Shown here in pieces: positions 1 through 64,000 of a stretch of DNA of 64,000 bases. Below the pieces are notes generated by a model. The model was given only the letters and a program-made list of their open reading frames with translations. It did not search any database and was not told the DNA's origin. The position numbers and the translations under genes are program-made. Position 1 is the first letter of the stretch. Every line of letters starts with the position of its first letter. The DNA comes from Ignavibacteriota bacterium. GTDB taxonomy: Bacteria; Bacteroidota; Ignavibacteria; UBA10030. The stretch covers positions 1-64,000 of the forward strand of contig CAVSHO010000007.1 in NCBI GenBank assembly GCA_963727825.1, in the 5' to 3' direction.

Positions 1-1
1 A

Positions 2-483
2 CTAGTTCTTCGACCGGCTGGATACGTTCCAGAGTCACGGCACTCCATACCGGAAGGTCTTGCGAGCCTTGCGCCGCGTGAAGGTCCAGTTGATCCTTGT
101 GCGCTTCTTGTCGGTCTGGCGATTCCAGACCCGAGTTTCCTCTGGGAGCACTTTCAGATCCGGGACTCTGCAGGTGCCGAGGGGCATTGACGCGCATACA
201 AACCCAGCCCGATCTCAGCCTGGTTGAGCCAACTCCCGTGCTTGGGTGTGTAGTGCACGGTGAGTCGATTCCATAGACGACGCCCCTGTTCCTCGCCGAA
301 GGAGTCGGTCAGACTTTTGAGGCTATGTGTGTTGAGGTTGTCCATGACCAGGTGGATGCTGCGGGCCGTGGCATAGCGCCGCGTGAGGAAGTCGACGAGG
401 CGCGCGAACTGCGCGCCAGAGCGATTGACAGTGGCCCTGGTAAAGTGCCGACCAGCCTTGGGTTTGCTTGAGAGCAAGTGCAC
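2..483 (-). mobile_element. IS630-family transposase, C-terminal remnant (frameshifted), with element end
   Basis: ORF 154..483 has the DDE_3 motifs VMDNLNTH and HYTPKHGSWLNQAE. A shifted frame continues WNRQTDKKRTRINWTFTRRKARKTFRY to a stop at 35-37. The minus strand ends GGTCGAAGAACTAG, an IS630-like CTAG/TA terminus. Confidence 0.85.
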
Positions 484-799
484 GCAAAACGACGCGCACC
501 TGCCAGCACACCCTTTCGGGCACTAGCCCTAGAGCTAAGAATGGGCTCCTTACCGCTCTTTCCCGCTCTTTCTCTATGCGGAGATAATGCAAAATTGCAG
601 GCATTTTGTCAATACGCCTATTCCTGCGGATTGCTGAGGATTGCATTGGTAGACGTACCAATAAACATACCACGGGATTAGCACAAGCGTGGCTAAGACA
701 GTGCATGGATTGCCGCTCTCTCGCGTAGGGCGGGCCAAGGCTGCGCGAGGTGAAGCGCTGCCGGGCCCCCCTTATGTCGTCAAAAAGCAAAAATGCCCC

Positions 800-822
800 G
801 TAGGCGCGCGTGGCGAGCCTAC
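800..822. repeat. GTAG-type REP-like palindrome
   Basis: GTAGGCGCGC-GTG-GCGAGCCTAC: 10-bp arms with 1 mismatch, intergenic. Confidence 0.4.
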
Positions 823-1032
823 AGCACCCTTTCAGGGTCCCGGTACCCCCCCCCGCGGGGGGGCAATTAGTGCCACAAACGCAGTGATCCGGTGCAACGC
901 GATCTGGGGTATTGACGGCCGCTACAGAGGGTTTACGCTAAAGGAAAGTTGTCGGCTGCTCCTCGTTGGACTGCCTTGCATCTTGTCGGACACGTCAAGA
1001 GCCAGCAGGAGAACGGCCAAGGGAGGAAGCAC

Positions 1033-1727
1033 ATGAAAGCCCGTTTGCTATCTGCTCTTATGGTCCTCTTGGCACTGATTCTGCTTGGAAGGAGGCGATG
1101 GAGTTGCGACGATCCCGGGCGACGGGGGGCCGGCCGCCTCGGCGCCAGCGTTTCAGACCGGCGGCTTTGTTTTCGACACTTTGGGCAACCTCTACGTCGC
1201 GGTGAGCAACCCCAGTTGCATTCGCAAAATAGACACCGCGGGAATCATCACAACGATAAGCAGGAACAGGCACTGACGGGTATTCAGGCGATGGCGGGCC
1301 TGCCATCTTGGCTCAACTCTACACGCCGTATTGGGTCACAAGGGATGCGAAGGGCAATCTCTATGTCGCCGAGTTCAATAACCACTGCATCCGAAAAATC
1401 GACACTCTAGGCATTATCAGCACGGTTGCGGGGATCAGGGAGGACTGCGGGTTTCTCAGGCGATGGCGGACCCGCGACCTCCGCGAAACTCTTTCATCCT
1501 GGCGGCGTGGCTGTTGACTCCCTAGGCAACATCTACGTCGCGGACATGTACAACAGCGGGACCGGAAGGTGGACACCGCAGGAATCATCACCACAATCGC
1601 CGGCACCGACCGCGCGCGCTACTCAGGGGATGGAGGTCCCGCCAGCTCGGCGCAGCTGCTTAGGCCTGGTAGTGTGACAGTCGATGACGCGGGCAACCTC
1701 TACGTGGCCGATTCAGGGCGGCCTTGA
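1033..1727 (+). pseudogene. Secreted NHL-repeat beta-propeller protein, frameshifted and 3'-truncated
   Basis: Signal peptide MKARLLSALMVLLALILLG after RBS GGAGG. Repeats ([52 protein letters not shown]) are spread over ORFs 1085, 1308 and 1426. Confidence 0.8.
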
Positions 1728-1838
1728 AACCGACAGGAACGTAAGACACCATTGTCTCGTACATAGATGAACCAGCCTGAGCCGTGCGCGAGCCTTGCAG
1801 CATCGAATGCTGTCTCAGGATGAAAAGAGAGGGAAGAA

Positions 1839-3271
1839 ATGGCCAGAACTACGTTAGGCTTGATTGTTGGAAACCGCGACGTGTTCCCCGCCGAGCTGGC
1901 GCGGGAGGGGAGGGAGAAGATCCTCCCGATCCTCAGAGGAGGGATCGACGTAGTCGCCCTCACGCCGAAGGACACGCCGGACGGCGTGGTCCTGACCTGG
2001 AAAGACGCGGAGGCATGCGCGGCATTTTCCGCCGAGCGCGCGAAAATCGACGGAATCCTGGTGACCTTGCCCAATTTCGGCGACGAGCGGGCCGTGGCCG
2101 ACTCGATCAAGCTCTCCGGCCTCTCCGTGCCGGTCTATATCCACGCGTACCCCGACAAGGTCGAGCGAATTCGCCATGCAAGCAGCGGCGCGATAGCTTC
2201 TGCGGCAAGCTCTCGGTCTGCAACAATCTTACCCAGTACGGCATTCCGTACTCGATCGGCCGGGACCATGTGCTCTCGCCCGATTCGCCGCAATTCAAGG
2301 AAGAGCTCGACTGGTTCGCCGGGGTCTGCCGCGTGGTGCGCGGGTTGCACGGCGCGCGGATCGGCAGCCTGGGCGAACGGACCATGCCGTTCAAGACGGT
2401 CCGCTACAGCGAAAAACTCTTGGAGCAAAGCGGCATCAGCGTCGAAGTCGAAGAGCATGGTGGAGACCGTCAGCGAGATCAACGCCCTATCGGATTCCGA
2501 CGAACGGGTCGCAGGCCAAGCTGAAGAAGCTCGGCGGCTATCTGCCGGCCGGCCCGGACGTGCCCGCGGCGTCGATGGTGACCACGGCGAAGCTCGGCGT
2601 GGTGCTCGACCAGTGGGTCGAAGAGTATCAGCATCAACGCCTATGCCATCCAGTGCTGGTCGGCCATGCAGAACGCGCTGAAGATCTTCCCCTGCTCGAT
2701 CATGAGCATGATGAGCAACGAACTGCTCCCCTCGGCCTGCGAAGTGGACGTGATGGGCGCCGTGGCGATGTACGCCCTGCAGCTTGCCGGCGGCGGCGCC
2801 GTCGTCGCTGTTCGATTGGAACAACAACTACGGCGAAGACACCGACAAGCTCGTGGTGTTCCATTGCAGCAACACGGCCATCTCGTTCATGAAGTCGGTC
2901 AAGACCGGCCCGAACGCGATGGCGGTCAAGGGGAATCCCGCAGGAGTAACTGCTTCTGCACGCTGCACGGGATGCTGAAGCCGGGCCCGATCGGGTTCGC
3001 CCGCTTCTCGACCGACGACGTGAAGGGGCGAATCGTCGGCTGCATCGGCGACGGCGAGGTGACCGACGATCCGCTGGACACCTTCGGCACCACGGGCGTG
3101 GTGAAGATCCCCAATCTGTCGAAACTCATGTACTTCCTCACCGCCAACGGCTTCGAACACCACGTCGCCATGAACTACACGCCGCGCACCGCGGTGCTGT
3201 ACGAGGCGTTGACCAAGTACATGGGCTGGAAGATCTACCACCACAACGGAGAAGACAGGACGCCTGTTTGA
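1839..3271 (+). CDS. L-fucose/L-arabinose isomerase-family protein (several frameshifts)
   Basis: Motifs LIVGNRDVFP, LPNFGDE, RRDSFCGKLSVCNNL, FKTVRYSEKLL, PSACEVDV, FHCSN and NGFEHHVAM across ORFs 1839, 1784, 2560, 2666 and 2784. Confidence 0.8.
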
Positions 3272-3384
3272 GAATTGGTAGGAGACTAAGCGAACACATC
3301 CTAGCAGCATTGAGATTACTCGTATCGGGCATGCGCAACGGTTACCAGCTGCAAAGACTTTAATCGTGCCAAAGAGGAGGTGCC

Positions 3385-4389
3385 ATGAGGGTTCGGATCG
3401 GCATCATCGGAACTGGGTGGGTTGCAGGACAGCACATCTCGGCGCTTAAAAGGATACCGGAGGTCGACCTTGTCGCGATCGCCGGACGGAATGTCACGCG
3501 CGCACGAGAACTGGCGCAGAATAGGAAACCAAAGTCTATTCGGATTATCATGATATGCTCACCAAAGAGAATCTGGATGCGGCATATGTCCTATTGCCGC
3601 CTGACGCACACGGAGAAGTCGAGCGGGCTTGCTCAGACTGTGTGCCGGCGGTCTTGATCGAGAAACCGATTTGCAGCAGCGTCGAACTCGCGCGGCAGAT
3701 CCATACAACTTTCGAAAAGCGGAAGACTATCGTGTCGGTCGGCTACATGAGTCGGTACCGAAGAGAGCTCGCTGCATGCAAAGCGCCTCTTCTCGACGTC
3801 TGAGAACAAACCTGTTCTGATCCAAGCCTGGTGGGTCAACGACATGCCAACCGTTTCCTGGTGGCGCGATGCCTCTCGATCCGGCGGACAGTTTGTCGAG
3901 CAATGCACGCACCTTGTCGATCTATCGCGATTTATCGTTGGGGAAATCACTGCAGTGCACGCCTTCGCGGCACGTGGATTCGTGAAGGATATTCCGGATT
4001 ATACGATAGACGACGCCATCACGGTCAATGTCCGTTTTGAGTCAGGTGCTATAGGCAACTTTGTGACTGGGTCCTTCCTTCGAAATGGAATTGGGGCGCA
4101 ACATGCCATAGGCATGACAATAGCGTCAAAAACCCTTAAGTGCGAGTTTTCTGATTGGTCGATGCAGCTCAATGCGGTCCACAGCAAGGGTCATACCGAA
4201 TCCATCACTCCGGAGGAGGACATTTTTGAGGTTCAAAGCCGGGCTTTTGTCGGGGCAATCGCCCGAAATGATACTAGGCTGATTCTCTCCTCATATATGG
4301 ACGGAATTAGGAGTCTTGCTGTCGGGTGCGCTGCGAACGAGTCGGTGCTGTCCGGAAAGACAGTGGTCCCATATTCTGGACAAGACTGA
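3385..4389 (+). CDS. Gfo/Idh/MocA family oxidoreductase (frameshifted)
   Basis: RIGIIGTGWVA, LIEKP and SGGQFVEQCTHLVDL in ORFs 3385, 3555 and 3844; RBS GAGGAGG. Confidence 0.85.
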
Positions 4390-4580
4390 ATCGTCGACTT
4401 GTAGGGAATCCTGTCCTTGGGGTCGGGCGGGCAGGGAAGCCATCGGACGCACGCCGGAATGGATAGGGGCTCGGCGAGAGGTCTGGGACGGTCGGCAGCG
4501 CCCTGCGACGTCCGGCTCCCGGGCACTCTGGACCTGGTCCACAGAGATCTACGCCGAGCAAGGGCAAAGGGGAGGGGCTA

Positions 4581-4862
4581 GTGGACGGGATGCAGCCCTT
4601 CGAATGCGACGCGGGTATCGACATTCGGGCGATGCGTCGAGAGCACCCGGATTTCAATCTCGGCGGAGGCATCGACGAGGGCGTAATCGCCCTACGAAGT
4701 CAGGCCATCGACAGGGAGCTGGCGGCGAGGCTTCCCTTCATATTGGAGCATGGCCGCTACCTTCAGGGCATGGACCATCGTGTGCCTCCCGAGGATTCCT
4801 GGATCGGTTTTCTCTACTACCTGCAGAAGACGAGGTCAATCTACCGGGAGTGTGCTACGTGA
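4581..4862 (+). pseudogene. Uroporphyrinogen decarboxylase (URO-D/MT2)-like protein, C-terminal fragment
   Basis: PFECDAGIDIRAMR..GGGID..GRYLQGMDHRVPP matches the URO-D-family C-terminus; no recognisable N-terminus upstream. Confidence 0.7.
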
Positions 4863-6012
4863 ACAGAGCAGCAATGTCGATACCTGCGCCCCAGCTCATC
4901 GGCGAGATGGAGCGCCGCCGCGAACGCAAGGCGAAAGAGGTTGCCGAGCGGGACAGTCGTTTCGGGCGGCAGCGGGTGCCCATCACCAGCTATATGGAGA
5001 ACATCGGGTGGCCCGAGCTCTTCGGCTACGACATGCACCGCGTGCACGACGATCCCGACTTCGCCGCCGAGCAGCGACTGAGGGAGCTGATCTTCTGGGC
5101 AGACAACGTCGATGACGACACGGTCCCCTCCGCGTCCATTCAGGCTGACGTCGGAATGTACTGGGACATCACGCTGTTCGGCATGAAGATCCACCATACC
5201 GCAGTCGGCGTTCCCGAGTTCGAGCCACATCCGTTCCGCCAGCGCCTCGATACGGCGCTGCTCGGCAGGTTCGATTTTCGCACCACCGGCGACATGCCCC
5301 GGATCCTCTCGAAGTACGAGAGGCTGTGCGAGGTCGCGGAGACTCTTTATAATGGGAGGCTCAGTGTCAGCTTCCCCCGCTTTAGCAGAGGACCGCTCGA
5401 CATCTACGTCCAGCTGCGTGAATACGAGAACTTCGTAGAGGACGCGGGAAACAGACCTGGCGAGCTTCACGCAGCCTTGAACCATTTGGTGGACGAGCGA
5501 CTGCGCTTCGCGCGCGAGCGTATGCGTTTCCTTGGCGAAGCAGCGCTGCCTGCAACAACGTACGTCGCGGACGACTGGGTGAATATTCCTTTCATCTCCC
5601 CGTCGATGTTCAGAGACTTCGTGTCGCCCCTCTACCGTCGCATCCGGGCCGGAAGAGGGCCCGCCAAACGGCTTTCACACATGCGGGAACATGGAGCCTG
5701 TGGCAACGGGAGCTGCTCACCGCCTTTCCCGAGATCGAGATGCTGGAGGTCAGCCCGTGGAACAGCGTTGCCGCGCTGGACACTGTTCTGCCCCGAAAGG
5801 TCGGGTTCGTGGCCAGTATCGTGAACACCGTCACCCTTGGCGGCTCGGAAGAGGAGCAGACAGGGAGACTTCTCCCCATCCGGGCCGCGGCGAAAAACAG
5901 GAAGATATGCCTCGTGGCGCAGGCCATCGAGCGGATCCCGGCAACCTACGAAGCAACTTTCGTGCGTCTCAACGAGTTCCTTTCCCTGGGGAGGCGAGTG
6001 CTATACGGCTGA
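4859..6012 (+). CDS. URO-D/MtaA-like TIM-barrel protein (frameshifted)
   Basis: RGPLDIYVQLREYENF, ADDW..FISPSMFRDFVSPLY, then in a shifted frame GFHTCGN (His-x-Cys) near 5670; continues in ORF 5740..6012. Confidence 0.65.
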
Positions 6013-6480
6013 TTCTCGGTGGAGTTCCGCCGAACAGGTCTGCCCGCGACTCTGCTGCATCGTGCTCTTGGAGTTCCTGCGCTGTGCGCCCTCGATGAGG
6101 CGGTCCGATAGACACTCGGGGACGCCCGGGTATTCACACTTTCCGCGGCGCGCAGCTCCCATGGACGCTCTTTTCCCTGGATGAACATCGGTCATACCAC
6201 CAAACGCCGCCTACCTCACCTTCTGCGCAATCGCGATCGGCGGCACGGACCTGAGCCGCATCATTGGCGAGACCGTGGCCATGGAGATGGACAATGACTG
6301 CATGGGCCTCACAGCGGGACGTATCGTTAGGCTCGTGATCGGCAAGGCAATGTCTTCGAGGGCACGCCGCAGCGGATAAGGGCGCGCGGCGAAAGGTGCG
6401 GGACGGTTGGGGGCTCCCAGTGAATCGCCGCAGGCAGGCCTGATCAGGCGGCAGTTGTTTTGTGCCCATGCGCGATTTTG

Positions 6481-6569
6481 CCGCTACCCGCTACCCCAAG
6501 CGAAAGCCCTGGAAAAAACGCTCAGATCCGGGACCTGGAGGGTAGCGGTAGCGGATAGGAACCGCTACC
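6481..6569. repeat. Five copies of CCGCTACC in mixed orientation
   Basis: CCGCTACC at 6481, 6488 and 6562; GGTAGCGG at 6541 and 6547. Confidence 0.7.
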
Positions 6570-7048
6570 AGGTCGCGAAGCTATCTCTCGAAGGAGAAAA
6601 AGCTTCCTGGCCTACTGGCGCCCGTAGGTTTCAAATCGCTGTACAGCGTTGTGATGATTTCGTGGGCTACAAAGATTCTCTGCACACATGCCGATCATCA
6701 AACTATCGTGTCATTAATCCCTTGGCCGTTTTCGCAGATACACCGGGCTGGTGCCGTCCGCGGTATTGCAAAATCTTTGGAAGCTTGGCGTCGACGTCAA
6801 CTCAGGAAGAAGAGCAGAGGAGGAAACGCAGGCGAGAGGGTGGGTGAGCAACAACCAGAGGCAAAGGATGTGGTGCTGCAGGCATCCTTTGCACTCGCCC
6901 AATTGGCCGGTTCAAGAGCAGACCTTCTCGACCGTCCAAACCAAGGGAGGGCACTGATAGATGAGCAACGAAGACCGCTTTCCGGATGCGTTCATGGAGG
7001 TCCGTTTTCGGTCCCTCCGGCAAGTCAATACAACGTAAAGACTTGCGA

Positions 7049-7106
7049 TGCTGCGGACTGGACTTGAACCAGCACACCCTTTCAGGCACCAGCCCCTCAA
7101 ACTGGC
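7049..7106 (-). mobile_element. 3' fragment of tRNA-Leu(GAG); probable att site of an integrative element
   Basis: Minus strand GCCAGTTTGAGGGGCTGGTGCCTGAAAGGGTGTGCTGGTTCAAGTCCAGTCCGCAGCA gives an anticodon arm (GAG), a long variable arm, a T-arm, the 3' acceptor strand and discriminator A. The D-arm and 5' acceptor strand are absent. Confidence 0.85.
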
Positions 7107-7122
7107 AGAGGCCGGTTTTCGC

Positions 7123-7260
7123 ACTTGCAAGGGCTTGCAGCAGAACGCATCTATTTGCAGCAAGTATCCTAGCGCAAGGAAATCTGTCAAGCGGACTTGC
7201 AAGGGCTTGTAATGATTTGCCGGGACTGCGAAAAGAATAATGTCACAGATAATGTCACAG
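7123..7260. repeat. Direct repeats next to the tRNA fragment (integrase arm-type-like)
   Basis: ACTTGCAAGGGCTTG at 7123 and 7195; tandem ATAATGTCACAG at 7237 and 7249. Confidence 0.7.
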
Positions 7261-8050
7261 TTCAGCAAGCCAGGCAGATGGGGACGTGCGCGGTTGCCCA
7301 GCTTTGCAGCGCGTGGACGCAAATCTGGTCTTATTCGCGCGCGGCGCGGCACCGTCGCGTAGGTCGCTCAACCGGGTTAGTCGTCCTAAACATCGATCCG
7401 GTCGCCGGAGGGAGAACATAGGAAGCAAACGAACTCCTCCTTGCTCTCTCCCGCGCACTCCACCGCTTCGGTTTGCGTCGCCAGCCAGCCGGGAGCCCAG
7501 GGAATGCTCGTAGGCTGACAGAGCTTTTGGACCTACCCTCCGAGATACTGCTTGGCTCTGTGTTCATGAATGCAAGGTAGGTCCAGTCCACAGAATCGGG
7601 GGAACTCCAAGTGCAGCCCGAGCGTTGGGGGATCTACTTTTGGGCTGCAAGGAATGCCATGACATTGGCCACCGTGAGAAGCCCAGAGAGACCGCGATGT
7701 CACCGAAATGCCGCTTGTCGCCCGATGTCTTTGCGCGCACGACATCGTCCACCCGGAACTGATTCATCGCGCCCGTTCTGATCATGGAGTCGCCGATTCG
7801 CTCTGATATGGAATTCCTTACTTGAGCGTACGCTTGCACCTCGACGTAGCTCCAGCCGCTGGTGCCGGTTTCCGTGCGCCACGGTTCGTCCGGCGGTGTC
7901 ATGGATTCATTCCACCTAACGTTCAGCGAAATGCGGTGGCTCTTCACTCCGGCGACACGGACGGCCGCAGTGCTGCCCAGGCCACCTGCGCCATGGTTGA
8001 TGGAGATTGCCGCATGCCACCTTCGGTCCTACTCCCGGATTACTGTTTTC

Positions 8051-8305
8051 CTACAACTCGTGGATCGGCGAAGTGATCCAGCGCGTCCCGGGCAGTGCTC
8101 CTGAAACTCCACGCCTCACCGCCCTCCGACCCTCCCTGGAACCAGTTGCTTCGTGCCAGGGCGAAAGGTAGACCCATTCTACCGGGCACCAAAAGGTGCT
8201 CGTGCCGCGCCGTATGGTACTCACCACTGGAATGGGGGTGGAGTCGATGTCGATCATCTTCGCCGCCCGCCTCACGGCGGCCTCCCGCTCGGAGGCCTTG
8301 ATCAC
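8051..8305 (-). pseudogene. D-lyxose/D-mannose isomerase (cupin) remnant with internal deletion
   Basis: N-terminus MIKASEREAAVRRAAKMI, then in another frame the C-terminal WFQGGSEGGEAWSFRSTARDALDHFADP; the central part is missing. Confidence 0.55.
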
Positions 8306-9291
8306 GTTGTGCCTCCCGGTCCCGTCAGACGGAGGATGTGCTCTTCGATGAACTGCCAGGTCTCCAGGTAGTCACGCCGCGCTACCAGGCGTCGGACCGT
8401 CGCGATCGATCTCCTGCAGCCGCTGCCACACCCGGGTGGTGAGGCGGGCGTTGGCCGCAAAATCCCCTCGATGGCAAGCCGCGTCGGCGAGGTGTCGGAG
8501 GTCAGGTAGTCATCGTAGCCGTGCTCCATCAGGTAGAAGAGAAACTCCACGTAGTCGATGAAGTGCCGCGACCCGGCGATCAAGTCCCAGTCCCATCGCC
8601 CGTCGTTGTCGTTGATGTGGACATATGCGCGCTGGCCGCGGGAAACGACCATTGAGAAGGCCTCCGCGGGATTCTCCTGCGCGTACAGGGAATGGCCGAA
8701 GTCGATGGTTACGCCCATGTGCGAGGACTGGATGTCCTGGATGAGGCAGAGTGCCTTTGCGGCCGTGTCCACGAAGCAACGCGCGCGGGTCTCGCTGGGC
8801 TTGTACTCCACGAAAAGCGGTACCTCCGGGAGGTACTCTGCCGCTTCGCCAAAACCTTCAACGAGGAAGCGCCACATGCGCGCGTAGTCGCAGTGAAAGT
8901 TGAACTCGTAACCATCACCCAGCGGGCAGCAGGTTACCTTGTCCGCCCGCACCGCCTTCGCGAACTCCTTTGCCCGCTTGATGAGGCCCACGGCCTTTGC
9001 GCGAACCGCTGCGTCCACGGACGTTAGGCCTCCGTCACGAAAGTCAGGTTCCGCCTTCACGTTTGCATTGATCGCAGCAACGCCCAGCTTGTACTTCGAG
9101 AGCAGCGCCCGAAGGGCCCCCGGGTCATCTGCCTCGTAGTGGTGCACGATCTCCACCCCGGTTATACCCTCGATGCGGGAGGCCGTTTCGAGCCTCTCCT
9201 CCAAGGTTCTAACCGCGTGGTACTCGTGGAAGCGGTCGTGCGTCCGGCTGAGAAAGCTCGTGATGAGAGCGTTTTTCACTGTGCCTGCCAT
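8302..9291 (-). CDS. Sugar phosphate isomerase/epimerase (xylose isomerase-like TIM barrel)
   Basis: VEYKPSE, GVTIDFGHS, YVHINDNDGRWDWDL; probable frameshift near the C-terminus. Confidence 0.85.
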   Translation of the reverse strand: MAGTVKNALITSFLSRTHDRFHEYHAVRTLEERLETASRIEGITGVEIVHHYEADDPGALRALLSKYKLGVAAINANVKAEPDFRDGGLTSVDAAVRAKAVGLIKRAKEFAKAVRADKVTCCPLGDGYEFNFHCDYARMWRFLVEGFGEAAEYLPEVPLFVEYKPSETRARCFVDTAAKALCLIQDIQSSHMGVTIDFGHSLYAQENPAEAFSMVVSRGQRAYVHINDNDGRWDWDLIAGSRHFIDYVEFLFYLMEHGYDDYLTSDTSPTRLAIEGILRPTPASPPGCGSGCRRSIATVRRLVARRDYLETWQFIEEHILRLTGPGGTT

Positions 9292-9660
9292 GACATGCCT
9301 CCGTGCTATTGATCTCGTTGCTTCGCTTGATGACGCTTCCGTCGCGCAGGAAAAACGCGCCGTCCGCCGGCCGCGCCCCGGTCCCCGCGATTCACCGCGC
9401 CCTCCCGTACAAAGCTATTCTTCTTGCCATAGCTTGCACCTGCTTGCAGCAATTTGCTCATTTTGCCTCACATCTTTTATCTCATACCCTGCGGGAATTA
9501 CAAGACGTTGTCGTCAGAGTGGGTAAGGTATCGCTCGTCTTGATCTGACTTTGCAGTATTCGTGAATGAGCGGCTTTTCTATTTGTATCCTTTGTCCTAC
9601 AGTGTTGAGCGTGCCTGCCCTCTGTCGCATGGATCATGGCACTTTCCTTGAGGAGACGGT

Positions 9661-10202
9661 ATGAAGATTGACGACTTTGAATCATACAAATCAACTGACG
9701 AGCTTTCCGAAGCGTGGAAGCACCCTCCCCACGGCGGGTGGATACGGCAGACGCTGGATCTGACGGAGAAGCACAGCGGAACCCAGTGCATGAAGGTCGA
9801 ATACAGGACGCTCAAGGAGCCGAAACTGTTCTACTGCCCGATCTGCACCATGGGGACATGGGACCTGTCAGGCTGCAACGCATTTCAGTTCTGGTTGAAG
9901 CCGGACGGCTTCGCAGGGAACTGGGCGCGGAGCTCAACTGCGCCGACGCATCGGGGAAGAACATACATGATCTGTGGGGCTGGACGTACAAGCCTCCCCG
10001 GGGCGATGACACCTGGCGCGCCGTCACCATTCCGTTCGCTGCCTTCATCCACAACCTCGAGTACGTGGAGACTGCTGACTGGAGCCTGGTCTTCAAACCG
10101 CAATCCGTCATCGAGGTCGCCTTCTACATCGGTGGGGGCAACGAGACTATCTTCGGTGATGGCGTGTACCGCTTCGACGATCTCCAGGGCGTTCGGGCCT
10201 GA
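9661..10202 (+). CDS. Stand-alone CBM11/CIA30-like carbohydrate-binding domain protein (frameshifted)
   Basis: KIDDFESY, WDLSGCNAFQFWLKPDG, WRAVTIPFAAF, GVYRFDDL in ORFs 9661 and 9714. Confidence 0.6.
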
Positions 10203-10217
10203 CGCGAGAACCTTCGA

Positions 10218-12280
10218 TTAATGCTCCCAGGCCACGACGACACCTTCCCAGGCAGGCACCGAAGAATGCCAGGAGCCTCGTGTTGGCTTCAGCTCTTCGG
10301 CCCCACGCTGCCCGAGTCGGCTCATCCGCCTGACAGGTTGTGAACCTTCCAGGGTGACGGTTTCTTCCGTCGCGCTGTGATTGACCACCACGGTGTACCC
10401 GCGCTCACGTCCGACGAGCGAGCCGGCTTCTACGCTGGGAAGACCTGTCCGCATACGCGTGAGTGCCCGCGCCTCGCTCGCCACTGCCTCGTAGATGCGC
10501 CAGGCGGGGTTGTCTCCCTCGAAGGCGTTCGGGCTTGTCCCAAGCATGGCCTCGAACGGAACGGAGCAAAGCGCCGCGAGCCCCGCTGAGTCCCGGCGGA
10601 TCACGAGGGCGGGGCATCCATGCTCGTCCTCGGCAACCACTTCTGCGCCCGTGAGCTCCAGGACTGCGGGCCACAACTGGTGGACGGATGCATCCCCCTT
10701 GAATGAGAAGGCTTCCCCGGGTTTCAAGCCGCCAAAGGGGCGGACGACCGTGAGGGTTGCACCCGCTGCCCGGGCGATGATCGGCGAGGCGCGCTCCGAA
10801 AAGATCCTCCATCTCAGGGATCGCGGCATCCGCGCCTACCGACGCGTAGACGGTTCCGCCGGAAGAGACGTGGCGCCGCACCCCTCCCCAGAAGGTCGTG
10901 TGGACGTGAGTGATGTCGCATTCCGTGCCGGTGAGAGGGGAGGGGAGCACGAGCAGGCGGGGCTCCTGCCAGTTCTGGTATTCGCGCACAAAAGCCGGCT
11001 TCTGCCCTGCCTGGCGGAGGAGGACGAACGCCGAGAGCTGGGCGCGCATGAAATGCAGGTTCTCGTCGGCAAAGGAACGACGCGGAAGCCCCTGGACGAG
11101 TCCGTTGTCCTGGTGATGGGCGACATACTGCCCGGCGCGGGTCTTCCATGCCCATGCGGCTGCAGTCTCCTTCCGGCTTGGACCACTCCCAGGGAACGAT
11201 CATTGCCGCGGTGGCCGGCTCGGGCTCGACCCCCTCCAGGTCGATCTGCGCCAGCGTAGCGGCGATCTCGCGGAACGCGGCGCCGGGCGGGCCGGGGCGT
11301 GCGGTCGTGGGTCAGCAGGCCGAACTGCGTCTCGTGAGGAACGGTCCTGTAGGGTGCGCGCCGCCAGGCATCGGGGGCGGCGTCGATCACGTCCCAGAGA
11401 AGAAAGCCGTTTGCACCCGCGGCGAAAGCCGCGTAAATCGATGCGCGGTCATAACGGGCAATCGTCTCGGGAAGATACTGGGCGGCCGATGCGCCCAGCT
11501 CGTGGATCATGACGGGCCTTCCCGCCCCGCTGGAAAGCGCGGCCTGAATGCGCCGGCGTAGGTCATGCGGACGGAGAGCATGGGATCCGGGAACAGCGAA
11601 GGCATGTAGATGGGATACTGGTGAGAGGAGAAGAAATCCACCTCGTCTGCAAGGAGGTCCGGGCGGAAAGGCCCGCGGCGCAGGTCCTCCTGGTCCGTCC
11701 CGACGCAGACGAGGTGACGGCTGTCAACGCGCCGCACCGCGCCGGCCACCAGTCGTGTCCAGTTGATGGCCATGGCGTCTGTCGTATGCGGGGCTCGCAC
11801 GATCCAGAAAGGCGGTTCGTCAGTCAGGTCCCACGCAAGGATGGCCGGCTCATCGCGGTAGCGGGATGCGATCTGCCGGGCATGATCGGTCTGGAGCCGA
11901 AGGAGGTCGGGGTCCGCGTGCGGGTGGCGGCCGTGACGGTAAGGGATGTCATAGTAGCCCGTCTCGCCCCCGATGAACATGCAGGGGTGGAGATAGATCC
12001 CGAACTCGTGCGCGAGACGGACAAACTCGTCGAGCTGTGAGAATGCCTGCGGGTTGTACTGCCCTGGGTAGGGCTCGAACCATGCCCAGAAAAGGTCGAT
12101 GCGGACCGCGTTGAATCCAAGGGCTTTCATGGCCGCAAAATCGGCACGGATCTCCTTCGGTTCCCATTCCAACGGCCAGTGCAATCCGTTCGATGCCACC
12201 CAGTGTGCCCCCATCGGCACGAAGCGGCCCTTGTCGTTGCGAAGGTACGTGCCATCGCGCCGGACGAATGTTAGGTTCAC
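10218..12280 (-). CDS. Clan GH-A glycoside hydrolase (GH5/GH42-like), several frameshifts
   Basis: GFNAVRIDLFWAWFEPYPGQYN, acid/base motif LAWDLTDEPP, FFSSHQYP, nucleophile region IHELG, GFLLW, PHETQFGL; C-terminal GH42-like trimerisation domain. Confidence 0.8.
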
Positions 12281-12294
12281 AGGGGTTCTCCCGG

Positions 12295-13352
12295 CTATTC
12301 CTTCGCTGTCACCTTGCTCGAAAAGCTGAACTCGCCTGCCGTTCGGCCGCGCAGCTCGCCCAGGGCCAGGGTCATCATCTGCACGGGAAGCATTTCGAGC
12401 ATTGTCAGTGCAGTCCCGGTGGCCTCCGCAATCCCCCATGCGCCGACCGGACCTGCCGCGCTGAACGAGGGCGGTCTTCCCTCCCCAGACGCCGAATGTC
12501 GTCATGGAGTCCCACGCTCAGGGCTTGAGAAGGCTCACTTCCGGCAAACACGACGACAAAGGTCTCCGGGCCGATCATCTCCAGCGGCCCGTGCCGGAAC
12601 GCCGCGCAGCTCATGCCCTCGGCGGGGACATGGGTGGACTCCTTGATCACCAGCCCACCCGTGCACGCGGCGGTCAGGGAAGCCCCGCGTCCGCCAAGTA
12701 GATCTGGCGGATGCCCTTCAGCTCGGCCGTCAGTTCTCGTACGAAAACCTGCCAATGATGCAGGTAGCCGGTGATCGCGGCGGCAGCTGCCTCGAGGGGG
12801 GCGGTCTCCAGCGGGACGCGGAGGAGCAGGTCTCCCAGCAGCGACTGCGCCGCCAGGCACGCGGTGAATGTCTTGCAGTCTACGGTGGCCTCCGGCCCGA
12901 CGGCGAACACGAACGCAGCGGCAGCCCTGCGGGCCAGCGGCCCCTCGGGCTCATTCGTCAGGCCGATCACTTTGCGCCGGTTCCCGCAGTCATCAAGCAG
13001 GCGCACGATCTCGGCGCTTGCTCCGGACGCGGCTCGCTGCGATGACCAGGGTCCGCTCGCCCTCCAGGAGCGCGTGAGAGTGGTAGAGCAGCTCAGAGGT
13101 CTCCACGAGCCATGCATTCCGTCGAGCCTCGATGAGCCGCAGGTACAGGGGGTGCAAGGCCCAGAAGGACGAGCCCATCCCGGTGAGGATGAATCGGTCG
13201 AACGAGCCGCCCTGCAGCAGGCCGGGGAGCGCACCTTCTCGGCATGCTTCTGCCATGCGTTCTATTGCGGGTGCCAACACATGTGCCTGCTCGAGAATGT
13301 CGCTCACGTAGGGCGCTTCTGCGCCGGATCGTGTGAGGATATCGTCCTTCAT
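12295..13352 (-). CDS. SIS-domain sugar-phosphate isomerase/deaminase (GlmS-C/AgaS/FrlB-like), frameshifted
   Basis: SDILEQ, LTGMGSS, VGPEATVDCKTFT, IKESTHVPAEGMSCAAFRHGPLEM, C-terminal KVTAKE*. Confidence 0.85.
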
Positions 13353-13478
13353 TGCTTCCCTTCCTGTCGCGTGTCGCTTTCGCCCTAGAGGAAGGGGCTC
13401 CACCGTGTGCGTGAAGCCCCCTTCCTGTGCCGTCGCATCGAGCGGTACCGCCCGCGGCGGGACCGCCGGTTGGCGTGC

Positions 13479-14962
13479 CTACTTCTTGTTTGCTTTCAGC
13501 CAGGCATTTAGCTGCGCGTTCTGGTCCGCGAGCAGCTTGTCGATGCCGCCCGCCTTCAGCTTGTCAAGGAACTTCTGATACGTGCCGTCCGCGCGGGCGT
13601 CGACGGTGCCGGAAGAAATCTGCGGATCGAACTCCGCCGCCACGTTGGCCAGTTCGCTGAGCTCGTCCTTCATGTTGCTCGGATCATAGACGAAGCCAAG
13701 CGAGGAGTTTCTCACCGCGCTGTTGTTGAAATCTGCGAGCCTCTTGGCTCCGTTGGGAGGATCGATGTCCAGATCGAAGTTCAGGGCCTGGTTGCCCCAC
13801 TCCCAGACCTGGTTGTAGTACAACGGGTTGGCGGGATCGTTTCCCTTGGCGAACGATATGAGATTGCCGCCCTTCTTCACGTAATGAACGCCTTCAACGC
13901 CGTAGACAAGCATGTTCTGCACGGTCTTGTCGGTGTGCATGAGGTTCAGGAGCATCATGGCCCGCTCGGGATTCTTGGTCTGCCGAGGAATCGCCCACAT
14001 TGTCCCCTGCACGAGGCTCGTCGAGATGATGGGCTTTATGACGTTGAGAACGACTATCGGGGTTCCAATCTGGCGGCCCGTGACCTCCTGTGTGAGGTAA
14101 TTGGTATTGTCAGTATAGGAGAAGATTTTCCCCGATTTCATCATGTCGACCGGATCTGCCCGCGTCGTGGCAATGTCCTGGTTTGTGAGGCCCTCGACGA
14201 ACCACTTTCGAGCAATATCCATGGACTTCCGGTAATAGTCGGTATCGTAAAAGTTGAGGTACTTGGGAACCTGGTCGTAGATATTCATGGTGGTTACTTC
14301 GAACTGCCCCTGCCTGTCCCACGGCCCATTCCAGGAAAGAAGCTTGCTCGGGATGCCATAGTAGGGGGTGATGTCAGGCTCTTTCTGCTTGATGACCTTG
14401 AACAGCGGCTCCAGGTCCTCGGGGTTCGTGACGTCCTTCACCTTGAAGTTGACCGACGGGCCGTACTTGTCCAGCAGGTCCTTGCGAATGATGAAGCCCC
14501 GGGTCTGCGCCAGTATCTGGTTCGAGGGGATAGCGTAGAGCTTGCCGTTCATGCGGCCGGAGTCCAGGGTCCACTTGTAGCTGCTGTTGAGAATGCCTTG
14601 ACCGTATTTCTGGATGAGGCGGTCAGGTCGAGAAACGCGCCTTTTGGCGCGTTCGTGGTATAGCCGCACCATGGGGCCGTGAAGATCAAGTCGGCGTCCT
14701 CTCCCGATGCGAGGATCAGGTTGGCCTTGTCATTCCACGCGTCCCAGTCGTACTGATCGAGAACGATCGTGGCATTGATCTTGGGCTTCAGATACGCGGT
14801 GAGTGCGTCGCTGACCGCCTGGACGTCCTTTTGGGGCGGCCCGCAGGCGATGATCTTCAAGGTCACCGGCGCAAGCGTCTGGGCGGTCGCCGCCAGTGCG
14901 GGCACCAGAGTGCAGAGCACCGCAGCGGCCGCGCAAATAAGGAATCTCCGTGTGCGTTTCAT
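13479..14962 (-). CDS. Carbohydrate ABC transporter substrate-binding protein (LplA/DUF3502-like), one frameshift
   Basis: Signal peptide, LILASGEDADLIF, NGKLYAIPS, KNPERAMMLLNL, LVYGVEGVHY, KLKAGGIDKL..QLNAW. Confidence 0.9.
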
Positions 14963-15062
14963 AGTTATCCCCCTTCAGAGTGTTCAGGCCGTTCTCGGCC
15001 TGGAATGGAAAAGAACCTCGGTTCGCGAAGGTCTGCGCGCCTGCTACCCTCCTTTCCTTCTC

Positions 15063-15959
15063 TCATCCTTTTATCGCGCCTACCGTCAGGCCCTGGATGA
15101 AATACCTCTGGAAAAACGGGTATGCCACGACGATGGGACCGATCCCCACCACCGCCATGGCCATCCTCACCGTTTCGCTCGGCATGGATGACCTGTTCAC
15201 CCTGGAAGCGACGGCCGGATTGGCAAGCATGAACTGGATGTTCTGCATTGTCTTCAGCATGTAGTACTGGATGCTGACATTCTGGCGATTGGAGATGAAC
15301 AGGAGGCTCATGAACCAGTCGTTCCAGTACACGAGGGTGGTGAACAGGCCGATGGTGGCGAAAGCGGGAAGTGCAAGCGGCGCGACGATGCGGAAAAGAA
15401 TCGTCATCTCGCGCGCACCGTGAGCTTTGCCGATTCCACGAGCGAATCGGGGATGGAGCCCGTCAGGAATGTGCGCATGACGATGACGTAGAAAGGATTC
15501 AGAAGGTAGGGGAGGATCAGGGCGATCAGCGAGTTCTTCAAATGGAGGTACTGGGTGTAAAGAATGTAGAACGGAACCAGTCCGCCGTTGAAAACCATGG
15601 TAATGAAAAGGAAAATTGCGAAGAAGCGCCGGTAGGGAAAGTCCTTGCGGAAAAGCGGGTAAGCGTACAAGGCGGTCAATAGGAGACTGACCACGGTACC
15701 GACGCCCGTGACGATGATCGATATGACGTAGGATCTGCCGATCTGCTGGATATCGAGAGCCAGGAACTTGTACGCTTGTAGGCTGAAAACGCGCGGTATC
15801 AGCCGGGTAGCCCACCCGCATCACTATCCTCTCATCGGTAAGGGACACTCCCACCACGATGAGAAAGGGGATCACGCAGGCCAGGGTGCAGAGTATGAAA
15901 ACCAGGTGAATGACCGCCCCGGCTCCCGGGGAGATTGTGTTGAGCGGTCGCCTTTTCAT
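15063..15959 (-). CDS. Carbohydrate ABC transporter permease (LplC/MalG-like), frameshifted
   Basis: EAA loop IPDSLVESAK, FNGGLVPFY, YWNDWF, YPFFQRYFIQGLTVGAIKG. Confidence 0.9.
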   Translation of the reverse strand: MKRRPLNTISPGAGAVIHLVFILCTLACVIPFLIVVGVSLTDERIVMRVGYPADTARFQPTSVQVPGSRYPADRQILRHIDHRHGRRYRGQSPIDRLVRLPAFPQGLSLPALLRNFPFHYHGFQRRTGSVLHSLHPVPPFEELADRPDPPLPSESFLRHRHAHIPDGLHPRFARGIGKAHGAREMTILFRIVAPLALPAFATIGLFTTLVYWNDWFMSLLFISNRQNVSIQYYMLKTMQNIQFMLANPAVASRVNRSSMPSETVRMAMAVVGIGPIVVAYPFFQRYFIQGLTVGAIKG

Positions 15960-16889
15960 AGCAACGCCCTTTCCGGGTTGATGCGGCGAATAACGAGGTT
16001 CGTGGCAAGAACCAACACGAACCCCACGACCGATTGGTAGAATCCCGCGGCAGAGGCCATCGCGATATCGTTGGTCTGCGTCAGCGCGCGATACACGTAA
16101 GTGTCAATCACGTTCGTGACAGGAAACAACGGCCCCGACTGGAGGGGAACCTGGTAGAAAAGCCCGAAGTCCGAGTTGAAGATCCGCCCGACGGCGAGAA
16201 CGCTCAGGATGATGACCAGGGGCTGGAGAAAGGGAATAGAGATATAGCGCATCTGGACCCACTTGCCGCCCCCGTCACTGGCAATGGCTTCGTAGTACTC
16301 GGGGTTGATGCCAGCAAGGGCCGCAAGGTAAATGACCGTTGTGTAGCCGGCGTTTTTCCACGTGTTGATGATGGGAAGGAAGAAAGGCCAGTATTTCGGC
16401 GCGTTGTACCAAGGCACGGCGCGGATGCCGAAAAGGGGCAGCACCTCCTTGTTCATCACCCCGGTGTCGTGGGACAGGAAGGCATAGACGAGGTAGCTGA
16501 CCATGACCATTGAGAGGAAATAGGGAAAGAGCATTGATGTCTGGTAGATCTTTTTCAGTGCCCGGCCGCGGATCTCGTTCAGCAGGAGGGCGAGGGTGAC
16601 CGGCAATGGCGTTGAGCGCGATGAACAGCAGGTTGTAGCCGAGCGTGTTGCGCGTAATGATCCAGGCGTCCTGCATGGCGAAGAGGTAGTGAAAGTTCTT
16701 GAAGCCGACCCAGGGACTGCCGAACATTCCTTGCGTAAAGTTGTAGTCCTTGAAAGCGACGATCACCCCCACCATGGGGAAGTAGCTGTTGACCAGGGTG
16801 TAAACCACGGGGATGGCCAGCATCAGGAGCAACTCTCTGGAATGAAAGATGTTTTGAAAGAAAGATCTCTTCTTGCCCGCCACCCGCAT
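15956..16889 (-). CDS. Carbohydrate ABC transporter permease (LplB/MalF-like), one frameshift
   Basis: VAFKDY, SPWVGFKNF, IYLAALAGINPEYYEA, NVIDTYVYR, AAGFYQSVVG. Confidence 0.9.
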
Positions 16890-16943
16890 CGCCTGAATGC
16901 CCTTCTTAGGCAAGGTCGCCAAATTGGATTAGGTTAACCGTAC

Positions 16944-17045
16944 GACATGATGTCATGATAAGACAGGAGTTGTCAAGACTTTTCTTCGCCAGTTTGGGGT
17001 GCGATATTAGACATATTGACATGTCGACATGTTCTTCTTACTAAT
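16944..17045. promoter_or_regulatory. Divergent promoters with candidate operator boxes
   Basis: Palindrome CATGATGTCATG at 16946; TTGACA on the minus strand at ~16971; tandem octamers GACATATT-GACATGTC-GACATGTT at 17010-17033 overlapping TTGACA at 17016. Confidence 0.6.
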
Positions 17046-17084
17046 TGAAGAGTTGAGTAGACCTGTGCGCACGCTCGGAGGCAA

Positions 17085-19334
17085 ATGATGGGTCCGCGTT
17101 TCTCGGACAAACAGAAGAACCCCTTGGAGTTTTTCCCCATGGGCAACACGCATCATGCTGACTTTCTGAAGCAGTCTCCGCCCATGACGACATCCCAGTA
17201 CAAGGAGTTCATGGTTGGCGAGATCCGTGCCATGGTGGACGCCGGTTTCAACGTTTACAACATGAACTTCGGTTGGCTGGATCTCGAGATCCGCCCCGAC
17301 GTTTGGGATTTCGATCGTACGGACGCGGTATTCGAAATCTGCACCCAGCTTGGGCTGCCGTTCTTTGCCTGGATGTTCTCAGAACTCACTCCGCGATGGT
17401 TGACGCGAGAGCACCCCGAAACAGCGGCCGTCGCCGCAACGGGCTACCGAGGGCCTTCGCATAGCTACGGATCGTCCATCGCCCTCCAGCGCGTGCGCAC
17501 CTTCATTCACGCGGTTGTCCGCCGCTACGGGGATTCGCCTCTCTGCCTGGGGTACAACGTGGGGGTCGAGTCCGGTCTCTTCTGGTTGGAAGAACAGGAC
17601 AGCTCCGAGCCGGCGGCACGCCTTTGGGATTACAATGCCGAGGTAGTCGCGGGCTTTGCGCCCTGGCTGTCGCAGAAGTACCGGTCTATCGATGAGCTCA
17701 ATCGCATCTACAGAGATCACTACGAGTCCTTCGAAGAGGTGGAACCGCCCAACAGCCGCTACATCCAGGAGCAGTTCATGCTCATCAACCAGGTGCCATG
17801 GCTGGACTGGCGGTTGTACATGATCGACGTCCTCACCACGTACATCCACTTCAAAGCGGACGCGGTGCGCCAGCTGAAACCTGGTGCACTGGTGAGCGAC
17901 CAGTCCTACGTCATTGACCCGGCGAAAAACGCCCAGGACATCTGGAAGATAAACACGCGGATGGACGTCATCGGGACCAGCATGTTCGTCTCGAACAATC
18001 CAGGTGAGTTTACGCGCGCCGAGTACTGGGAGGACTACTTCCGCTGTTCAGCCCGCGGAAAGCCCTACTGGATCTGGGAGCTGCGCTGCGGCCAGAACGC
18101 GTGGGGGATCACCAACTGGGGACTTCCGGTCAGCGCCAACGACGTGGCGCGGTTCACCTGGCAGGCAATAGGCCACGACTGCAAGGCAATCCAGTACTGG
18201 AATTGGCGCCCGCATATCGGCGGCGTGGAGGTCGGGGGTCACGGTTTCACTGAACGTGACGGTAGCATGACCGACAGAGTGCGGCGGGTCGGGGGTATCA
18301 GCCGGCTGCTCCACCAGAACCGCGCCTGGTTCCTCGAGGCGCACGTTCCGCAGGCGGAGATTGCTCTCTTGGACAGCCCATTGTCGCGCATCATCGCCGC
18401 GGGGGAAGGCTCGGATGCGCTTGTCTTCGAATCGCAGGTCGGAGCCCACCACCTGTTGAAATCACTGGGGTATGACGTCGATTTCATCTGCGAAGAAGAG
18501 ATCGCGGCAGGCCTGCTTGCGCATTACCGGCTCCTGGTCGTGCCGTGTGCGTACGCTTTGAATCCCGCGACCGGCGCGGCGATCCGCTCCTGGGTGCACG
18601 CTGGCGGCTTCCTGCTCTCTGGCCTTTGGTGCGGCGCCAAGGACGAGCACGGCTACGGCCAGCCCGTGGTGCCTGGCTTCGGCCTTGCCGAAGTTTTCGG
18701 AGCCAGGGAGAAAGCGCTCTACCCGGTGTTCGCCGAGAAGGATCGCATGCAGACCAACATGCAGTTCGCTTTCAACGGTGCTATCACCGGAAGGCCCTTG
18801 TTTCGGATCGTGCAGCCGCTTCTGCCGGAGGGACGGGCACAACCAGGAGACACCTTCACGGGTTTCTGCTACGTTTCCGTCCTGAGTCCATCTCCGAACG
18901 CCGACGTCATTGCCGTGGATGGGCGGGAGCAACCGGTAGCCGTCAGGAATCGATTCGGAGACGGTCAGGCATTCATGGTGGGCTCGTTCCTGATTCCCGA
19001 GCAGGAGTTCGCGGTCACCGGTTTCAACCGGCTCGCCGAGGATTTTTCCGCGCTCGCCGGCCTGGAGCTTCCGCTCACAATCCTCAACCGTGGTAACCGC
19101 CAGGTGGCGGCGAAGCTTCTCCGTCATCCGGACAGCAGCCAGGTGATGATCGTTCTCAACAACGAGACACAGGCGGTTGACCTGAGCATCCGCCTTGGCG
19201 GACCAGCGGTGGCCCGCGCATTCGACCTTGAGGCGGTGACGGCCGTGACATTCTCCAAAAGCCCCGGGGGCTCGGTCATCCGCCTCCGGCTCGACCCGGG
19301 CGACGCTCGGGCAATTCGAATCGAGGCGCTATGA
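17085..19334 (+). CDS. GH42-like beta-glycosidase
   Basis: 749 aa intact; FGWLDLEIRPDVWDF, PRWL, WLDWR, WIWEL, IQYWNWRP, trimerisation domain. Confidence 0.85.
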   Translation: MMGPRFSDKQKNPLEFFPMGNTHHADFLKQSPPMTTSQYKEFMVGEIRAMVDAGFNVYNMNFGWLDLEIRPDVWDFDRTDAVFEICTQLGLPFFAWMFSELTPRWLTREHPETAAVAATGYRGPSHSYGSSIALQRVRTFIHAVVRRYGDSPLCLGYNVGVESGLFWLEEQDSSEPAARLWDYNAEVVAGFAPWLSQKYRSIDELNRIYRDHYESFEEVEPPNSRYIQEQFMLINQVPWLDWRLYMIDVLTTYIHFKADAVRQLKPGALVSDQSYVIDPAKNAQDIWKINTRMDVIGTSMFVSNNPGEFTRAEYWEDYFRCSARGKPYWIWELRCGQNAWGITNWGLPVSANDVARFTWQAIGHDCKAIQYWNWRPHIGGVEVGGHGFTERDGSMTDRVRRVGGISRLLHQNRAWFLEAHVPQAEIALLDSPLSRIIAAGEGSDALVFESQVGAHHLLKSLGYDVDFICEEEIAAGLLAHYRLLVVPCAYALNPATGAAIRSWVHAGGFLLSGLWCGAKDEHGYGQPVVPGFGLAEVFGAREKALYPVFAEKDRMQTNMQFAFNGAITGRPLFRIVQPLLPEGRAQPGDTFTGFCYVSVLSPSPNADVIAVDGREQPVAVRNRFGDGQAFMVGSFLIPEQEFAVTGFNRLAEDFSALAGLELPLTILNRGNRQVAAKLLRHPDSSQVMIVLNNETQAVDLSIRLGGPAVARAFDLEAVTAVTFSKSPGGSVIRLRLDPGDARAIRIEAL

Positions 19335-20343
19335 ACCAGTTCCTTAAGGACATTCTCGACCAGCCCGCGGCTCTCCAGACGGCTCTCGACTACACGCTCT
19401 CCTCGGTCGGGATGGCGGATCTTGGCCGCGCGGCCCGGATGATCACGTCGGCCAGGCGCGTGGTGCTCACGAGCATGGGCAGCGCCCTCTATTCGCTGAT
19501 ACCGCTTCACCACGAGCTCGCGCGCGTGCACCCCGCTGTCCACCTGGTCGAAACGGCGGAGCTCCTTGCCGAGCCTCTCTCCGGAAGCGATACGCTGTAC
19601 CTGATCTTGTCGCGCTCAGGTGAAAGCGGTGAAGTGGCAGCCTTCTCCACCTATCTCCACGAGCGTGGGATGCCGGTGATAGCCGTCACCATGACGCCTT
19701 CGAGCACGCTGGCGCGGAGCGCGGATCTCGTTCTCCACGATCCGGTTCCCTACGACGGCCTTATCTGCACGAAGGCATACACCACGTTGACGCTGGTCGG
19801 CCTGTTGCTGGCTTCGCAGGTCTCCGGCACCCTGACGGCGACACTCACGGCCGGTCTCGCCTCCTCGTTCGAGTGGCTGGAAGACAGCAAAGAGACTTTC
19901 CGGAAGGCCGCGGCCGCAATCGACTGGCTGAACGGCTCTCTCTACTTTCTCTCCTACGGTGTCGGCGATGCACTCACACTCTCCGGCCGGCGCTCTGGCT
20001 CGAAGAAGCCGCGCGGGTCCCTGCGTCGACGATGTCGATCGCGAACTTCCTGCACGGCCCTGTTGAGCAGGTGGACGCTCGGTTCCGCGGAGTTTGGATC
20101 GATCTTTCTCCGAGCGCCCATTCAAAAGCAAAGTTTGCGCAGGCATTTTCGCATGGCGGTCGCTGGATAAGGCTCATGATGGATGACGCTGCATCGGATT
20201 TTTCGCTACGCTCGCATGACCTCCCAACGTCCTTTCGCGTGCTGACGGCGGCTCTGCCGGTCCAGCTCATCGCGTGGCGGACAGCGGACACCCTCGGGAT
20301 CGAGGCCGGGGCGATGCGCTATGTGGGATGGGTGGTGAAGTGA
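19331..20343 (+). CDS. Second SIS-domain protein (GlcN6P deaminase/isomerase-like), one frameshift
   Basis: KDILDQPAAL, TSMGSA, SRSGES, CTKAYT, LWLEEAARVPA, NFLHGPVE. Confidence 0.85.
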
Positions 20344-21265
20344 GCATTCAGGGCCCGGTTCTCGGAATTGACGTCGGTGGCACGCGCACAAAGTTCGGCC
20401 TCGTCGATCTTGGGGAGAGAAAGATAATCGCGGAATTGGTGCGCCCGACCTGCACCGAGGGTCTTGGGCCGTATCTAGTCTCCATCAGCGAGGCATTCGC
20501 GGACTTGTGCCGGGCCGGGAAAATCGACCGGTGAGACAGGTACGAGCATGCGGCGTCGGTCTGCCAGGATTTGTCGGCCCGCGGATCAGCGCGATGTGGC
20601 AACCGCTCAGCTTTTTGGAAGGAGATCATTTCCTGCCCGCGTTGGAACGCGCGCTTCAGATGCCGATCCGGGCAGACAATGACGCGAGGGCCGTGGCGCT
20701 CGGAGAGGCGAACTTCGGGCCCTACGGCGGCGCGCAGCGCTTGCTGTCACTGACGCTGGGCTCCGGGCTCGGGTTCGGGTTCGTTGTGCAGGGACGCCTG
20801 CAGGAGCCGACTTCCATCAATCATCTCGCCGGGCACATCCCCGTTCGAACCATTGCGGAAAAGTGTTACTGCGGATTCAGCGGATGTCTGGAGATGCTTG
20901 TCAGCGCGTCGGGCTTGATGAGAAGCTACCGCGAAGCTTTTGCAGCGGCCGCGGAAGCAAAGGGAGGGGCTGCTACCGCGGAGGAAGTGTTTGAGGCCGC
21001 ACGCTCGGAGATGCCTGCAGCAGTCCACGCGGTGCGCCAGTGGCTCGTTGACGTATCGGCCGGATTGAATGCGTACATCTACCTGTTCGGGCCTGACACG
21101 ATCATCCTCGGGGGAGGACTGTCGAAGAGCGTCGATCCATGGATGCAAGAGCTCGATTCCTTGCTGTTCGCCCTCCCCTATGAAGGCTACACGGTGGAGT
21201 TGAAGAAGAGCTGCCTTCAGGAATCAGCGGGGGTGCTCGGAGCCGCCGCTCTTCTTCTCTCTTGA
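20340..21265 (+). CDS. ROK family sugar kinase, one frameshift
   Basis: LGIDVGGT, DNDARAVALGE, LTLGSGLG, GH..CYCGFSGCLE, ILGGG. Confidence 0.9.
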
Positions 21266-21281
21266 TTCGAGTGTTCGCGAC

Positions 21282-22063
21282 TCACACGCCCACGATCCGC
21301 TTGAAGCCCGCTTCACTGGAAACCATGTTGATGGCGAGAGTGAGCAAATCGCCGCGACCCACCGACGTCGTGCGTTCGATCGGAGAGCCGTTGTCGAGAT
21401 ACGTGATGTTCCTGATCGCGAAGGCGGATTTCGGTTCAGATGCATCGAGGCCGAACAGCTTTGCATCATCTCTTGCCATGATTATCGCTTCATATGTCTC
21501 TTCTGCATGGTCCAGAACAAAGCCGAATCGCTCTGTTAGAATCTTGTAGAGCGATCCCGCTTCCAGCTCTTTCTCCGCGAACCCGCGCAAAGGTACTCGG
21601 GGATCAGTGTTGTTTCTTTCAAGACAGGGATCTGGTTGGCGAGGCGCAATCTGCTGATCTTGGTTACTCTTCGATTGTTATCCGGCAGCTTAAGAAGCTC
21701 CATGGCTTCGGGGTCGGCTTCTTCGACGGAAAAGGCAAGCATCCTCGAGCTGGGCTCGAGCCCGAGATGCTTCATATCGCTGGAGAAGCTGTAAATCCTG
21801 TCGATATTCCGGCGCTGTTTCTGGTGGGCGACATACGTTCCCTTCCCTTGTCGCCTGGCAAGGTATCCTTCGACAACAAGCTTATTGATCGCCTCCCGTA
21901 CCGTTATGCGGCTCACCTGGAAGGTTTCGCAAAGCTCCGCTTCCGAAGGGATCTGCTCTTCTCCTTTGTACTCCTGGCGCTCTATTCTGTCCTTGATGAT
22001 CTTGGCCAGCTGATAGTACTTCGGGATACCCTCGGAGCTTTTGTCGACCAGCATACCTGCCAT
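21282..22063 (-). CDS. GntR/HutC-family regulator with UTRA domain (NagR/DasR-like), one frameshift
   Basis: PKYYQL, IPSEAELCETFQVSRITVREAI, RQGKGTYV; UTRA region SLYKIL..AEETYEA. Confidence 0.92.
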
Positions 22064-22130
22064 TGATCTGTCCTCCGAACAATTGTTCAGAAATAGCCTA
22101 AATTGTGCGCAATGCCATTTCGGCCATTAC

Positions 22131-22150
22131 TCATCATGACGTTATGATGA
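22131..22150. promoter_or_regulatory. Candidate GntR autoregulatory operator
   Basis: TCATCATGAC-GTTATGATGA (1 mismatch) upstream of gntR, with TTGACA on the minus strand at ~22180; resembles the box at 16946. Confidence 0.55.
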
Positions 22151-22258
22151 TGCAACCAGCATAGCCGTAACTGGGCATTTGTCAAGTAGTGCACGCAAGG
22201 ATCCGATTGGAGGATAAACATCACGGATCAAGCGGCCGGCCGCGGCGATTTCGTGCCG

Positions 22259-23050
22259 TCAGCTCCATTTGAACGCCACCGTCATGAGTTGCGAACTCGG
22301 TGTTATGAGCTCGACGTAGGTCTCGGCAGCGGTTTCGGGAGCGCGTACCGCGCTAATGATGCCCGCCAGGCTCGGCCTGCGGCGCATTAACAGATCCGGC
22401 ATTGCGCGAATATCTCGCGGCTGGCTGTCGTGCGGGACCCAGAGAGAAAGCTCTTTCATGAACGCGCTCGAATAGGGCACCGTGAAAGGCGATGGATAGC
22501 TCCCCTGAATGATTACCCGGCTCCCGGCACTGGCGAATCGTCCCAGTTCTTCGACCTCGCAAGTTCCATCGCCAACGCCAGGGCCGACGGGGCTCCAGTC
22601 GCATCCACGACCCGTCGGCGCCCTCGGACCGCACATCGAAAAACGTATCGGCCAACGCCCTTGCGGCACAAATGCCTCAATCCCGGCCTTCCTGGCGATT
22701 TCAGCGCGCCGTTCGGACAAGCCCATGCCGATCACCCGTCTCCGGTAAGGGCGTGGAGTCAGCCCGACGGCACCCAACCCGACGACAGCTACCGTCTCAT
22801 CCATTCGCGCCTGGCTGAGTCGCACGGTACGGTGCGCAATCGCCGCCAGCTTGGCGCCAACGCCCTCAAGCACATCGACGCCTTCAGGCATGACAAAAAT
22901 GTTGTACTCGGGCTGAACTGCAAGGCTGCAGTGGGCGCCCTCGACTCGGTTCACGCTGGCCATTTTTGTGCCGTCACAAAAGACAAGTGTCCCCTCTTGA
23001 GCGTGGTGTCACTGCCGCCAGCAAGGACTCGTCCTGGCCTTCGCTTTCAT
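22259..23050 (-). pseudogene. Zinc-type (MDR) alcohol dehydrogenase, degraded
   Basis: VAVVGLGAVG, VIIQGSYP, FMKEL; N-terminal GroES-like domain largely missing; multiple frameshifts. Confidence 0.7.
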
Positions 23051-23055
23051 CTATA

Positions 23056-23085
23056 TCCCTTAGTGTCCCTTAGTTGTCCCTTAGT
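23056..23085. repeat. Three TCCCTTAGT direct repeats at 10-11 bp spacing
   Basis: Copies at 23056, 23066 and 23077. Confidence 0.7.
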
Positions 23086-23170
23086 ATAGAAGAGTGCATT
23101 CCAATTGGTTATCTGTCTGTAGTCGATATGTTGTCATATCTTTTTTTCATGTCAAAGACGTCAATGTGAG

Positions 23171-23207
23171 ACCATATAGACATGTTGACATGTTGACATG
23201 TGTCATG
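23171..23207 (+). promoter_or_regulatory. Tandem GACATGTT octamer array (same motif as at 17010)
   Basis: GACATGTT-GACATGTT-GACATGTG at 23179-23202, containing two TTGACA. Confidence 0.6.
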
Positions 23208-23260
23208 CGGTAATAGGAGGAGTCGACAAACCTTGGGCACGGATGTGCGGAGGTCATGGA

Positions 23261-24684
23261 ATGGCGAACAAATACCAATTCGAAGACGGCAAGTTATACC
23301 AGGAAAGGACCGAGATACCGGTGTTCTGGTCAGGAGATGTCATCGTAGCGGCGGGGGACGGGCAGGCCCGGATCAGCCCTTTCAAGCGCTCGGAATGGAT
23401 GCTCCACGATTATCCTTGAAAAGCATGGATACATCGGTGGCATGGCCGCCTTCGGGGAAGGAATGCCCCTTGGCGGCGCGTATCCGGGGTACAAAGAAAA
23501 GAATCGGGGGCATTGCCGAAGAAATTCTGGACAGGCTCCGTCATGCGGGGCCGGATTCCGCCTCCGTACGGGACGTCAAGTATTTCAGTCTTTGGTTTTT
23601 CCACGATCCCGAGTACTTCCGGTATCTCGCCGGGGAGTTGCTGCAGGAAGCAGGAGCGAAAATCATGCTTCATGCAATGGTCGTTGATGTGATCATGGAG
23701 GGCAGGGGTCTGAGGGGAGTGATCATAGAATCGAAATCGGGCAGACAGGCGATACTTGCCAAAGTAACCATCGATTGCACGGGCGATGCGGACATAGTGG
23801 CATGGGCCGGCGGTCCTTTTATCACCGGCGACGAGAGCCAGAGGACAATGGCCTTCACGCTTCCCTATGTCATGGCGGATGTGGATGTGCCACGGGCATG
23901 GCAATCTCTGGAGCAGGACCCCAGGCTCGTCAACGCAACGGCGCGCGCCCGGCGGGACGGTCTGCAAATCCATCCCGACGACAAGGTCTGGGGGCTGTTC
24001 AACGGCATCAGGCCCAATACGATTTATGCAAACAACACGAGGATCAACGGCTTCGACGGAAGCAACGCAGAGGAGATCACCCTGGCGGAACTGGAGGCCC
24101 GCAAACGAATTGCCATGCATATCGCCTTTTTCAGGAAGTATGTCCCGGGTTTGAAAAGGCCTACGTGTCAAAAGTCGGCGACCAGATAGGAATCCGCGAT
24201 ACCCGGAGGATACGAGGCGAGGCGACCCTCGAAACCGCGGATGCTGTCGTTCAGGAAGCGCAACGATTCGGTCATCAGGGCTGCGGGACCGCTTGACGAT
24301 GTGAGCAGGAAGAAGGACGGCAAAGGCACCGAGTCCAGCGTGAAGGAACTGGAGAACGACAAGGACTGGTACGACGTGCCCTATGGCGCGCTGGTGCCGC
24401 AGGGCCTGGACAACATCCTGGTTGCCGGAAGGATGTTCTCATCATCACATCTCGCCCAGGCAGGAACGCGGGGCATGGGCACGATGATCGGTTTCGGCCA
24501 CGTGGCGGGAATCGCGGCCTCCATCGTCGCTCGACGGGGAATCAAGGCGCGCGACGTTGACGTTGCGGAGCTGCGCCGGATGCTCGTTGAGCAGGGCTGT
24601 GACCTGGACGGCACCCGTTCCGCGGAAGATCACGGCGATGAGAAGATGTACATGAGCGGTGTCATCTATCCCGAGAAGGCGTAG
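23261..24684 (+). CDS. FAD-dependent oxidoreductase (FAD_oxidored family), frameshifted
   Basis: ESKSGRQAILAKVTIDCTGDADI, QIGIRDTRRIRGE, YDVPYGALVP..NILVAGR; the GxGxxG region is garbled at ~23345-23400. Confidence 0.85.
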
Positions 24685-24721
24685 GGAGCATGTCGATGGC
24701 GGGGTGCGGCCTCCCCTGACA

Positions 24722-25020
24722 CTACTCTACGACCAGGACCTCGTGATCCAGGATCGAAGCGATGGAGACGGTGATCCGTCCATCAGCCGCGACCGCGGCG
24801 AGTGACCGTTCGCTGACGAGGGCTCGCGCCGATCCGCCATCAACATGATCTGCAAGCCTGACGCGTAGCGTGAACGGGCCGATCGGCACAAGCTCTCGAA
24901 CCGGTGCCTGCTGGGCACCCGGATTCGTCAGATTGACCAGATGCACTATCATCCGACCGGGTTGGCGGTAAAGACGACAATCGAGGAGCCCCGGCCCAAG
25001 CACCTCCAGCTCAGGGTTGC
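24722..25020 (-). pseudogene. C-terminal fragment of a glycoside-hydrolase-like/Tat-secreted protein, cut at the GC junction
   Basis: EVLGPGLLDC..MIVHLVNLTNP..VRELVPIGP..SILDHEVLVVE; upstream of 25020 the frame is only the antisense of bamD. Confidence 0.6.
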
Positions 25021-25654
25021 CGATTCGGCACAGTTCTATATGGCAGAATGCCGGTACCTTCGAGAGGAATACATACTTGCCGCATTTGAATATGATGTCT
25101 TGCTGCGCACAATGCCATCCAGTATCTTTGCATCTCGTGCACGTTTTAGGCGCGCAACGTGTTTTTATGAGCTTTCGCCAAATTCTATTTTGGATCAAAA
25201 TTATTCGCGAAAAGCGATTGATGAGTATCAAGCTTTCTTGGAATACTATCCTACCGATACGCTAGTTTCTTTGGCAGAACAAAGAATTAATGAGTTAAAC
25301 ACAAAGCTGGCGCAGAAAGATTTCGAGAACGGCATGACGTATATGCACATGGAATATTACAAGGCCGCGACTTATTATTTCGATGTTGTGTTGGATAAGT
25401 CCCATGACACGCAATATGCCGAGCCGGCATTGCTTAAGAAAGCTGAAGCATTGACAAATCGCAAGAAATATGCTGATGCAAAAGAAGCACTGGAGAAGTT
25501 CCGCGAGAAATATCCATCGAGTATTTTGAAGCCGGATGCCGATAAGTTAAATTCTGAGATTGAAATAGGGCTGCGTGACGAGAAAACGAAGAAACCAAAA
25601 GCGCCGGCGCCAATTAAAGATACCAGCAAGCAAGTTCCTCAATTTGGACAATAA
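25017..25654 (+). CDS. bamD: Outer-membrane assembly lipoprotein BamD, 5'-truncated
   Basis: ADSAQFYMAEC, SPNSILDQNYSRKAIDEYQAFLEYYP, KLAQKDFE, YYKAA; N-terminal lipoprotein signal missing. Confidence 0.88.
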
Positions 25655-25655
25655 A

Positions 25656-26135
25656 ATGCAACGACTGAAAACAAAACTAGTCACTGCCTCACAGGTAGAA
25701 ATGACTGAGTTAGTTATTCCAAATGATACAAACCGGCTGGGGAATCTTCTTGGCGGGCGATTGATGCATTGGATTGATATCGCAGCCGCAATTGCTGCAT
25801 CCCGGCACACTAATCGTGTCTGTGTCACTGCATCGTTGGATGAATTGCATTTCCATCATCCGGTCAAACAGGGCGAAGTCGTGATATTGCAAGCATCGGT
25901 TAACCGGGTGTTCCGTACGTCGCTTGAAGTTGGAGTGCGTGTCACAAAAGAAAATCTTCTTACAGGTGAACGGCAGCACACAAATAGCGCATATCTGATG
26001 TTCGTTGCAATCGATAATGATGGACGGCCCGTGCCCGCAAATCCTGTGAAACCGATTAAAGGTGTCGAAAAAAGGCGTTACCGGGAAGCGGGTCATCGCA
26101 GGAAGTTGCGATTGTTACATCATCAGCGAGGTTAA
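25656..26135 (+). CDS. Acyl-CoA thioesterase (hotdog, YciA-like)
   Basis: PNDTNRLGNLLGG, VTASLD, TSLEVGVRV, AYLMFVAID. Confidence 0.92.
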   Translation: MQRLKTKLVTASQVEMTELVIPNDTNRLGNLLGGRLMHWIDIAAAIAASRHTNRVCVTASLDELHFHHPVKQGEVVILQASVNRVFRTSLEVGVRVTKENLLTGERQHTNSAYLMFVAIDNDGRPVPANPVKPIKGVEKRRYREAGHRRKLRLLHHQRG

Positions 26136-26203
26136 TTATCATTCCGTGGAAAGACAACACGTCCGATTGCAGCGTTCCTTCTCAGTGCCATCGTTTCGCG
26201 CAC

Positions 26204-28372
26204 TTGCTCAGTTCTACGTCTTTTTTTTTCTGGCTTACAATTCGCACAGCCTCGGCGCAGACTAATGAGTCTGCTTTTGGAGAAGTACGCATCTTCTCGC
26301 TTCCTGCAAAATTTGAAAAGACCACTCTGGTCTCATCAGATTGCCATGGGGTTACTAAACTTGCAGCGTGGTCCAGACATCGCAATGAAATTCTATTAGC
26401 AACATTTGATTCAACGCAGACATCTGTTACATACAACTTGAAACACACGGCAGTTCAGTTTGATAATTTATATGCCGCGGATTTTAATGGCGACGGCCTG
26501 CCGGATTTGATGTTGGTAAATAAGCATGAGAAATTGATTTCATTTGTGCTGAATCTGAGACCGGATTCTCTTCAAGTAACAAGTACAATTAAGATTCCAT
26601 TTGAGCCAGAGCAAATATTAATTGGCGATTACAACAATGATAAACACGTCGATATCTTGGTGTATTCGCGTAAGACTCCTGGCATTCTTCCCCTCGTTGG
26701 AAATGGCAAAGGTAACTTTACAATGGGAAAAGTTATCGCACAGGATAATGCTGTTGGAGCCGCTGATTTTGCTCATTTGAACAACGATAATCTAATAGAC
26801 ATTGTTCTTTGGGATTGGGTAAAGAGTGAACTCCATATTCTTTATGGCGCCGGGAACGGAAAATTCATAGACCAGAGCATATTTCCTGTGCAAGGTGAAG
26901 TGGAATCACTTAATGCGATATCTCTTATTCGCGGTCATGCAACTGATTTAATGTTGAAAATGACTAAACCGTCCGAGTTTCAAGTCTGGGAAGGAAACGA
27001 CTTCGGTGACTTTCAATTAAAATATCATATTCCTATTGAAGAACACGTAACGGATTTCTGTTTTAATGATGTAAATAATGATGGGTTAAATGACATCGTT
27101 ATGTCAATGAGCCCTGCATCTTTGCAAGTTATTTTCAATAATGATGCGGATGCATTTACTGATCGCATTGAGTATGCCGCTGGAGATGCTCCCCAGGACA
27201 TTGTTGTTACATCTCAAGGAAATTGTCTGGTTTTTGACGGAGGAAATAATCAGTTCCTTGTTTACCAGAATACTGCGAAGTCAAGTTCAATGGCGGATTC
27301 TATCCAATTCGCTACTGGCGTTTCTCCGACTGAAATCATTGTAGGTGATTTCAATCGAGACAGTGTTGCGGACATTGCACTGCTCAACACAAAAAGTCAA
27401 TCTGTTTCGCTCTATTGGGGTCAAAAAGGTACTGCTCCTTTTGGACCAATTTCGTATCCATTGACTGGTGAGCCAAGCCACCTAGCGTTCCATTCATCAA
27501 CGGATACCACGTTACAACTTGTGCTTACGTTTCCGCAAACTCATCAAATTTCATATTTTACGCTTGACGCTGCAAATCATTCTGTCTCAAATGCGTTCAT
27601 CGGATGCGAGGGAGATGCTCAACTGATCTCGGCCTCTGTAAGTCAAAACCATCGAGCACAATTTGCTACATTAAATACAAATTCGCCAGAAGGAAATTCT
27701 TTGAGCTTCTATGAACAACTTGGTTCGACAACATTTATTGAACGCACTTTTCGCCTTCCGCCACCTGATGATTTATTAGGAGCTTCGATTGCAGATTTGA
27801 ACCATGATGGATTTCCAGGCATTGTTTATATGTACCGTACCGGAGATAATTTGATGGTAGAGCTCGGTGTAGCGTTTGGTGACTCGACCTACTCCATGAA
27901 ACGTCGCATTGTCTCTCGGGAGTTTGCACTTCCAGAAGTCAAACAAGTTTTCATTTGGCTAGTCGATTTTGATAATAACGGTGTTCTCGATTTTTTGATG
28001 TTGGCAGGAGATCCGGTGAATTATTTATTGATTGCTAAAGGGGAGGGAAATGGCTCTTTTCGTGATCCTAAAATTATTACAAGTGGTTTGTCGATTGAAG
28101 AGAGGTCGGATTTACAAATTGTTGATGTAGATGGCGATGGTTTTCCCGATATTGTCATCGGTTCAAAGAAGCTTGGGCGTGTGGCATGGTTTCGCAATCG
28201 CGGCGATTGCAATTTCGACGCCGATCAAACATTGGTGGTGCAACATGACTTGAGCCATTACGCTATTGGCGATGTCGATGCTGATGGTATAAAGGATTTA
28301 GTAATGACACTTGGGAATATGGGTGTTTTGAAAATTATCAATGGCAAGCAGCTTCCTTTTCGAGCAAAATAA
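26204..28372 (+). CDS. FG-GAP/VCBS repeat protein
   Basis: Repeated ADFNGDGLPDL, GDYNNDKHVDI, DVDGDGFPDI motifs; start uncertain (T-run at ~26220). Confidence 0.88.
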   Translation: MLSSTSFFFWLTIRTASAQTNESAFGEVRIFSLPAKFEKTTLVSSDCHGVTKLAAWSRHRNEILLATFDSTQTSVTYNLKHTAVQFDNLYAADFNGDGLPDLMLVNKHEKLISFVLNLRPDSLQVTSTIKIPFEPEQILIGDYNNDKHVDILVYSRKTPGILPLVGNGKGNFTMGKVIAQDNAVGAADFAHLNNDNLIDIVLWDWVKSELHILYGAGNGKFIDQSIFPVQGEVESLNAISLIRGHATDLMLKMTKPSEFQVWEGNDFGDFQLKYHIPIEEHVTDFCFNDVNNDGLNDIVMSMSPASLQVIFNNDADAFTDRIEYAAGDAPQDIVVTSQGNCLVFDGGNNQFLVYQNTAKSSSMADSIQFATGVSPTEIIVGDFNRDSVADIALLNTKSQSVSLYWGQKGTAPFGPISYPLTGEPSHLAFHSSTDTTLQLVLTFPQTHQISYFTLDAANHSVSNAFIGCEGDAQLISASVSQNHRAQFATLNTNSPEGNSLSFYEQLGSTTFIERTFRLPPPDDLLGASIADLNHDGFPGIVYMYRTGDNLMVELGVAFGDSTYSMKRRIVSREFALPEVKQVFIWLVDFDNNGVLDFLMLAGDPVNYLLIAKGEGNGSFRDPKIITSGLSIEERSDLQIVDVDGDGFPDIVIGSKKLGRVAWFRNRGDCNFDADQTLVVQHDLSHYAIGDVDADGIKDLVMTLGNMGVLKIINGKQLPFRAK

Positions 28373-28463
28373 ATGTACGATGAAAAATATTTCAGGGAGT
28401 TGCAAAAAAGGACGAGTAGAACTAGTCTCTTCGCATCAGTTAAATAATATTTTTAAGAAAAGC

Positions 28464-30149
28464 ATGATCAGCCGTTGGCTCAAATACTTATCGCTTGTTG
28501 TTTTGCTCTTTTCTGCAGCAACAGCGTTGGTTATAGCGAAAGATAGAGGAACTTCAAAGCGGCTTACGACCGATCAGCTTATTAATTCTCTACGTTCAAT
28601 CAAGAATCCTTCTCTTCAACATGTGGAATCCGGTGAACCGGCGCAAGATGTGAAGTGCGGGTTCGGGATTCGAGCCTCGGTTCATAATCGATGGCAAGAA
28701 TTTACAGGTCTTCAAAAAGCTGAAATTATAAATTTACTTCAGGTCGAATCTTTTGAGAAAGATACTGTAATAGGGAGGTTTCATATTTTTTATGATGTCT
28801 CAGTTGATAGCGTAAATACGCCTGCTCTGCTTGCTTCTGACAACAGCCGGATACCTAACACAGCTAAACAATATGTAGATTCGGTCGGAAGAATTTTCAA
28901 TGATGTGTATCATATTGAGGTGGAACAACTTGGTTACGATCCACCGCCCTTCGAATCTGGTGAAACTTCTTATCGTGTCTTCATCGTGAATATGTCGGAC
29001 TATGGATATACGGATTGGGATGTTTCTCCACTGAATCCCGGAAATTCAGCCCCAAGGTATCCATGCTTTGTACATATTCACAATGATTTCAGTCCGTTTT
29101 ATACTAAAGGAATGAATGCGCTGAAAGTAACGGCAGCGCATGAATTCCATCATGTTATTCAAGTCGGATCCTACGGCTTTTGGGCAAACGCTGTGTATGC
29201 TCATGAATTAACATCGGTATGGTTTGAAGATGTTAATTATACAGATGTGAATGACTATTACCAATACTTAACGGATTATTTTGTAGGATTCAGTGATGGA
29301 CGTTCCTTCAATTATGATCCTTATGAAGGTGGGTACGAGCGGTGTGTCTGGGCACATTTTATAGCAAAGCAATTTAGTATAAACATGATGCGAAAAATAT
29401 GGGAAGAAATGCGCACCAAGACTTATCAAGAGAATACAGATGTTTTTTTAGAAAGTAACGATGCAATAATTACTGATTCTGGAATGACTCTCCAAACAGC
29501 GTTTGCAGAATTCACAAAGTGGAATTATTACACAGCGGATCGTGCTGATACGGTGAAATATTATCCTGAGGGAAATCATTATCCACGGTTCCAGCCGCTT
29601 CAGACAATACCTTTTAATACTACAACTACAACAAACGGCAATGTAGAACCGCTTTCAACGTCAATGTACGAGTTTGATATGCAGCAGGATACAATTACTG
29701 CTGTAATTGCAAATGTGGATGTGAATAGTGCGATTAATAGAAATACGACACAGCAACAGATTGATATTACTCTATCTTCTGGGTTGCAAACTAATATTTC
29801 TGCCGAGAATTTGTCTCTTTGGAGCTCATTTTTTATAGAATCTTCAACTCGGACAGATATTCCGCATTTGCAATCTAATGCCGCACCGAATCCTTTTCGA
29901 CTTGCGGAAGCACCATGGTTGAAACTTCCAATCAATCAAGACGCGGCAAAAACAGCCGAAGTATTTTTCTTTACTTCGTCGCTTCAGTTGGTTTACTCTG
30001 GATTTCTCAGCGTAAACGATGAAGATGGATTTCGGGCAATTGTTGTTCCGGCATCAGAAGTTAAATCCAAACTTTCTTCCGGAATCTATTTCATTTTAGC
30101 TAAAACTGCGAATAGTGATTATAAATGGAAGGTTGCAGTCATCCGATGA
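28464..30149 (+). CDS. Secreted zinc metalloprotease (MXAN_6640-like) with T9SS-like C-terminal tail
   Basis: Signal peptide, VKCG, KVTAAHEFHHVIQ (HExxH), tail PNPF...LSSGIYF..KVAVIR. Confidence 0.75.
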   Translation: MISRWLKYLSLVVLLFSAATALVIAKDRGTSKRLTTDQLINSLRSIKNPSLQHVESGEPAQDVKCGFGIRASVHNRWQEFTGLQKAEIINLLQVESFEKDTVIGRFHIFYDVSVDSVNTPALLASDNSRIPNTAKQYVDSVGRIFNDVYHIEVEQLGYDPPPFESGETSYRVFIVNMSDYGYTDWDVSPLNPGNSAPRYPCFVHIHNDFSPFYTKGMNALKVTAAHEFHHVIQVGSYGFWANAVYAHELTSVWFEDVNYTDVNDYYQYLTDYFVGFSDGRSFNYDPYEGGYERCVWAHFIAKQFSINMMRKIWEEMRTKTYQENTDVFLESNDAIITDSGMTLQTAFAEFTKWNYYTADRADTVKYYPEGNHYPRFQPLQTIPFNTTTTTNGNVEPLSTSMYEFDMQQDTITAVIANVDVNSAINRNTTQQQIDITLSSGLQTNISAENLSLWSSFFIESSTRTDIPHLQSNAAPNPFRLAEAPWLKLPINQDAAKTAEVFFFTSSLQLVYSGFLSVNDEDGFRAIVVPASEVKSKLSSGIYFILAKTANSDYKWKVAVIR

Positions 30150-30775
30150 ATTCGATTTCCATTACGGTGGATGGACTATCGAAAGATTTCAATCGAAGTG
30201 CGATCTTTAACGATATTTCGTTTTCTCTATCCACGCCGGCATCGCTGTCGATTACAGGAAAAAATGGCGCAGGTAAATCAACGCTTTTAAAAATTCTTGC
30301 CGGTTTATTAAGTCCAACGCGCGGATTTATTACCTATTCAGTAAATAGGAGGCAAACTGGAATCGAAGAGTTCAAACGTCACATTGGATTTGTTTCGCCA
30401 TACTTAAATCTGTACGATGAGTTCACGGCATTAGAAAATCTTCAATTTCTTTCCCGCATTCGATCATCAACTTATCATAATAATGAAAAGATAAAGGAGC
30501 TGCTGATGCTTGTCGGATTGTGGAATCGTCGAGACGATGTGGTTAGCACGTTCTCTTCGGGAATGAAACAGCGTTTAAAATATGCATTTGCTCTATTGCA
30601 CAATCCGGCTGTTTTAATCCTCGATGAGCCGACCAGCAATCTTGATGATGAAGGCATTGAAGTAATAAAGCAAATTATAATAGAGCAAAAGAATGAAAAT
30701 ATTTTGATTATCGCAACGAATAACAAAGAAGAAGCTAATTGGTGCGTACAACAAATTCAAATCGGGAAAATATAA
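30146..30775 (+). CDS. ccmA: Heme export ABC ATPase CcmA
   Basis: GKNGAGKST, FSSGMKQR, LILDEPT; upstream of ccmBC. Confidence 0.85.
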   Translation: MNSISITVDGLSKDFNRSAIFNDISFSLSTPASLSITGKNGAGKSTLLKILAGLLSPTRGFITYSVNRRQTGIEEFKRHIGFVSPYLNLYDEFTALENLQFLSRIRSSTYHNNEKIKELLMLVGLWNRRDDVVSTFSSGMKQRLKYAFALLHNPAVLILDEPTSNLDDEGIEVIKQIIIEQKNENILIIATNNKEEANWCVQQIQIGKI

Positions 30776-30809
30776 CTGGAATTGATTCTCTAATATTTAT
30801 TAAAGAACT

Positions 30810-31481
30810 ATGAGTTTTATTTCAAGCACATTGGCTGTCGTCTCGAAAGATGTTCGTTCTGAACTACGAACACGTTATGCAATGAACGCACTTCTGATGT
30901 TTGTTGTTACATCGGTGGCAACAATTTTGTTCGCTCTTCAAGATGATGAAGTAAGCACAGATGTTTTCTCCGGAATGTTCTGGGTAGTTATTTTCTTTAC
31001 AGCGATGTCGGGCCTTTCTCGAATATTTGTCAGTGAAGAAGAACGAGGGACAACGATGACGCTTCAGCTTGTTTCTTCACCTTCTGCAGTTTATTTTGGG
31101 AAATTGATATTCAACTGCGGTCTGACACTTGCACTCTCATTAACGGTGACTATTTTATACCTAATAGTTTTTCCAATGTTTGTTATCAAGTCAATGGCAA
31201 TCTTTATATTGACAATTATTCTGGGAAGTCTTGGATTCGCTGCCGCCGCAACTATTATTGCGGCTATCGTCGCTAAAGCGAATACGAAAGGGACTTTGTA
31301 TCCGGTGCTTTCATTTCCAATTCTGATTCCATTGCTGATAACAGTGATGAAATCAACTACTCGAGCATTAGATGGTAATGTGTTTACTGCTGCCCTGGGC
31401 GAATTCCAGATCCTTGTTTCGTATTTGATGGTAATTACTGCTGGCTCGTATCTTTTATTCGATTATGTATGGAAGGAATAA
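30810..31481 (+). CDS. ccmB: Heme exporter CcmB
   Basis: KDVRSELRTR, FVSEEERGT, LYPVLSFPILIP; hydrophobic. Confidence 0.9.
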   Translation: MSFISSTLAVVSKDVRSELRTRYAMNALLMFVVTSVATILFALQDDEVSTDVFSGMFWVVIFFTAMSGLSRIFVSEEERGTTMTLQLVSSPSAVYFGKLIFNCGLTLALSLTVTILYLIVFPMFVIKSMAIFILTIILGSLGFAAAATIIAAIVAKANTKGTLYPVLSFPILIPLLITVMKSTTRALDGNVFTAALGEFQILVSYLMVITAGSYLLFDYVWKE

Positions 31482-31483
31482 GC

Positions 31484-32188
31484 ATGCGGTTTATTAAATA
31501 CTCATCAATTGCATTTATCACGTTTGTGATTGTTGCAGGCATCGCGATACCAATGATTCCGCAGCCGCAAAGTTGGCTGGAATTTCCCATCATTCCCGGG
31601 CTCGAAGATAAGGCGCGAAGTATTTTCTTTCACGTGCCAATGGCGTGGGCCTCGATGCTTGGTTTTTTATCCGCGTTGTTTTATGGATTTCGATATCTAC
31701 AAACAAAGGATTTCGATTACGATATCAAATCAGTTTCTTCAGCAGGACTTGGAATGATGTTCTGCGTACTCGCGACTGTAACGGGTTCTATTTGGGCTAA
31801 GTTCAATTGGGGTTCCTTCTGGAATTGGGACCCGCGTGAGACTTCCATCTTTATTCTTCTTCTAATTTACGGAGCGTACTTTGCGCTTCGTTCAGCGCTC
31901 AGCTCAAATGAAATTCGCGCTCGTCTCTCAGCAGTATATTCTATTCTTGCGGGATTATCAGCTCCATTCTTTATATTTGTTATGTCACGCATCGTTGGCG
32001 GATTGCATCCCGGCGCAAAAGGTGATACGGCAGGTTCTACACCGATGATACAGCTTCAAATGCCGCCGAATATGTATTTCGTGCTTTTTATCGGAATTAT
32101 CGGATTCAGTCTATTATTTGTCTGGCTTCTGAATATGCGCGTTCGTGTTACACGGATAGAATATCAACTTTCAAAAAAAGAGAATTGA
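31484..32188 (+). CDS. ccmC: Heme exporter / cytochrome c biogenesis protein CcmC
   Basis: FFHVPMAW, WWD motif WGSFWNWDPRET, GLHP. Confidence 0.92.
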   Translation: MRFIKYSSIAFITFVIVAGIAIPMIPQPQSWLEFPIIPGLEDKARSIFFHVPMAWASMLGFLSALFYGFRYLQTKDFDYDIKSVSSAGLGMMFCVLATVTGSIWAKFNWGSFWNWDPRETSIFILLLIYGAYFALRSALSSNEIRARLSAVYSILAGLSAPFFIFVMSRIVGGLHPGAKGDTAGSTPMIQLQMPPNMYFVLFIGIIGFSLLFVWLLNMRVRVTRIEYQLSKKEN

Positions 32189-32195
32189 GGAAGTT

Positions 32196-32333
32196 ATGTA
32201 CGAATTCTTAAATCAAAACCAGATGTATATCGTCCTTGTTATATCACTGCTGATCTGGTCCGGTATAATTTGGTATCTAGTGCGGATAGATAAAAAGATT
32301 GGACAGATAGAAAAGCGATTGAAGAAGGATTGA
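32196..32333 (+). CDS. ccmD: CcmD-like small membrane protein (not in ORF track)
   Basis: 45 aa MYEFLNQNQMYIVLVISLLIWSGIIWYLVRIDKKIGQIEKRLKKD; RBS GAGG; lies between ccmC and ccmE. Confidence 0.85.
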   Translation: MYEFLNQNQMYIVLVISLLIWSGIIWYLVRIDKKIGQIEKRLKKD

Positions 32334-32337
32334 CAAA

Positions 32338-32718
32338 GTGAATGTAAAAGTTATAGTCGGTGGTGTGATTATTGTCTTTGGTATTGCGCTTGGAGCGGTT
32401 AATTTCTTCGATTCAAATATCGAGTATGGCGACTTTGCTCAGGCGAGGAAAACACAGAAAAAAATTCAAGTAAAGGGCGAATGGGTGAAAGACCGTGAGA
32501 GTTCTTTCGATGTGGAGAAAATCCAATACACTTTTTACCTGAAAGACGACAGCGGAGAGATTCTCAAAGTTGTTTTAGATGGAGCCAAACCGAATAACTT
32601 TGACATTGCACCAAGCGTAGTTGTAAAGGGTAAGTATATGAACGATCACTTCCATGCAACAGAAGTGTTGACCAAATGCCCCTCAAAGTATGAAGGCAAA
32701 ACTGGTGTGATGAAATAA
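32338..32718 (+). CDS. ccmE: Heme chaperone CcmE, CxxxY type
   Basis: N-terminal TM segment, KPNNF, VVVKG, FHATEVLTKCPSKY. Confidence 0.92.
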   Translation: MNVKVIVGGVIIVFGIALGAVNFFDSNIEYGDFAQARKTQKKIQVKGEWVKDRESSFDVEKIQYTFYLKDDSGEILKVVLDGAKPNNFDIAPSVVVKGKYMNDHFHATEVLTKCPSKYEGKTGVMK

Positions 32719-32726
32719 ATGCCACT

Positions 32727-32756
32727 TGTAGAGACGTTCAATTGAACGTCTCTACA
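32727..32756. repeat. Perfect 30-bp GTAG-type REP palindrome between convergent genes
   Basis: TGTAGAGACGTTCAATTGAACGTCTCTACA. Confidence 0.8.
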
Positions 32757-32761
32757 TAAAC

Positions 32762-33799
32762 CTACTTGAGTATTACACCCCATTCCGTAATAACAAAACC
32801 AATCCGTTTGAACTGAGGAATTAATGGAGCAGGAAGCGTTTCGCCAAAATCGTTTCTTCCTTGTATAACATAAAACAGGCGAAGCATATTGTCAGGCGAC
32901 TCCGAGATTTTTAGTTTGATTGTTTTTCCAATTTCATTAGCAAATTGTGGATAAATGATATAATATGGATAGTCTACTAACCGCGGAATCCAGTATTCGA
33001 TAAAATCGTTTTTTTCACGCTCATTAAAACCGACGAGAAGAAGATTGTTTGCGAAAAATGATGAGAGTGTATCTCTGCTAACGACCCAACCGGAATCATA
33101 TTGATATACATCCGGATTCTTGCTTTCATAAAAAAGATAATCATATCGTTGGTTGATCTTACCGGATGGTTCTACGGAAACATTCCAGCCACCTGAATAT
33201 AAAGGAATCGATTGTATGACAGACCCTCCCAGCGGAAACTCCAATGCGACGGACAGATTGCATGCAGTTTTCGGATAGGGATAAATATTAGGTTTATAAA
33301 CAACGACTTGATGTGTATCGATAATAGTTATTTGAATACGTTGAGGGTGTTCAATTTCCACATTATCAAAGCGCGCATTAATGAATACATCCGCGACATA
33401 ATTGCCGGAACTTAAAGCAGCCACAGAACTCAGAGGATTGAATGGTCCAAGCCATCGATTCGTTAAAGTGGAATCGGCTTTGAGTACACCGGGAAGAACT
33501 ACCTGTGGCCACGCGTAGCCATAATATTGTCGGGAAATAATTGTATCATTCCGGGTAATATAGATTTCCGAAACTGGCTCAGTCCATCTGTAGTTCTGAT
33601 CTATACCGGTCTTATTAGTCATCCGGAAAGTCAAATAGAATCGTGTGCCTCTTTTAAATGTGATGCTTGGATTTCCCAGTGTGTCGGTAGTTGAGAACGA
33701 TGTTGAGATAACTTGTTCCGAAATCGGTTGGGTAGTCTCATCCTTCTTGCATCCCATAAACATACCTGCAACGAAGAGGGCTATGATGATATTTTTCAT
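32762..33799 (-). CDS. Lipoprotein of unknown function with conserved KPxIYxYP...FIxYW...EWG domain
   Basis: Lipobox MFMGC, RBS GGAGG; motifs YKPNIYPYP, YDYLFYE, DFIEYWIPRL, VITEWG. Confidence 0.75.
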   Translation of the reverse strand: MKNIIIALFVAGMFMGCKKDETTQPISEQVISTSFSTTDTLGNPSITFKRGTRFYLTFRMTNKTGIDQNYRWTEPVSEIYITRNDTIISRQYYGYAWPQVVLPGVLKADSTLTNRWLGPFNPLSSVAALSSGNYVADVFINARFDNVEIEHPQRIQITIIDTHQVVVYKPNIYPYPKTACNLSVALEFPLGGSVIQSIPLYSGGWNVSVEPSGKINQRYDYLFYESKNPDVYQYDSGWVVSRDTLSSFFANNLLLVGFNEREKNDFIEYWIPRLVDYPYYIIYPQFANEIGKTIKLKISESPDNMLRLFYVIQGRNDFGETLPAPLIPQFKRIGFVITEWGVILK

Positions 33800-33906
33800 A
33801 GATACCTCCATCTGTGAATCTGAAAACAAACTTACAATCTTCCTGTTAACAAATCAACCCGTGATTTCTACGAAAGCTAAGCCGATGTATCACGTTTACG
33901 AAACTA

Positions 33907-34218
33907 CTAGAATAATTGTTTGTCTTCGGAATACAATTCTTTCCAGAAACCTTGCTTGATACGAAACTTTGTGCCATGATTGTAGTGAGTACGTGCATCA
34001 AAGTCGATCAGAATGATACCGTGATCAATGCAAGAAAGAAAATTTTCAAAAGAAAAACCAGACAACATCAGCAGATTTTAATAGGCGAAATATTCTCTTC
34101 CTCTTTCGAGTTTACTATCGGCGATGATATAGAAACAATTACGGGCTTTTTCCCCCATTAAATCTCTCAAATCATCAAAGCCCCAATATGGTTCAGGATT
34201 AAAGAGTTTTAGATACAT
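33907..34218 (-). pseudogene. MvaI/BcnI-family restriction endonuclease, C-terminal remnant (not in ORF track)
   Basis: PEPYWGFDDL..KARNCFYIIAD..EYFAY*(TAA 34078-80)NLLMLSGFSFENF..IILIDFDARTHYNHGTKFRIKQ..ELY. Confidence 0.75.
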
Positions 34219-34226
34219 GACATTTC

Positions 34227-35258
34227 CTAATTCACCACAAGAGTATCCATTAGTTTTAGACTTTTATGCAATTGCATTTGAATCGTAAACTTGAAACCTT
34301 CTGGAGTGAGGTAAACAGACTGTTCGGTTTTTGCCAACAACCCAAGGTCAACAGCGTAATTTGAATACATTCTTGTTGCACTGTACCTTGCCTTAGTGGT
34401 TTGCCAATCGAAGAATTTCCCTGAATGGAATGTAAAGTATTCACATAAATGGCCCATTGGCACGGGATAAGTATTCTTTGCTAGCGCAAATGTTGCTTCC
34501 ACAACTGATGCAATGCCCAAAATCACTGAAGATTCGTACGGATTTTGCACTACGAACCTTTTTAGTAATTTTACTTGTTTTTCACTAAGTCTTTCACCAT
34601 AGCTTTTGTCTCGAGCTTCCACATATTTTTCCCCGAGAGACGACAGGACAATCGAGTCAGTATTCGGTTCCCAATTTATCATTCGGAGTTCACTGGCGAA
34701 TTTAATTTTATTATATAAAGTCTTTTTTGAACCTCCAATGATATCTTGTAGCTGCTTTAAGCTAGTGGTTCGCTGAAGTTCATAAATGAACTTGTTAACG
34801 AGATGCAGATTCCAGATACCAATATCTATTGGTTTGATTTCGACGAAAGAAGCAATTGGTCTGATATTCTGATAAAAATATTTTAGAACTTCCTCAGGAC
34901 TGTAGTTTAGACATGTAACTCCTTCGCTTAAACCAAATTGTCTTTCACCACTTTTTATGTTCGGACAAAGAAGATATGGTTGAATATTAGCACGAAACAA
35001 CTTGCCATTATTCTGAAATCCAATGAGGTCGTTCTTGTAATCCATGATCTGTTTTATGAACTTTCTTTGAAATGGCACAGTTTTCAATTCAATCAATAGA
35101 AAGTTATTTTTGTATGTATATAGAATATCAAGTCTTCCCGATGGTAAAAGCATTTGACGGCCAATCAGTCTAGGTTCATCATCAAGACTTAAAATCTTTT
35201 TGGTTAGAACAGGAGCGTTGACAAGCACGTCCTCAATTTGAGTTTCTCTGATTTCCAT
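34227..35258 (-). CDS. NucS-like PD-(D/E)xK nuclease fused to two winged-helix-like domains (putative restriction enzyme)
   Basis: E..IED, RQ..GRLDIL..LLIELK..QIMDY; C-terminal ASELRMI..LSSLGEKY and AVDLGLL..YLTPEG. Confidence 0.7.
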   Translation of the reverse strand: MEIRETQIEDVLVNAPVLTKKILSLDDEPRLIGRQMLLPSGRLDILYTYKNNFLLIELKTVPFQRKFIKQIMDYKNDLIGFQNNGKLFRANIQPYLLCPNIKSGERQFGLSEGVTCLNYSPEEVLKYFYQNIRPIASFVEIKPIDIGIWNLHLVNKFIYELQRTTSLKQLQDIIGGSKKTLYNKIKFASELRMINWEPNTDSIVLSSLGEKYVEARDKSYGERLSEKQVKLLKRFVVQNPYESSVILGIASVVEATFALAKNTYPVPMGHLCEYFTFHSGKFFDWQTTKARYSATRMYSNYAVDLGLLAKTEQSVYLTPEGFKFTIQMQLHKSLKLMDTLVVN

Positions 35259-35469
35259 TTTCTTCCTCGATATATGGATAGAAATCCTTTTCTGTACAGA
35301 CCTTCATTTTAGCAACAATCCAATCTTCAATTGTATCCCTAATATCTCCAATCATTTCAATATCCCATTCGATAGATTGTTTTGTGGGATTGAGACTTTG
35401 GATCAATTTAAAGATCACGCTATCAACATAATCTTGTCTTGAAATCTCTAAGTTCGTCAATGTTTTCAT
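35233..35469 (-). CDS. 78-aa hypothetical protein overlapping the nuclease start
   Basis: Intact ORF (RQDYVD..EWDIEMIGDIRD..FYPY). Confidence 0.7.
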   Translation of the reverse strand: MKTLTNLEISRQDYVDSVIFKLIQSLNPTKQSIEWDIEMIGDIRDTIEDWIVAKMKVCTEKDFYPYIEEENGNQRNSN

Positions 35470-35498
35470 AGATAGTAGAATGTTAGATTGTTAGTGCG

Positions 35499-35645
35499 TT
35501 ATTGGTGCGAAGGGAAACGCCAGACCCCGATTTGAGACTTGAGCCATTCTTTTGCAGATAAACAATTGATGTTGGTTTGCCCACAATCGCAAGTTCTATC
35601 ATGCCCTATATGAAGCTTAGTTCTGTATTCAGCTGAAAGTCTCAT
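35499..35645 (-). pseudogene. N-terminal stub of an amino-DNA methyltransferase (recalled as M.BglI/M.SfiI-like m4C type)
   Basis: 48 aa MRLSAEYRTKLHIGHDRTCDCGQTNINCLSAKEWLKSQIGVWRFPSHQ*; ends before any catalytic or SAM-binding motif. Confidence 0.65.
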
Positions 35646-35830
35646 GAATTGCGAGAAAGGGTGCATCCTTTTTCTTAACTTCTTTTGACCGTTTGGATTT
35701 AGTTGTAATTGGCATTAAAGGGATTTACCTCGAATTATTCATGGGCAATATAGCAAAATTCTATACGGTAGTCTAATGATTGATCCCAAGTTCTTGAACA
35801 ACGATATTTAATAATGTATTAAAATCAGTT

Positions 35831-36225
35831 TTAAATTAACCATGCGGTCGCATTTTGCGACCGCATGGAGCTGACCTCGCGACTTGTAAGTTGAAAACAG
35901 AAATCCTCTGGAAAGCGATCTTGGTTGCGTTTGACCTGCTCATTTAACCGTTTCGTTGAGACTCCATATATTGCTGCAAGACTATCGTCGGTTATTACAC
36001 GAACACTGCGAATGAATAAAATCTGGCGTTCTATAGGTATCAGTGCTTTATTTACATTTTTAGTTGGCATATAGTTACCCCACCTGTGTTAATATATTTG
36101 TGCCGCCCCATCTTGAAGTTCCCAATTGGAATATCAAGTTATCAAACTCTTCTTGGCTATGTGGTCACAAATTGTGACCACATAGTTTTTCGCTTCCTCC
36201 GTAAGCTCGGACATAAAGTCCGAAT
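35831..36225 (-). pseudogene. ORF6N-domain gene (truncated) preceded by two further ORF6N internal fragments
   Basis: 35831..36070: LAAIYGVSTKRLNEQVKRNQDRFPEDFCFQLT..MRSQNATA. Upstream fragments: DFMSELTEEAKNYVVTICDHI and QEEFDNLIFQLGTSRWGGT. Confidence 0.8.
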
Positions 36226-36230
36226 AAATC

Positions 36231-36960
36231 TTACCCTCTATTCACAATAAAATTGAATGGATTTTCAATCCCGAGTGACCATTTCGAAATAAACGGTTCG
36301 CCGTATTTTACGCCAATCTTAGAACCGAAATATCGGCAGCGGGTTTCGATCACTTCTAAAAAGTCAGGCCGGCTCAATTTTGTCTCGCTTTCTTTGCTTT
36401 CCGGGTTGAAAAATTGCGAGGCGTGAGCACGCACGGACTTCATTTTCAAATCAATTGAATCGCTGATATCAACAATAAATGACGGCTCGAACTCCATCCA
36501 TTGCATAAACTCGAAATAGTGGTGCGGGCGGTGGCGTTCCTGAACTTTACCGTTGAGTTTTGTTTTCATTTTTTCCAAACCGCTGTAGTCACCATGCCTC
36601 ACGGCAAAGTTCGCTTGTGTGCACGTGGTCCGGATGCCGTTCAACACCATAAGGAATAATAAGGAGAGCAGGACGAAGCTCGCGAATGAGTGTGATGATC
36701 TTTAATAGATTATTTTTATTTACTTCAACATTTCCGTCGGGGATTTGTAGATTCCGTCGTGTTACGGCGCCAAGTATTTTTGCCGCTTGCCGCGCTTCTT
36801 CTCTTCTAATCTCCTTTGTGCCGCGTGTGCCAAGCTCGCCCTGCGTCAGGTCGCAGAGAGCAACTTTATATCCTTGCTGGACAAATTTAGCGACTGTTCC
36901 ACCGCAGGCAAGTTCAATATCATCAGGATGTGCGCCAATAGCTAATACGTCGATGTGCAT
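36231..36960 (-). CDS. bshB1: Bacillithiol biosynthesis deacetylase BshB1 (PIG-L family), one frameshift
   Basis: AIGAHPDDIELACGG, DLTQGELGTRG, RHPDH, PSFIVDIS, AHASQF, GVKYGEPF. Confidence 0.88.
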
Positions 36961-37098
36961 TGTTTTTCCTCGAATTGTTGATGTTAATATAAACAAGAAA
37001 AATGAAAAATGGTAAACGGCTGAGAGTATTAAGATATTCTAATTTTCCAGAGTTGAATGTGGTGCCAACATTCGGTAATTTGGGATTGGAGTTACTGC

Positions 37099-38295
37099 AT
37101 GGCAATCGAAAAAAATGTAATTACCATTACCGAACTAACGCGGCAAATTAAATTCTCGCTGGAATCGAGTTTCCCACGTGTATGGGTTGAAGGTGAAATT
37201 TCCAATTTCAAACAGCATACTTCCGGGCATTTATATTTTACGTTAAAAGATGAAGGCGCTCAGATTTCTGCGCTTATGTGGCGGAGTCGCGTTGCTAATC
37301 TCACCTTTCAACCGGAAGATGGAATGAAGGTAATCGCCCGCGGTTCAATTACCGTGTATCCGCCGCGCGGGAATTATCAACTTGATGTAGAGCAGATTCA
37401 GCCACTTGGACTTGGAGAACTTCAGCTTGCGTTTGAGCGTCTAAAGCAAAAGTTAGATAGAGAAGGATTGTTCGATGCTGAACATAAGAAACCAATTCCA
37501 GAATTTCCCGAATGCATAGGTCTTGTCACGTCGGAAACAGGAGCGGCATTACAGGATATTCGAAGTGTGCTTTCGCGCCGCCATCCATCCGTTGAAGTAG
37601 TCCTTGCTCCGGTGCGCGTGCAAGGCACAGGTGCGGCAGAAGAAATTGCTGATGCGATCAAATATTTGAATCAATATGGCGGAATAGATGTGTTAATTAT
37701 TGGACGCGGCGGCGGTTCGCTGGAAGATTTGTGGGCGTTCAATGAAGAAATTGTGGCTCGTGCTATATATTCATCAAAAATTCCGACTATAAGCGCTGTT
37801 GGGCACGAAATTGATTTCAGCATTGCAGATTTTGTAGTGGATTTGCGTGCGCCAACACCCTCGGCGGCAGCAGAATTAGTTGTTCATGACCGTTCAGAAC
37901 TTCTTGAAGATATTGGCAACTTATGCTATACTATGCGCGGCGCACTCGATAATCAATTGTCTGGACTTCGTACGCAAACGACAAGTTTGGTGACGAGTTA
38001 TTCTTTCAATCGTCCCAGAGATTTGATCAGAGAATTCTCTCAGCGTGTGGATGAATTTGAACGCAGTATTGGAATTTCTTTTGCTCATGCCGCACAGACA
38101 GTGCATCAAAAATATAATTCGCTTCAGCTGCAATTGCAGGCGTTGAATCCGGGCGGCGTGCTCAAACGCGGTTATGCAATTGTGAGGAAGAAAGGGCGAA
38201 TTGTTTCGAGTGCGGATTTGCTTGATTATGGCGACGAAGCTGATATTCAATTTCACGATGGCACTATCGGTGTGAAAGTAGAAAAAGGACATTAA
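37099..38295 (+). CDS. xseA: Exodeoxyribonuclease VII large subunit
   Basis: VWVEGEISNF, SGHLYFTLKD, GRGGGSLEDLWAFNEE, SAVGHEID, RAPTPSAAAE. Confidence 0.97.
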   Translation: MAIEKNVITITELTRQIKFSLESSFPRVWVEGEISNFKQHTSGHLYFTLKDEGAQISALMWRSRVANLTFQPEDGMKVIARGSITVYPPRGNYQLDVEQIQPLGLGELQLAFERLKQKLDREGLFDAEHKKPIPEFPECIGLVTSETGAALQDIRSVLSRRHPSVEVVLAPVRVQGTGAAEEIADAIKYLNQYGGIDVLIIGRGGGSLEDLWAFNEEIVARAIYSSKIPTISAVGHEIDFSIADFVVDLRAPTPSAAAELVVHDRSELLEDIGNLCYTMRGALDNQLSGLRTQTTSLVTSYSFNRPRDLIREFSQRVDEFERSIGISFAHAAQTVHQKYNSLQLQLQALNPGGVLKRGYAIVRKKGRIVSSADLLDYGDEADIQFHDGTIGVKVEKGH

Positions 38296-38297
38296 TC

Positions 38298-38537
38298 ATG
38301 ACGGCAAAGAAAGCAGTGAAGAATTCATTAGAAAGTTCTCTTAAGCGACTTGAAGAAATTGTGGAAACGCTGGAGCGCGGTGATGCATCGTTAGATGATG
38401 CGATGAATTTATACGAAGAAGGTGTTCAGATTTCAAAACAGTGCGCTGAGAAACTGAAAGCCGCTGAATTGAAAATAAAAAAATTATCTAAAGAGATTGA
38501 TGGGCAATTTACAATAAATGAGTCTGATGAAGCATGA
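38298..38537 (+). CDS. xseB: Exodeoxyribonuclease VII small subunit
   Basis: LKRLEEIVETLE..SLDDAMNLYEEG. Confidence 0.95.
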   Translation: MTAKKAVKNSLESSLKRLEEIVETLERGDASLDDAMNLYEEGVQISKQCAEKLKAAELKIKKLSKEIDGQFTINESDEA

Positions 38538-40468
38538 GCGATTTTAATTTTCAATTTCTTGATTCTATTAATCTTCCGGAAGATTTGCGCAAATTGAATG
38601 TTCAAGAACTCAGAACAGTCTGTGCTGAGGTACGAGAGTACCTGATCGATTGTGTCTCGAAAACAGGCGGCCACCTTGGCGCCGGACTCGGCGCGGTGGA
38701 GCTTACCGTAGCACTTCATTATGTCTTTAATACACCGGAAGATAAACTTGTATGGGATGTCGGACATCAAGCATATCCGCATAAAATTTTAACCGGACGA
38801 AAAGACAGGATGGAAACAATCCGTACATTGGGCGGATTGAGCGGTTTTTTAAAGCGTTCAGAAAGCGAATACGATACATTTGGTGCTGGGCACGCAAGTA
38901 CGGCAATCTCGGCAGCGCTAGGTATTGCAGCGGCTCGTGATTTAGAAAAGAAGAATTTCAAAGTAGCAGCAATTGTCGGTGATGGCTCGATGACAGGCGG
39001 GATGGTGTACGAGGCGATGAACAACGCCGGCGTGCTGAAGAAAAATCTTATCGTCGTACTCAATGACAACCAAATGGGTTCGCTTTCATCGATAGAACCG
39101 AGTGTTTGGTCATTCCACAATTATTTTACAAAAATGCTGACACATCCTACATACAACAAATTCAAAGCGAATGTTTGGGATTTGACAGGTAAATTGGACT
39201 CGTTCGGCGATCGACTTCGTATGGTTGCGCAACAGATGGAAAGAGGAATTAAGGCGGTGGTAACACCGGGCATGCTTTTTGAGGCGCTTGGCTTTCGGTA
39301 CTTTGGTCCCATCAACGGGCATAATGTTGTAAAGCTGGTTGAGATATTCAGGCAAGTCAAGGATCTCAATGGTCCTATTCTCATTCATGTGATTACTGAA
39401 AAAGGAAAAGGATATGCGCCGGCGGAGTGCGAGGTAACGCGTTTGCACGGAGTGACGCCATTCGATAAAATTACCGGTATCTCTCCAAAGAAAAATGGTC
39501 AACCGCCGGCTTACACGGATATTTTCGGTAAAGCTCTGGTGGAAATCTGTAAACAGAATACAAAAGTTGTCGGTATTACTGCTGCAATGTCGGATGGAAC
39601 AGGCTTAATTCAACTCCACGAAGAAATGCCTGAGCGGTTTTTTGATGTTGGTATTGCCGAACAACATGCTGTAACCTTTGCGGCAGGCATAGCAACGGAG
39701 GGATATATTCCGGTTGTCGCAATCTACTCTACTTTTATGCAGCGTGCATTCGATCAAGTAGTGCACGACTGTGCGATTCAGAAATTGCATATCGTTTTAG
39801 CGATGGATCGCGGCGGATTAGTCGGTGCCGATGGTGCTACGCATCACGGTGCATTAGATTTTTCTTTCTTACGTTGCGTTCCCGGTATGGTTATAATGGC
39901 GCCGAAGGATGAACAGGAATTACGCGATATGCTCTTTACCGCTGTTGAGTATAAGCATGGACCTATTGCTCTTCGGTATCCGCGCGGTCATGCGCTTGGA
40001 GTTCCTGTGCGTGATGGATTTCAGAACCTGGAAATCGGCAAAGCCGAAACAGTACGCACCGGTAAAGACATTGCTATTCTTGCCATCGGAAATATGGTGC
40101 CAAATGCACTCAAGGCGGCAGAATTGTTAAGCAATGATGGCATTGAAGCAGAAGTCGTGAATATGAGGTTTGCGAAACCGATTGATGAAGAATTATTGAA
40201 GTCGTTAGCCCAGCGAATCAATACATTCCTTACCGTTGAAGAAAATGTTATTCGCGGCGGATTCGGGGCTGGAGTGTTGGAAGCGCTGAGCCATTGCGGT
40301 ATTTCAAATGTTTCTGTTAAGATACATGGATTGCCGGATGAATTCATAGAACAAGGTTCTCCTGACGAGTTACATCGGATTGTCAAGCTTGATGCTGATG
40401 GGATTGCTGAAGTGGTGAGAGAATATTTGAAAATCACACGCGAAAATTCCATATTACATACTACTTAA
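38534..40468 (+). CDS. dxs: 1-deoxy-D-xylulose-5-phosphate synthase
   Basis: GGHLGAGLG, WDVGHQAYPHKILTGR, GDGSMTGG, FDVGIAEQHA, DRGGLVGADGATH. Confidence 0.98.
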   Translation: MSDFNFQFLDSINLPEDLRKLNVQELRTVCAEVREYLIDCVSKTGGHLGAGLGAVELTVALHYVFNTPEDKLVWDVGHQAYPHKILTGRKDRMETIRTLGGLSGFLKRSESEYDTFGAGHASTAISAALGIAAARDLEKKNFKVAAIVGDGSMTGGMVYEAMNNAGVLKKNLIVVLNDNQMGSLSSIEPSVWSFHNYFTKMLTHPTYNKFKANVWDLTGKLDSFGDRLRMVAQQMERGIKAVVTPGMLFEALGFRYFGPINGHNVVKLVEIFRQVKDLNGPILIHVITEKGKGYAPAECEVTRLHGVTPFDKITGISPKKNGQPPAYTDIFGKALVEICKQNTKVVGITAAMSDGTGLIQLHEEMPERFFDVGIAEQHAVTFAAGIATEGYIPVVAIYSTFMQRAFDQVVHDCAIQKLHIVLAMDRGGLVGADGATHHGALDFSFLRCVPGMVIMAPKDEQELRDMLFTAVEYKHGPIALRYPRGHALGVPVRDGFQNLEIGKAETVRTGKDIAILAIGNMVPNALKAAELLSNDGIEAEVVNMRFAKPIDEELLKSLAQRINTFLTVEENVIRGGFGAGVLEALSHCGISNVSVKIHGLPDEFIEQGSPDELHRIVKLDADGIAEVVREYLKITRENSILHTT

Positions 40469-40487
40469 ATATCATATCGGACATTGT

Positions 40488-41494
40488 ATGGAAAAAGCAC
40501 GTATTGGTATAGTTGGACTTGGGTCAATTGCTCAGACAATTCATCTCCCGATCCTCAATAAGTTTCCAGATGTCGAAATTGTAGCGGTTTGCGATCTCGA
40601 CCGGGCAAAGGCGCAATTTGTAGCAGATAAATTCAAAGTGCGACGTTACTATAACAACTTCGAGAAAATGCTGGCGATTGAACGAGATCTCGATGGAATA
40701 GATATTTGCACTCCGACGATATTGCATAAAGACATGGCGATTGCGGCATTGGCGGAAAAGAATAATGTTCTCATAGAAAAACCATTAGCACGAACCGCAA
40801 TAGAAGCAGAAGAAATTGCCGCTGCAGCAAAGAAATACCATCATACATTGATGGTTGGAATGAACAATCGCTTCCGCCCGGACGCTATGATTCTTAAAAG
40901 TTTTATAGAAGATAAAGCACTTGGTAAACTCTTTTATGCCAAGGCAGGATGGTTCAAAAAATTGAATGCGGAGAGTGCATGGCTAACTAAGAAAACACAA
41001 TCCGGCGGCGCGTAGTACTCGACCTTGGCATCGTCATGCTTGATCTTGCTTTCTGGATGATGGGATTTCCAGAGGTTCGAGAAGTTTCAGCAACAAATTA
41101 TTCGCATCATACAAAGGATGTAGAGGATTCATCGGTAGCGTTCCTCAAAATGAAAAACGGCTCCACATTAACTATTGAAGCAAGTTGGTCGTTTGAGTCC
41201 ACCTCAGACTTTTTCTACTGCGATTGTTTTGGTACGGATGGAAGCGGTTCACTCAATCCATTTCGAATCGTCAAACGTATGCACGATAATCTTGTCAATT
41301 TCGCACCTGCTTCTATTGAAACGCCGCAGAGTCTTTACCGTAAATCATACGAGAACGAGCTTAAACATTGGATTGGCTCATTGCGCGGATTGCACTCGGT
41401 TATTTCTAACGGCGATGAAGCTGTGCAACGAATGAAGATTATAGATTTAATTTACAAATCTGCTAAACGCGGCAAAGCGGTAGCAATAAAGTAG
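40488..41494 (+). CDS. Gfo/Idh/MocA oxidoreductase, one frameshift at ~41010
   Basis: IGIVGLGSIA, VLIEKP, SGG/VVLDLGIVMLDL. Confidence 0.88.
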
Positions 41495-41512
41495 CTATAA
41501 GCAAGAATTTCT

Positions 41513-42325
41513 GTGGCTCATTCGACAAATCGAACTCCGCAAATAATTGCACTTCTCACTGACTTCGGATTACAGGATCAGTATGTGGCATCGATGAAAG
41601 GAGTGATGTTATCTATTAATTCAGCGCTGAATATAATAGATATCACTCACGAAATTCAGCCGTATATAATTCGTCAGGCTGCGTATGTGCTTTGGTCGGT
41701 GTACAATTATTTTCCGAAGGGTACAATTTTTGTAAATGTAGTTGATCCTGGTGTCGGTAGTGGAAGACGTATTATCGTGATGAAAACAAAGAAATATACA
41801 TTTGTTGCTCCTGATAACGGATTATTGGATTTTGTTTTATATCAAGAAAAAGCTATAACAGCGGTTGAGGTGACACAATCATCTCTAAAAAATAACGCCA
41901 TAGGTGATGTATCATCAACATTCCATGGGCGTGATTTGATAGCGCCGCTTGCTGCTTATATTTCCAACAACGTACCAATAAAGAAATTCGGTATCCCTTA
42001 TTCGCTGCCTGAAATTCTTTCACCTTTTGTGAGTTCTCGGACGGATGTGGTATCGATGAGTATCCTACATATTGATAACTATGGAAATATCATTACAAAT
42101 CTTCGGTCTTTTGAAGTAGAAAAAAGCATGAAGCAAATACAAACCATATCAATAGGCAGTAATATGGTGAGCAAGTGGATTCGGTTTTATGATGAGGCAC
42201 CGGAAAATACTCCGTGTCTCATCGTAGGCAGCAATGGTTTGGTAGAGATATCTGCAAAAAAAAATAGTGCTGCACATCTCCTGAGAGCTACGCTGGATTC
42301 TAGATTGAGAGTTTATTGGCGATGA
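41513..42325 (+). CDS. SAM hydroxide adenosyltransferase (DUF62) family
   Basis: LLTDFG, VVDPGVG..R, FVAPDNG, STFHGRD, HIDNYGN. Confidence 0.9.
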   Translation: MAHSTNRTPQIIALLTDFGLQDQYVASMKGVMLSINSALNIIDITHEIQPYIIRQAAYVLWSVYNYFPKGTIFVNVVDPGVGSGRRIIVMKTKKYTFVAPDNGLLDFVLYQEKAITAVEVTQSSLKNNAIGDVSSTFHGRDLIAPLAAYISNNVPIKKFGIPYSLPEILSPFVSSRTDVVSMSILHIDNYGNIITNLRSFEVEKSMKQIQTISIGSNMVSKWIRFYDEAPENTPCLIVGSNGLVEISAKKNSAAHLLRATLDSRLRVYWR

Positions 42326-43422
42326 AGGCATTCAACGAAAATATAATCATGCAACGTTGTCTTGAACTTGCACAGAAGGGCGGAGGTACGGTCAGTCCCA
42401 ACCCGATGGTAGGATGTGTAATCGTGCGAAACAGCAAAATTGTGGGAGAAGGATTCCACAAAAAATTTGGCGGGCCGCATGCTGAAATTTACGCGCTAAA
42501 ACATGCTGGAAATAAAGCTAAAGGTGCAACCTTATATCTCAATTTAGAGCCATGTGCACATTTTGGCAAAACACCGCCTTGTACTTATGCAATCATTCAA
42601 TCTGGAATTTCTCAGGTGGTGATTGCATCGAAGGATCCCAATCCTCTGGTAAGCGGAAAGGGAATACAACGATTGCGCCACGCAGGCATTCAGGTGAAAG
42701 TTGGATTGCTTGAGGAAGAAGCTGAAGAGCTAAATGAAAAATTTTTCAAATATATGGAAACTGGTTTTCCTTTTGTCGGCATCAGGCTTGCACAAACGCT
42801 CGATGGAAAAATTGCCGATGCTGCAGGAAAATCAAAATGGATTACATCTGAAACTGCACGAAAAGAAGTGCATCGCCTGCGCAATGATTATGATGCGGTG
42901 TTGGTTGGAGCAAATACCGTTCTACAGGATAACCCGGAATTGACAGTCCGGCTTGTAAAGGGAAGGAATCCGGTGCGCGTTGTAATTGATGGACGTCTTT
43001 CACTTCCGACATCTCGCGCAATCTTCGATACGTCTGCTGCGCCAACATGGCTAATGACATCCGCAAAGGCTGTAAAAATAAATATGCGAAAAGTGCAAAA
43101 GCTTATTTCGCAAGGTGTGCGGGTGCTTCCGGTTTCGTCTGCATTCAGTATCAATGCAGAACCAATACTCCACATACTTGCAGCTGAAGGTGTCTCTTCT
43201 GTACTCATAGAAGGCGGTGCAAAGACTGTGGATCCGTTTATCAATCAATCGTTTGCTGATAAGCTTTTTCTGTTTGTCGCACCCAAAATTTTTGGGAGCG
43301 GCGTGGATGGTTTCTGTTTTGACTCTCCGAGACTCCTACGTAAACCAATTAACCTGACGATAACAAAAGTCTCGCCCGTTGGAGAAGATATACTTGTTGA
43401 AGCAAAGTTTATTCACAAATGA
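42322..43422 (+). CDS. ribD: Riboflavin biosynthesis deaminase/reductase
   Basis: PNPMVGCV, HAE, LEPCAHFGKTPPC, SKWIT, LIEGG. Confidence 0.97.
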   Translation: MKAFNENIIMQRCLELAQKGGGTVSPNPMVGCVIVRNSKIVGEGFHKKFGGPHAEIYALKHAGNKAKGATLYLNLEPCAHFGKTPPCTYAIIQSGISQVVIASKDPNPLVSGKGIQRLRHAGIQVKVGLLEEEAEELNEKFFKYMETGFPFVGIRLAQTLDGKIADAAGKSKWITSETARKEVHRLRNDYDAVLVGANTVLQDNPELTVRLVKGRNPVRVVIDGRLSLPTSRAIFDTSAAPTWLMTSAKAVKINMRKVQKLISQGVRVLPVSSAFSINAEPILHILAAEGVSSVLIEGGAKTVDPFINQSFADKLFLFVAPKIFGSGVDGFCFDSPRLLRKPINLTITKVSPVGEDILVEAKFIHK

Positions 43423-43435
43423 GAGAAGAAAAAAT

Positions 43436-44044
43436 ATGTTCACTGGATTAGTTGAAGAGACTGGAACCATCAAATCAATCAAACAAAAAGGTGGAAGTGT
43501 TATCTTCACTATTCAAGGTAAAAAAACTGTCAAAACTTTGCGCGTCGATCACAGCATTGCGGTGGAGGGTGTTTGTTTGACTGTTATTAAAAAAACATTG
43601 AATACATTTGATGTGCAAGCGGTGGAAGAGACCTTAAAGAAAACAACACTTGGAAATCTGGTGGCAGGTAGCCCCGTTAATCTGGAACGCCCATTGTTGC
43701 CTTCGGACCGGCTTGGCGGGCATTTTGTTCTTGGGCATGCGGATGGGCTTGGCAAAGTAATGGCATTGGAATACCGCGAAAGCAGTTGGATATTCTGGAT
43801 TCGAGTGCCGAAGAAATTTGTACATCATCTTGTACCTGTCGGTTCCATTGCCGTCAACGGCGTAAGTTTGACGATGGCAGAAGTGAAAAGTAATTCTTTC
43901 GCTGTTTCCATCATTCCCCATACTATGGAAGTGACAACATTCAAATTGCTTCAGCCTGGAGCAGCAGTCAATCTTGAATTTGATGTTCTTGGCAAGTATG
44001 TGAAACGCCTGTTTGAGGTAAAAGGGATTTCGATAAAGAAATGA
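43436..44044 (+). CDS. ribE: Riboflavin synthase (alpha chain)
   Basis: MFTGLVEE, GVCLTV, VNLER, GGHFVLGH, GSIAVNGVSLT. Confidence 0.96.
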   Translation: MFTGLVEETGTIKSIKQKGGSVIFTIQGKKTVKTLRVDHSIAVEGVCLTVIKKTLNTFDVQAVEETLKKTTLGNLVAGSPVNLERPLLPSDRLGGHFVLGHADGLGKVMALEYRESSWIFWIRVPKKFVHHLVPVGSIAVNGVSLTMAEVKSNSFAVSIIPHTMEVTTFKLLQPGAAVNLEFDVLGKYVKRLFEVKGISIKK

Positions 44045-44064
44045 TAGTAAACTAATTTTCGTTC

Positions 44065-44093
44065 TTGCATTTTGAGCCATTTTTCCCTATAAT
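44065..44093 (+). promoter_or_regulatory. Sigma70-like promoter upstream of secG
   Basis: TTGCAT-17bp-TATAAT. Confidence 0.55.
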
Positions 44094-44103
44094 AAAACTT
44101 GCA

Positions 44104-44131
44104 AACCCCCACAGTTGGTGGGGATTTTTTT
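44104..44131 (+). terminator. Intrinsic terminator-like hairpin after ribE
   Basis: CCCCAC-AGTTG-GTGGGG followed by A and a T7 run. Confidence 0.55.
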
Positions 44132-44150
44132 AGCTTGAGGAACGACGTCA

Positions 44151-44483
44151 ATGTATACATTTGCAGACATTATAGAAATCATAATTGGAATTCTATTGAT
44201 GCTCGCTATTCTAATGCAGTCGAGCAAAGGTGGCGGATTGGCTGGAGGTTTCGGCGGTTCCAACATTGGTACTGTCTTTGGAGTCCGGCGCACTTCGGAT
44301 TTTCTCACTAATTTAACACAATGGCTGGCAGGCATTTTCATGGTTCTTGCTTTGGTTATCAACTTATGGTTATTGCCGCGCGGTGAGATGAAAAAAGAGA
44401 GTGTCATTCAATCTGGTCCTCCCCCAGCAGCGTTACCACCAACACAGCAAGCACCAGCAACACCAATCCCGGGTAGCAAGTAA
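44151..44483 (+). CDS. secG: Preprotein translocase subunit SecG
   Basis: ILMQSSKGGGLAGGFGG..FG..DFL; followed by a tRNA. Confidence 0.95.
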   Translation: MYTFADIIEIIIGILLMLAILMQSSKGGGLAGGFGGSNIGTVFGVRRTSDFLTNLTQWLAGIFMVLALVINLWLLPRGEMKKESVIQSGPPPAALPPTQQAPATPIPGSK

Positions 44484-44489
44484 TTATTT

Positions 44490-44562
44490 GCACCCATGGC
44501 TCAATTGGTAGAGCAACTGACTCTTAATCAGTGGGTTGCAGGTTCGAGTCCTGCTGGGTGCA
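44490..44562 (+). tRNA. tRNA-Lys(CTT)
   Basis: Full cloverleaf GCACCCA..TGGGTGC-A, anticodon arm ACTGA-CTCTTAA-TCAGT, GGTTCGAGTCC; CCA not encoded. Confidence 0.97.
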
Positions 44563-44658
44563 CTGGAGTATCAGTGGATTCATTGTTGTGATATAGACAT
44601 AGAGACCTTCTGGTTATAAAATTATTATTGAATCAAGATTTAGAGTAGGAGAATTAGA

Positions 44659-45099
44659 TTGAACACGTCACCGAAAACACGGTTTTTTAAACCTGAAGAA
44701 ATAAATCAGAAATGGTTCCTTGTTGATGCAGATGGACAGACATTGGGGCGCATTGCATCACACGTTGCACATATTTTGCGTGGCAAGCATAAACCGGAAT
44801 TTACACCGAATCATGACTTGGGAGATTTTGTTGTGATTGTTAATATCGAAAAAGTGAAGCTGACCGGAAAACGGCCTGAGTTGAAAGAACTTTTTCACAA
44901 TACCGGTTACCCAGGCGGTGCACGTTTTGAATCTTTTAAAGAATTGATAAAAACGAATCCAGAAAAGGTGATGGAACATGCCGTAAAAGGAATGTTGCCG
45001 CATAACCGTTTAGGACGTCAGATGTTTAAGAAATTGAAAGTATATCGGGGAGCGCAACATCCCCATGCCGCACAACAACCAGAACCGATTTCTTTTTAA
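44659..45099 (+). CDS. rplM: 50S ribosomal protein L13
   Basis: WFLVDA..LGRIAS..LRGKHKP, KGMLP, KLKVY..HPHAAQQP; TTG start. Confidence 0.98.
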   Translation: MNTSPKTRFFKPEEINQKWFLVDADGQTLGRIASHVAHILRGKHKPEFTPNHDLGDFVVIVNIEKVKLTGKRPELKELFHNTGYPGGARFESFKELIKTNPEKVMEHAVKGMLPHNRLGRQMFKKLKVYRGAQHPHAAQQPEPISF

Positions 45100-45118
45100 G
45101 TGAGGAATAAACGACTCC

Positions 45119-45505
45119 ATGCAACCAAGAACTTCAGTTGGCCGTAGAAAAAATGCCATTGCTCGAGTAAAACTGATCGATGGTTCCGGTAAAATAACGG
45201 TCAATAAACGAGAATTTGAGAATTATTTTCCGCTGGAGATTCAGCGGGATGAAATTATGAAACCGTTTAAGATCACCGATACAATGGGGCGGTATGATGT
45301 AATGATACGCGTCAACGGCGGTGGACCTGTTGGACAGGCCGGCGCGGTACGACTTGGTATTGCGCGTTCCTTAGTCGCACTTGATGAAGATGCCCGCACA
45401 GCGCTTCGCGGTGCCGGACTTCTTACGCGCGATCCACGTATGGTAGAACGGAAAAAATACGGGCAGAAGAAAGCTCGCAAGCGGTTCCAGTTCTCCAAAC
45501 GTTAA
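45119..45505 (+). CDS. rpsI: 30S ribosomal protein S9
   Basis: [41 protein letters not shown]. Confidence 0.98.
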
Positions 45506-45663
45506 TTTGTATTTTCAATCTGCAATAGTCGTTTGACTAAAGCAGAAGTTTAATCACAAATCATATTCTCTGATTCGACCGGCAGTGTCCCGATGAACAC
45601 GGTTTATCGGGATTCCGGAAGAAGACGACGAGAGTAGCAGTCTAACTGAAAGGATGTTCTATT

Positions 45664-46422
45664 ATGGCTCGTGTTGAACTTGATGCGTTGCTTCAATCAG
45701 GTGCCCATTTCGGACACTTGACCCGCCGTTGGAATCCCAAAATGAAGCCCTATATTTTCATGGAGCGCAATGGGATTCATATAATCGATTTAAAAAAAAC
45801 CCAGGAGATGCTCGAGGCGGCGTGCAACGCTGTATCGAACAGTATTGCGGAAGGAAAGAAGCCACTCTTCGTAGGTACGAAACAGCAGGCAAGCGATGTA
45901 ATAAAGCAGGAAGCACAGCGATGTCATGCGCATTACGTGACTGAACGCTGGCTGGGCGGTATGCTGACAAATTTTAGCACGATCCGAAAAAGTGTTAAAC
46001 GTCTTACAAATATTGAGAAAATGGAAACAGACGGCACATTCGAAAACATAACGAAGAAAGAACGGCTTTTCTTAACACGCGAACGCGACAAACTTCAATC
46101 AGTTCTGTCCGGCGTTGTCGAGATGTCGCGTCTGCCCGGTATTGTATTCGTTGTCGATATTAAAAAGGAAGCTATTGCGGTGAAGGAAGCAAAACGTCTA
46201 AGCATCCCGGTTGTTGCAATCGTGGATACAAATACCGACCCCGATCCGATTGATTATCCGATTCCGGCTAACGATGATGCGCTCAAGTCAGTGCAATTGA
46301 TTGCAAAAGCCATTGCCGATGCAGTGCTCGAAGGTTCTGAGCGCGCATCTGCAAAACAACAAGCGGAAGCAGAAGAGCGTGCAACAGCAGAAGCTGCAGA
46401 GAAAGCTTCAGAAAAAAAATAA
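45664..46422 (+). CDS. rpsB: 30S ribosomal protein S2
   Basis: GAHFGHLTRRWNPKM, RWLGGMLTN, IPANDDA. Confidence 0.98.
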   Translation: MARVELDALLQSGAHFGHLTRRWNPKMKPYIFMERNGIHIIDLKKTQEMLEAACNAVSNSIAEGKKPLFVGTKQQASDVIKQEAQRCHAHYVTERWLGGMLTNFSTIRKSVKRLTNIEKMETDGTFENITKKERLFLTRERDKLQSVLSGVVEMSRLPGIVFVVDIKKEAIAVKEAKRLSIPVVAIVDTNTDPDPIDYPIPANDDALKSVQLIAKAIADAVLEGSERASAKQQAEAEERATAEAAEKASEKK

Positions 46423-46445
46423 TTTAGAGAAGGAAGTGAATTCGT

Positions 46446-47048
46446 ATGGCAGTAATTTCTAGTGAGGTAGTAAAAAAACTTCGGGATAAAACCGGTGCGG
46501 GCATGATGGATTGTAAAAATGCTCTTATGGCAACCAATGGCGACATGGAACAAGCTATCGACCATCTACGTAAAAAAGGCGCTGCGGTTGCGGCAAAACG
46601 AGCTGACCGTGAAACAAACCAAGGTGTTGTGGAAGCATATATTCATGCCGGCGGAAGAATCGGTGCGATGGTGGAACTGAACTGCGAGACAGATTTTGTC
46701 GCAAAGACACCCGGCTTCAAACAACTGGCGCATGACATTGCTATGCAGGTTGCCGCAATGACCCCAGAATATGTTTCGCGCGAACAAATTCCGCAAGCAG
46801 TCATCGAAAAAGAATTGGAAATCTATAAGGTGCAAGCACAGAATGAAGGCAAGCCCGCACAGATTGCGGAAAAGATATCGCAGGGACGACTTGAAAAATT
46901 CTATCAAGAGACAGTATTGATAGAACAAAGCTTCATCAAAGATTCAGGTAAAACCATTAAAGATATTATTGATGAAGAAACAGCGAGAGTTGGCGAAAAA
47001 ATAACTGTTCGCCGATTCCTTCGTTATCATCTTGGTGAATCTAATTAA
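46446..47048 (+). CDS. tsf: Elongation factor Ts (short form)
   Basis: VKKLRDKTGAGMMDCK, ELNCETDFVA. Confidence 0.98.
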   Translation: MAVISSEVVKKLRDKTGAGMMDCKNALMATNGDMEQAIDHLRKKGAAVAAKRADRETNQGVVEAYIHAGGRIGAMVELNCETDFVAKTPGFKQLAHDIAMQVAAMTPEYVSREQIPQAVIEKELEIYKVQAQNEGKPAQIAEKISQGRLEKFYQETVLIEQSFIKDSGKTIKDIIDEETARVGEKITVRRFLRYHLGESN

Positions 47049-47055
47049 AAATCAT

Positions 47056-47084
47056 AATCCCGAAAACAATTCGGGATTTTTTTT
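47056..47084 (+). terminator. Intrinsic terminator after tsf
   Basis: AATCCCGAA-AACAA-TTCGGGATT plus T-run. Confidence 0.75.
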
Positions 47085-47096
47085 ATAGGGGCGAGT

Positions 47097-47831
47097 ATGG
47101 CAAACCTCAAATACAAACGTATTCTGTTAAAACTCAGCGGCGAATCACTAATGGGTGATCGTGAGTACGGAATCGACCTAAACGTAGTGACTCGTTATGC
47201 TGAAGAGATCGCAGCGACCGAGAAGCTTGGCGTGCAAATTGGTATTGTCATTGGTGGTGGAAATATTTATCGAGGTATGGAAGGATCAGCCGATGGCATA
47301 GATAAAGTTACCGGCGACCAAATGGGAATGCTGGCGACTGTTATCAATGCACTTGCTTTGCAAAATGCACTTGAGCACAAAGGATTGAAGACGCGCTGCT
47401 TGAGTGCCATCAATATGGATCGAATTGCCGAGCCGTTTATTCGGCGGCGAGCAATCAGGCATTTGGAAAAAGGCCGTGTAGTTATATTTGCGGCAGGCAC
47501 TGGAAATCCGTACTTCACAACTGATACTGCCGCGGTACTGCGTGCAATCGAAATAGAAGCGAATGTGATTATCAAGGGAACACGCGTGGATGGAGTGTAT
47601 GATAGCGACCCTGAAAAGAATTCTGCGGCAATCCATCTCCCCGAAATATCCTACGCAGACGTCTTGAAAAAAGATCTACGTATTATGGACCTTACGGCAA
47701 TCACACTCTCAAAAGAGAATAAACTGCCTCTAGTAGTATTTAATATGAATATTCGCGGGAATCTGAAGCGTGTGGTCTGTGGAGAAGCAGTCGGTTCAAA
47801 AGTAGTTGAAATCTCGGCACAAAAGTCGTAA
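47097..47831 (+). CDS. pyrH: Uridylate kinase
   Basis: [32 protein letters not shown]. Confidence 0.98.
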
Positions 47832-47867
47832 CATCACTCATCCAATTCACTAATTGATGGAACGCCT

Positions 47868-48431
47868 ATGACAAACTCAAAAGATATTCTGAAGCAAGCA
47901 GAAGACAGAATGAAGAAAGCCGTGGAAGTTGTGCGGGAGGAACTCATTAAAATTCGCACGGGCAAAGCCACAACGGCACTATTAGATGGAATAAAAATCG
48001 ATTACTACGGTACCATGACTCCGTTGAATAAAGTAGCAAATGTCAGCACACCGGATGTGCATACAGTTGCCGTTCAGCCATGGGAAAAAAATATTATCCC
48101 AGTCATTGAGAAGGCAATTCTGGTAGCCAATCTTGGTTTAAATCCGGTTTCGGATGGAACAATTGTTCGTGTTCCAATCCCTGCGCTTAATGAAGAGCGT
48201 CGACGTGATCTTGTGAAGTTAGTAAAAAAGTTCGGAGAGGATGGAAAAATTGCTATACGTAATGTCCGTCGTGATGCCATCGAACATCTCAAGAAGGCGG
48301 AAAAAGGTGAGCACATGTCCGAAGATGAGCGAAAACGTGGCGAACAAGATGCACAAAAGCTTACAGATAAATATATTAAGGATATCGACAATCATCTTGC
48401 TATGAAGGAAAAGGAAATTATGGAAGTGTGA
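47868..48431 (+). CDS. frr: Ribosome recycling factor
   Basis: IRTGKA, LGLNP, LNEERR, IRNVRRD, KEKEIMEV. Confidence 0.98.
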   Translation: MTNSKDILKQAEDRMKKAVEVVREELIKIRTGKATTALLDGIKIDYYGTMTPLNKVANVSTPDVHTVAVQPWEKNIIPVIEKAILVANLGLNPVSDGTIVRVPIPALNEERRRDLVKLVKKFGEDGKIAIRNVRRDAIEHLKKAEKGEHMSEDERKRGEQDAQKLTDKYIKDIDNHLAMKEKEIMEV

Positions 48432-48465
48432 TATAGATAGAACATAGGATGTGCAGTAAATTGAT

Positions 48466-48501
48466 ATCCCGGTTTTGAAATTACGAAATCGGGATTTTTT
48501 T
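48466..48501 (+). terminator. Intrinsic terminator after frr
   Basis: ATCCCGGTTT...AAATCGGGAT plus T-run. Confidence 0.65.
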
Positions 48502-48575
48502 ATAAGTTGAAAATGTAACCTTCACAATGGAAATCCGTATTGAAAGTAGAACTGACGAAACAAACAGGAGCCGCC

Positions 48576-49286
48576 ATGACAAACCAACAACGCCGCCTCT
48601 ATCGAAATCAATCCAATAAAGTATTTGCCGGAGTATGCAGCGGCCTCGGCGAGTATTTGAATGTGGACACAATAGTTATCCGCCTCATTTGGGTTCTCTT
48701 AACGCTTCTTGGTGGTGCAGGAATTATTGCATATATCATCGCATATTTTATTATTCCGGAGAGACCAATTGAATCTGGCCAAACAACTCCGCAACAATCT
48801 CACGATTTTACAGCAGTGCGCATTTTTGGATTTTTCTTCGTTGGTGCAGGTATCGCTATCCTGCTTGACAATCTTGATATTTTATCATTTCATCGATGGT
48901 GGAACATATCGTGGGAGTTTGTATTCCCCGGACTTCTTATCCTTGCCGGAATTTACTTCCTTACAAAACATGACAAAATTTCAATACATCAGCCGGCACA
49001 AGAGCCGTCAATTAAAGGGGAACAGTCCGCTCAAGATCAGGCTCCACACCCGGTTTCTTCATCGGATGAACAGCCAAAATCAAAAGTACTTCGCCGTTCG
49101 CTGAGCGATAAAAAACTTTTTGGAATTTGTGGAGGGGCAGGAGAATTTTTTAATGTGGACCCGACAATCATCCGTATTGCGTATGCGATCTTTACGGTTC
49201 TTTCCGGTGGCGCAGGAATTTTGATTTACTTATTAATGTATTTGATAATTCCTGAAGGTCAACCGCAAATGAAAACACAACAGTGA
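48576..49286 (+). CDS. Double PspC-domain membrane protein
   Basis: RLYR..KVFAGVCSGLGEYLNVD and LRRS..KKLFGICGGAGEFFNVDP, with central TM segments. Confidence 0.88.
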   Translation: MTNQQRRLYRNQSNKVFAGVCSGLGEYLNVDTIVIRLIWVLLTLLGGAGIIAYIIAYFIIPERPIESGQTTPQQSHDFTAVRIFGFFFVGAGIAILLDNLDILSFHRWWNISWEFVFPGLLILAGIYFLTKHDKISIHQPAQEPSIKGEQSAQDQAPHPVSSSDEQPKSKVLRRSLSDKKLFGICGGAGEFFNVDPTIIRIAYAIFTVLSGGAGILIYLLMYLIIPEGQPQMKTQQ

Positions 49287-49293
49287 GGAAATT

Positions 49294-49805
49294 ATGGAAA
49301 CGACTGTACGAAAACGACCCAGTGGATTCCCAATATTTGGCATTTTTCTGATTTTGCTTGGTGCGGGGCTCATCCTAAGTAAACTTAATCTATTCCATTA
49401 TAAATGGGGAATTATTCTTTGGGTATGCCTTGGCGTTGCAGGATTAGCAGCGACAGTCCAAGCATTTATTACACGAAGACGCGGGGTGGTTTTCTGGGGA
49501 AGCTTTCTATTTTTCTCAAGTATAGCAATACTTGTCCACAGGTTTGAGTTTTAAATTTTGCTCCGTGGGACGTTCCGGCAACTTTTTCTCTTGCGCTTGG
49601 TCTTTCATTCCTAATGTTGTTTTTCTACGAGCCGCGCCATTTTGGTGTTCTCGTACCAATGCTCTTCTTCGGTGGGTACGGCGTTCTATACTATTTATGG
49701 TGGTGGGATGTGATTGATTGGTTTGAGATGAAATACTACGTGCAAACCTACTGGCCAGTATTTATTATTCTCTGGGGAATTTCGCTTATATTCCGTCGCA
49801 GATAA
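49294..49805 (+). CDS. LiaF/DUF5668-like membrane protein, one frameshift
   Basis: FGIFLILLG..; C-terminal TYWPVFIILWG; split between ORFs 49294 and 49614. Confidence 0.65.
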
Positions 49806-49813
49806 TAGTAGAA

Positions 49814-52614
49814 TTAATGCGCTTCTAACCAGTTCTTACCAATACCGAGATCAACTTCAACGGGAACAGACAGCGGGAGCGCTTGACGCATTTCTTTTTC
49901 TACTAGTTTTTTCATCTCCGCTTCTTCGGCTATTCTCATTTCAAAAACCAATTCATCATGAACTTGTAGAAGCATGGAACTATCTAGCTTCCGCTTAATT
50001 ATTTCTGCGTCAATATGAACCATTGCAAGTTTAATCATATCCGCTGCAGTTCCTTGAATCGGCATATTGATGGCTTGCCGTTCGGCATTCTGGCGGAAAT
50101 TTTGGTTGTTGCTGCGTATATCTGCAATGTACCGTCGACGGCCGAGGAGGGTGCTGACATATCCTTCTTTTCGCGCACTGGCAATCGTATCGCTGATATA
50201 TTGCTGAACTTTGGGGAAGCGTGCAAAGTAGCGCGCAATAATTTCTTTGGCTTCACTCTGATTAATTTCTAACCTGCTGGCAAGTCCATAAGCACCGATA
50301 CCGTACATGATGCCAAAATTCACTTCTTTTGCTTTCCGTCTCATCTCTCGTGTAACATTTTCTGAAGCGACACCGAATACTTTTGCTGCCGTCGTTACGT
50401 GAATGTCTTCTTTATTCCGAAATGCTTCAGTCATTCCTTCGTCACCGGAAATGTGTGCCATTACACGTAATTCGATTTGTGAATAGTCGGCAGAAAGAAT
50501 AAGCGATTCAGGATTACCAGCAATGAAAGCTTTCCTGATCGATCTGCCAATCTCCGTTCGGATGGGAATGTTCTGAATATTTGGATCGCTGCTGGATAAT
50601 CTTCCAGTTGTTGTGACAGTTTGATTGAACGATGTATGCACTCGCCCTGTACGAGCGTTGATCTAATTTCGGAAGAGCATCAATGTATGTTGATTTCAAT
50701 TTTGTCGATTGCCGGAATTCGAGCAGCATTTCAATAATAGGATGAGCGCCTTTTAACGCCTCAAGCACTGCCAACGTCGGTGGAAAAGCCAGATTTGGTT
50801 TTACGTACCGGAGTTAGTTTGAGTTTGTTAAAAAGTATTTCTGCAAGCTGTTGTGTAGAATTTATATTAAAAGAAATACCGGCGGTTAAATAAATTTCAC
50901 GTGTAAGATTTTCGAGCTGGTGCTCAAGTTCCTTCGACATACGGGCAAGAAAATCAACATCAATAGCAACTCCGATACGCTCCATTCTAGCAAGGGCAGA
51001 AACAAGCGGAAATTCCATTCCTTCGCAAAGTTCTATCATCCCGAGTTCGTTCAGTTTCTTTTGAAAATATTCATATAACCGAAATGTGATATCAGAATCT
51101 TCGCATGAATAATCAGAAAGACGCAGTAGGGAAATTTCGCGAATATGTTTCTGCTCTTTTCCAGTCCCGACTAAATCTGAAAAGGAGACGGTCTTATATG
51201 AAAGATATTCTGCGGCGATATCATCCATATTATGCTGACCATCAGCACGAACGATGTAGCTGGCGATCATCGGATCGAACAAAGTACCTTCGACATTGAT
51301 CCCGTATTGCGACAGGACCAGCATATCGTACTTAATGTTGTAGCCAATTTTTTTAATGCCGGGATTTCCGAGAATCGGCCTGAGTTTTTTACAGACCAAA
51401 TCTAAGGGTAGACCAATAGAAGTATTTGAGTGCTCTGAATTATCGCCAAATAGTCCGCCTTGACCTTGTTGTTTTTTTCCGGAAACTGCAACATAGAATG
51501 CTTCATGCGGTTTGAGTGCGAACGAAATTCCAACAAGTTCAGCATTCAGCGAATCAGTTGAAGTCGTTTCGGTATCGAAAACAAATTCTTCCGCAGATTT
51601 TAGCTTAACGCAGAGTGCCGTAAACTCGCGTTCGGTTGTGATGAGTTGGTATATATGTTTATCCGTTGTAATATTGGAAAGTGGTTCAGGCGGCGCAAAT
51701 TCAATATCAGTATCGATGCGAACTGGCGTATCCAGCGTTTCCATTTGAAGCTTGCTGAGGAGCGATCGGAATTCAAGCGCTCTAAATAATTCCATTAACT
51801 TAGCATTGTTTTTTTTCTCCGCTTTCAACGAATGGAAGTTAATAGGAAGCGGCACGTTGATATCAATAGTGACGAGTCGCTTAGAAAGAAACGCCAGCTC
51901 TTTGTTTGCTTCCAATTTAGCGCGAACGCCTTTCTGTGGAATATTATCAAGATGGCGATAGATTTCTTCAATACTGCCGTATTTCTGGATGAGCGGAATC
52001 GCAGTCTTTTCACCAATTCCTGGCACTCCCGGTACGTTATCGGATGCATCGCCGGTGAGCCCGAGCACTTCAATAACTTTATCCGGTGTAACGCCGAACT
52101 TTTGTTTCACTCCTTCGCGATCCACAATTTCAATATCTGCACTTTGCTTACCGGGCTTGAAGATTTTTATAGTATCGGATACAAGTTGCATGAAATCTTT
52201 ATCGGGTGAGACAAGAAAAGTGAGGGCACCCTCACGTTCAGCTTGTTTTGCTAATGTGCCGATTACATCGTCTGCTTCATAACCATCCATTTCTATAGCA
52301 GGAATATTATATGCGCGCACAACTTCTTTGATGATAGGAATTTGAGTGATCATATCGTCCGGCATTTTTTGCCTTGTAGCTTTATACTCTTTGTATTCTT
52401 TGTGCCGGAAATTTGGTTTGCCGGTGTCGAACACAACTGCAATATGATCAGGAAATTCCTGCGAGAGAATGCGATTCAGAAATGTGACAAATCCATACAC
52501 GGCACTTGTGTTTTCGCCCTTCGAGTTCATCAGCGGCTGACGAATAAATGCAAAATATGAGCGATACGCCAATGCCATTGCATCAATTAGATAGACTCGT
52601 TCAATTTTCGGCAT
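49814..52614 (-). CDS. polA: DNA polymerase I (two apparent frameshifts at ~50770 and ~50660)
   Basis: 5'-3' exo (GYEADDVIG, GVPGIGEKTA), 3'-5' exo (FDTETT), polymerase motifs ADYSQIELR, AKEVNFGIMYG, LQVHDEL. Confidence 0.97.
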
Positions 52615-52794
52615 AGTTTGATTTGTTTCTTCGATTTACACTATTTCTGTTATCGCGAAGAAAATATACGGAAAGCTGGTTTCAAAACAAAAGAAACTTA
52701 ATCGTTACAATGTTGCTGTATTTATTCATGCTTCATTTCATTATCGGAACAATCTTGTATGATATTTCGTCTTTCTATTAAGAAAGTTGTAACC

Positions 52795-52823
52795 TTGACA
52801 ATCACTTCAGTTTTGAGTACAAT
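52795..52823 (+). promoter_or_regulatory. Sigma70-like promoter
   Basis: TTGACA-17bp-TACAAT. Confidence 0.7.
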
Positions 52824-52841
52824 TGTTTCAGAAAATAAGGT

Positions 52842-53351
52842 GTGAAAGTGAATATCCTCATTAGAACAACGATGGTGCTTTTAATCATCAGTTCGATAGC
52901 TGTATGCCAATTCAGATCTCAACCGGAAGCGAGATCTTCAGCGGGGGAATCCTTACTTCGTCCTGACGATGGTGGATTACTTTTTGGATGGTTTGATCCA
53001 AATCGATTAACAATTCACAACAGTTATTCGCTCAGTTATACTACATCCGGCGGCAAAGGATATTCGCTTGGCGATCTGACAAGCAACATTGCATATCAGA
53101 TTTCAAATCCGCTTTCAGTGCAGTTCGATGTGAGTTTGTTGCATTCGCCGTTCAACAATATTGGCGGCAATTTTGCGAATGATATTTCCGGCATTTATTT
53201 AACACGAGCGGCATTAAATTATCAACCGAGTAAAAATATGTTCTTGCAAATCGAGTATCAACAATTACCCGCAATGTATTGGCTTAACAACTACGACAGA
53301 TTTGGTTTTATGCCGCGGTACGATAGAATCGAAGATGAGGAGAGTCACTGA
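52842..53351 (+). CDS. Exported hypothetical protein (beta-strand rich)
   Basis: Signal peptide, promoter and RBS; SYSLSY, LNYQPS motifs. Confidence 0.7.
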   Translation: MKVNILIRTTMVLLIISSIAVCQFRSQPEARSSAGESLLRPDDGGLLFGWFDPNRLTIHNSYSLSYTTSGGKGYSLGDLTSNIAYQISNPLSVQFDVSLLHSPFNNIGGNFANDISGIYLTRAALNYQPSKNMFLQIEYQQLPAMYWLNNYDRFGFMPRYDRIEDEESH

Positions 53352-53442
53352 ACTACGAGTTAAAACAAGTGTTTGCATGTGAACCGAGTCAGGCTGAATG
53401 CCTTGCTATCAGCTTTCTCGGTTCTTTTTTTATCAGGCAGGA

Positions 53443-53991
53443 ATGAAGCAAGACGAGCATTCCGACACTACTGTCCACCAAGACGTTGAATCTTCAGCAC
53501 CAAGTGAACATGTTCGCAAAAGCAATCGACTGACTGCATTGCACGGGAAGTTGATGAAGGGCACGCTTATAGTTCTAAGCGTGGCATTTTTCATTACAAT
53601 CTATGTTCTGGCGAACAGAAATAGCCACACTAGTAATAAGAACAATGAATTCATTCCGGTTGTGAACGGCCGCTCACTCGAAGTGGAAGTGTTGGATGGT
53701 GCAGGAAGTATGAACGCGGCACAACGAATAACAAATATCCTCCGTGTACAAGGTTATGATGTTGTAGAGATGAAGAAAAATAATAGCGGGATTGAAGAAC
53801 GTACTTTTATATTTGATCGTTCTGGTAACTTAGATGCTGCAAGAAAGCTTGCAACGATGCTCGGAATTTCCCAGGACAAAGTATTTCAGAAAATTGATCG
53901 TACACTCTATCTTGATATAACTGTAGTAATGGGAAAAGATTATTCCCAACTCAAAGCGTTTCAGTCATCCAATGAAAGGAATATACATTGA
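53443..53991 (+). CDS. LytR C-terminal domain protein
   Basis: TM segment then VEVLDGAG..A, GYDVV, DITVVMGKDY. Confidence 0.85.
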   Translation: MKQDEHSDTTVHQDVESSAPSEHVRKSNRLTALHGKLMKGTLIVLSVAFFITIYVLANRNSHTSNKNNEFIPVVNGRSLEVEVLDGAGSMNAAQRITNILRVQGYDVVEMKKNNSGIEERTFIFDRSGNLDAARKLATMLGISQDKVFQKIDRTLYLDITVVMGKDYSQLKAFQSSNERNIH

Positions 53992-54401
53992 CTGCACGTA
54001 TATTGGCAAAACAAATTGCCGATTTGATGATTTCAAAAAAGGCAATCGATGTTGTGATTTTAGATTTGAAGAAGCTTACAAGCGCTACAGACTATTTCGT
54101 AATTTGCTCTGCAGACTCGGATACGCAAGTTAAAGCCATCGCAGATTCGGTGCAGTATGGAACTGAAGCGATTGGCGAGCGCGTATGGCACCAAGAGGGC
54201 TATCACGCATTACGCTGGATTGTATTGGATTATGTTGATGTGGTTGTGCATGTTTTTCACAAAGAAGAAAGATCGTTTTACAATCTTGATCGTCTCTGGG
54301 GCGATGCAAAGAGAACTGAAGTGCAAGATCCATTAGATGCTTCAAAGCCGGTGGTAAGAAAACACGAAGCGATTATGCGCAAATTGACAAAGAAGAAGTA
54401 A
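53988..54401 (+). CDS. rsfS: Ribosome silencing factor
   Basis: KKAIDV, DYFVICSA, WIVLDYVDVVVHVF..R.FYNLDRLWGD. Confidence 0.96.
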   Translation: MTARILAKQIADLMISKKAIDVVILDLKKLTSATDYFVICSADSDTQVKAIADSVQYGTEAIGERVWHQEGYHALRWIVLDYVDVVVHVFHKEERSFYNLDRLWGDAKRTEVQDPLDASKPVVRKHEAIMRKLTKKK

Positions 54402-54412
54402 ATAGAAACAGA

Positions 54413-56067
54413 ATGAAAAAGTATCTTACAGAAAAAGTTAATGTTGTGCTCAAATCACTTTTGTACAGCGATCTTGCAAAGTTGACATTTGAAAAGCCGA
54501 AGGATGAGGCGCACGGCGATATCACAACTAACATAGCAATGTTGTTGGCAAAATTAGTAAAGAAAAATCCGCGCACGGTGGCGCAAGAAATTATTAACAA
54601 GCTTGAAGTGGAACAGAAGTATATATCGAAAATTGAAATTGCGGGGCCAGGTTTTATTAATTTTTATTTTTTAGACGAATTCTTCACTGCTCAAATTGAC
54701 GAGATTCTCAAACACGCAGAATCGTTCGGAAAAGTAAATATTGGCAATGGGAAGAAAACGCAAGTGGAGTATGTAAGTGCGAATCCGACCGGGCCGTTAA
54801 GTGTTGGTCATGGCCGCCAAGCGGCGATTGGAGATACGATAGCGAATCTGCTTGTGTGGACGGGACATGATGTTACCCGGGAATATTATTACAACAATGC
54901 GGGCCGCCAAATGCGTATGCTTGCAGAATCAACTTATGCGCGGTACCGGCAATTGTTCGATTTTTCATACGCATTTCCAGAAGATGGCTATCAAGGCGAC
55001 TATATCCGCGAAATTTCAGATGATTTAAAAAATGATCGCGGCGATTCCCTAGTTACAATGTCATTAGAAGATGCTTTAGCAGTGTGCAAAGAATTTGCAG
55101 AAAAGGAATTATTTCAAGCAATTAAAACAGTGCTTGCGCGAATGGGTGTTGTGCATGATGTTTTCTTTAATGAAGATTCGCTTTATAAGAGCGGAAAGAT
55201 TGAAGAAGTGATTGCAGAATTCCGTAATAAAGGACTCGCGTATGATCAGGATGGCGCAATCTGGTTGAAGACGAGTGCACTCGGGCTTGATCAGGATCGC
55301 GTTATTGTCAAGTCCACAGGCGAACCGACATATCGCTTGCCGGATATTGCGTACCATCGTGAAAAATTCCGGCGCGGCTTTGAACTTATTGTAGACGTCT
55401 TCGGCGCAGATCACATTGCTACGATTCCGGACGTCCTTGCTGGAATAAAAGCGCTTGGTTACGAACCTGAGAAAGTCAAGGTTGTAATTCACCAGTTCGT
55501 AACGCTTATGCGCGATGGCGAACAAGTTAAAATGTCCAAGCGGCTTGCGAATTTTGTAACACTTGATGAATTGATAGATGAAGTCGGTTCAGATGCAGTA
55601 CCGATTCTTTTTTCTGATGCGTTCTATCTCCAGCCATTTGGAATTCGATTTAAATCTTGCTAAAGAACAATCGGAAAAAAACCCGGTTTATTACTTGCAA
55701 TATGCTCATGCCCGAATTGCCAGCATACTTCGTTTTGCAGAAGAACAAGGGACGTTTAAGGCGTCAGATTCTTTTGCAGGCATCGATTATAGCTTGCTCA
55801 AAGGACCGACTGAAATCGCGCTGACAAAACTACTCCTTGATTTCCCTGAGACTATTGAATTTTGCGCAATGAGCTTTGAACCGCACAGACTTGACGACGT
55901 ATTTACAAGATGTTGCCACCGCATTTCATAAGTTCTATCACGAACACCGTATTGTAATCCCCGAATTGGATATTGCGAAAGCACGGCTTGCCCTCTGCCT
56001 TGCTACGAAAATGGTACTCGCAAATGGATGCAAAATCCTCGGGATTTCCGCTCCTGAGCGGATGTAA
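54413..56067 (+). CDS. argS: Arginyl-tRNA synthetase (two apparent frameshifts at ~55600 and ~55890)
   Basis: [56 protein letters not shown]. Confidence 0.96.
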
Positions 56068-56068
56068 G

Positions 56069-56179
56069 AGTAGTGTCTCAATTTAATGTTAATGGCGAGT
56101 GATGTCAGGAGTTTCCTCCTGACATCCAACAGGATCGGTCAGGACGTAAGTCCTGACCGCACGAAACTGAGACACTACC
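56069..56179. mobile_element. 111-bp MITE with 8-bp target-site duplication and two internal hairpins
   Basis: TIRs GTAGTGTCTCAATTT (56070) and AAACTGAGACACTAC (56164), 14/15 match; GATGTAAG at 56061-68 and 56180-87; hairpins at 56101-56126 and 56136-56159. Confidence 0.85.
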
Positions 56180-56194
56180 GATGTAAGTAAGCCG

Positions 56195-56223
56195 TTGACA
56201 TTTGTAAATTATTTCTGTAGCTT
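56195..56223 (+). promoter_or_regulatory. Sigma70-like promoter of the polysaccharide locus
   Basis: TTGACA-17bp-TAGCTT. Confidence 0.5.
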
Positions 56224-56412
56224 CTTATCAACAAAAATTAATAAAAGGTTATCGAATCCTCCCATTGTTACTGCGTTTGTAGTACTTCTAATGTCACATT
56301 GAACGTTTAAATTCGTCCCTGAAGAGACGAATTATATTTTCCTTTATTTAAAAGACCGTACTTAAATGCCGTGTTTTGAAATACGGGCATTCTTTTGTAG
56401 ATTTATGCGAGA

Positions 56413-56898
56413 ATGGCAATGATTAGCTTCAAAAATGGTATTATTCATGATGTAATTATCCGTGATTTGGCGAAATACGAAGATAATCGCGGCTGGCTGA
56501 TGGAATTGTTCCGGAACGATTTAATTTTGGAAGAATTTCTTCCCGCTATGTCGTACATCTCGCAGACAGAACCAGGCATTACACGCGGGCCGCATGAACA
56601 TAAAGATCAGGCAGATTTGTTTTGCTTTATCGGGCCATCCACTTTTCGGTTGTATTTGTGGGATGCCCGAAAAGATTCACCCACATTTGGACATAGGATG
56701 GTTCTAGATTCCGGAGAACATAAACCACAGGTGGTAATAGTTCCAGCCGGAGTTGTCCATGCTTATAAGAATATTGAATCAAAACCAGGGTGGGTCATTA
56801 ATCTTCCGAACAGATTATATGCAGGTAAAGGACGCAAAGAAGTGGTCGATGAAATTCGACATGAAAGCGACCCAAATTCACCGTTTCAACTGGATTAA
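56413..56898 (+). CDS. rfbC: dTDP-4-dehydrorhamnose 3,5-epimerase
   Basis: DNRGWLMELFR, RGPHEH, DARKDSPTFG, VPAGVVHAY. Confidence 0.88.
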   Translation: MAMISFKNGIIHDVIIRDLAKYEDNRGWLMELFRNDLILEEFLPAMSYISQTEPGITRGPHEHKDQADLFCFIGPSTFRLYLWDARKDSPTFGHRMVLDSGEHKPQVVIVPAGVVHAYKNIESKPGWVINLPNRLYAGKGRKEVVDEIRHESDPNSPFQLD

Positions 56899-56904
56899 CT
56901 CTTT

Positions 56905-57930
56905 ATGAATCTTCTTGTCACAGGCGGTGCGGGTTTCATCGGCAGCAATTTTATCCGATATATTTTGGAAAAATATCCGGAATACCGTGTTATCAATTTT
57001 GATAAGCTCACTTATGCAGGCAATCTTGAAAACTTAACCGGCGTCGATAAAGATCCGCGTTATGCATTTGAGAAAGGCGACATCTGTGATAAAACCAGAG
57101 TGCAGATGTGCGTAGTGCGATATGAGATTGATGCGATTGTTCATTTTGCAGCGGAGTCACATGTCGATCGGAGTATTCTTGGCGCATCAGAATTTGTAAA
57201 GACGAATATAGCAGGCACGAATATTCTGTTGGAAGTAGCAAAAGAAATGAAGATCAAACGGTTCCTGCAAGTCTCTACAGATGAAGTATACGGGTCACTT
57301 AGTGCCACAGGATTATTCACGGAAGAAACACCTCTACATCCCAACAGCCCGTATTCTGCAAGCAAGGCCTCTGCAGATATGCTTGCGTTGGCATATCAAC
57401 ATACTTTCGGTGTGCCGATTATTGTAACGCGCTGTTCGAACAATTACGGCCCATATCAATTTCCAGAGAAACTGATTCCATTAATGATAGCAAATGCGCT
57501 TAACGACAGACCATTGCCGGTTTACGGGGATGGAATGAATGTGCGCGATTGGCTTCAAGTAAAAGATCATTGTTCTGCAATTGATACGGTATTGCATCGA
57601 GGGCGCATTGGTGAAGTATATAATATTGGCGGAAACAATGAGAAGGCGAATATTGAAATCGTGAAGCTGATTTTAAAAAATCTCAATAAACCGGAATCGC
57701 TAATCACCTACGTGAAAGATCGCCCTGGACACGATAGGCGATACGCAATTGATTCAAGCAAAATTCAGAATGAGTTTGGATGGAAACCTGCATATACGTT
57801 TGAGAGTGGTATTGCAGAGACGATAAAATGGTACGTTGACAACCAGCAATGGTGGAAACGGATTATTAGTGGGGAATACCAGAAATATTATCAGACGATG
57901 TATGGTGGCAGAGAAGTAATAAAGAATTGA
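56905..57930 (+). CDS. rfbB: dTDP-glucose 4,6-dehydratase
   Basis: [47 protein letters not shown]. Confidence 0.97.
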
Positions 57931-57991
57931 AAAATAAGAAAATGAGAATTCAAGAAATTGAAATCACCGCTCAGCAAAAGGCAATGTAACT

Positions 57992-59725
57992 ATGACGATG
58001 AAAACTAAGTTATCTCGTTTTTGGAAAATCAGATTCGTTATTTTCAATCTGATTGCTTTATCCTGTTTTATTTCATTTTCCATTGCACAATGGAAGACAG
58101 ATGCAAAGAAAGAATCACAGTCGGAGGAATTAAAGACAGACTCAGACCTGAAAAGCATGATACAAACGCCCGTCAATAATGTACCGGCTTTGGAAGGGCC
58201 TGTAGATCCGGAAAAATATTTTATCGGACCGTCCGATATTCTTTCTGTGAACATATGGGTAAGCCCGCCTCTCAATTTTTCCCTTACTGTAACACCCGAA
58301 GGTACTCTCATTATCCCTACGATAGGAGAAGTTCGTATTACAGATTTACCATTGGGAGAGGCAAAAAAGAGGGTTATTGATGAAATTAAAAAGAAATATC
58401 TCACTGGAACGCCGTCCGTCACACTTCTTCGTCCAAGACAAATAACCGTCACTGTTACAGGTGCAGTTCGCAATCCTGGCAAACATGTGCTCTATGCTAC
58501 AGATCGAGTAGATAAAGCTGTATTGACAGCTGATATAAATCAAAAAGACATATTATCGGAACCTACAGTCACAACAAATACAGCAGGTATCCGAAAAGAT
58601 GAAGCCGAGGAATTTGACGAGCGCAAACAGTCCAAACGAGATATTCATCTTACGCGACGTACAGGAGAAATATTCTATGCTGATGTCCTTCGCTACTACG
58701 CCACCAAGGATGATCAATGGAATCCGCTACTTCGTGAAGGTGATGAAATATTTGTCCCCCGCATTGATCCGAAAAAAAATGTTTTTGCGGTCTACGGCGG
58801 AGTCAATATGCCAGGTAGTTTTGAGTTGATGGAAGGAGACAGCCTCCTGAACGCAATTGAATTATCATACGGTTTTACTGGGCGCGCACAAAAGGATAGC
58901 ATTGTCCTGTATAGGTATAATGTGCAAACAGGCAAACAAGATTTATCGTATTACAATTTTGATCAGGTTAAAAGTGGTACCACAAATAATGTGAAGCTTA
59001 TTTCCGGTGATCGCATTGTCGTCAAGGAACGACCGGATGTTCGAGAAGATTACCACGTTTTTATCGATGGTGAGGTTCGATATCCCGGTACGTATCCGAT
59101 CACAAAAGAAAATACGAAGCTGTCGACAGTTATCGAATGGGCAGGCGGATTTACAGAATTTGCTTCCCTTGGTTCTTCAGAGGTTGTTCGAAATGCAGTA
59201 CCATCTAATGAACAATCGTTTGAACGTGCTCTCAGCTATAGAGGCAGTGCTATGATCGAAGATTCTACTGATTATAGAATTGAAAGTGAACTTCGGATGA
59301 TTCACGAGGCGATTAGTGTAAACTTTATTGATTTATTCCTCAAAAAAGATACAACAAAAGATATAGTACTCCAGCATGGTGACTGGATTAGAATCCCTTC
59401 AACGCGGAAGACTATATATGTATTCGGACAAGTAGTATTGCCAGGGAATGTCCCTTTTGTACTGGGTGCGGGATACAAACAGTACATCGAGAAAGCTGGT
59501 GGATATACAGACAATGCGAGAACGGGTAGTGTTATGATTATCAAACGAGTAACACGCCAATGGCTCTCACCTAGCGACACCGAAATTGAAGAAGGAGATT
59601 GCATTTGGATACCCAAAGTTCCGGAGCGGTCGTCAATATATTATTGGAATATTATAGGTCAGATGGCATCGATTGTTAGTGTTGCGGTTAGCATTGTATT
59701 GTTGACCATACAATTAAACAAATGA
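57992..59725 (+). CDS. Polysaccharide export protein with SLBB domains (Wza/KpsD-like)
   Basis: YFIGPSDIL, VTPEG..IPTIG, repeated V.G.V..PG motifs, YIEKAGGY. Confidence 0.9.
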   Translation: MTMKTKLSRFWKIRFVIFNLIALSCFISFSIAQWKTDAKKESQSEELKTDSDLKSMIQTPVNNVPALEGPVDPEKYFIGPSDILSVNIWVSPPLNFSLTVTPEGTLIIPTIGEVRITDLPLGEAKKRVIDEIKKKYLTGTPSVTLLRPRQITVTVTGAVRNPGKHVLYATDRVDKAVLTADINQKDILSEPTVTTNTAGIRKDEAEEFDERKQSKRDIHLTRRTGEIFYADVLRYYATKDDQWNPLLREGDEIFVPRIDPKKNVFAVYGGVNMPGSFELMEGDSLLNAIELSYGFTGRAQKDSIVLYRYNVQTGKQDLSYYNFDQVKSGTTNNVKLISGDRIVVKERPDVREDYHVFIDGEVRYPGTYPITKENTKLSTVIEWAGGFTEFASLGSSEVVRNAVPSNEQSFERALSYRGSAMIEDSTDYRIESELRMIHEAISVNFIDLFLKKDTTKDIVLQHGDWIRIPSTRKTIYVFGQVVLPGNVPFVLGAGYKQYIEKAGGYTDNARTGSVMIIKRVTRQWLSPSDTEIEEGDCIWIPKVPERSSIYYWNIIGQMASIVSVAVSIVLLTIQLNK

Positions 59726-59818
59726 GATAGATAAATAAACTTCGAAGGATTCTTTTTTTGGGATTGCGAGAGTAACTCTAATATGCGGAACATTAATAGT
59801 AATCATTAAGAGAAAAAA

Positions 59819-61090
59819 ATGGATGACAAAAATTTCGATGAGACTGAAGATGTAAGTACTGTCGAGTACTCTTCGACAATAGAAATGTTATTAAATCTAC
59901 TAGTGCGATGGCACAGGATTTTTTTATGGTGCGTCCTCATCAGCGTAGTAGTCTCTACAATTGTGGCGTTTTTAATAACTCCCAAGTTCAAATCTACTGC
60001 GACTGTTTTTCCTGCTGAACGCACGGATCTCTTTGGAGCGCTTGAAGGAGTCTCATCACAATTGAAGTCGTTATCTTCAGCCAAAGGCCTTGCATCATTA
60101 GCTGGAAATGTAGAGTTAGATAAGTATATGATCATTCTGAAGAGTGGGCGTGTTCTCGGCGCAGTGATAAATCGGTTTGATCTTGTGCACGTGTATAATA
60201 TAACATCGTACCCCATGGAAAAAACGGCGCTGGAGCTTCTTGACAACGTGGATTTTACAACGGAGGAAGAAAGTAGTCTCTCGATCACCGTGTATGATGA
60301 AGATCCACGACGTGCAGCTGATATGGCCAATTTCTTTGTTTCGGAATTGAGTAAGACAAATACTGAATTACAAATTCAAGATGCTCGAGCCAATCGAAGT
60401 TTTATAGAGGATCGTTATAACCGGAACCTCGTAGATCTTGCTGCTGCTGAAGATTCACTGCGTGTATTCCAAAAAAGGTATGGTGTGATTAGCATGCCCG
60501 AGCAAACTGAGGCCACGATAAAAGCGGCTGCTGAGATTGCGGGACAATTAGTCGTCAAAGAAGTCCAACTCGAGGTTGAAAAAAGGACGAATACACCAAA
60601 CCACCCATCCGTGATAGCAACAACCCTTGAGGTGCAAGAATTACGCAAAAAGATCCACCAGATGAATGACCAGGTGCACGAAGGTGAAACATCTATGAAG
60701 GTGTTAATTCCATTTGCGCAAATTCCCGATCTTGGTTCTGAGTATTTACGCAGATTTAGAAATGTAGAAATTCAATATAAAATCCTCCAATTTATAACTC
60801 CGATTTACGAACAAGCCAAAGTCGAAGAACAGCGTAATACTCCTTCCGTCGTTGTTCTTGATCGTGCTATGCCCGCCGAACGCAAGTCGCGACCCAAAAG
60901 AATCCTCGTTATTTTAGGTGGTGTTTTATTAGGGTTGTTGAGCACGTTTGGATATGCGGTGCTTTCCGATCGTTGGATGCTGGAAAAAAAGATGAATACT
61001 TCATTTTATCAGTCCTCCATACAACTCGCTGATGCCATTAAATCTGATATGCATACAGTCCGATTATGGATGCGAAAGAAAAAGGAATAA
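59819..61090 (+). CDS. Polysaccharide co-polymerase (Wzz/GumC-like, no kinase domain)
   Basis: Two TM segments, P.FKSTAT, coiled coil, YEQAK, VLDRAMPAERKSRPKR. Confidence 0.88.
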   Translation: MDDKNFDETEDVSTVEYSSTIEMLLNLLVRWHRIFLWCVLISVVVSTIVAFLITPKFKSTATVFPAERTDLFGALEGVSSQLKSLSSAKGLASLAGNVELDKYMIILKSGRVLGAVINRFDLVHVYNITSYPMEKTALELLDNVDFTTEEESSLSITVYDEDPRRAADMANFFVSELSKTNTELQIQDARANRSFIEDRYNRNLVDLAAAEDSLRVFQKRYGVISMPEQTEATIKAAAEIAGQLVVKEVQLEVEKRTNTPNHPSVIATTLEVQELRKKIHQMNDQVHEGETSMKVLIPFAQIPDLGSEYLRRFRNVEIQYKILQFITPIYEQAKVEEQRNTPSVVVLDRAMPAERKSRPKRILVILGGVLLGLLSTFGYAVLSDRWMLEKKMNTSFYQSSIQLADAIKSDMHTVRLWMRKKKE

Positions 61091-61106
61091 TAATACCACC
61101 ACATCA

Positions 61107-62561
61107 ATGCAATCATTCCTTTTGAACACACAAGAATATGATGGAGAAATCACATCTTCCACTAAAAGCGTTCTTTTAATTGCTGTATCGATCCTTTGTA
61201 CAATCCTTGGCACGTATGCACTCAGTATCATTTATAATGGGACGTTTTATTATTTCTTAACCTTTTTTTGTCTCATTGTCCTCGTTCTGGCATTAATCCG
61301 TTTTGATCTCGCTTTACTGTTCGTCCCGCTCACGCTCACCAATCCCTACACTCTTACAGAAACTGGCACAAATTTACATATATCAGAGCTGGTATTACTC
61401 ATCATATTTTTTGTGTGGCTGATCCGACAGGCAATATCAGGAGAGGCAATTAGTATACCCAAACGATTTCTGATTCCCTCACTGATGATTATTGGTGCGG
61501 CACTGCTCTCTCTTTTGGCAGCTCGTTTTCTAGTCGCTGGTATTCAGCAAGTCGTACGGTACATCGAAATTTTCATACTCTTTTTCATTATTGTACTACA
61601 AAACTACAAGACCGAGAAATCAATAAGACAACTTTTGCTACTTCTTATTATCGGTGGATTGATTGCATCGTTAATCGGACTGGGTCAATTTATTACAGGC
61701 ACTCTCACAAAAGGAGTGACGCGAAGAATATTCGGATGGCATGGAGGGGGGTACGGAGCTTTGATCGCTTCAACAATTCTTCTTTCCATTTGTTCATTAT
61801 TCTATAAGCATGATAAGGTTTTAAAGATATGGGCGATTATTACTATACCATTTGCTGGACTGGCATTAATTCTCAGTCAAACGAGAGCTTGGATAGGTGC
61901 ATTGGTAGTTGCACTTGCTTTTATGCTCCTCTGGACGAGACGGGATGTGATTAAAAAGATTTTTTTAATGCTTGTATTGGTCATCGGCATTATTGTTCTG
62001 GTACTTCAAACTCAAGCGTTCGGCCTTGTAGACAATTTGTATCTCCAGGCAGCGATAGAGAAAGCGTTTAAATTTGGGTTCGCTTCAGGAAAATTGAATT
62101 CCGACCAAATGTCGATTTTAATGCGGCTCAACGTATGGCGTTCAGCAATTGTACAATATCTGCACCATCCATTGACCGGTATTGGAGTCGGGAACTTGCG
62201 TGTTGTCGATTATTTTTCAGCTCGGCTGGGAAATCCTACGGAAGGCATCGGTGGATACATTGACAATCAATATATCCAGTTTTTCGCAGAAGCTGGTACA
62301 TTTGCAGGAGTAGCCTGGATTATGTATATCGTATACTCATTAAGTCTCGGGTTGCGAAATATTAGAACTACTGTAGGAACAAATCTTTTTCCTCCTGCTA
62401 TGGGCTTTTTTTTATCTCTCCTCATTTTTGTCATCGGAGGTTTTTTTTGGGTTATCACACCTCAACATGAGTTGTTCGCTTTAATGAGCTTGTATGTTGG
62501 AATATTATACAATCTAGGAGAATTGGCAAAGAAAGAAAAAAGGAGTGGTGAAGGAATATAA
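61107..62561 (+). CDS. O-antigen ligase/Wzy polymerase family protein
   Basis: Many TM segments, SQTRAWIG, R..W..HPLTGIGVGN, DNQYIQFFAEAG. Confidence 0.85.
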   Translation: MQSFLLNTQEYDGEITSSTKSVLLIAVSILCTILGTYALSIIYNGTFYYFLTFFCLIVLVLALIRFDLALLFVPLTLTNPYTLTETGTNLHISELVLLIIFFVWLIRQAISGEAISIPKRFLIPSLMIIGAALLSLLAARFLVAGIQQVVRYIEIFILFFIIVLQNYKTEKSIRQLLLLLIIGGLIASLIGLGQFITGTLTKGVTRRIFGWHGGGYGALIASTILLSICSLFYKHDKVLKIWAIITIPFAGLALILSQTRAWIGALVVALAFMLLWTRRDVIKKIFLMLVLVIGIIVLVLQTQAFGLVDNLYLQAAIEKAFKFGFASGKLNSDQMSILMRLNVWRSAIVQYLHHPLTGIGVGNLRVVDYFSARLGNPTEGIGGYIDNQYIQFFAEAGTFAGVAWIMYIVYSLSLGLRNIRTTVGTNLFPPAMGFFLSLLIFVIGGFFWVITPQHELFALMSLYVGILYNLGELAKKEKRSGEGI

Positions 62562-62563
62562 GT

Positions 62564-63982
62564 ATGAAGAGAAAGATGTTCAATGTTATGAGAATCAAAT
62601 GGGGCGTCAGAATTATTTGCGGACTTATGCTTCTAGTCAAGAGCTGGTCGATTTGTCCATCGCAAACGGTGTGGACACAGCGACAATTTATTTTAGGAAC
62701 GTTTTATGATCCTCCTTATGATTTTACGAAACAATCTCTAAAGGATGACAGTGCAAAATTTCAATTGGCCAAGGATGCGAATTTTAATTTATTAACAGGC
62801 ACTGAAGGCGATGGAGCAATTAATCACAGTTACGAAGGAATGATGTGGGCATTAAAGGTCGCTAAATGTGTCGGACTACACTATCTGGTAAGCGACAACA
62901 GAATTTATGAAGCGTACAATCATCGGTTTGATATTCAGGTTGCACGTGATCTAGTCAATCAATACAAAAGAGTGCCAAGTGAATTGCAGAATTCCTTCTA
63001 TGGATTTACTTTATGCGATGAACCCCAAAATAGATTGAACCACTTTGAGAACGTAACTGCGTGGAAGACCTTCCTTGAATCTACATTTCCAGACAAACTG
63101 GGTTATATCAACCTAGCTCCGTCGTACGGCGCAGATCAGAATTGGGGGGGATTCACCGGAGGCAACCGTGACGGAATTTTAAATGAGTTGGAAAAGAATC
63201 ACTATGAGAAGTATTTGGATATGTATGTTGATAGTTTACACCCGGCAATAGTATCTTTTGATCATTATCCTTTTTTCCGCAACGGGGATATCCGGCGCGA
63301 TTATTTTTATAATCTGAAGGTGATCCGTTCTAAATCAGCCGGAAGGCCTTTTTGGGCGTGCCCTATGACTATCGATCACTACAATTACATCGATCCTCAA
63401 GAAGCACACGTGCTATTTATGTTTTTTTGTCCAATAGCATACGGTGCAAAAGGACTGATCACCTTTACGTTCTGGCCGGCATTCTATACGGGGTATCGCT
63501 CTTCGCTCTTTGACAGACAGGGGAATAAGACGTTCAGATATGAACTGGTGAGAAAATTAAATCTTTACATAGAAAAGGTTTTAGCACCAGTCGTGATGAA
63601 TGTCGCACAGATAGAAATCTATCATGCTTCCTCTTTCCCGAATAATCAATTGTTTATTGACGATGAGATTAATGCGGATTCAAGCTTGATCTCCAGTGTG
63701 AGTGATGAGAAGATCATGCTGGGAATATTTAAAAATCAAAAGAAATTCTACCTTTTTGTTGTTAATAAAAGCTTAAATACGATTTCACAAACTCGGATAA
63801 GTATGAAAGGGAGTTTTTCATTTGTAGAACTAGCACCACGTGTGATTGGTTTTGATCAAAATACGTCAACTCAGTATATAAAACTAAGGACCGAGATTAA
63901 TGCAGGAAACACCATCACGTCCTTTACGATCCCTGAACTGAGCGGTGGTGAAGGCCGACTTATAAAAATATCTATGAAATAG
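62564..63982 (+). CDS. Exported glycoside-hydrolase-like TIM-barrel protein
   Basis: Signal peptide, ANFN, GFTLCDEP, YINL, SFDHYP, PFW, AYGAKG..FTFW. Confidence 0.65.
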   Translation: MKRKMFNVMRIKWGVRIICGLMLLVKSWSICPSQTVWTQRQFILGTFYDPPYDFTKQSLKDDSAKFQLAKDANFNLLTGTEGDGAINHSYEGMMWALKVAKCVGLHYLVSDNRIYEAYNHRFDIQVARDLVNQYKRVPSELQNSFYGFTLCDEPQNRLNHFENVTAWKTFLESTFPDKLGYINLAPSYGADQNWGGFTGGNRDGILNELEKNHYEKYLDMYVDSLHPAIVSFDHYPFFRNGDIRRDYFYNLKVIRSKSAGRPFWACPMTIDHYNYIDPQEAHVLFMFFCPIAYGAKGLITFTFWPAFYTGYRSSLFDRQGNKTFRYELVRKLNLYIEKVLAPVVMNVAQIEIYHASSFPNNQLFIDDEINADSSLISSVSDEKIMLGIFKNQKKFYLFVVNKSLNTISQTRISMKGSFSFVELAPRVIGFDQNTSTQYIKLRTEINAGNTITSFTIPELSGGEGRLIKISMK

Positions 63983-64000
63983 TCGGTGATACGGGAGGTG

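Follow-up and report, generated by a model that had tools for sequence, protein, structure and literature searches.

A putative amino-sugar catabolic regulon, error-ridden and foreign, at the end of an Ignavibacteriota contig

Genes and operator-like sites of the locus

The window, a 64,000-nucleotide stretch at the start of contig C7, was searched for gene content using open reading frames and Pfam. As the initial annotation had described, it contains two divergent operons (permeases, solute-binding protein, SIS and GH5-like genes on one side; GH42-like, SIS and ROK genes on the other) and a GntR-UTRA regulator. The features are as follows.

10218..12300, minus strand: GH5-type exo-glycosidase with GH42-like architecture and the motif WDLTDEPP, about 688 aa if intact (Pfam GH42, GH35 and GH5; three frames)
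12405..13403, minus strand: SIS1, a double-SIS protein that resembles the isomerase domain of GlmS, 352 aa if intact (three frames; about five frameshifts)
13479..14962, minus strand: lipoprotein solute-binding protein, SBP_bac_8 and DUF3502 (1-base deletion near 14621)
15063..15959, minus strand: LplC-like ABC permease, BPD_transp_1 (Pfam)
15956..16922, minus strand: LplB-like ABC permease, BPD_transp_1 (2-base deletion near 16604)
16923..17084, no strand: promoter region between the divergent operons, where operator-like palindromes lie at 16945-16958, 17011-17024 and 17019-17032
17085..19334, plus strand: GH42-like hydrolase, an intact 749-aa ORF (Pfam GH42 and GH42M)
19331..20343, plus strand: SIS2, another double-SIS paralogue of GlmS-like type, 335 aa if intact (2-base insertion near 19988)
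20274..21265, plus strand: ROK-family sugar kinase that has no DNA-binding domain (2-base insertion near 20533)
21285..22063, minus strand: GntR/HutC-family regulator with a UTRA domain (1-base deletion near 21582)
22134..22147, no strand: perfect operator-like palindrome in the promoter of the regulator itself, at the same place in relatives L003 and L011
23180..23201, no strand: pair of operator-like palindromes that overlap each other, upstream of the gene for the FAD oxidoreductase
23240..24680, plus strand: FAD-dependent oxidoreductase, PF12831, frameshifted, outside the region first annotated

Nine of the ten genes are frameshifted, with about 21 indels within the genes of the locus, and the GH42-like gene is the sole intact one. 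The GH5-like gene has at least four frameshifts (near 10759, 11134, 11285 and 11546) and in the LplC-like permease gene two 1-base indels (near 15422 and 15805) compensate each other, with about 128 codons scrambled. The whole gene set is unbroken in relatives at 84% nucleotide identity, where the genes for the GH5-like enzyme, SIS1, the solute-binding protein and the two permeases diverge from those for the GH42-like enzyme, SIS2 and ROK, and the GntR-UTRA regulator is also present. A tblastn search of the window with E. coli-type queries (E<=1e-4) returned no homologue of NagA or NagB, which agrees with the earlier statement that NagA and a classical NagB are lacking.

The palindrome at 17019-17032 is a perfect ACATGTCGACATGT. 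The operator motif has seven matches compared with 2.6 expected, and none of 100 shuffles reached seven. Three promoters contain six of the seven matches, and L003, L011 and a further relative, L004, conserve the sites. This common operator suggests that the FAD oxidoreductase gene may be co-regulated with the rest. The initial annotation included neither this extension of the regulon, nor the frameshifts, nor the foreign, chimeric contig end described below.

A foreign block at the contig end

GC content is 59% in positions 1-25011 of the window and 41% in the rest of the genome, with the drop at about 25010; values above 52% occur nowhere else except in one interval near the far end of C7. 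The best likeness of the block is to Chloroflexota-type metagenome contigs. Colinear similarity to L003 (73-84% nucleotide identity) stops at 25010. Beyond that point, C7:25012-44427 matches C8:176224-194674 at 98-99% identity. Three features define the junction.

1..25011, no strand: foreign block of 59% GC with which contig C7 begins, delimited by GC, colinearity with L003 and the match to C8
24725..25009, minus strand: final 95 codons of a glycosidase-like gene of GHL6 type, cut by the junction
25012..25654, plus strand: the host genome's own gene for the BamD/YfiO lipoprotein, 5'-truncated, the junction marker, with an intact copy on C8

Positions 1-25011 are thus a foreign block, fused to the 41% GC genome in a chimera. 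The locus is therefore not native to the host genome, and it is broken as sequenced. The block might instead be a genuine, horizontally acquired island in decay, with frameshifts that reflect true pseudogenisation rather than an assembly artefact, but we consider this improbable. In its favour, the assembly shows the block as contiguous with host DNA, positions 154-483 contain a DDE transposase fragment, and the frameshifts are not limited to homopolymers, some being 2-base indels. Against this, the junction interrupts both the foreign gene and bamD in the middle of their codon strings, whereas bamD on C8 is intact with its native upstream sequence and flanks, and the block occupies one end of its contig. 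The in-frame segments of the broken genes contain no in-frame stops and have a dN/dS (0.05-0.16) as low as that of the intact GH42-like gene (0.09). In addition, a close GH42-like gene is absent from 15 genomes of the same genus, and the contamination estimate for the genome is 6.55%.

Two hydrolase clades and their conserved neighbours

The motif AWDLTDEPPFW lies in the ORF at 11507-12505 and GYNVGVESG in the ORF at 17085-19334. In phmmer alignments to solved structures, the Asp-Glu of the former aligns with the Asn-Glu of GH5 mannosidases and the Val-Glu of the latter with the Asn-Glu of GH42 beta-galactosidases. The initial annotation had noted both departures from the Asn-Glu acid/base motif (as WDLTDEP and NVGVES), and both are present. 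Neither is a case of chance degeneracy, as Asp-Glu occurs in 120/120 GH5-like homologues and [VI]-E in 27/27 GH42-like homologues.

The best solved relative of the GH5-like enzyme is Op5Man5 (PDB 7BOB; E 2.6e-30), a GH5 exo-beta-1,4-mannosidase that forms a GH42-type homotrimer. The two have in common a TIM barrel, a GH42M-like domain and the Arg, both catalytic Glu, His and Trp. However, Asn155 of Op5Man5 is replaced by Asp, Met104 by a Glu that is invariant and lies in the pocket loop, and Gln198/Gln199 by Glu/Asp. By alignment, D154, E106 and E198/D199 of the GH5-like enzyme map to Op5Man5 residues that its structural report places in the -1 pocket and the +2 subsite (PMC8233224). Ten invariant acidic positions are specific to the Asp-Glu clade compared with two in the reverse direction. 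Unlike Op5Man5, the GH5-like enzyme also has a C-terminal domain, and its genomic context consists of SIS and ROK rather than mannan-related genes.

The GH42-like enzyme resembles GH42 beta-galactosidases (PDB 5E9A, 3TTS, 1KWG) over the full length of its profile (E 1e-37 to 2e-20), scores above the Pfam cut-offs for GH42 and GH42M, and both catalytic Glu align. These are E162 in NVGVESG, where Val replaces Asn, and the nucleophile E332 in WIWELR, both invariant among the homologues. By contrast with the beta-galactosidases, it has a 16-residue acid-rich insertion after the acid/base Glu and a SIS gene adjoins its gene in 14/17 loci (SIS2 directly downstream in 13, a SIS1-type gene upstream in one more). 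SIS is absent from all 12 loci of the remoter clade. The closest characterised relatives of both hydrolases, the beta-mannosidase Op5Man5 and the GH42 beta-galactosidases, act on neutral sugars. Literature searches found no characterised member of either hydrolase clade, of SIS1 or of SIS2, and the two hydrolases are uncharacterised kinds of glycosidase.

The initial annotation had proposed a check of synteny in other genomes, and this check shows that the module of GH5-like, ROK and SIS genes recurs across phyla. With one tblastn panel applied to both locus sets, its queries drawn from Asp-Glu loci, SIS was found in 63/80, ROK in 64/80 and GntR in 58/80 Asp-Glu loci, compared with 1/80, 1/80 and 2/80 of control loci from the related Asn-Glu clade (all confirmed Asn-Glu), the two sets differing in taxonomy and containing kin that are not independent. 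Where at least 5.5 kb was available on both sides (n=54), SIS was present in 46 loci and SIS together with ROK in 42. These counts support a putative functional link of hydrolase, ROK and SIS, which is kept from phylum to phylum and confined to the Asp-Glu clade.

The SIS proteins have the double-SIS fold of Shewanella NagB-II and the GlmS isomerase domain. SIS1 retains the equivalents of GlmS S303, S347-Q-S349, E488 and H504 across 59 sequences and of K603 in 58/59; a NagB-II study gives S303, S347, E488 and H504 (GlmS numbering) as active-site residues (PMC10201695). K485 is replaced in the SIS proteins, and SIS2 differs further (S303 to Ala, K603 to Trp). NCBIfam models ranked GlmS first (to 7e-40; up to 137 bits), then NagB-II (to 7.5e-28; up to 98 bits), followed by GlmD, AgaS and FrlB. 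The SIS fold also includes neutral isomerases. The earlier proposal that these proteins are deaminases gains from the catalytic residues kept in SIS1, but the scores are far under the curated cut-offs (32-98 bits vs 430 for NagB-II; 16-63 bits vs 580 for GlmD). Five genomes with the module also contain sub-threshold NagB-like matches (105-130 bits), so SIS1 need not be the sole deaminase.

A candidate pathway, its alternatives and known systems

We favour, with a probability of about 0.55, the reading that 10218-24680 is a copy, full of errors, of a conserved catabolic regulon whose source is a high-GC Chloroflexota-like organism, that this copy was mis-joined to the start of C7, and that it encodes an amino-sugar pathway. 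In intact relatives, the GntR/HutC-UTRA repressor would bind WCATGWCGWCATGW palindromes at three promoters and control the ABC importer, two hydrolases, ROK kinase, two double-SIS proteins and FAD oxidoreductase. Beta-linked oligosaccharides with unacetylated 2-amino sugars would be imported, and chitosan-type GlcN oligomers are the leading candidate. The hydrolases, predicted to be cytoplasmic retaining clan GH-A exo-glycosidases lacking the Asn of the Asn-Glu motif, would trim these to free amino sugar, which ROK may phosphorylate at O6 and the SIS enzymes may deaminate or isomerise to fructose-6-P and ammonia. The gene layout, motif conservation, synteny, operator sites and chimeric junction are observed, whereas the substrates and each of the enzymatic steps are inferred. 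Because of the conserved motifs, the module synteny and the catalytic residues and ranking of SIS1, the putative amino-sugar role is well supported by context. The gene set, widely conserved in soil bacteria, probably serves to import and digest sugars bearing free amino groups.

A locus for neutral sugars is unlikely. The GH5-like enzyme would then be a beta-mannosidase, the GH42-like enzyme a beta-galactosidase or arabinopyranosidase, ROK a producer of hexose-6-P and the SIS proteins phosphohexose isomerases of PMI/PGI type. This fits the closest solved relatives and the ROK kinases, which score best against the glucokinase subfamily, and a glycosidase, a kinase and an isomerase are also a complete route to Fru-6-P. 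However, SIS and ROK are each very rare beside true Asn-Glu relatives (1/80), the PGI/PMI models reach only 12-18 bits, the O2-binding Asn is replaced in every member of both hydrolase clades, and extra invariant carboxylates occur at positions mapping to substrate subsites. Catabolism of fructosamines (Amadori products), with the SIS proteins as Frl/Fra-type deglycases and the hydrolases in a side role, seems very improbable. The frl operon has a GntR regulator, an ABC transporter, a kinase and a double-SIS protein, which resembles the layout here, and FrlB models match SIS1 weakly (E 9e-10). But FrlB ranks under GlmS, NagB-II, GlmD and AgaS, the kinase here is ROK whereas those known from frl and fra operons are PfkB, and the tight glycosidase linkage is left without explanation.

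It is also rather doubtful that the substrates are N-acetylated glycans, such as the beta-ManNAc-(1,4)-GlcNAc of cell-wall polymers, from which the hydrolases would release ManNAc or GlcNAc, with a NanK-like ROK and with NanE, together with a NagA encoded elsewhere, feeding GlcN6P to a SIS deaminase. A true NanE occurs in 20/80 loci (297 bits vs cut-off 189) and DUF4127 in 17/80, immediately preceding the GH5-like gene in Chloroflexia, which suggests N-acyl-mannosamine chemistry in that class; NanK is the second-best family of the ROK kinases, and beta-manno-specific enzymes have the fold nearest to that of the GH5-like enzyme. Yet NanE is missing from the window's own locus and from Acidobacteriota loci, no NagA homologue was found in the 80 loci or the window, and the Asp before the acid/base Glu of GlmA is reported to clash with an acetamido group (PMC6566704). 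For the amino-sugar reading, the NanE genes point to mannosamine-type sugars in some lineages, so that the chitosan-like substrate initially proposed stands only as the leading candidate. No chitosanase or CE4/CE14 deacetylase family was found among 79 neighbouring ORFs scanned in nine loci.

The closest parallel in logic is the archaeal GlmA-GlmD chitin/chitosan pathway of Thermococcus and Pyrococcus (PDB 5GSL, 5GSM), in which a cytoplasmic clan GH-A exo-hydrolase that has Asp for Asn ahead of the acid/base Glu acts with a sugar kinase and a GlcN6P deaminase of SIS fold. The initial annotation was correct about GlmA: the structural study states that Asp178, before Glu179, binds the C2-NH2, that the D178N mutant is inactive and that GlmA has a GH42-like multidomain build, as the GH5-like enzyme has (PMC6566704). 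The GlmA/GlmD-like logic it proposed for the locus holds in part: the Asp-Glu clade is linked to ROK and SIS, and SIS1 keeps the NagB-II/GlmS residues, but neither hydrolase belongs to the GlmA family (E 0.014-0.022 for the GH5-like profile; 5e-9 and 2e-7 for the GH42-like profile, over its first ~210-220 positions only), the SIS proteins fall far short of GlmD and the kinase here is a ROK enzyme. This logic does not transfer to the GH42-like enzyme, since it has Val/Ile instead of Asp; with a hydrophobic residue rather than a carboxylate at the key position, amine recognition there is unexplained. A bacterial comparison is the Streptomyces csnR-K chitosan-oligosaccharide operon (CsnEFG ABC transporter, CsnH hydrolase, CsnK ROK kinase). 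CsnH is described as a GH4 enzyme, the regulator is a ROK repressor rather than GntR, and the operon has no SIS deaminase; like the locus here, it combines an ABC importer, a cytoplasmic hydrolase and a ROK kinase, in its case for GlcN oligomers (PMC5635096; bioRxiv 10.1101/2023.09.20.558697).

Gene content and origin of the locus

All of the genes that the initial annotation had listed at 10218-22063 were recovered as open reading frames and with Pfam:

Minus strand: GH5-like enzyme, a clan GH-A hydrolase in three frames, with weak GH42, GH35 and GH5 Pfam matches
Minus strand: SIS1, a SIS protein in three frames
Minus strand: lipoprotein solute-binding protein (SBP) with DUF3502
Minus strand: two ABC permeases
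17085-19334, plus strand: GH42-like enzyme, a GH42+GH42M protein of 749 aa
Plus strand: SIS2, a SIS protein, followed by a ROK protein
21285-22063, minus strand: GntR+UTRA regulator

The claim that NagA and classical NagB are missing also held in the window, where no E. coli-type homologue of either was found, and none was found in any of the GH5-like loci searched. A classical nagB scored above the cut-off in 0/5 genomes that carry the module, with sub-threshold matches of 105-130 bits, so that its absence from these genomes cannot be claimed. The whole gene set is unbroken in two related loci, L003 (a metagenome contig) and L011:

One direction: GH5-like hydrolase, 688 aa (P0031 in L003); SIS1, 352 aa; SBP, 495 aa; permeases, 298 and 309 aa
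Opposite direction: GH42-like hydrolase, 748 aa; SIS2, 335 aa; ROK, 330 aa
Remaining genes: GntR regulator, 260 aa; FAD oxidoreductase, 485 aa

The regulator joins an N-terminal GntR winged helix-turn-helix to a C-terminal UTRA domain, with matches to PF00392 and PF07702 in both the window fragment and the intact orthologues. The kinase is a ROK protein (PF00480) without an N-terminal DNA-binding domain; its orthologues are 298-330 aa long, and the NagC and Mlc matches of the ROK proteins begin only at model positions 83-91.

The palindrome WCATGWCGWCATGW has 7 matches in the window at no more than two mismatches versus 2.6 expected, a count reached in 0/100 shuffles. These operator-like sites are placed as follows:

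Divergent promoter: three, one of them a perfect ACATGTCGACATGT
gntR promoter: one
Upstream of the FAD oxidoreductase gene: two
Within the SBP gene: one

None was found in the host part of the window or at 1-10200. The sites are kept in L003, L011 and a third locus, L004, and a variant is kept in a clade that is 61-63% identical. Matches at promoters and conservation in relatives justify the term 'regulon' for a predicted unit that would reach to 24680 and include the FAD oxidoreductase gene, for which a search for solved relatives gave nothing informative.

The window makes up the first 64 kb of a contig (C7) of the source genome (3.12 Mb, 14 contigs), which is 96.82% complete with 6.55% contamination. 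GC content is 56-66% from base 1 to about 25010 and about 40% in the rest of the window, and only one other 5-kb stretch of the genome exceeds 52%, near the far end of C7. L003 runs colinear with 10665-25010, with 73-84% of the nucleotides identical; the similarity ends at 25010 within a GHL6-type gene, of which the last 95 codons are left in the window. From 25012 on, C7 duplicates the last 18.4 kb of a second contig of the assembly (C8) at 98-99% identity. The BamD/YfiO lipoprotein gene is complete on C8, with its signal peptide and an upstream region of 40-46% GC, whereas C7 has only its 3' part. Fifteen genomes of the same genus have nothing close to the GH42-like protein (best match 30% identical), and the 25-kb block has its nearest named relatives in 'uncultured Chloroflexia' MAGs (61-63% protein identity). 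The GC step, the point where similarity to L003 ends, the intact bamD on C8 and the lack of a close GH42-like homologue in those 15 genomes therefore identify the 25-kb block as a chimeric contig end, or at the very least as sequence that the alternative contig does not support. The block stems from a high-GC organism, and annotation of such a chimeric end would credit the locus wrongly to a 41% GC genome. Further genes of the block are:

154-483: DDE transposase fragment
2666-3271: L-fucose-isomerase-like gene, frameshifted
3385-4389: GFO/IDH/MocA oxidoreductase gene, frameshifted
8302-9291: xylose-isomerase-like TIM-barrel gene, apparently intact

Compared with L003, the locus has about 21 within-gene indels that are not a multiple of three, with positions that are approximate at such divergence: 7 in 13479-22164, 9 in 10665-13478 and 5 in the FAD oxidoreductase gene. 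The GH42-like gene is the sole unbroken gene of the locus, with 0 frameshifts in 2.25 kb compared with an average of about 1.5 per kb in the surrounding genes. The dN/dS ratio is 0.05-0.16 for in-frame segments of the broken genes and 0.09 for the intact GH42-like gene, and the broken-gene segments contain no in-frame stops. The frameshifts therefore reflect either a very recent end to purifying selection on these genes or consensus errors from foreign reads of thin coverage.

The repeat between C7 25012-44427 and C8:176224-194674 (98.3-99.3% identity, with a divergent gap at C7 33884-36099) looks like an overlap, redundant or haplotypic, that the assembly retained. At the other end of C7 (C7:322000-324925, equal to L203 10000-12926) the last ~3 kb have 64-66% GC and gave 0 rRNA matches in an Rfam gathering search; this end too may be foreign or chimeric. 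In a Bacteroidales MAG, a contig of 996 kb breaks off within an Asp-Glu GH5-like gene, which is thereby truncated and is 52% identical to the query (L083 8001-9593). Local GC climbs there from 0.39 to 0.50, and this may be a further chimeric end of the kind.

Acid/base sites of the two hydrolases

The motifs WDLTDEPP and NVGVESG occur in the open reading frames for which they had been named. The Glu of WDLTDEPP aligns with the acid/base Glu of GH5 mannosidases ('gNEl', 'gNEf') and that of NVGVESG with the acid/base Glu of GH42 beta-galactosidases ('sNEyg'). From these alignments to solved structures, the preceding Asn is therefore replaced by Asp in the GH5-like enzyme and by Val in the GH42-like enzyme.

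PF00150 matches the GH5-like enzyme (window copy and P0031) at 34 bits (cut-off 23.5), and the clan GH-A TIM-barrel set R60, E155, H220, E261 and W296 is invariant in 25 GH5-like sequences. There were 1205 homologues at E<=0.001; among those listed, WDL[TS]DEPP was present in 120/120, with Asp before the acid/base Glu in every one and Asn in 0/120. The enzyme is a predicted cytoplasmic exo-hydrolase, and the O2-binding Asn is replaced in every clade member. This residue, Asn155, is reported as conserved in all five GH5 mannosidases compared in PMC8233224. An exhaustive profile search gave 2518 relatives; the best 116 representatives covering the motif column included 62 with Asn-Glu and 50 with Asp-Glu, and the top scorers were all Asp-Glu. 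Ten clade-specific invariant acidic positions were counted in the Asp-Glu clade versus two in the nearest Asn-Glu clade.

The best solved relative of the GH5-like profile was Op5Man5 (7BOB; E 2.6e-30), described as a GH5 exo-beta-1,4-mannosidase with a GH42-type trimer (PMC8233224). By alignment with it, D154 stands in place of Asn155 (subsite -1), E106 in place of Met104 in the pocket loop 103-108, and E198/D199 in place of Gln198/Gln199, of which Gln198 has been placed at subsite +2 (PMC8233224). These extra carboxylates, read from an alignment to a manually docked model, would fit a cationic oligosaccharide.

In the GH42-like enzyme, both PF02449 (119.8 bits, cut-off 21) and the GH42M trimerisation domain PF08532 (44 bits, cut-off 25.8) score above gathering thresholds. 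E162 (acid/base) and E332 (nucleophile), at the strand 4 and 7 positions, are invariant in 27 sequences, and E162 aligns with the Glu of NEYG in 5e9a, 9ta3 and 4ucf. Before the acid/base Glu, Val or Ile occurs in 27/27 sequences and Asn in 0/27; an acid-rich insertion of ~16 residues follows this Glu. The 26 relatives (40-88% identity) share the motif N-[VI]-[GS]-[VI]-E-[STG]-G; their sources include metagenomes as well as Dactylosporangium siamense, Capsulimonas corticalis and Nibricoccus.

Sequence membership with GlmA, the GH35 exo-beta-D-glucosaminidase, does not hold for either hydrolase. Against the GH5-like profile, GlmA (5gsl, 5gsm) gave E values of 0.014 and 0.022, which are not significant. 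The GH42-like profile matched GH42 beta-galactosidases at 1e-37 to 2e-20 and GH164 at 1e-14, and GlmA far more weakly, at 5e-9 and 1.8e-7, over the N-terminal part only (the first ~210-220 profile positions).

SIS proteins and genomic neighbourhoods

SIS1 and SIS2 are both double-SIS proteins, and the best match of both is the GlmS isomerase domain. Four SIS1 members ranked the NCBIfam models in the order GlmS (1e-27 to 7e-40), NagB-II (to 7.5e-28), GlmD, AgaS and FrlB, with PGI/PMI models far behind (E 7e-4 to 0.08; 12-18 bits versus cut-offs of 214-730). Every such match is under its curated cut-off, including those to the NagB-II equivalog (32-98 bits versus 430) and GlmD (16-63 bits versus 580). 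The two proteins are closer to each other than either is to GlmS, and GlmS is closer to them than AgaS or FrlB.

Residues were mapped by alignment of 59 SIS1 and 9 SIS2 sequences with E. coli GlmS, FrlB and AgaS. In GlmS numbering, SIS1 keeps S303, S347-Q348-S349, E488 and H504 in 59/59 and K603 in 58/59, and K485 is replaced. SIS2 keeps S347, S349, E488 and H504 in 9/9 and has Ala303, Arg348 and Trp603. S303, S347, E488 and H504 are the residues described in the NagB-II active site (PMC10201695). The initial annotation had proposed that the SIS proteins deaminate the phosphorylated products; the active-site residues kept in SIS1 agree with this, and scores below the NagB-II and GlmD cut-offs do not. 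No true NagB-II or GlmD was found in the source genome or in 14 control genomes, which gave GlmS-level matches only. The Arg that SIS2 shares with AgaS at GlmS position 348 raised AgaS as a candidate identity, which was rejected, the SIS2 profile matching the GlmS isomerase domain at 1e-23 and AgaS at 9e-5.

A GH5-like relative is encoded by 314/330 pattern hits in species-representative genomes. We kept the 80 best GH5-like loci, which are from Chloroflexota, Acidobacteriota, some Proteobacteria and one Treponema, and searched them with one tblastn panel drawn from the Asp-Glu loci plus E. coli GlmS, FrlB and AgaS. SIS was found in 63/80, ROK in 64/80, GntR in 58/80, NanE in 20/80 and DUF4127 in 17/80. 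Where the flanks reached at least 5.5 kb in both directions (54 loci), SIS was present in 46 and SIS together with ROK in 42. By contrast, 80 loci of related hydrolases confirmed as Asn-Glu (80/80) had SIS in 1, ROK in 1 and GntR in 2 with the same panel, in a comparison where the two sets differ taxonomically and kin are not independent. In the loci with the highest GC (L060 and, among the GH42-like loci described below, L026), greedy ORF calls fell on the wrong strand and tblastn was used. Two layouts are typical:

Acidobacteriota: GntR / TonB-dependent-type outer-membrane barrel, GH5-like, ROK, SIS1, MFS
Chloroflexia: GntR, NanE, DUF4127, GH5-like, SBP, permease, permease, ROK, SIS1

In 17 Chloroflexia loci (for example L048 5642-8004) a true NanE (ManNAc-6-P 2-epimerase family, 297 bits) and DUF4127 lie directly upstream of the GH5-like gene. 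For DUF4127 we found no paper in the literature searched and no solved relative, and an Atlas search gave only the DUF4127 family itself. In 22/80 loci, all Acidobacteriota (for example L067 12443-13435), a conserved protein of ~330 aa that belongs to no Pfam family comes after the MFS transporter in the genes downstream of GH5-like, ROK and SIS1; in one member, GH43 is matched weakly and under its threshold.

Because the GH42-like protein used alone as query led to one distant locus only, genomes were searched with an alignment. Among 17 GH42-like loci at 41% identity or more, SIS2 is directly downstream in 13, a SIS1-type gene is upstream in one, and ROK is present in 10. Three have no SIS, one of them with only ~570 nt downstream of the gene. 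Because L003/L011 and L005/L025 are near-duplicates, there are fewer independent lineages than 17. A remoter clade (L014-L024, L077; 26-30% identity) has a Gly-Ala-Glu-Ala-Gly acid/base site and an EELQGGP nucleophile; its neighbourhoods are heterogeneous and uninformative on substrate, with SIS in 0/12 loci. In D. siamense NBRC 106093 (L026 4074-13257) SIS1, ABC permeases, GntR, ROK, GH42-like and SIS2 occur together without a GH5-like gene. As a cultured actinomycete, this species lends itself to experiments on the GH42-like/SIS2 half.

Substrate predictions and known systems

The SIS enzymes are GlmS-derived by sequence and stand in a fixed operon with the GH5-like hydrolase and a sugar kinase. 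An Asn replaced clade-wide, an operon fixed with kinase and SIS, and Asn-Glu relatives without such company would together be best explained by a 2-amino sugar. The monosaccharide released would then be such a sugar, which phosphorylation and subsequent deamination would turn into Fru-6-P. We put the probability of this amino-sugar reading of the locus at roughly 0.55. Chitosan-type GlcN oligomers would be the simplest substrate, which the acidic residues at the + subsites would also suit. Because NanE occurs in a quarter of the loci, the data leave mannosamine-type sugars open.

Use of neutral mannosides or galactosides would agree with the closest solved relatives, an exo-mannosidase and GH42 beta-galactosidases; with the O2-binding Asn replaced throughout the clade and a deaminase-like partner in most loci, we consider it unlikely. 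Slightly less probable still are N-acetylated glycans, to which NanE could point and for which no NagA was found beside the hydrolase. Amadori products, to which a SIS protein of the FrlB deglycase type would belong, are very improbable: the FrlB model NF008481 reached at best 38 bits against a cut-off of 430, and E. coli FrlB matched more weakly than GlmS.

Under the amino-sugar reading, it is harder to assign a role to the GH42-like/SIS2 pair than to the GH5-like half, because the key position of the GH42-like enzyme has no carboxylate. We hold the joint proposal of two unrecognised specificities in soil bacteria only tentatively, at somewhat less than even odds: a large GH5-type Asp-Glu clade of exo-beta-glucosaminidases or -mannosaminidases would act on free-amine oligosaccharides and a GH42 Val/Ile-Glu clade on a second amino sugar, each with its own GlmS-derived SIS deaminase and ROK kinase, in a bacterial pathway for chitosan or de-N-acetylated glycans that would be independent of archaeal GlmA-GlmD and widespread in Acidobacteriota and Chloroflexota.

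The window copy appears to be a broken, mis-assembled fragment, and the locus predicts new specificities for GH5 and GH42 that could be tested sharply. We found no description of either hydrolase clade in the limited set of literature searched. If true, free-amine activity would add two new specificities to two of the best-studied CAZy families, with one residue, Asn to Asp, as a usable sequence marker. It would also give a function to the hydrolase-ROK-SIS module of Acidobacteriota, Chloroflexota and some Proteobacteria, and account for use of chitosan-type nitrogen-rich polymers by abundant, mostly uncultured soil and peat bacteria.

Two known systems would work alike, and the locus is a member of neither. 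In the Streptomyces csn operon, the importer CsnEFG is described together with the hydrolase CsnH, assigned to GH4, and the ROK kinase CsnK (PMC5635096; bioRxiv 10.1101/2023.09.20.558697). In the archaeal GlmA-GlmD route, Asp178 of GlmA is reported to pair with the C2 ammonium, and its change to Asn (D178N) to abolish activity (PMC6566704). The GlmA-like logic proposed in the initial annotation starts from an Asp-Glu pair, which the GH5-like enzyme has and the GH42-like enzyme, with Val/Ile, lacks. If the amino-sugar reading is true, the logic of archaeal GlmA-GlmD would have been invented a second time, independently.
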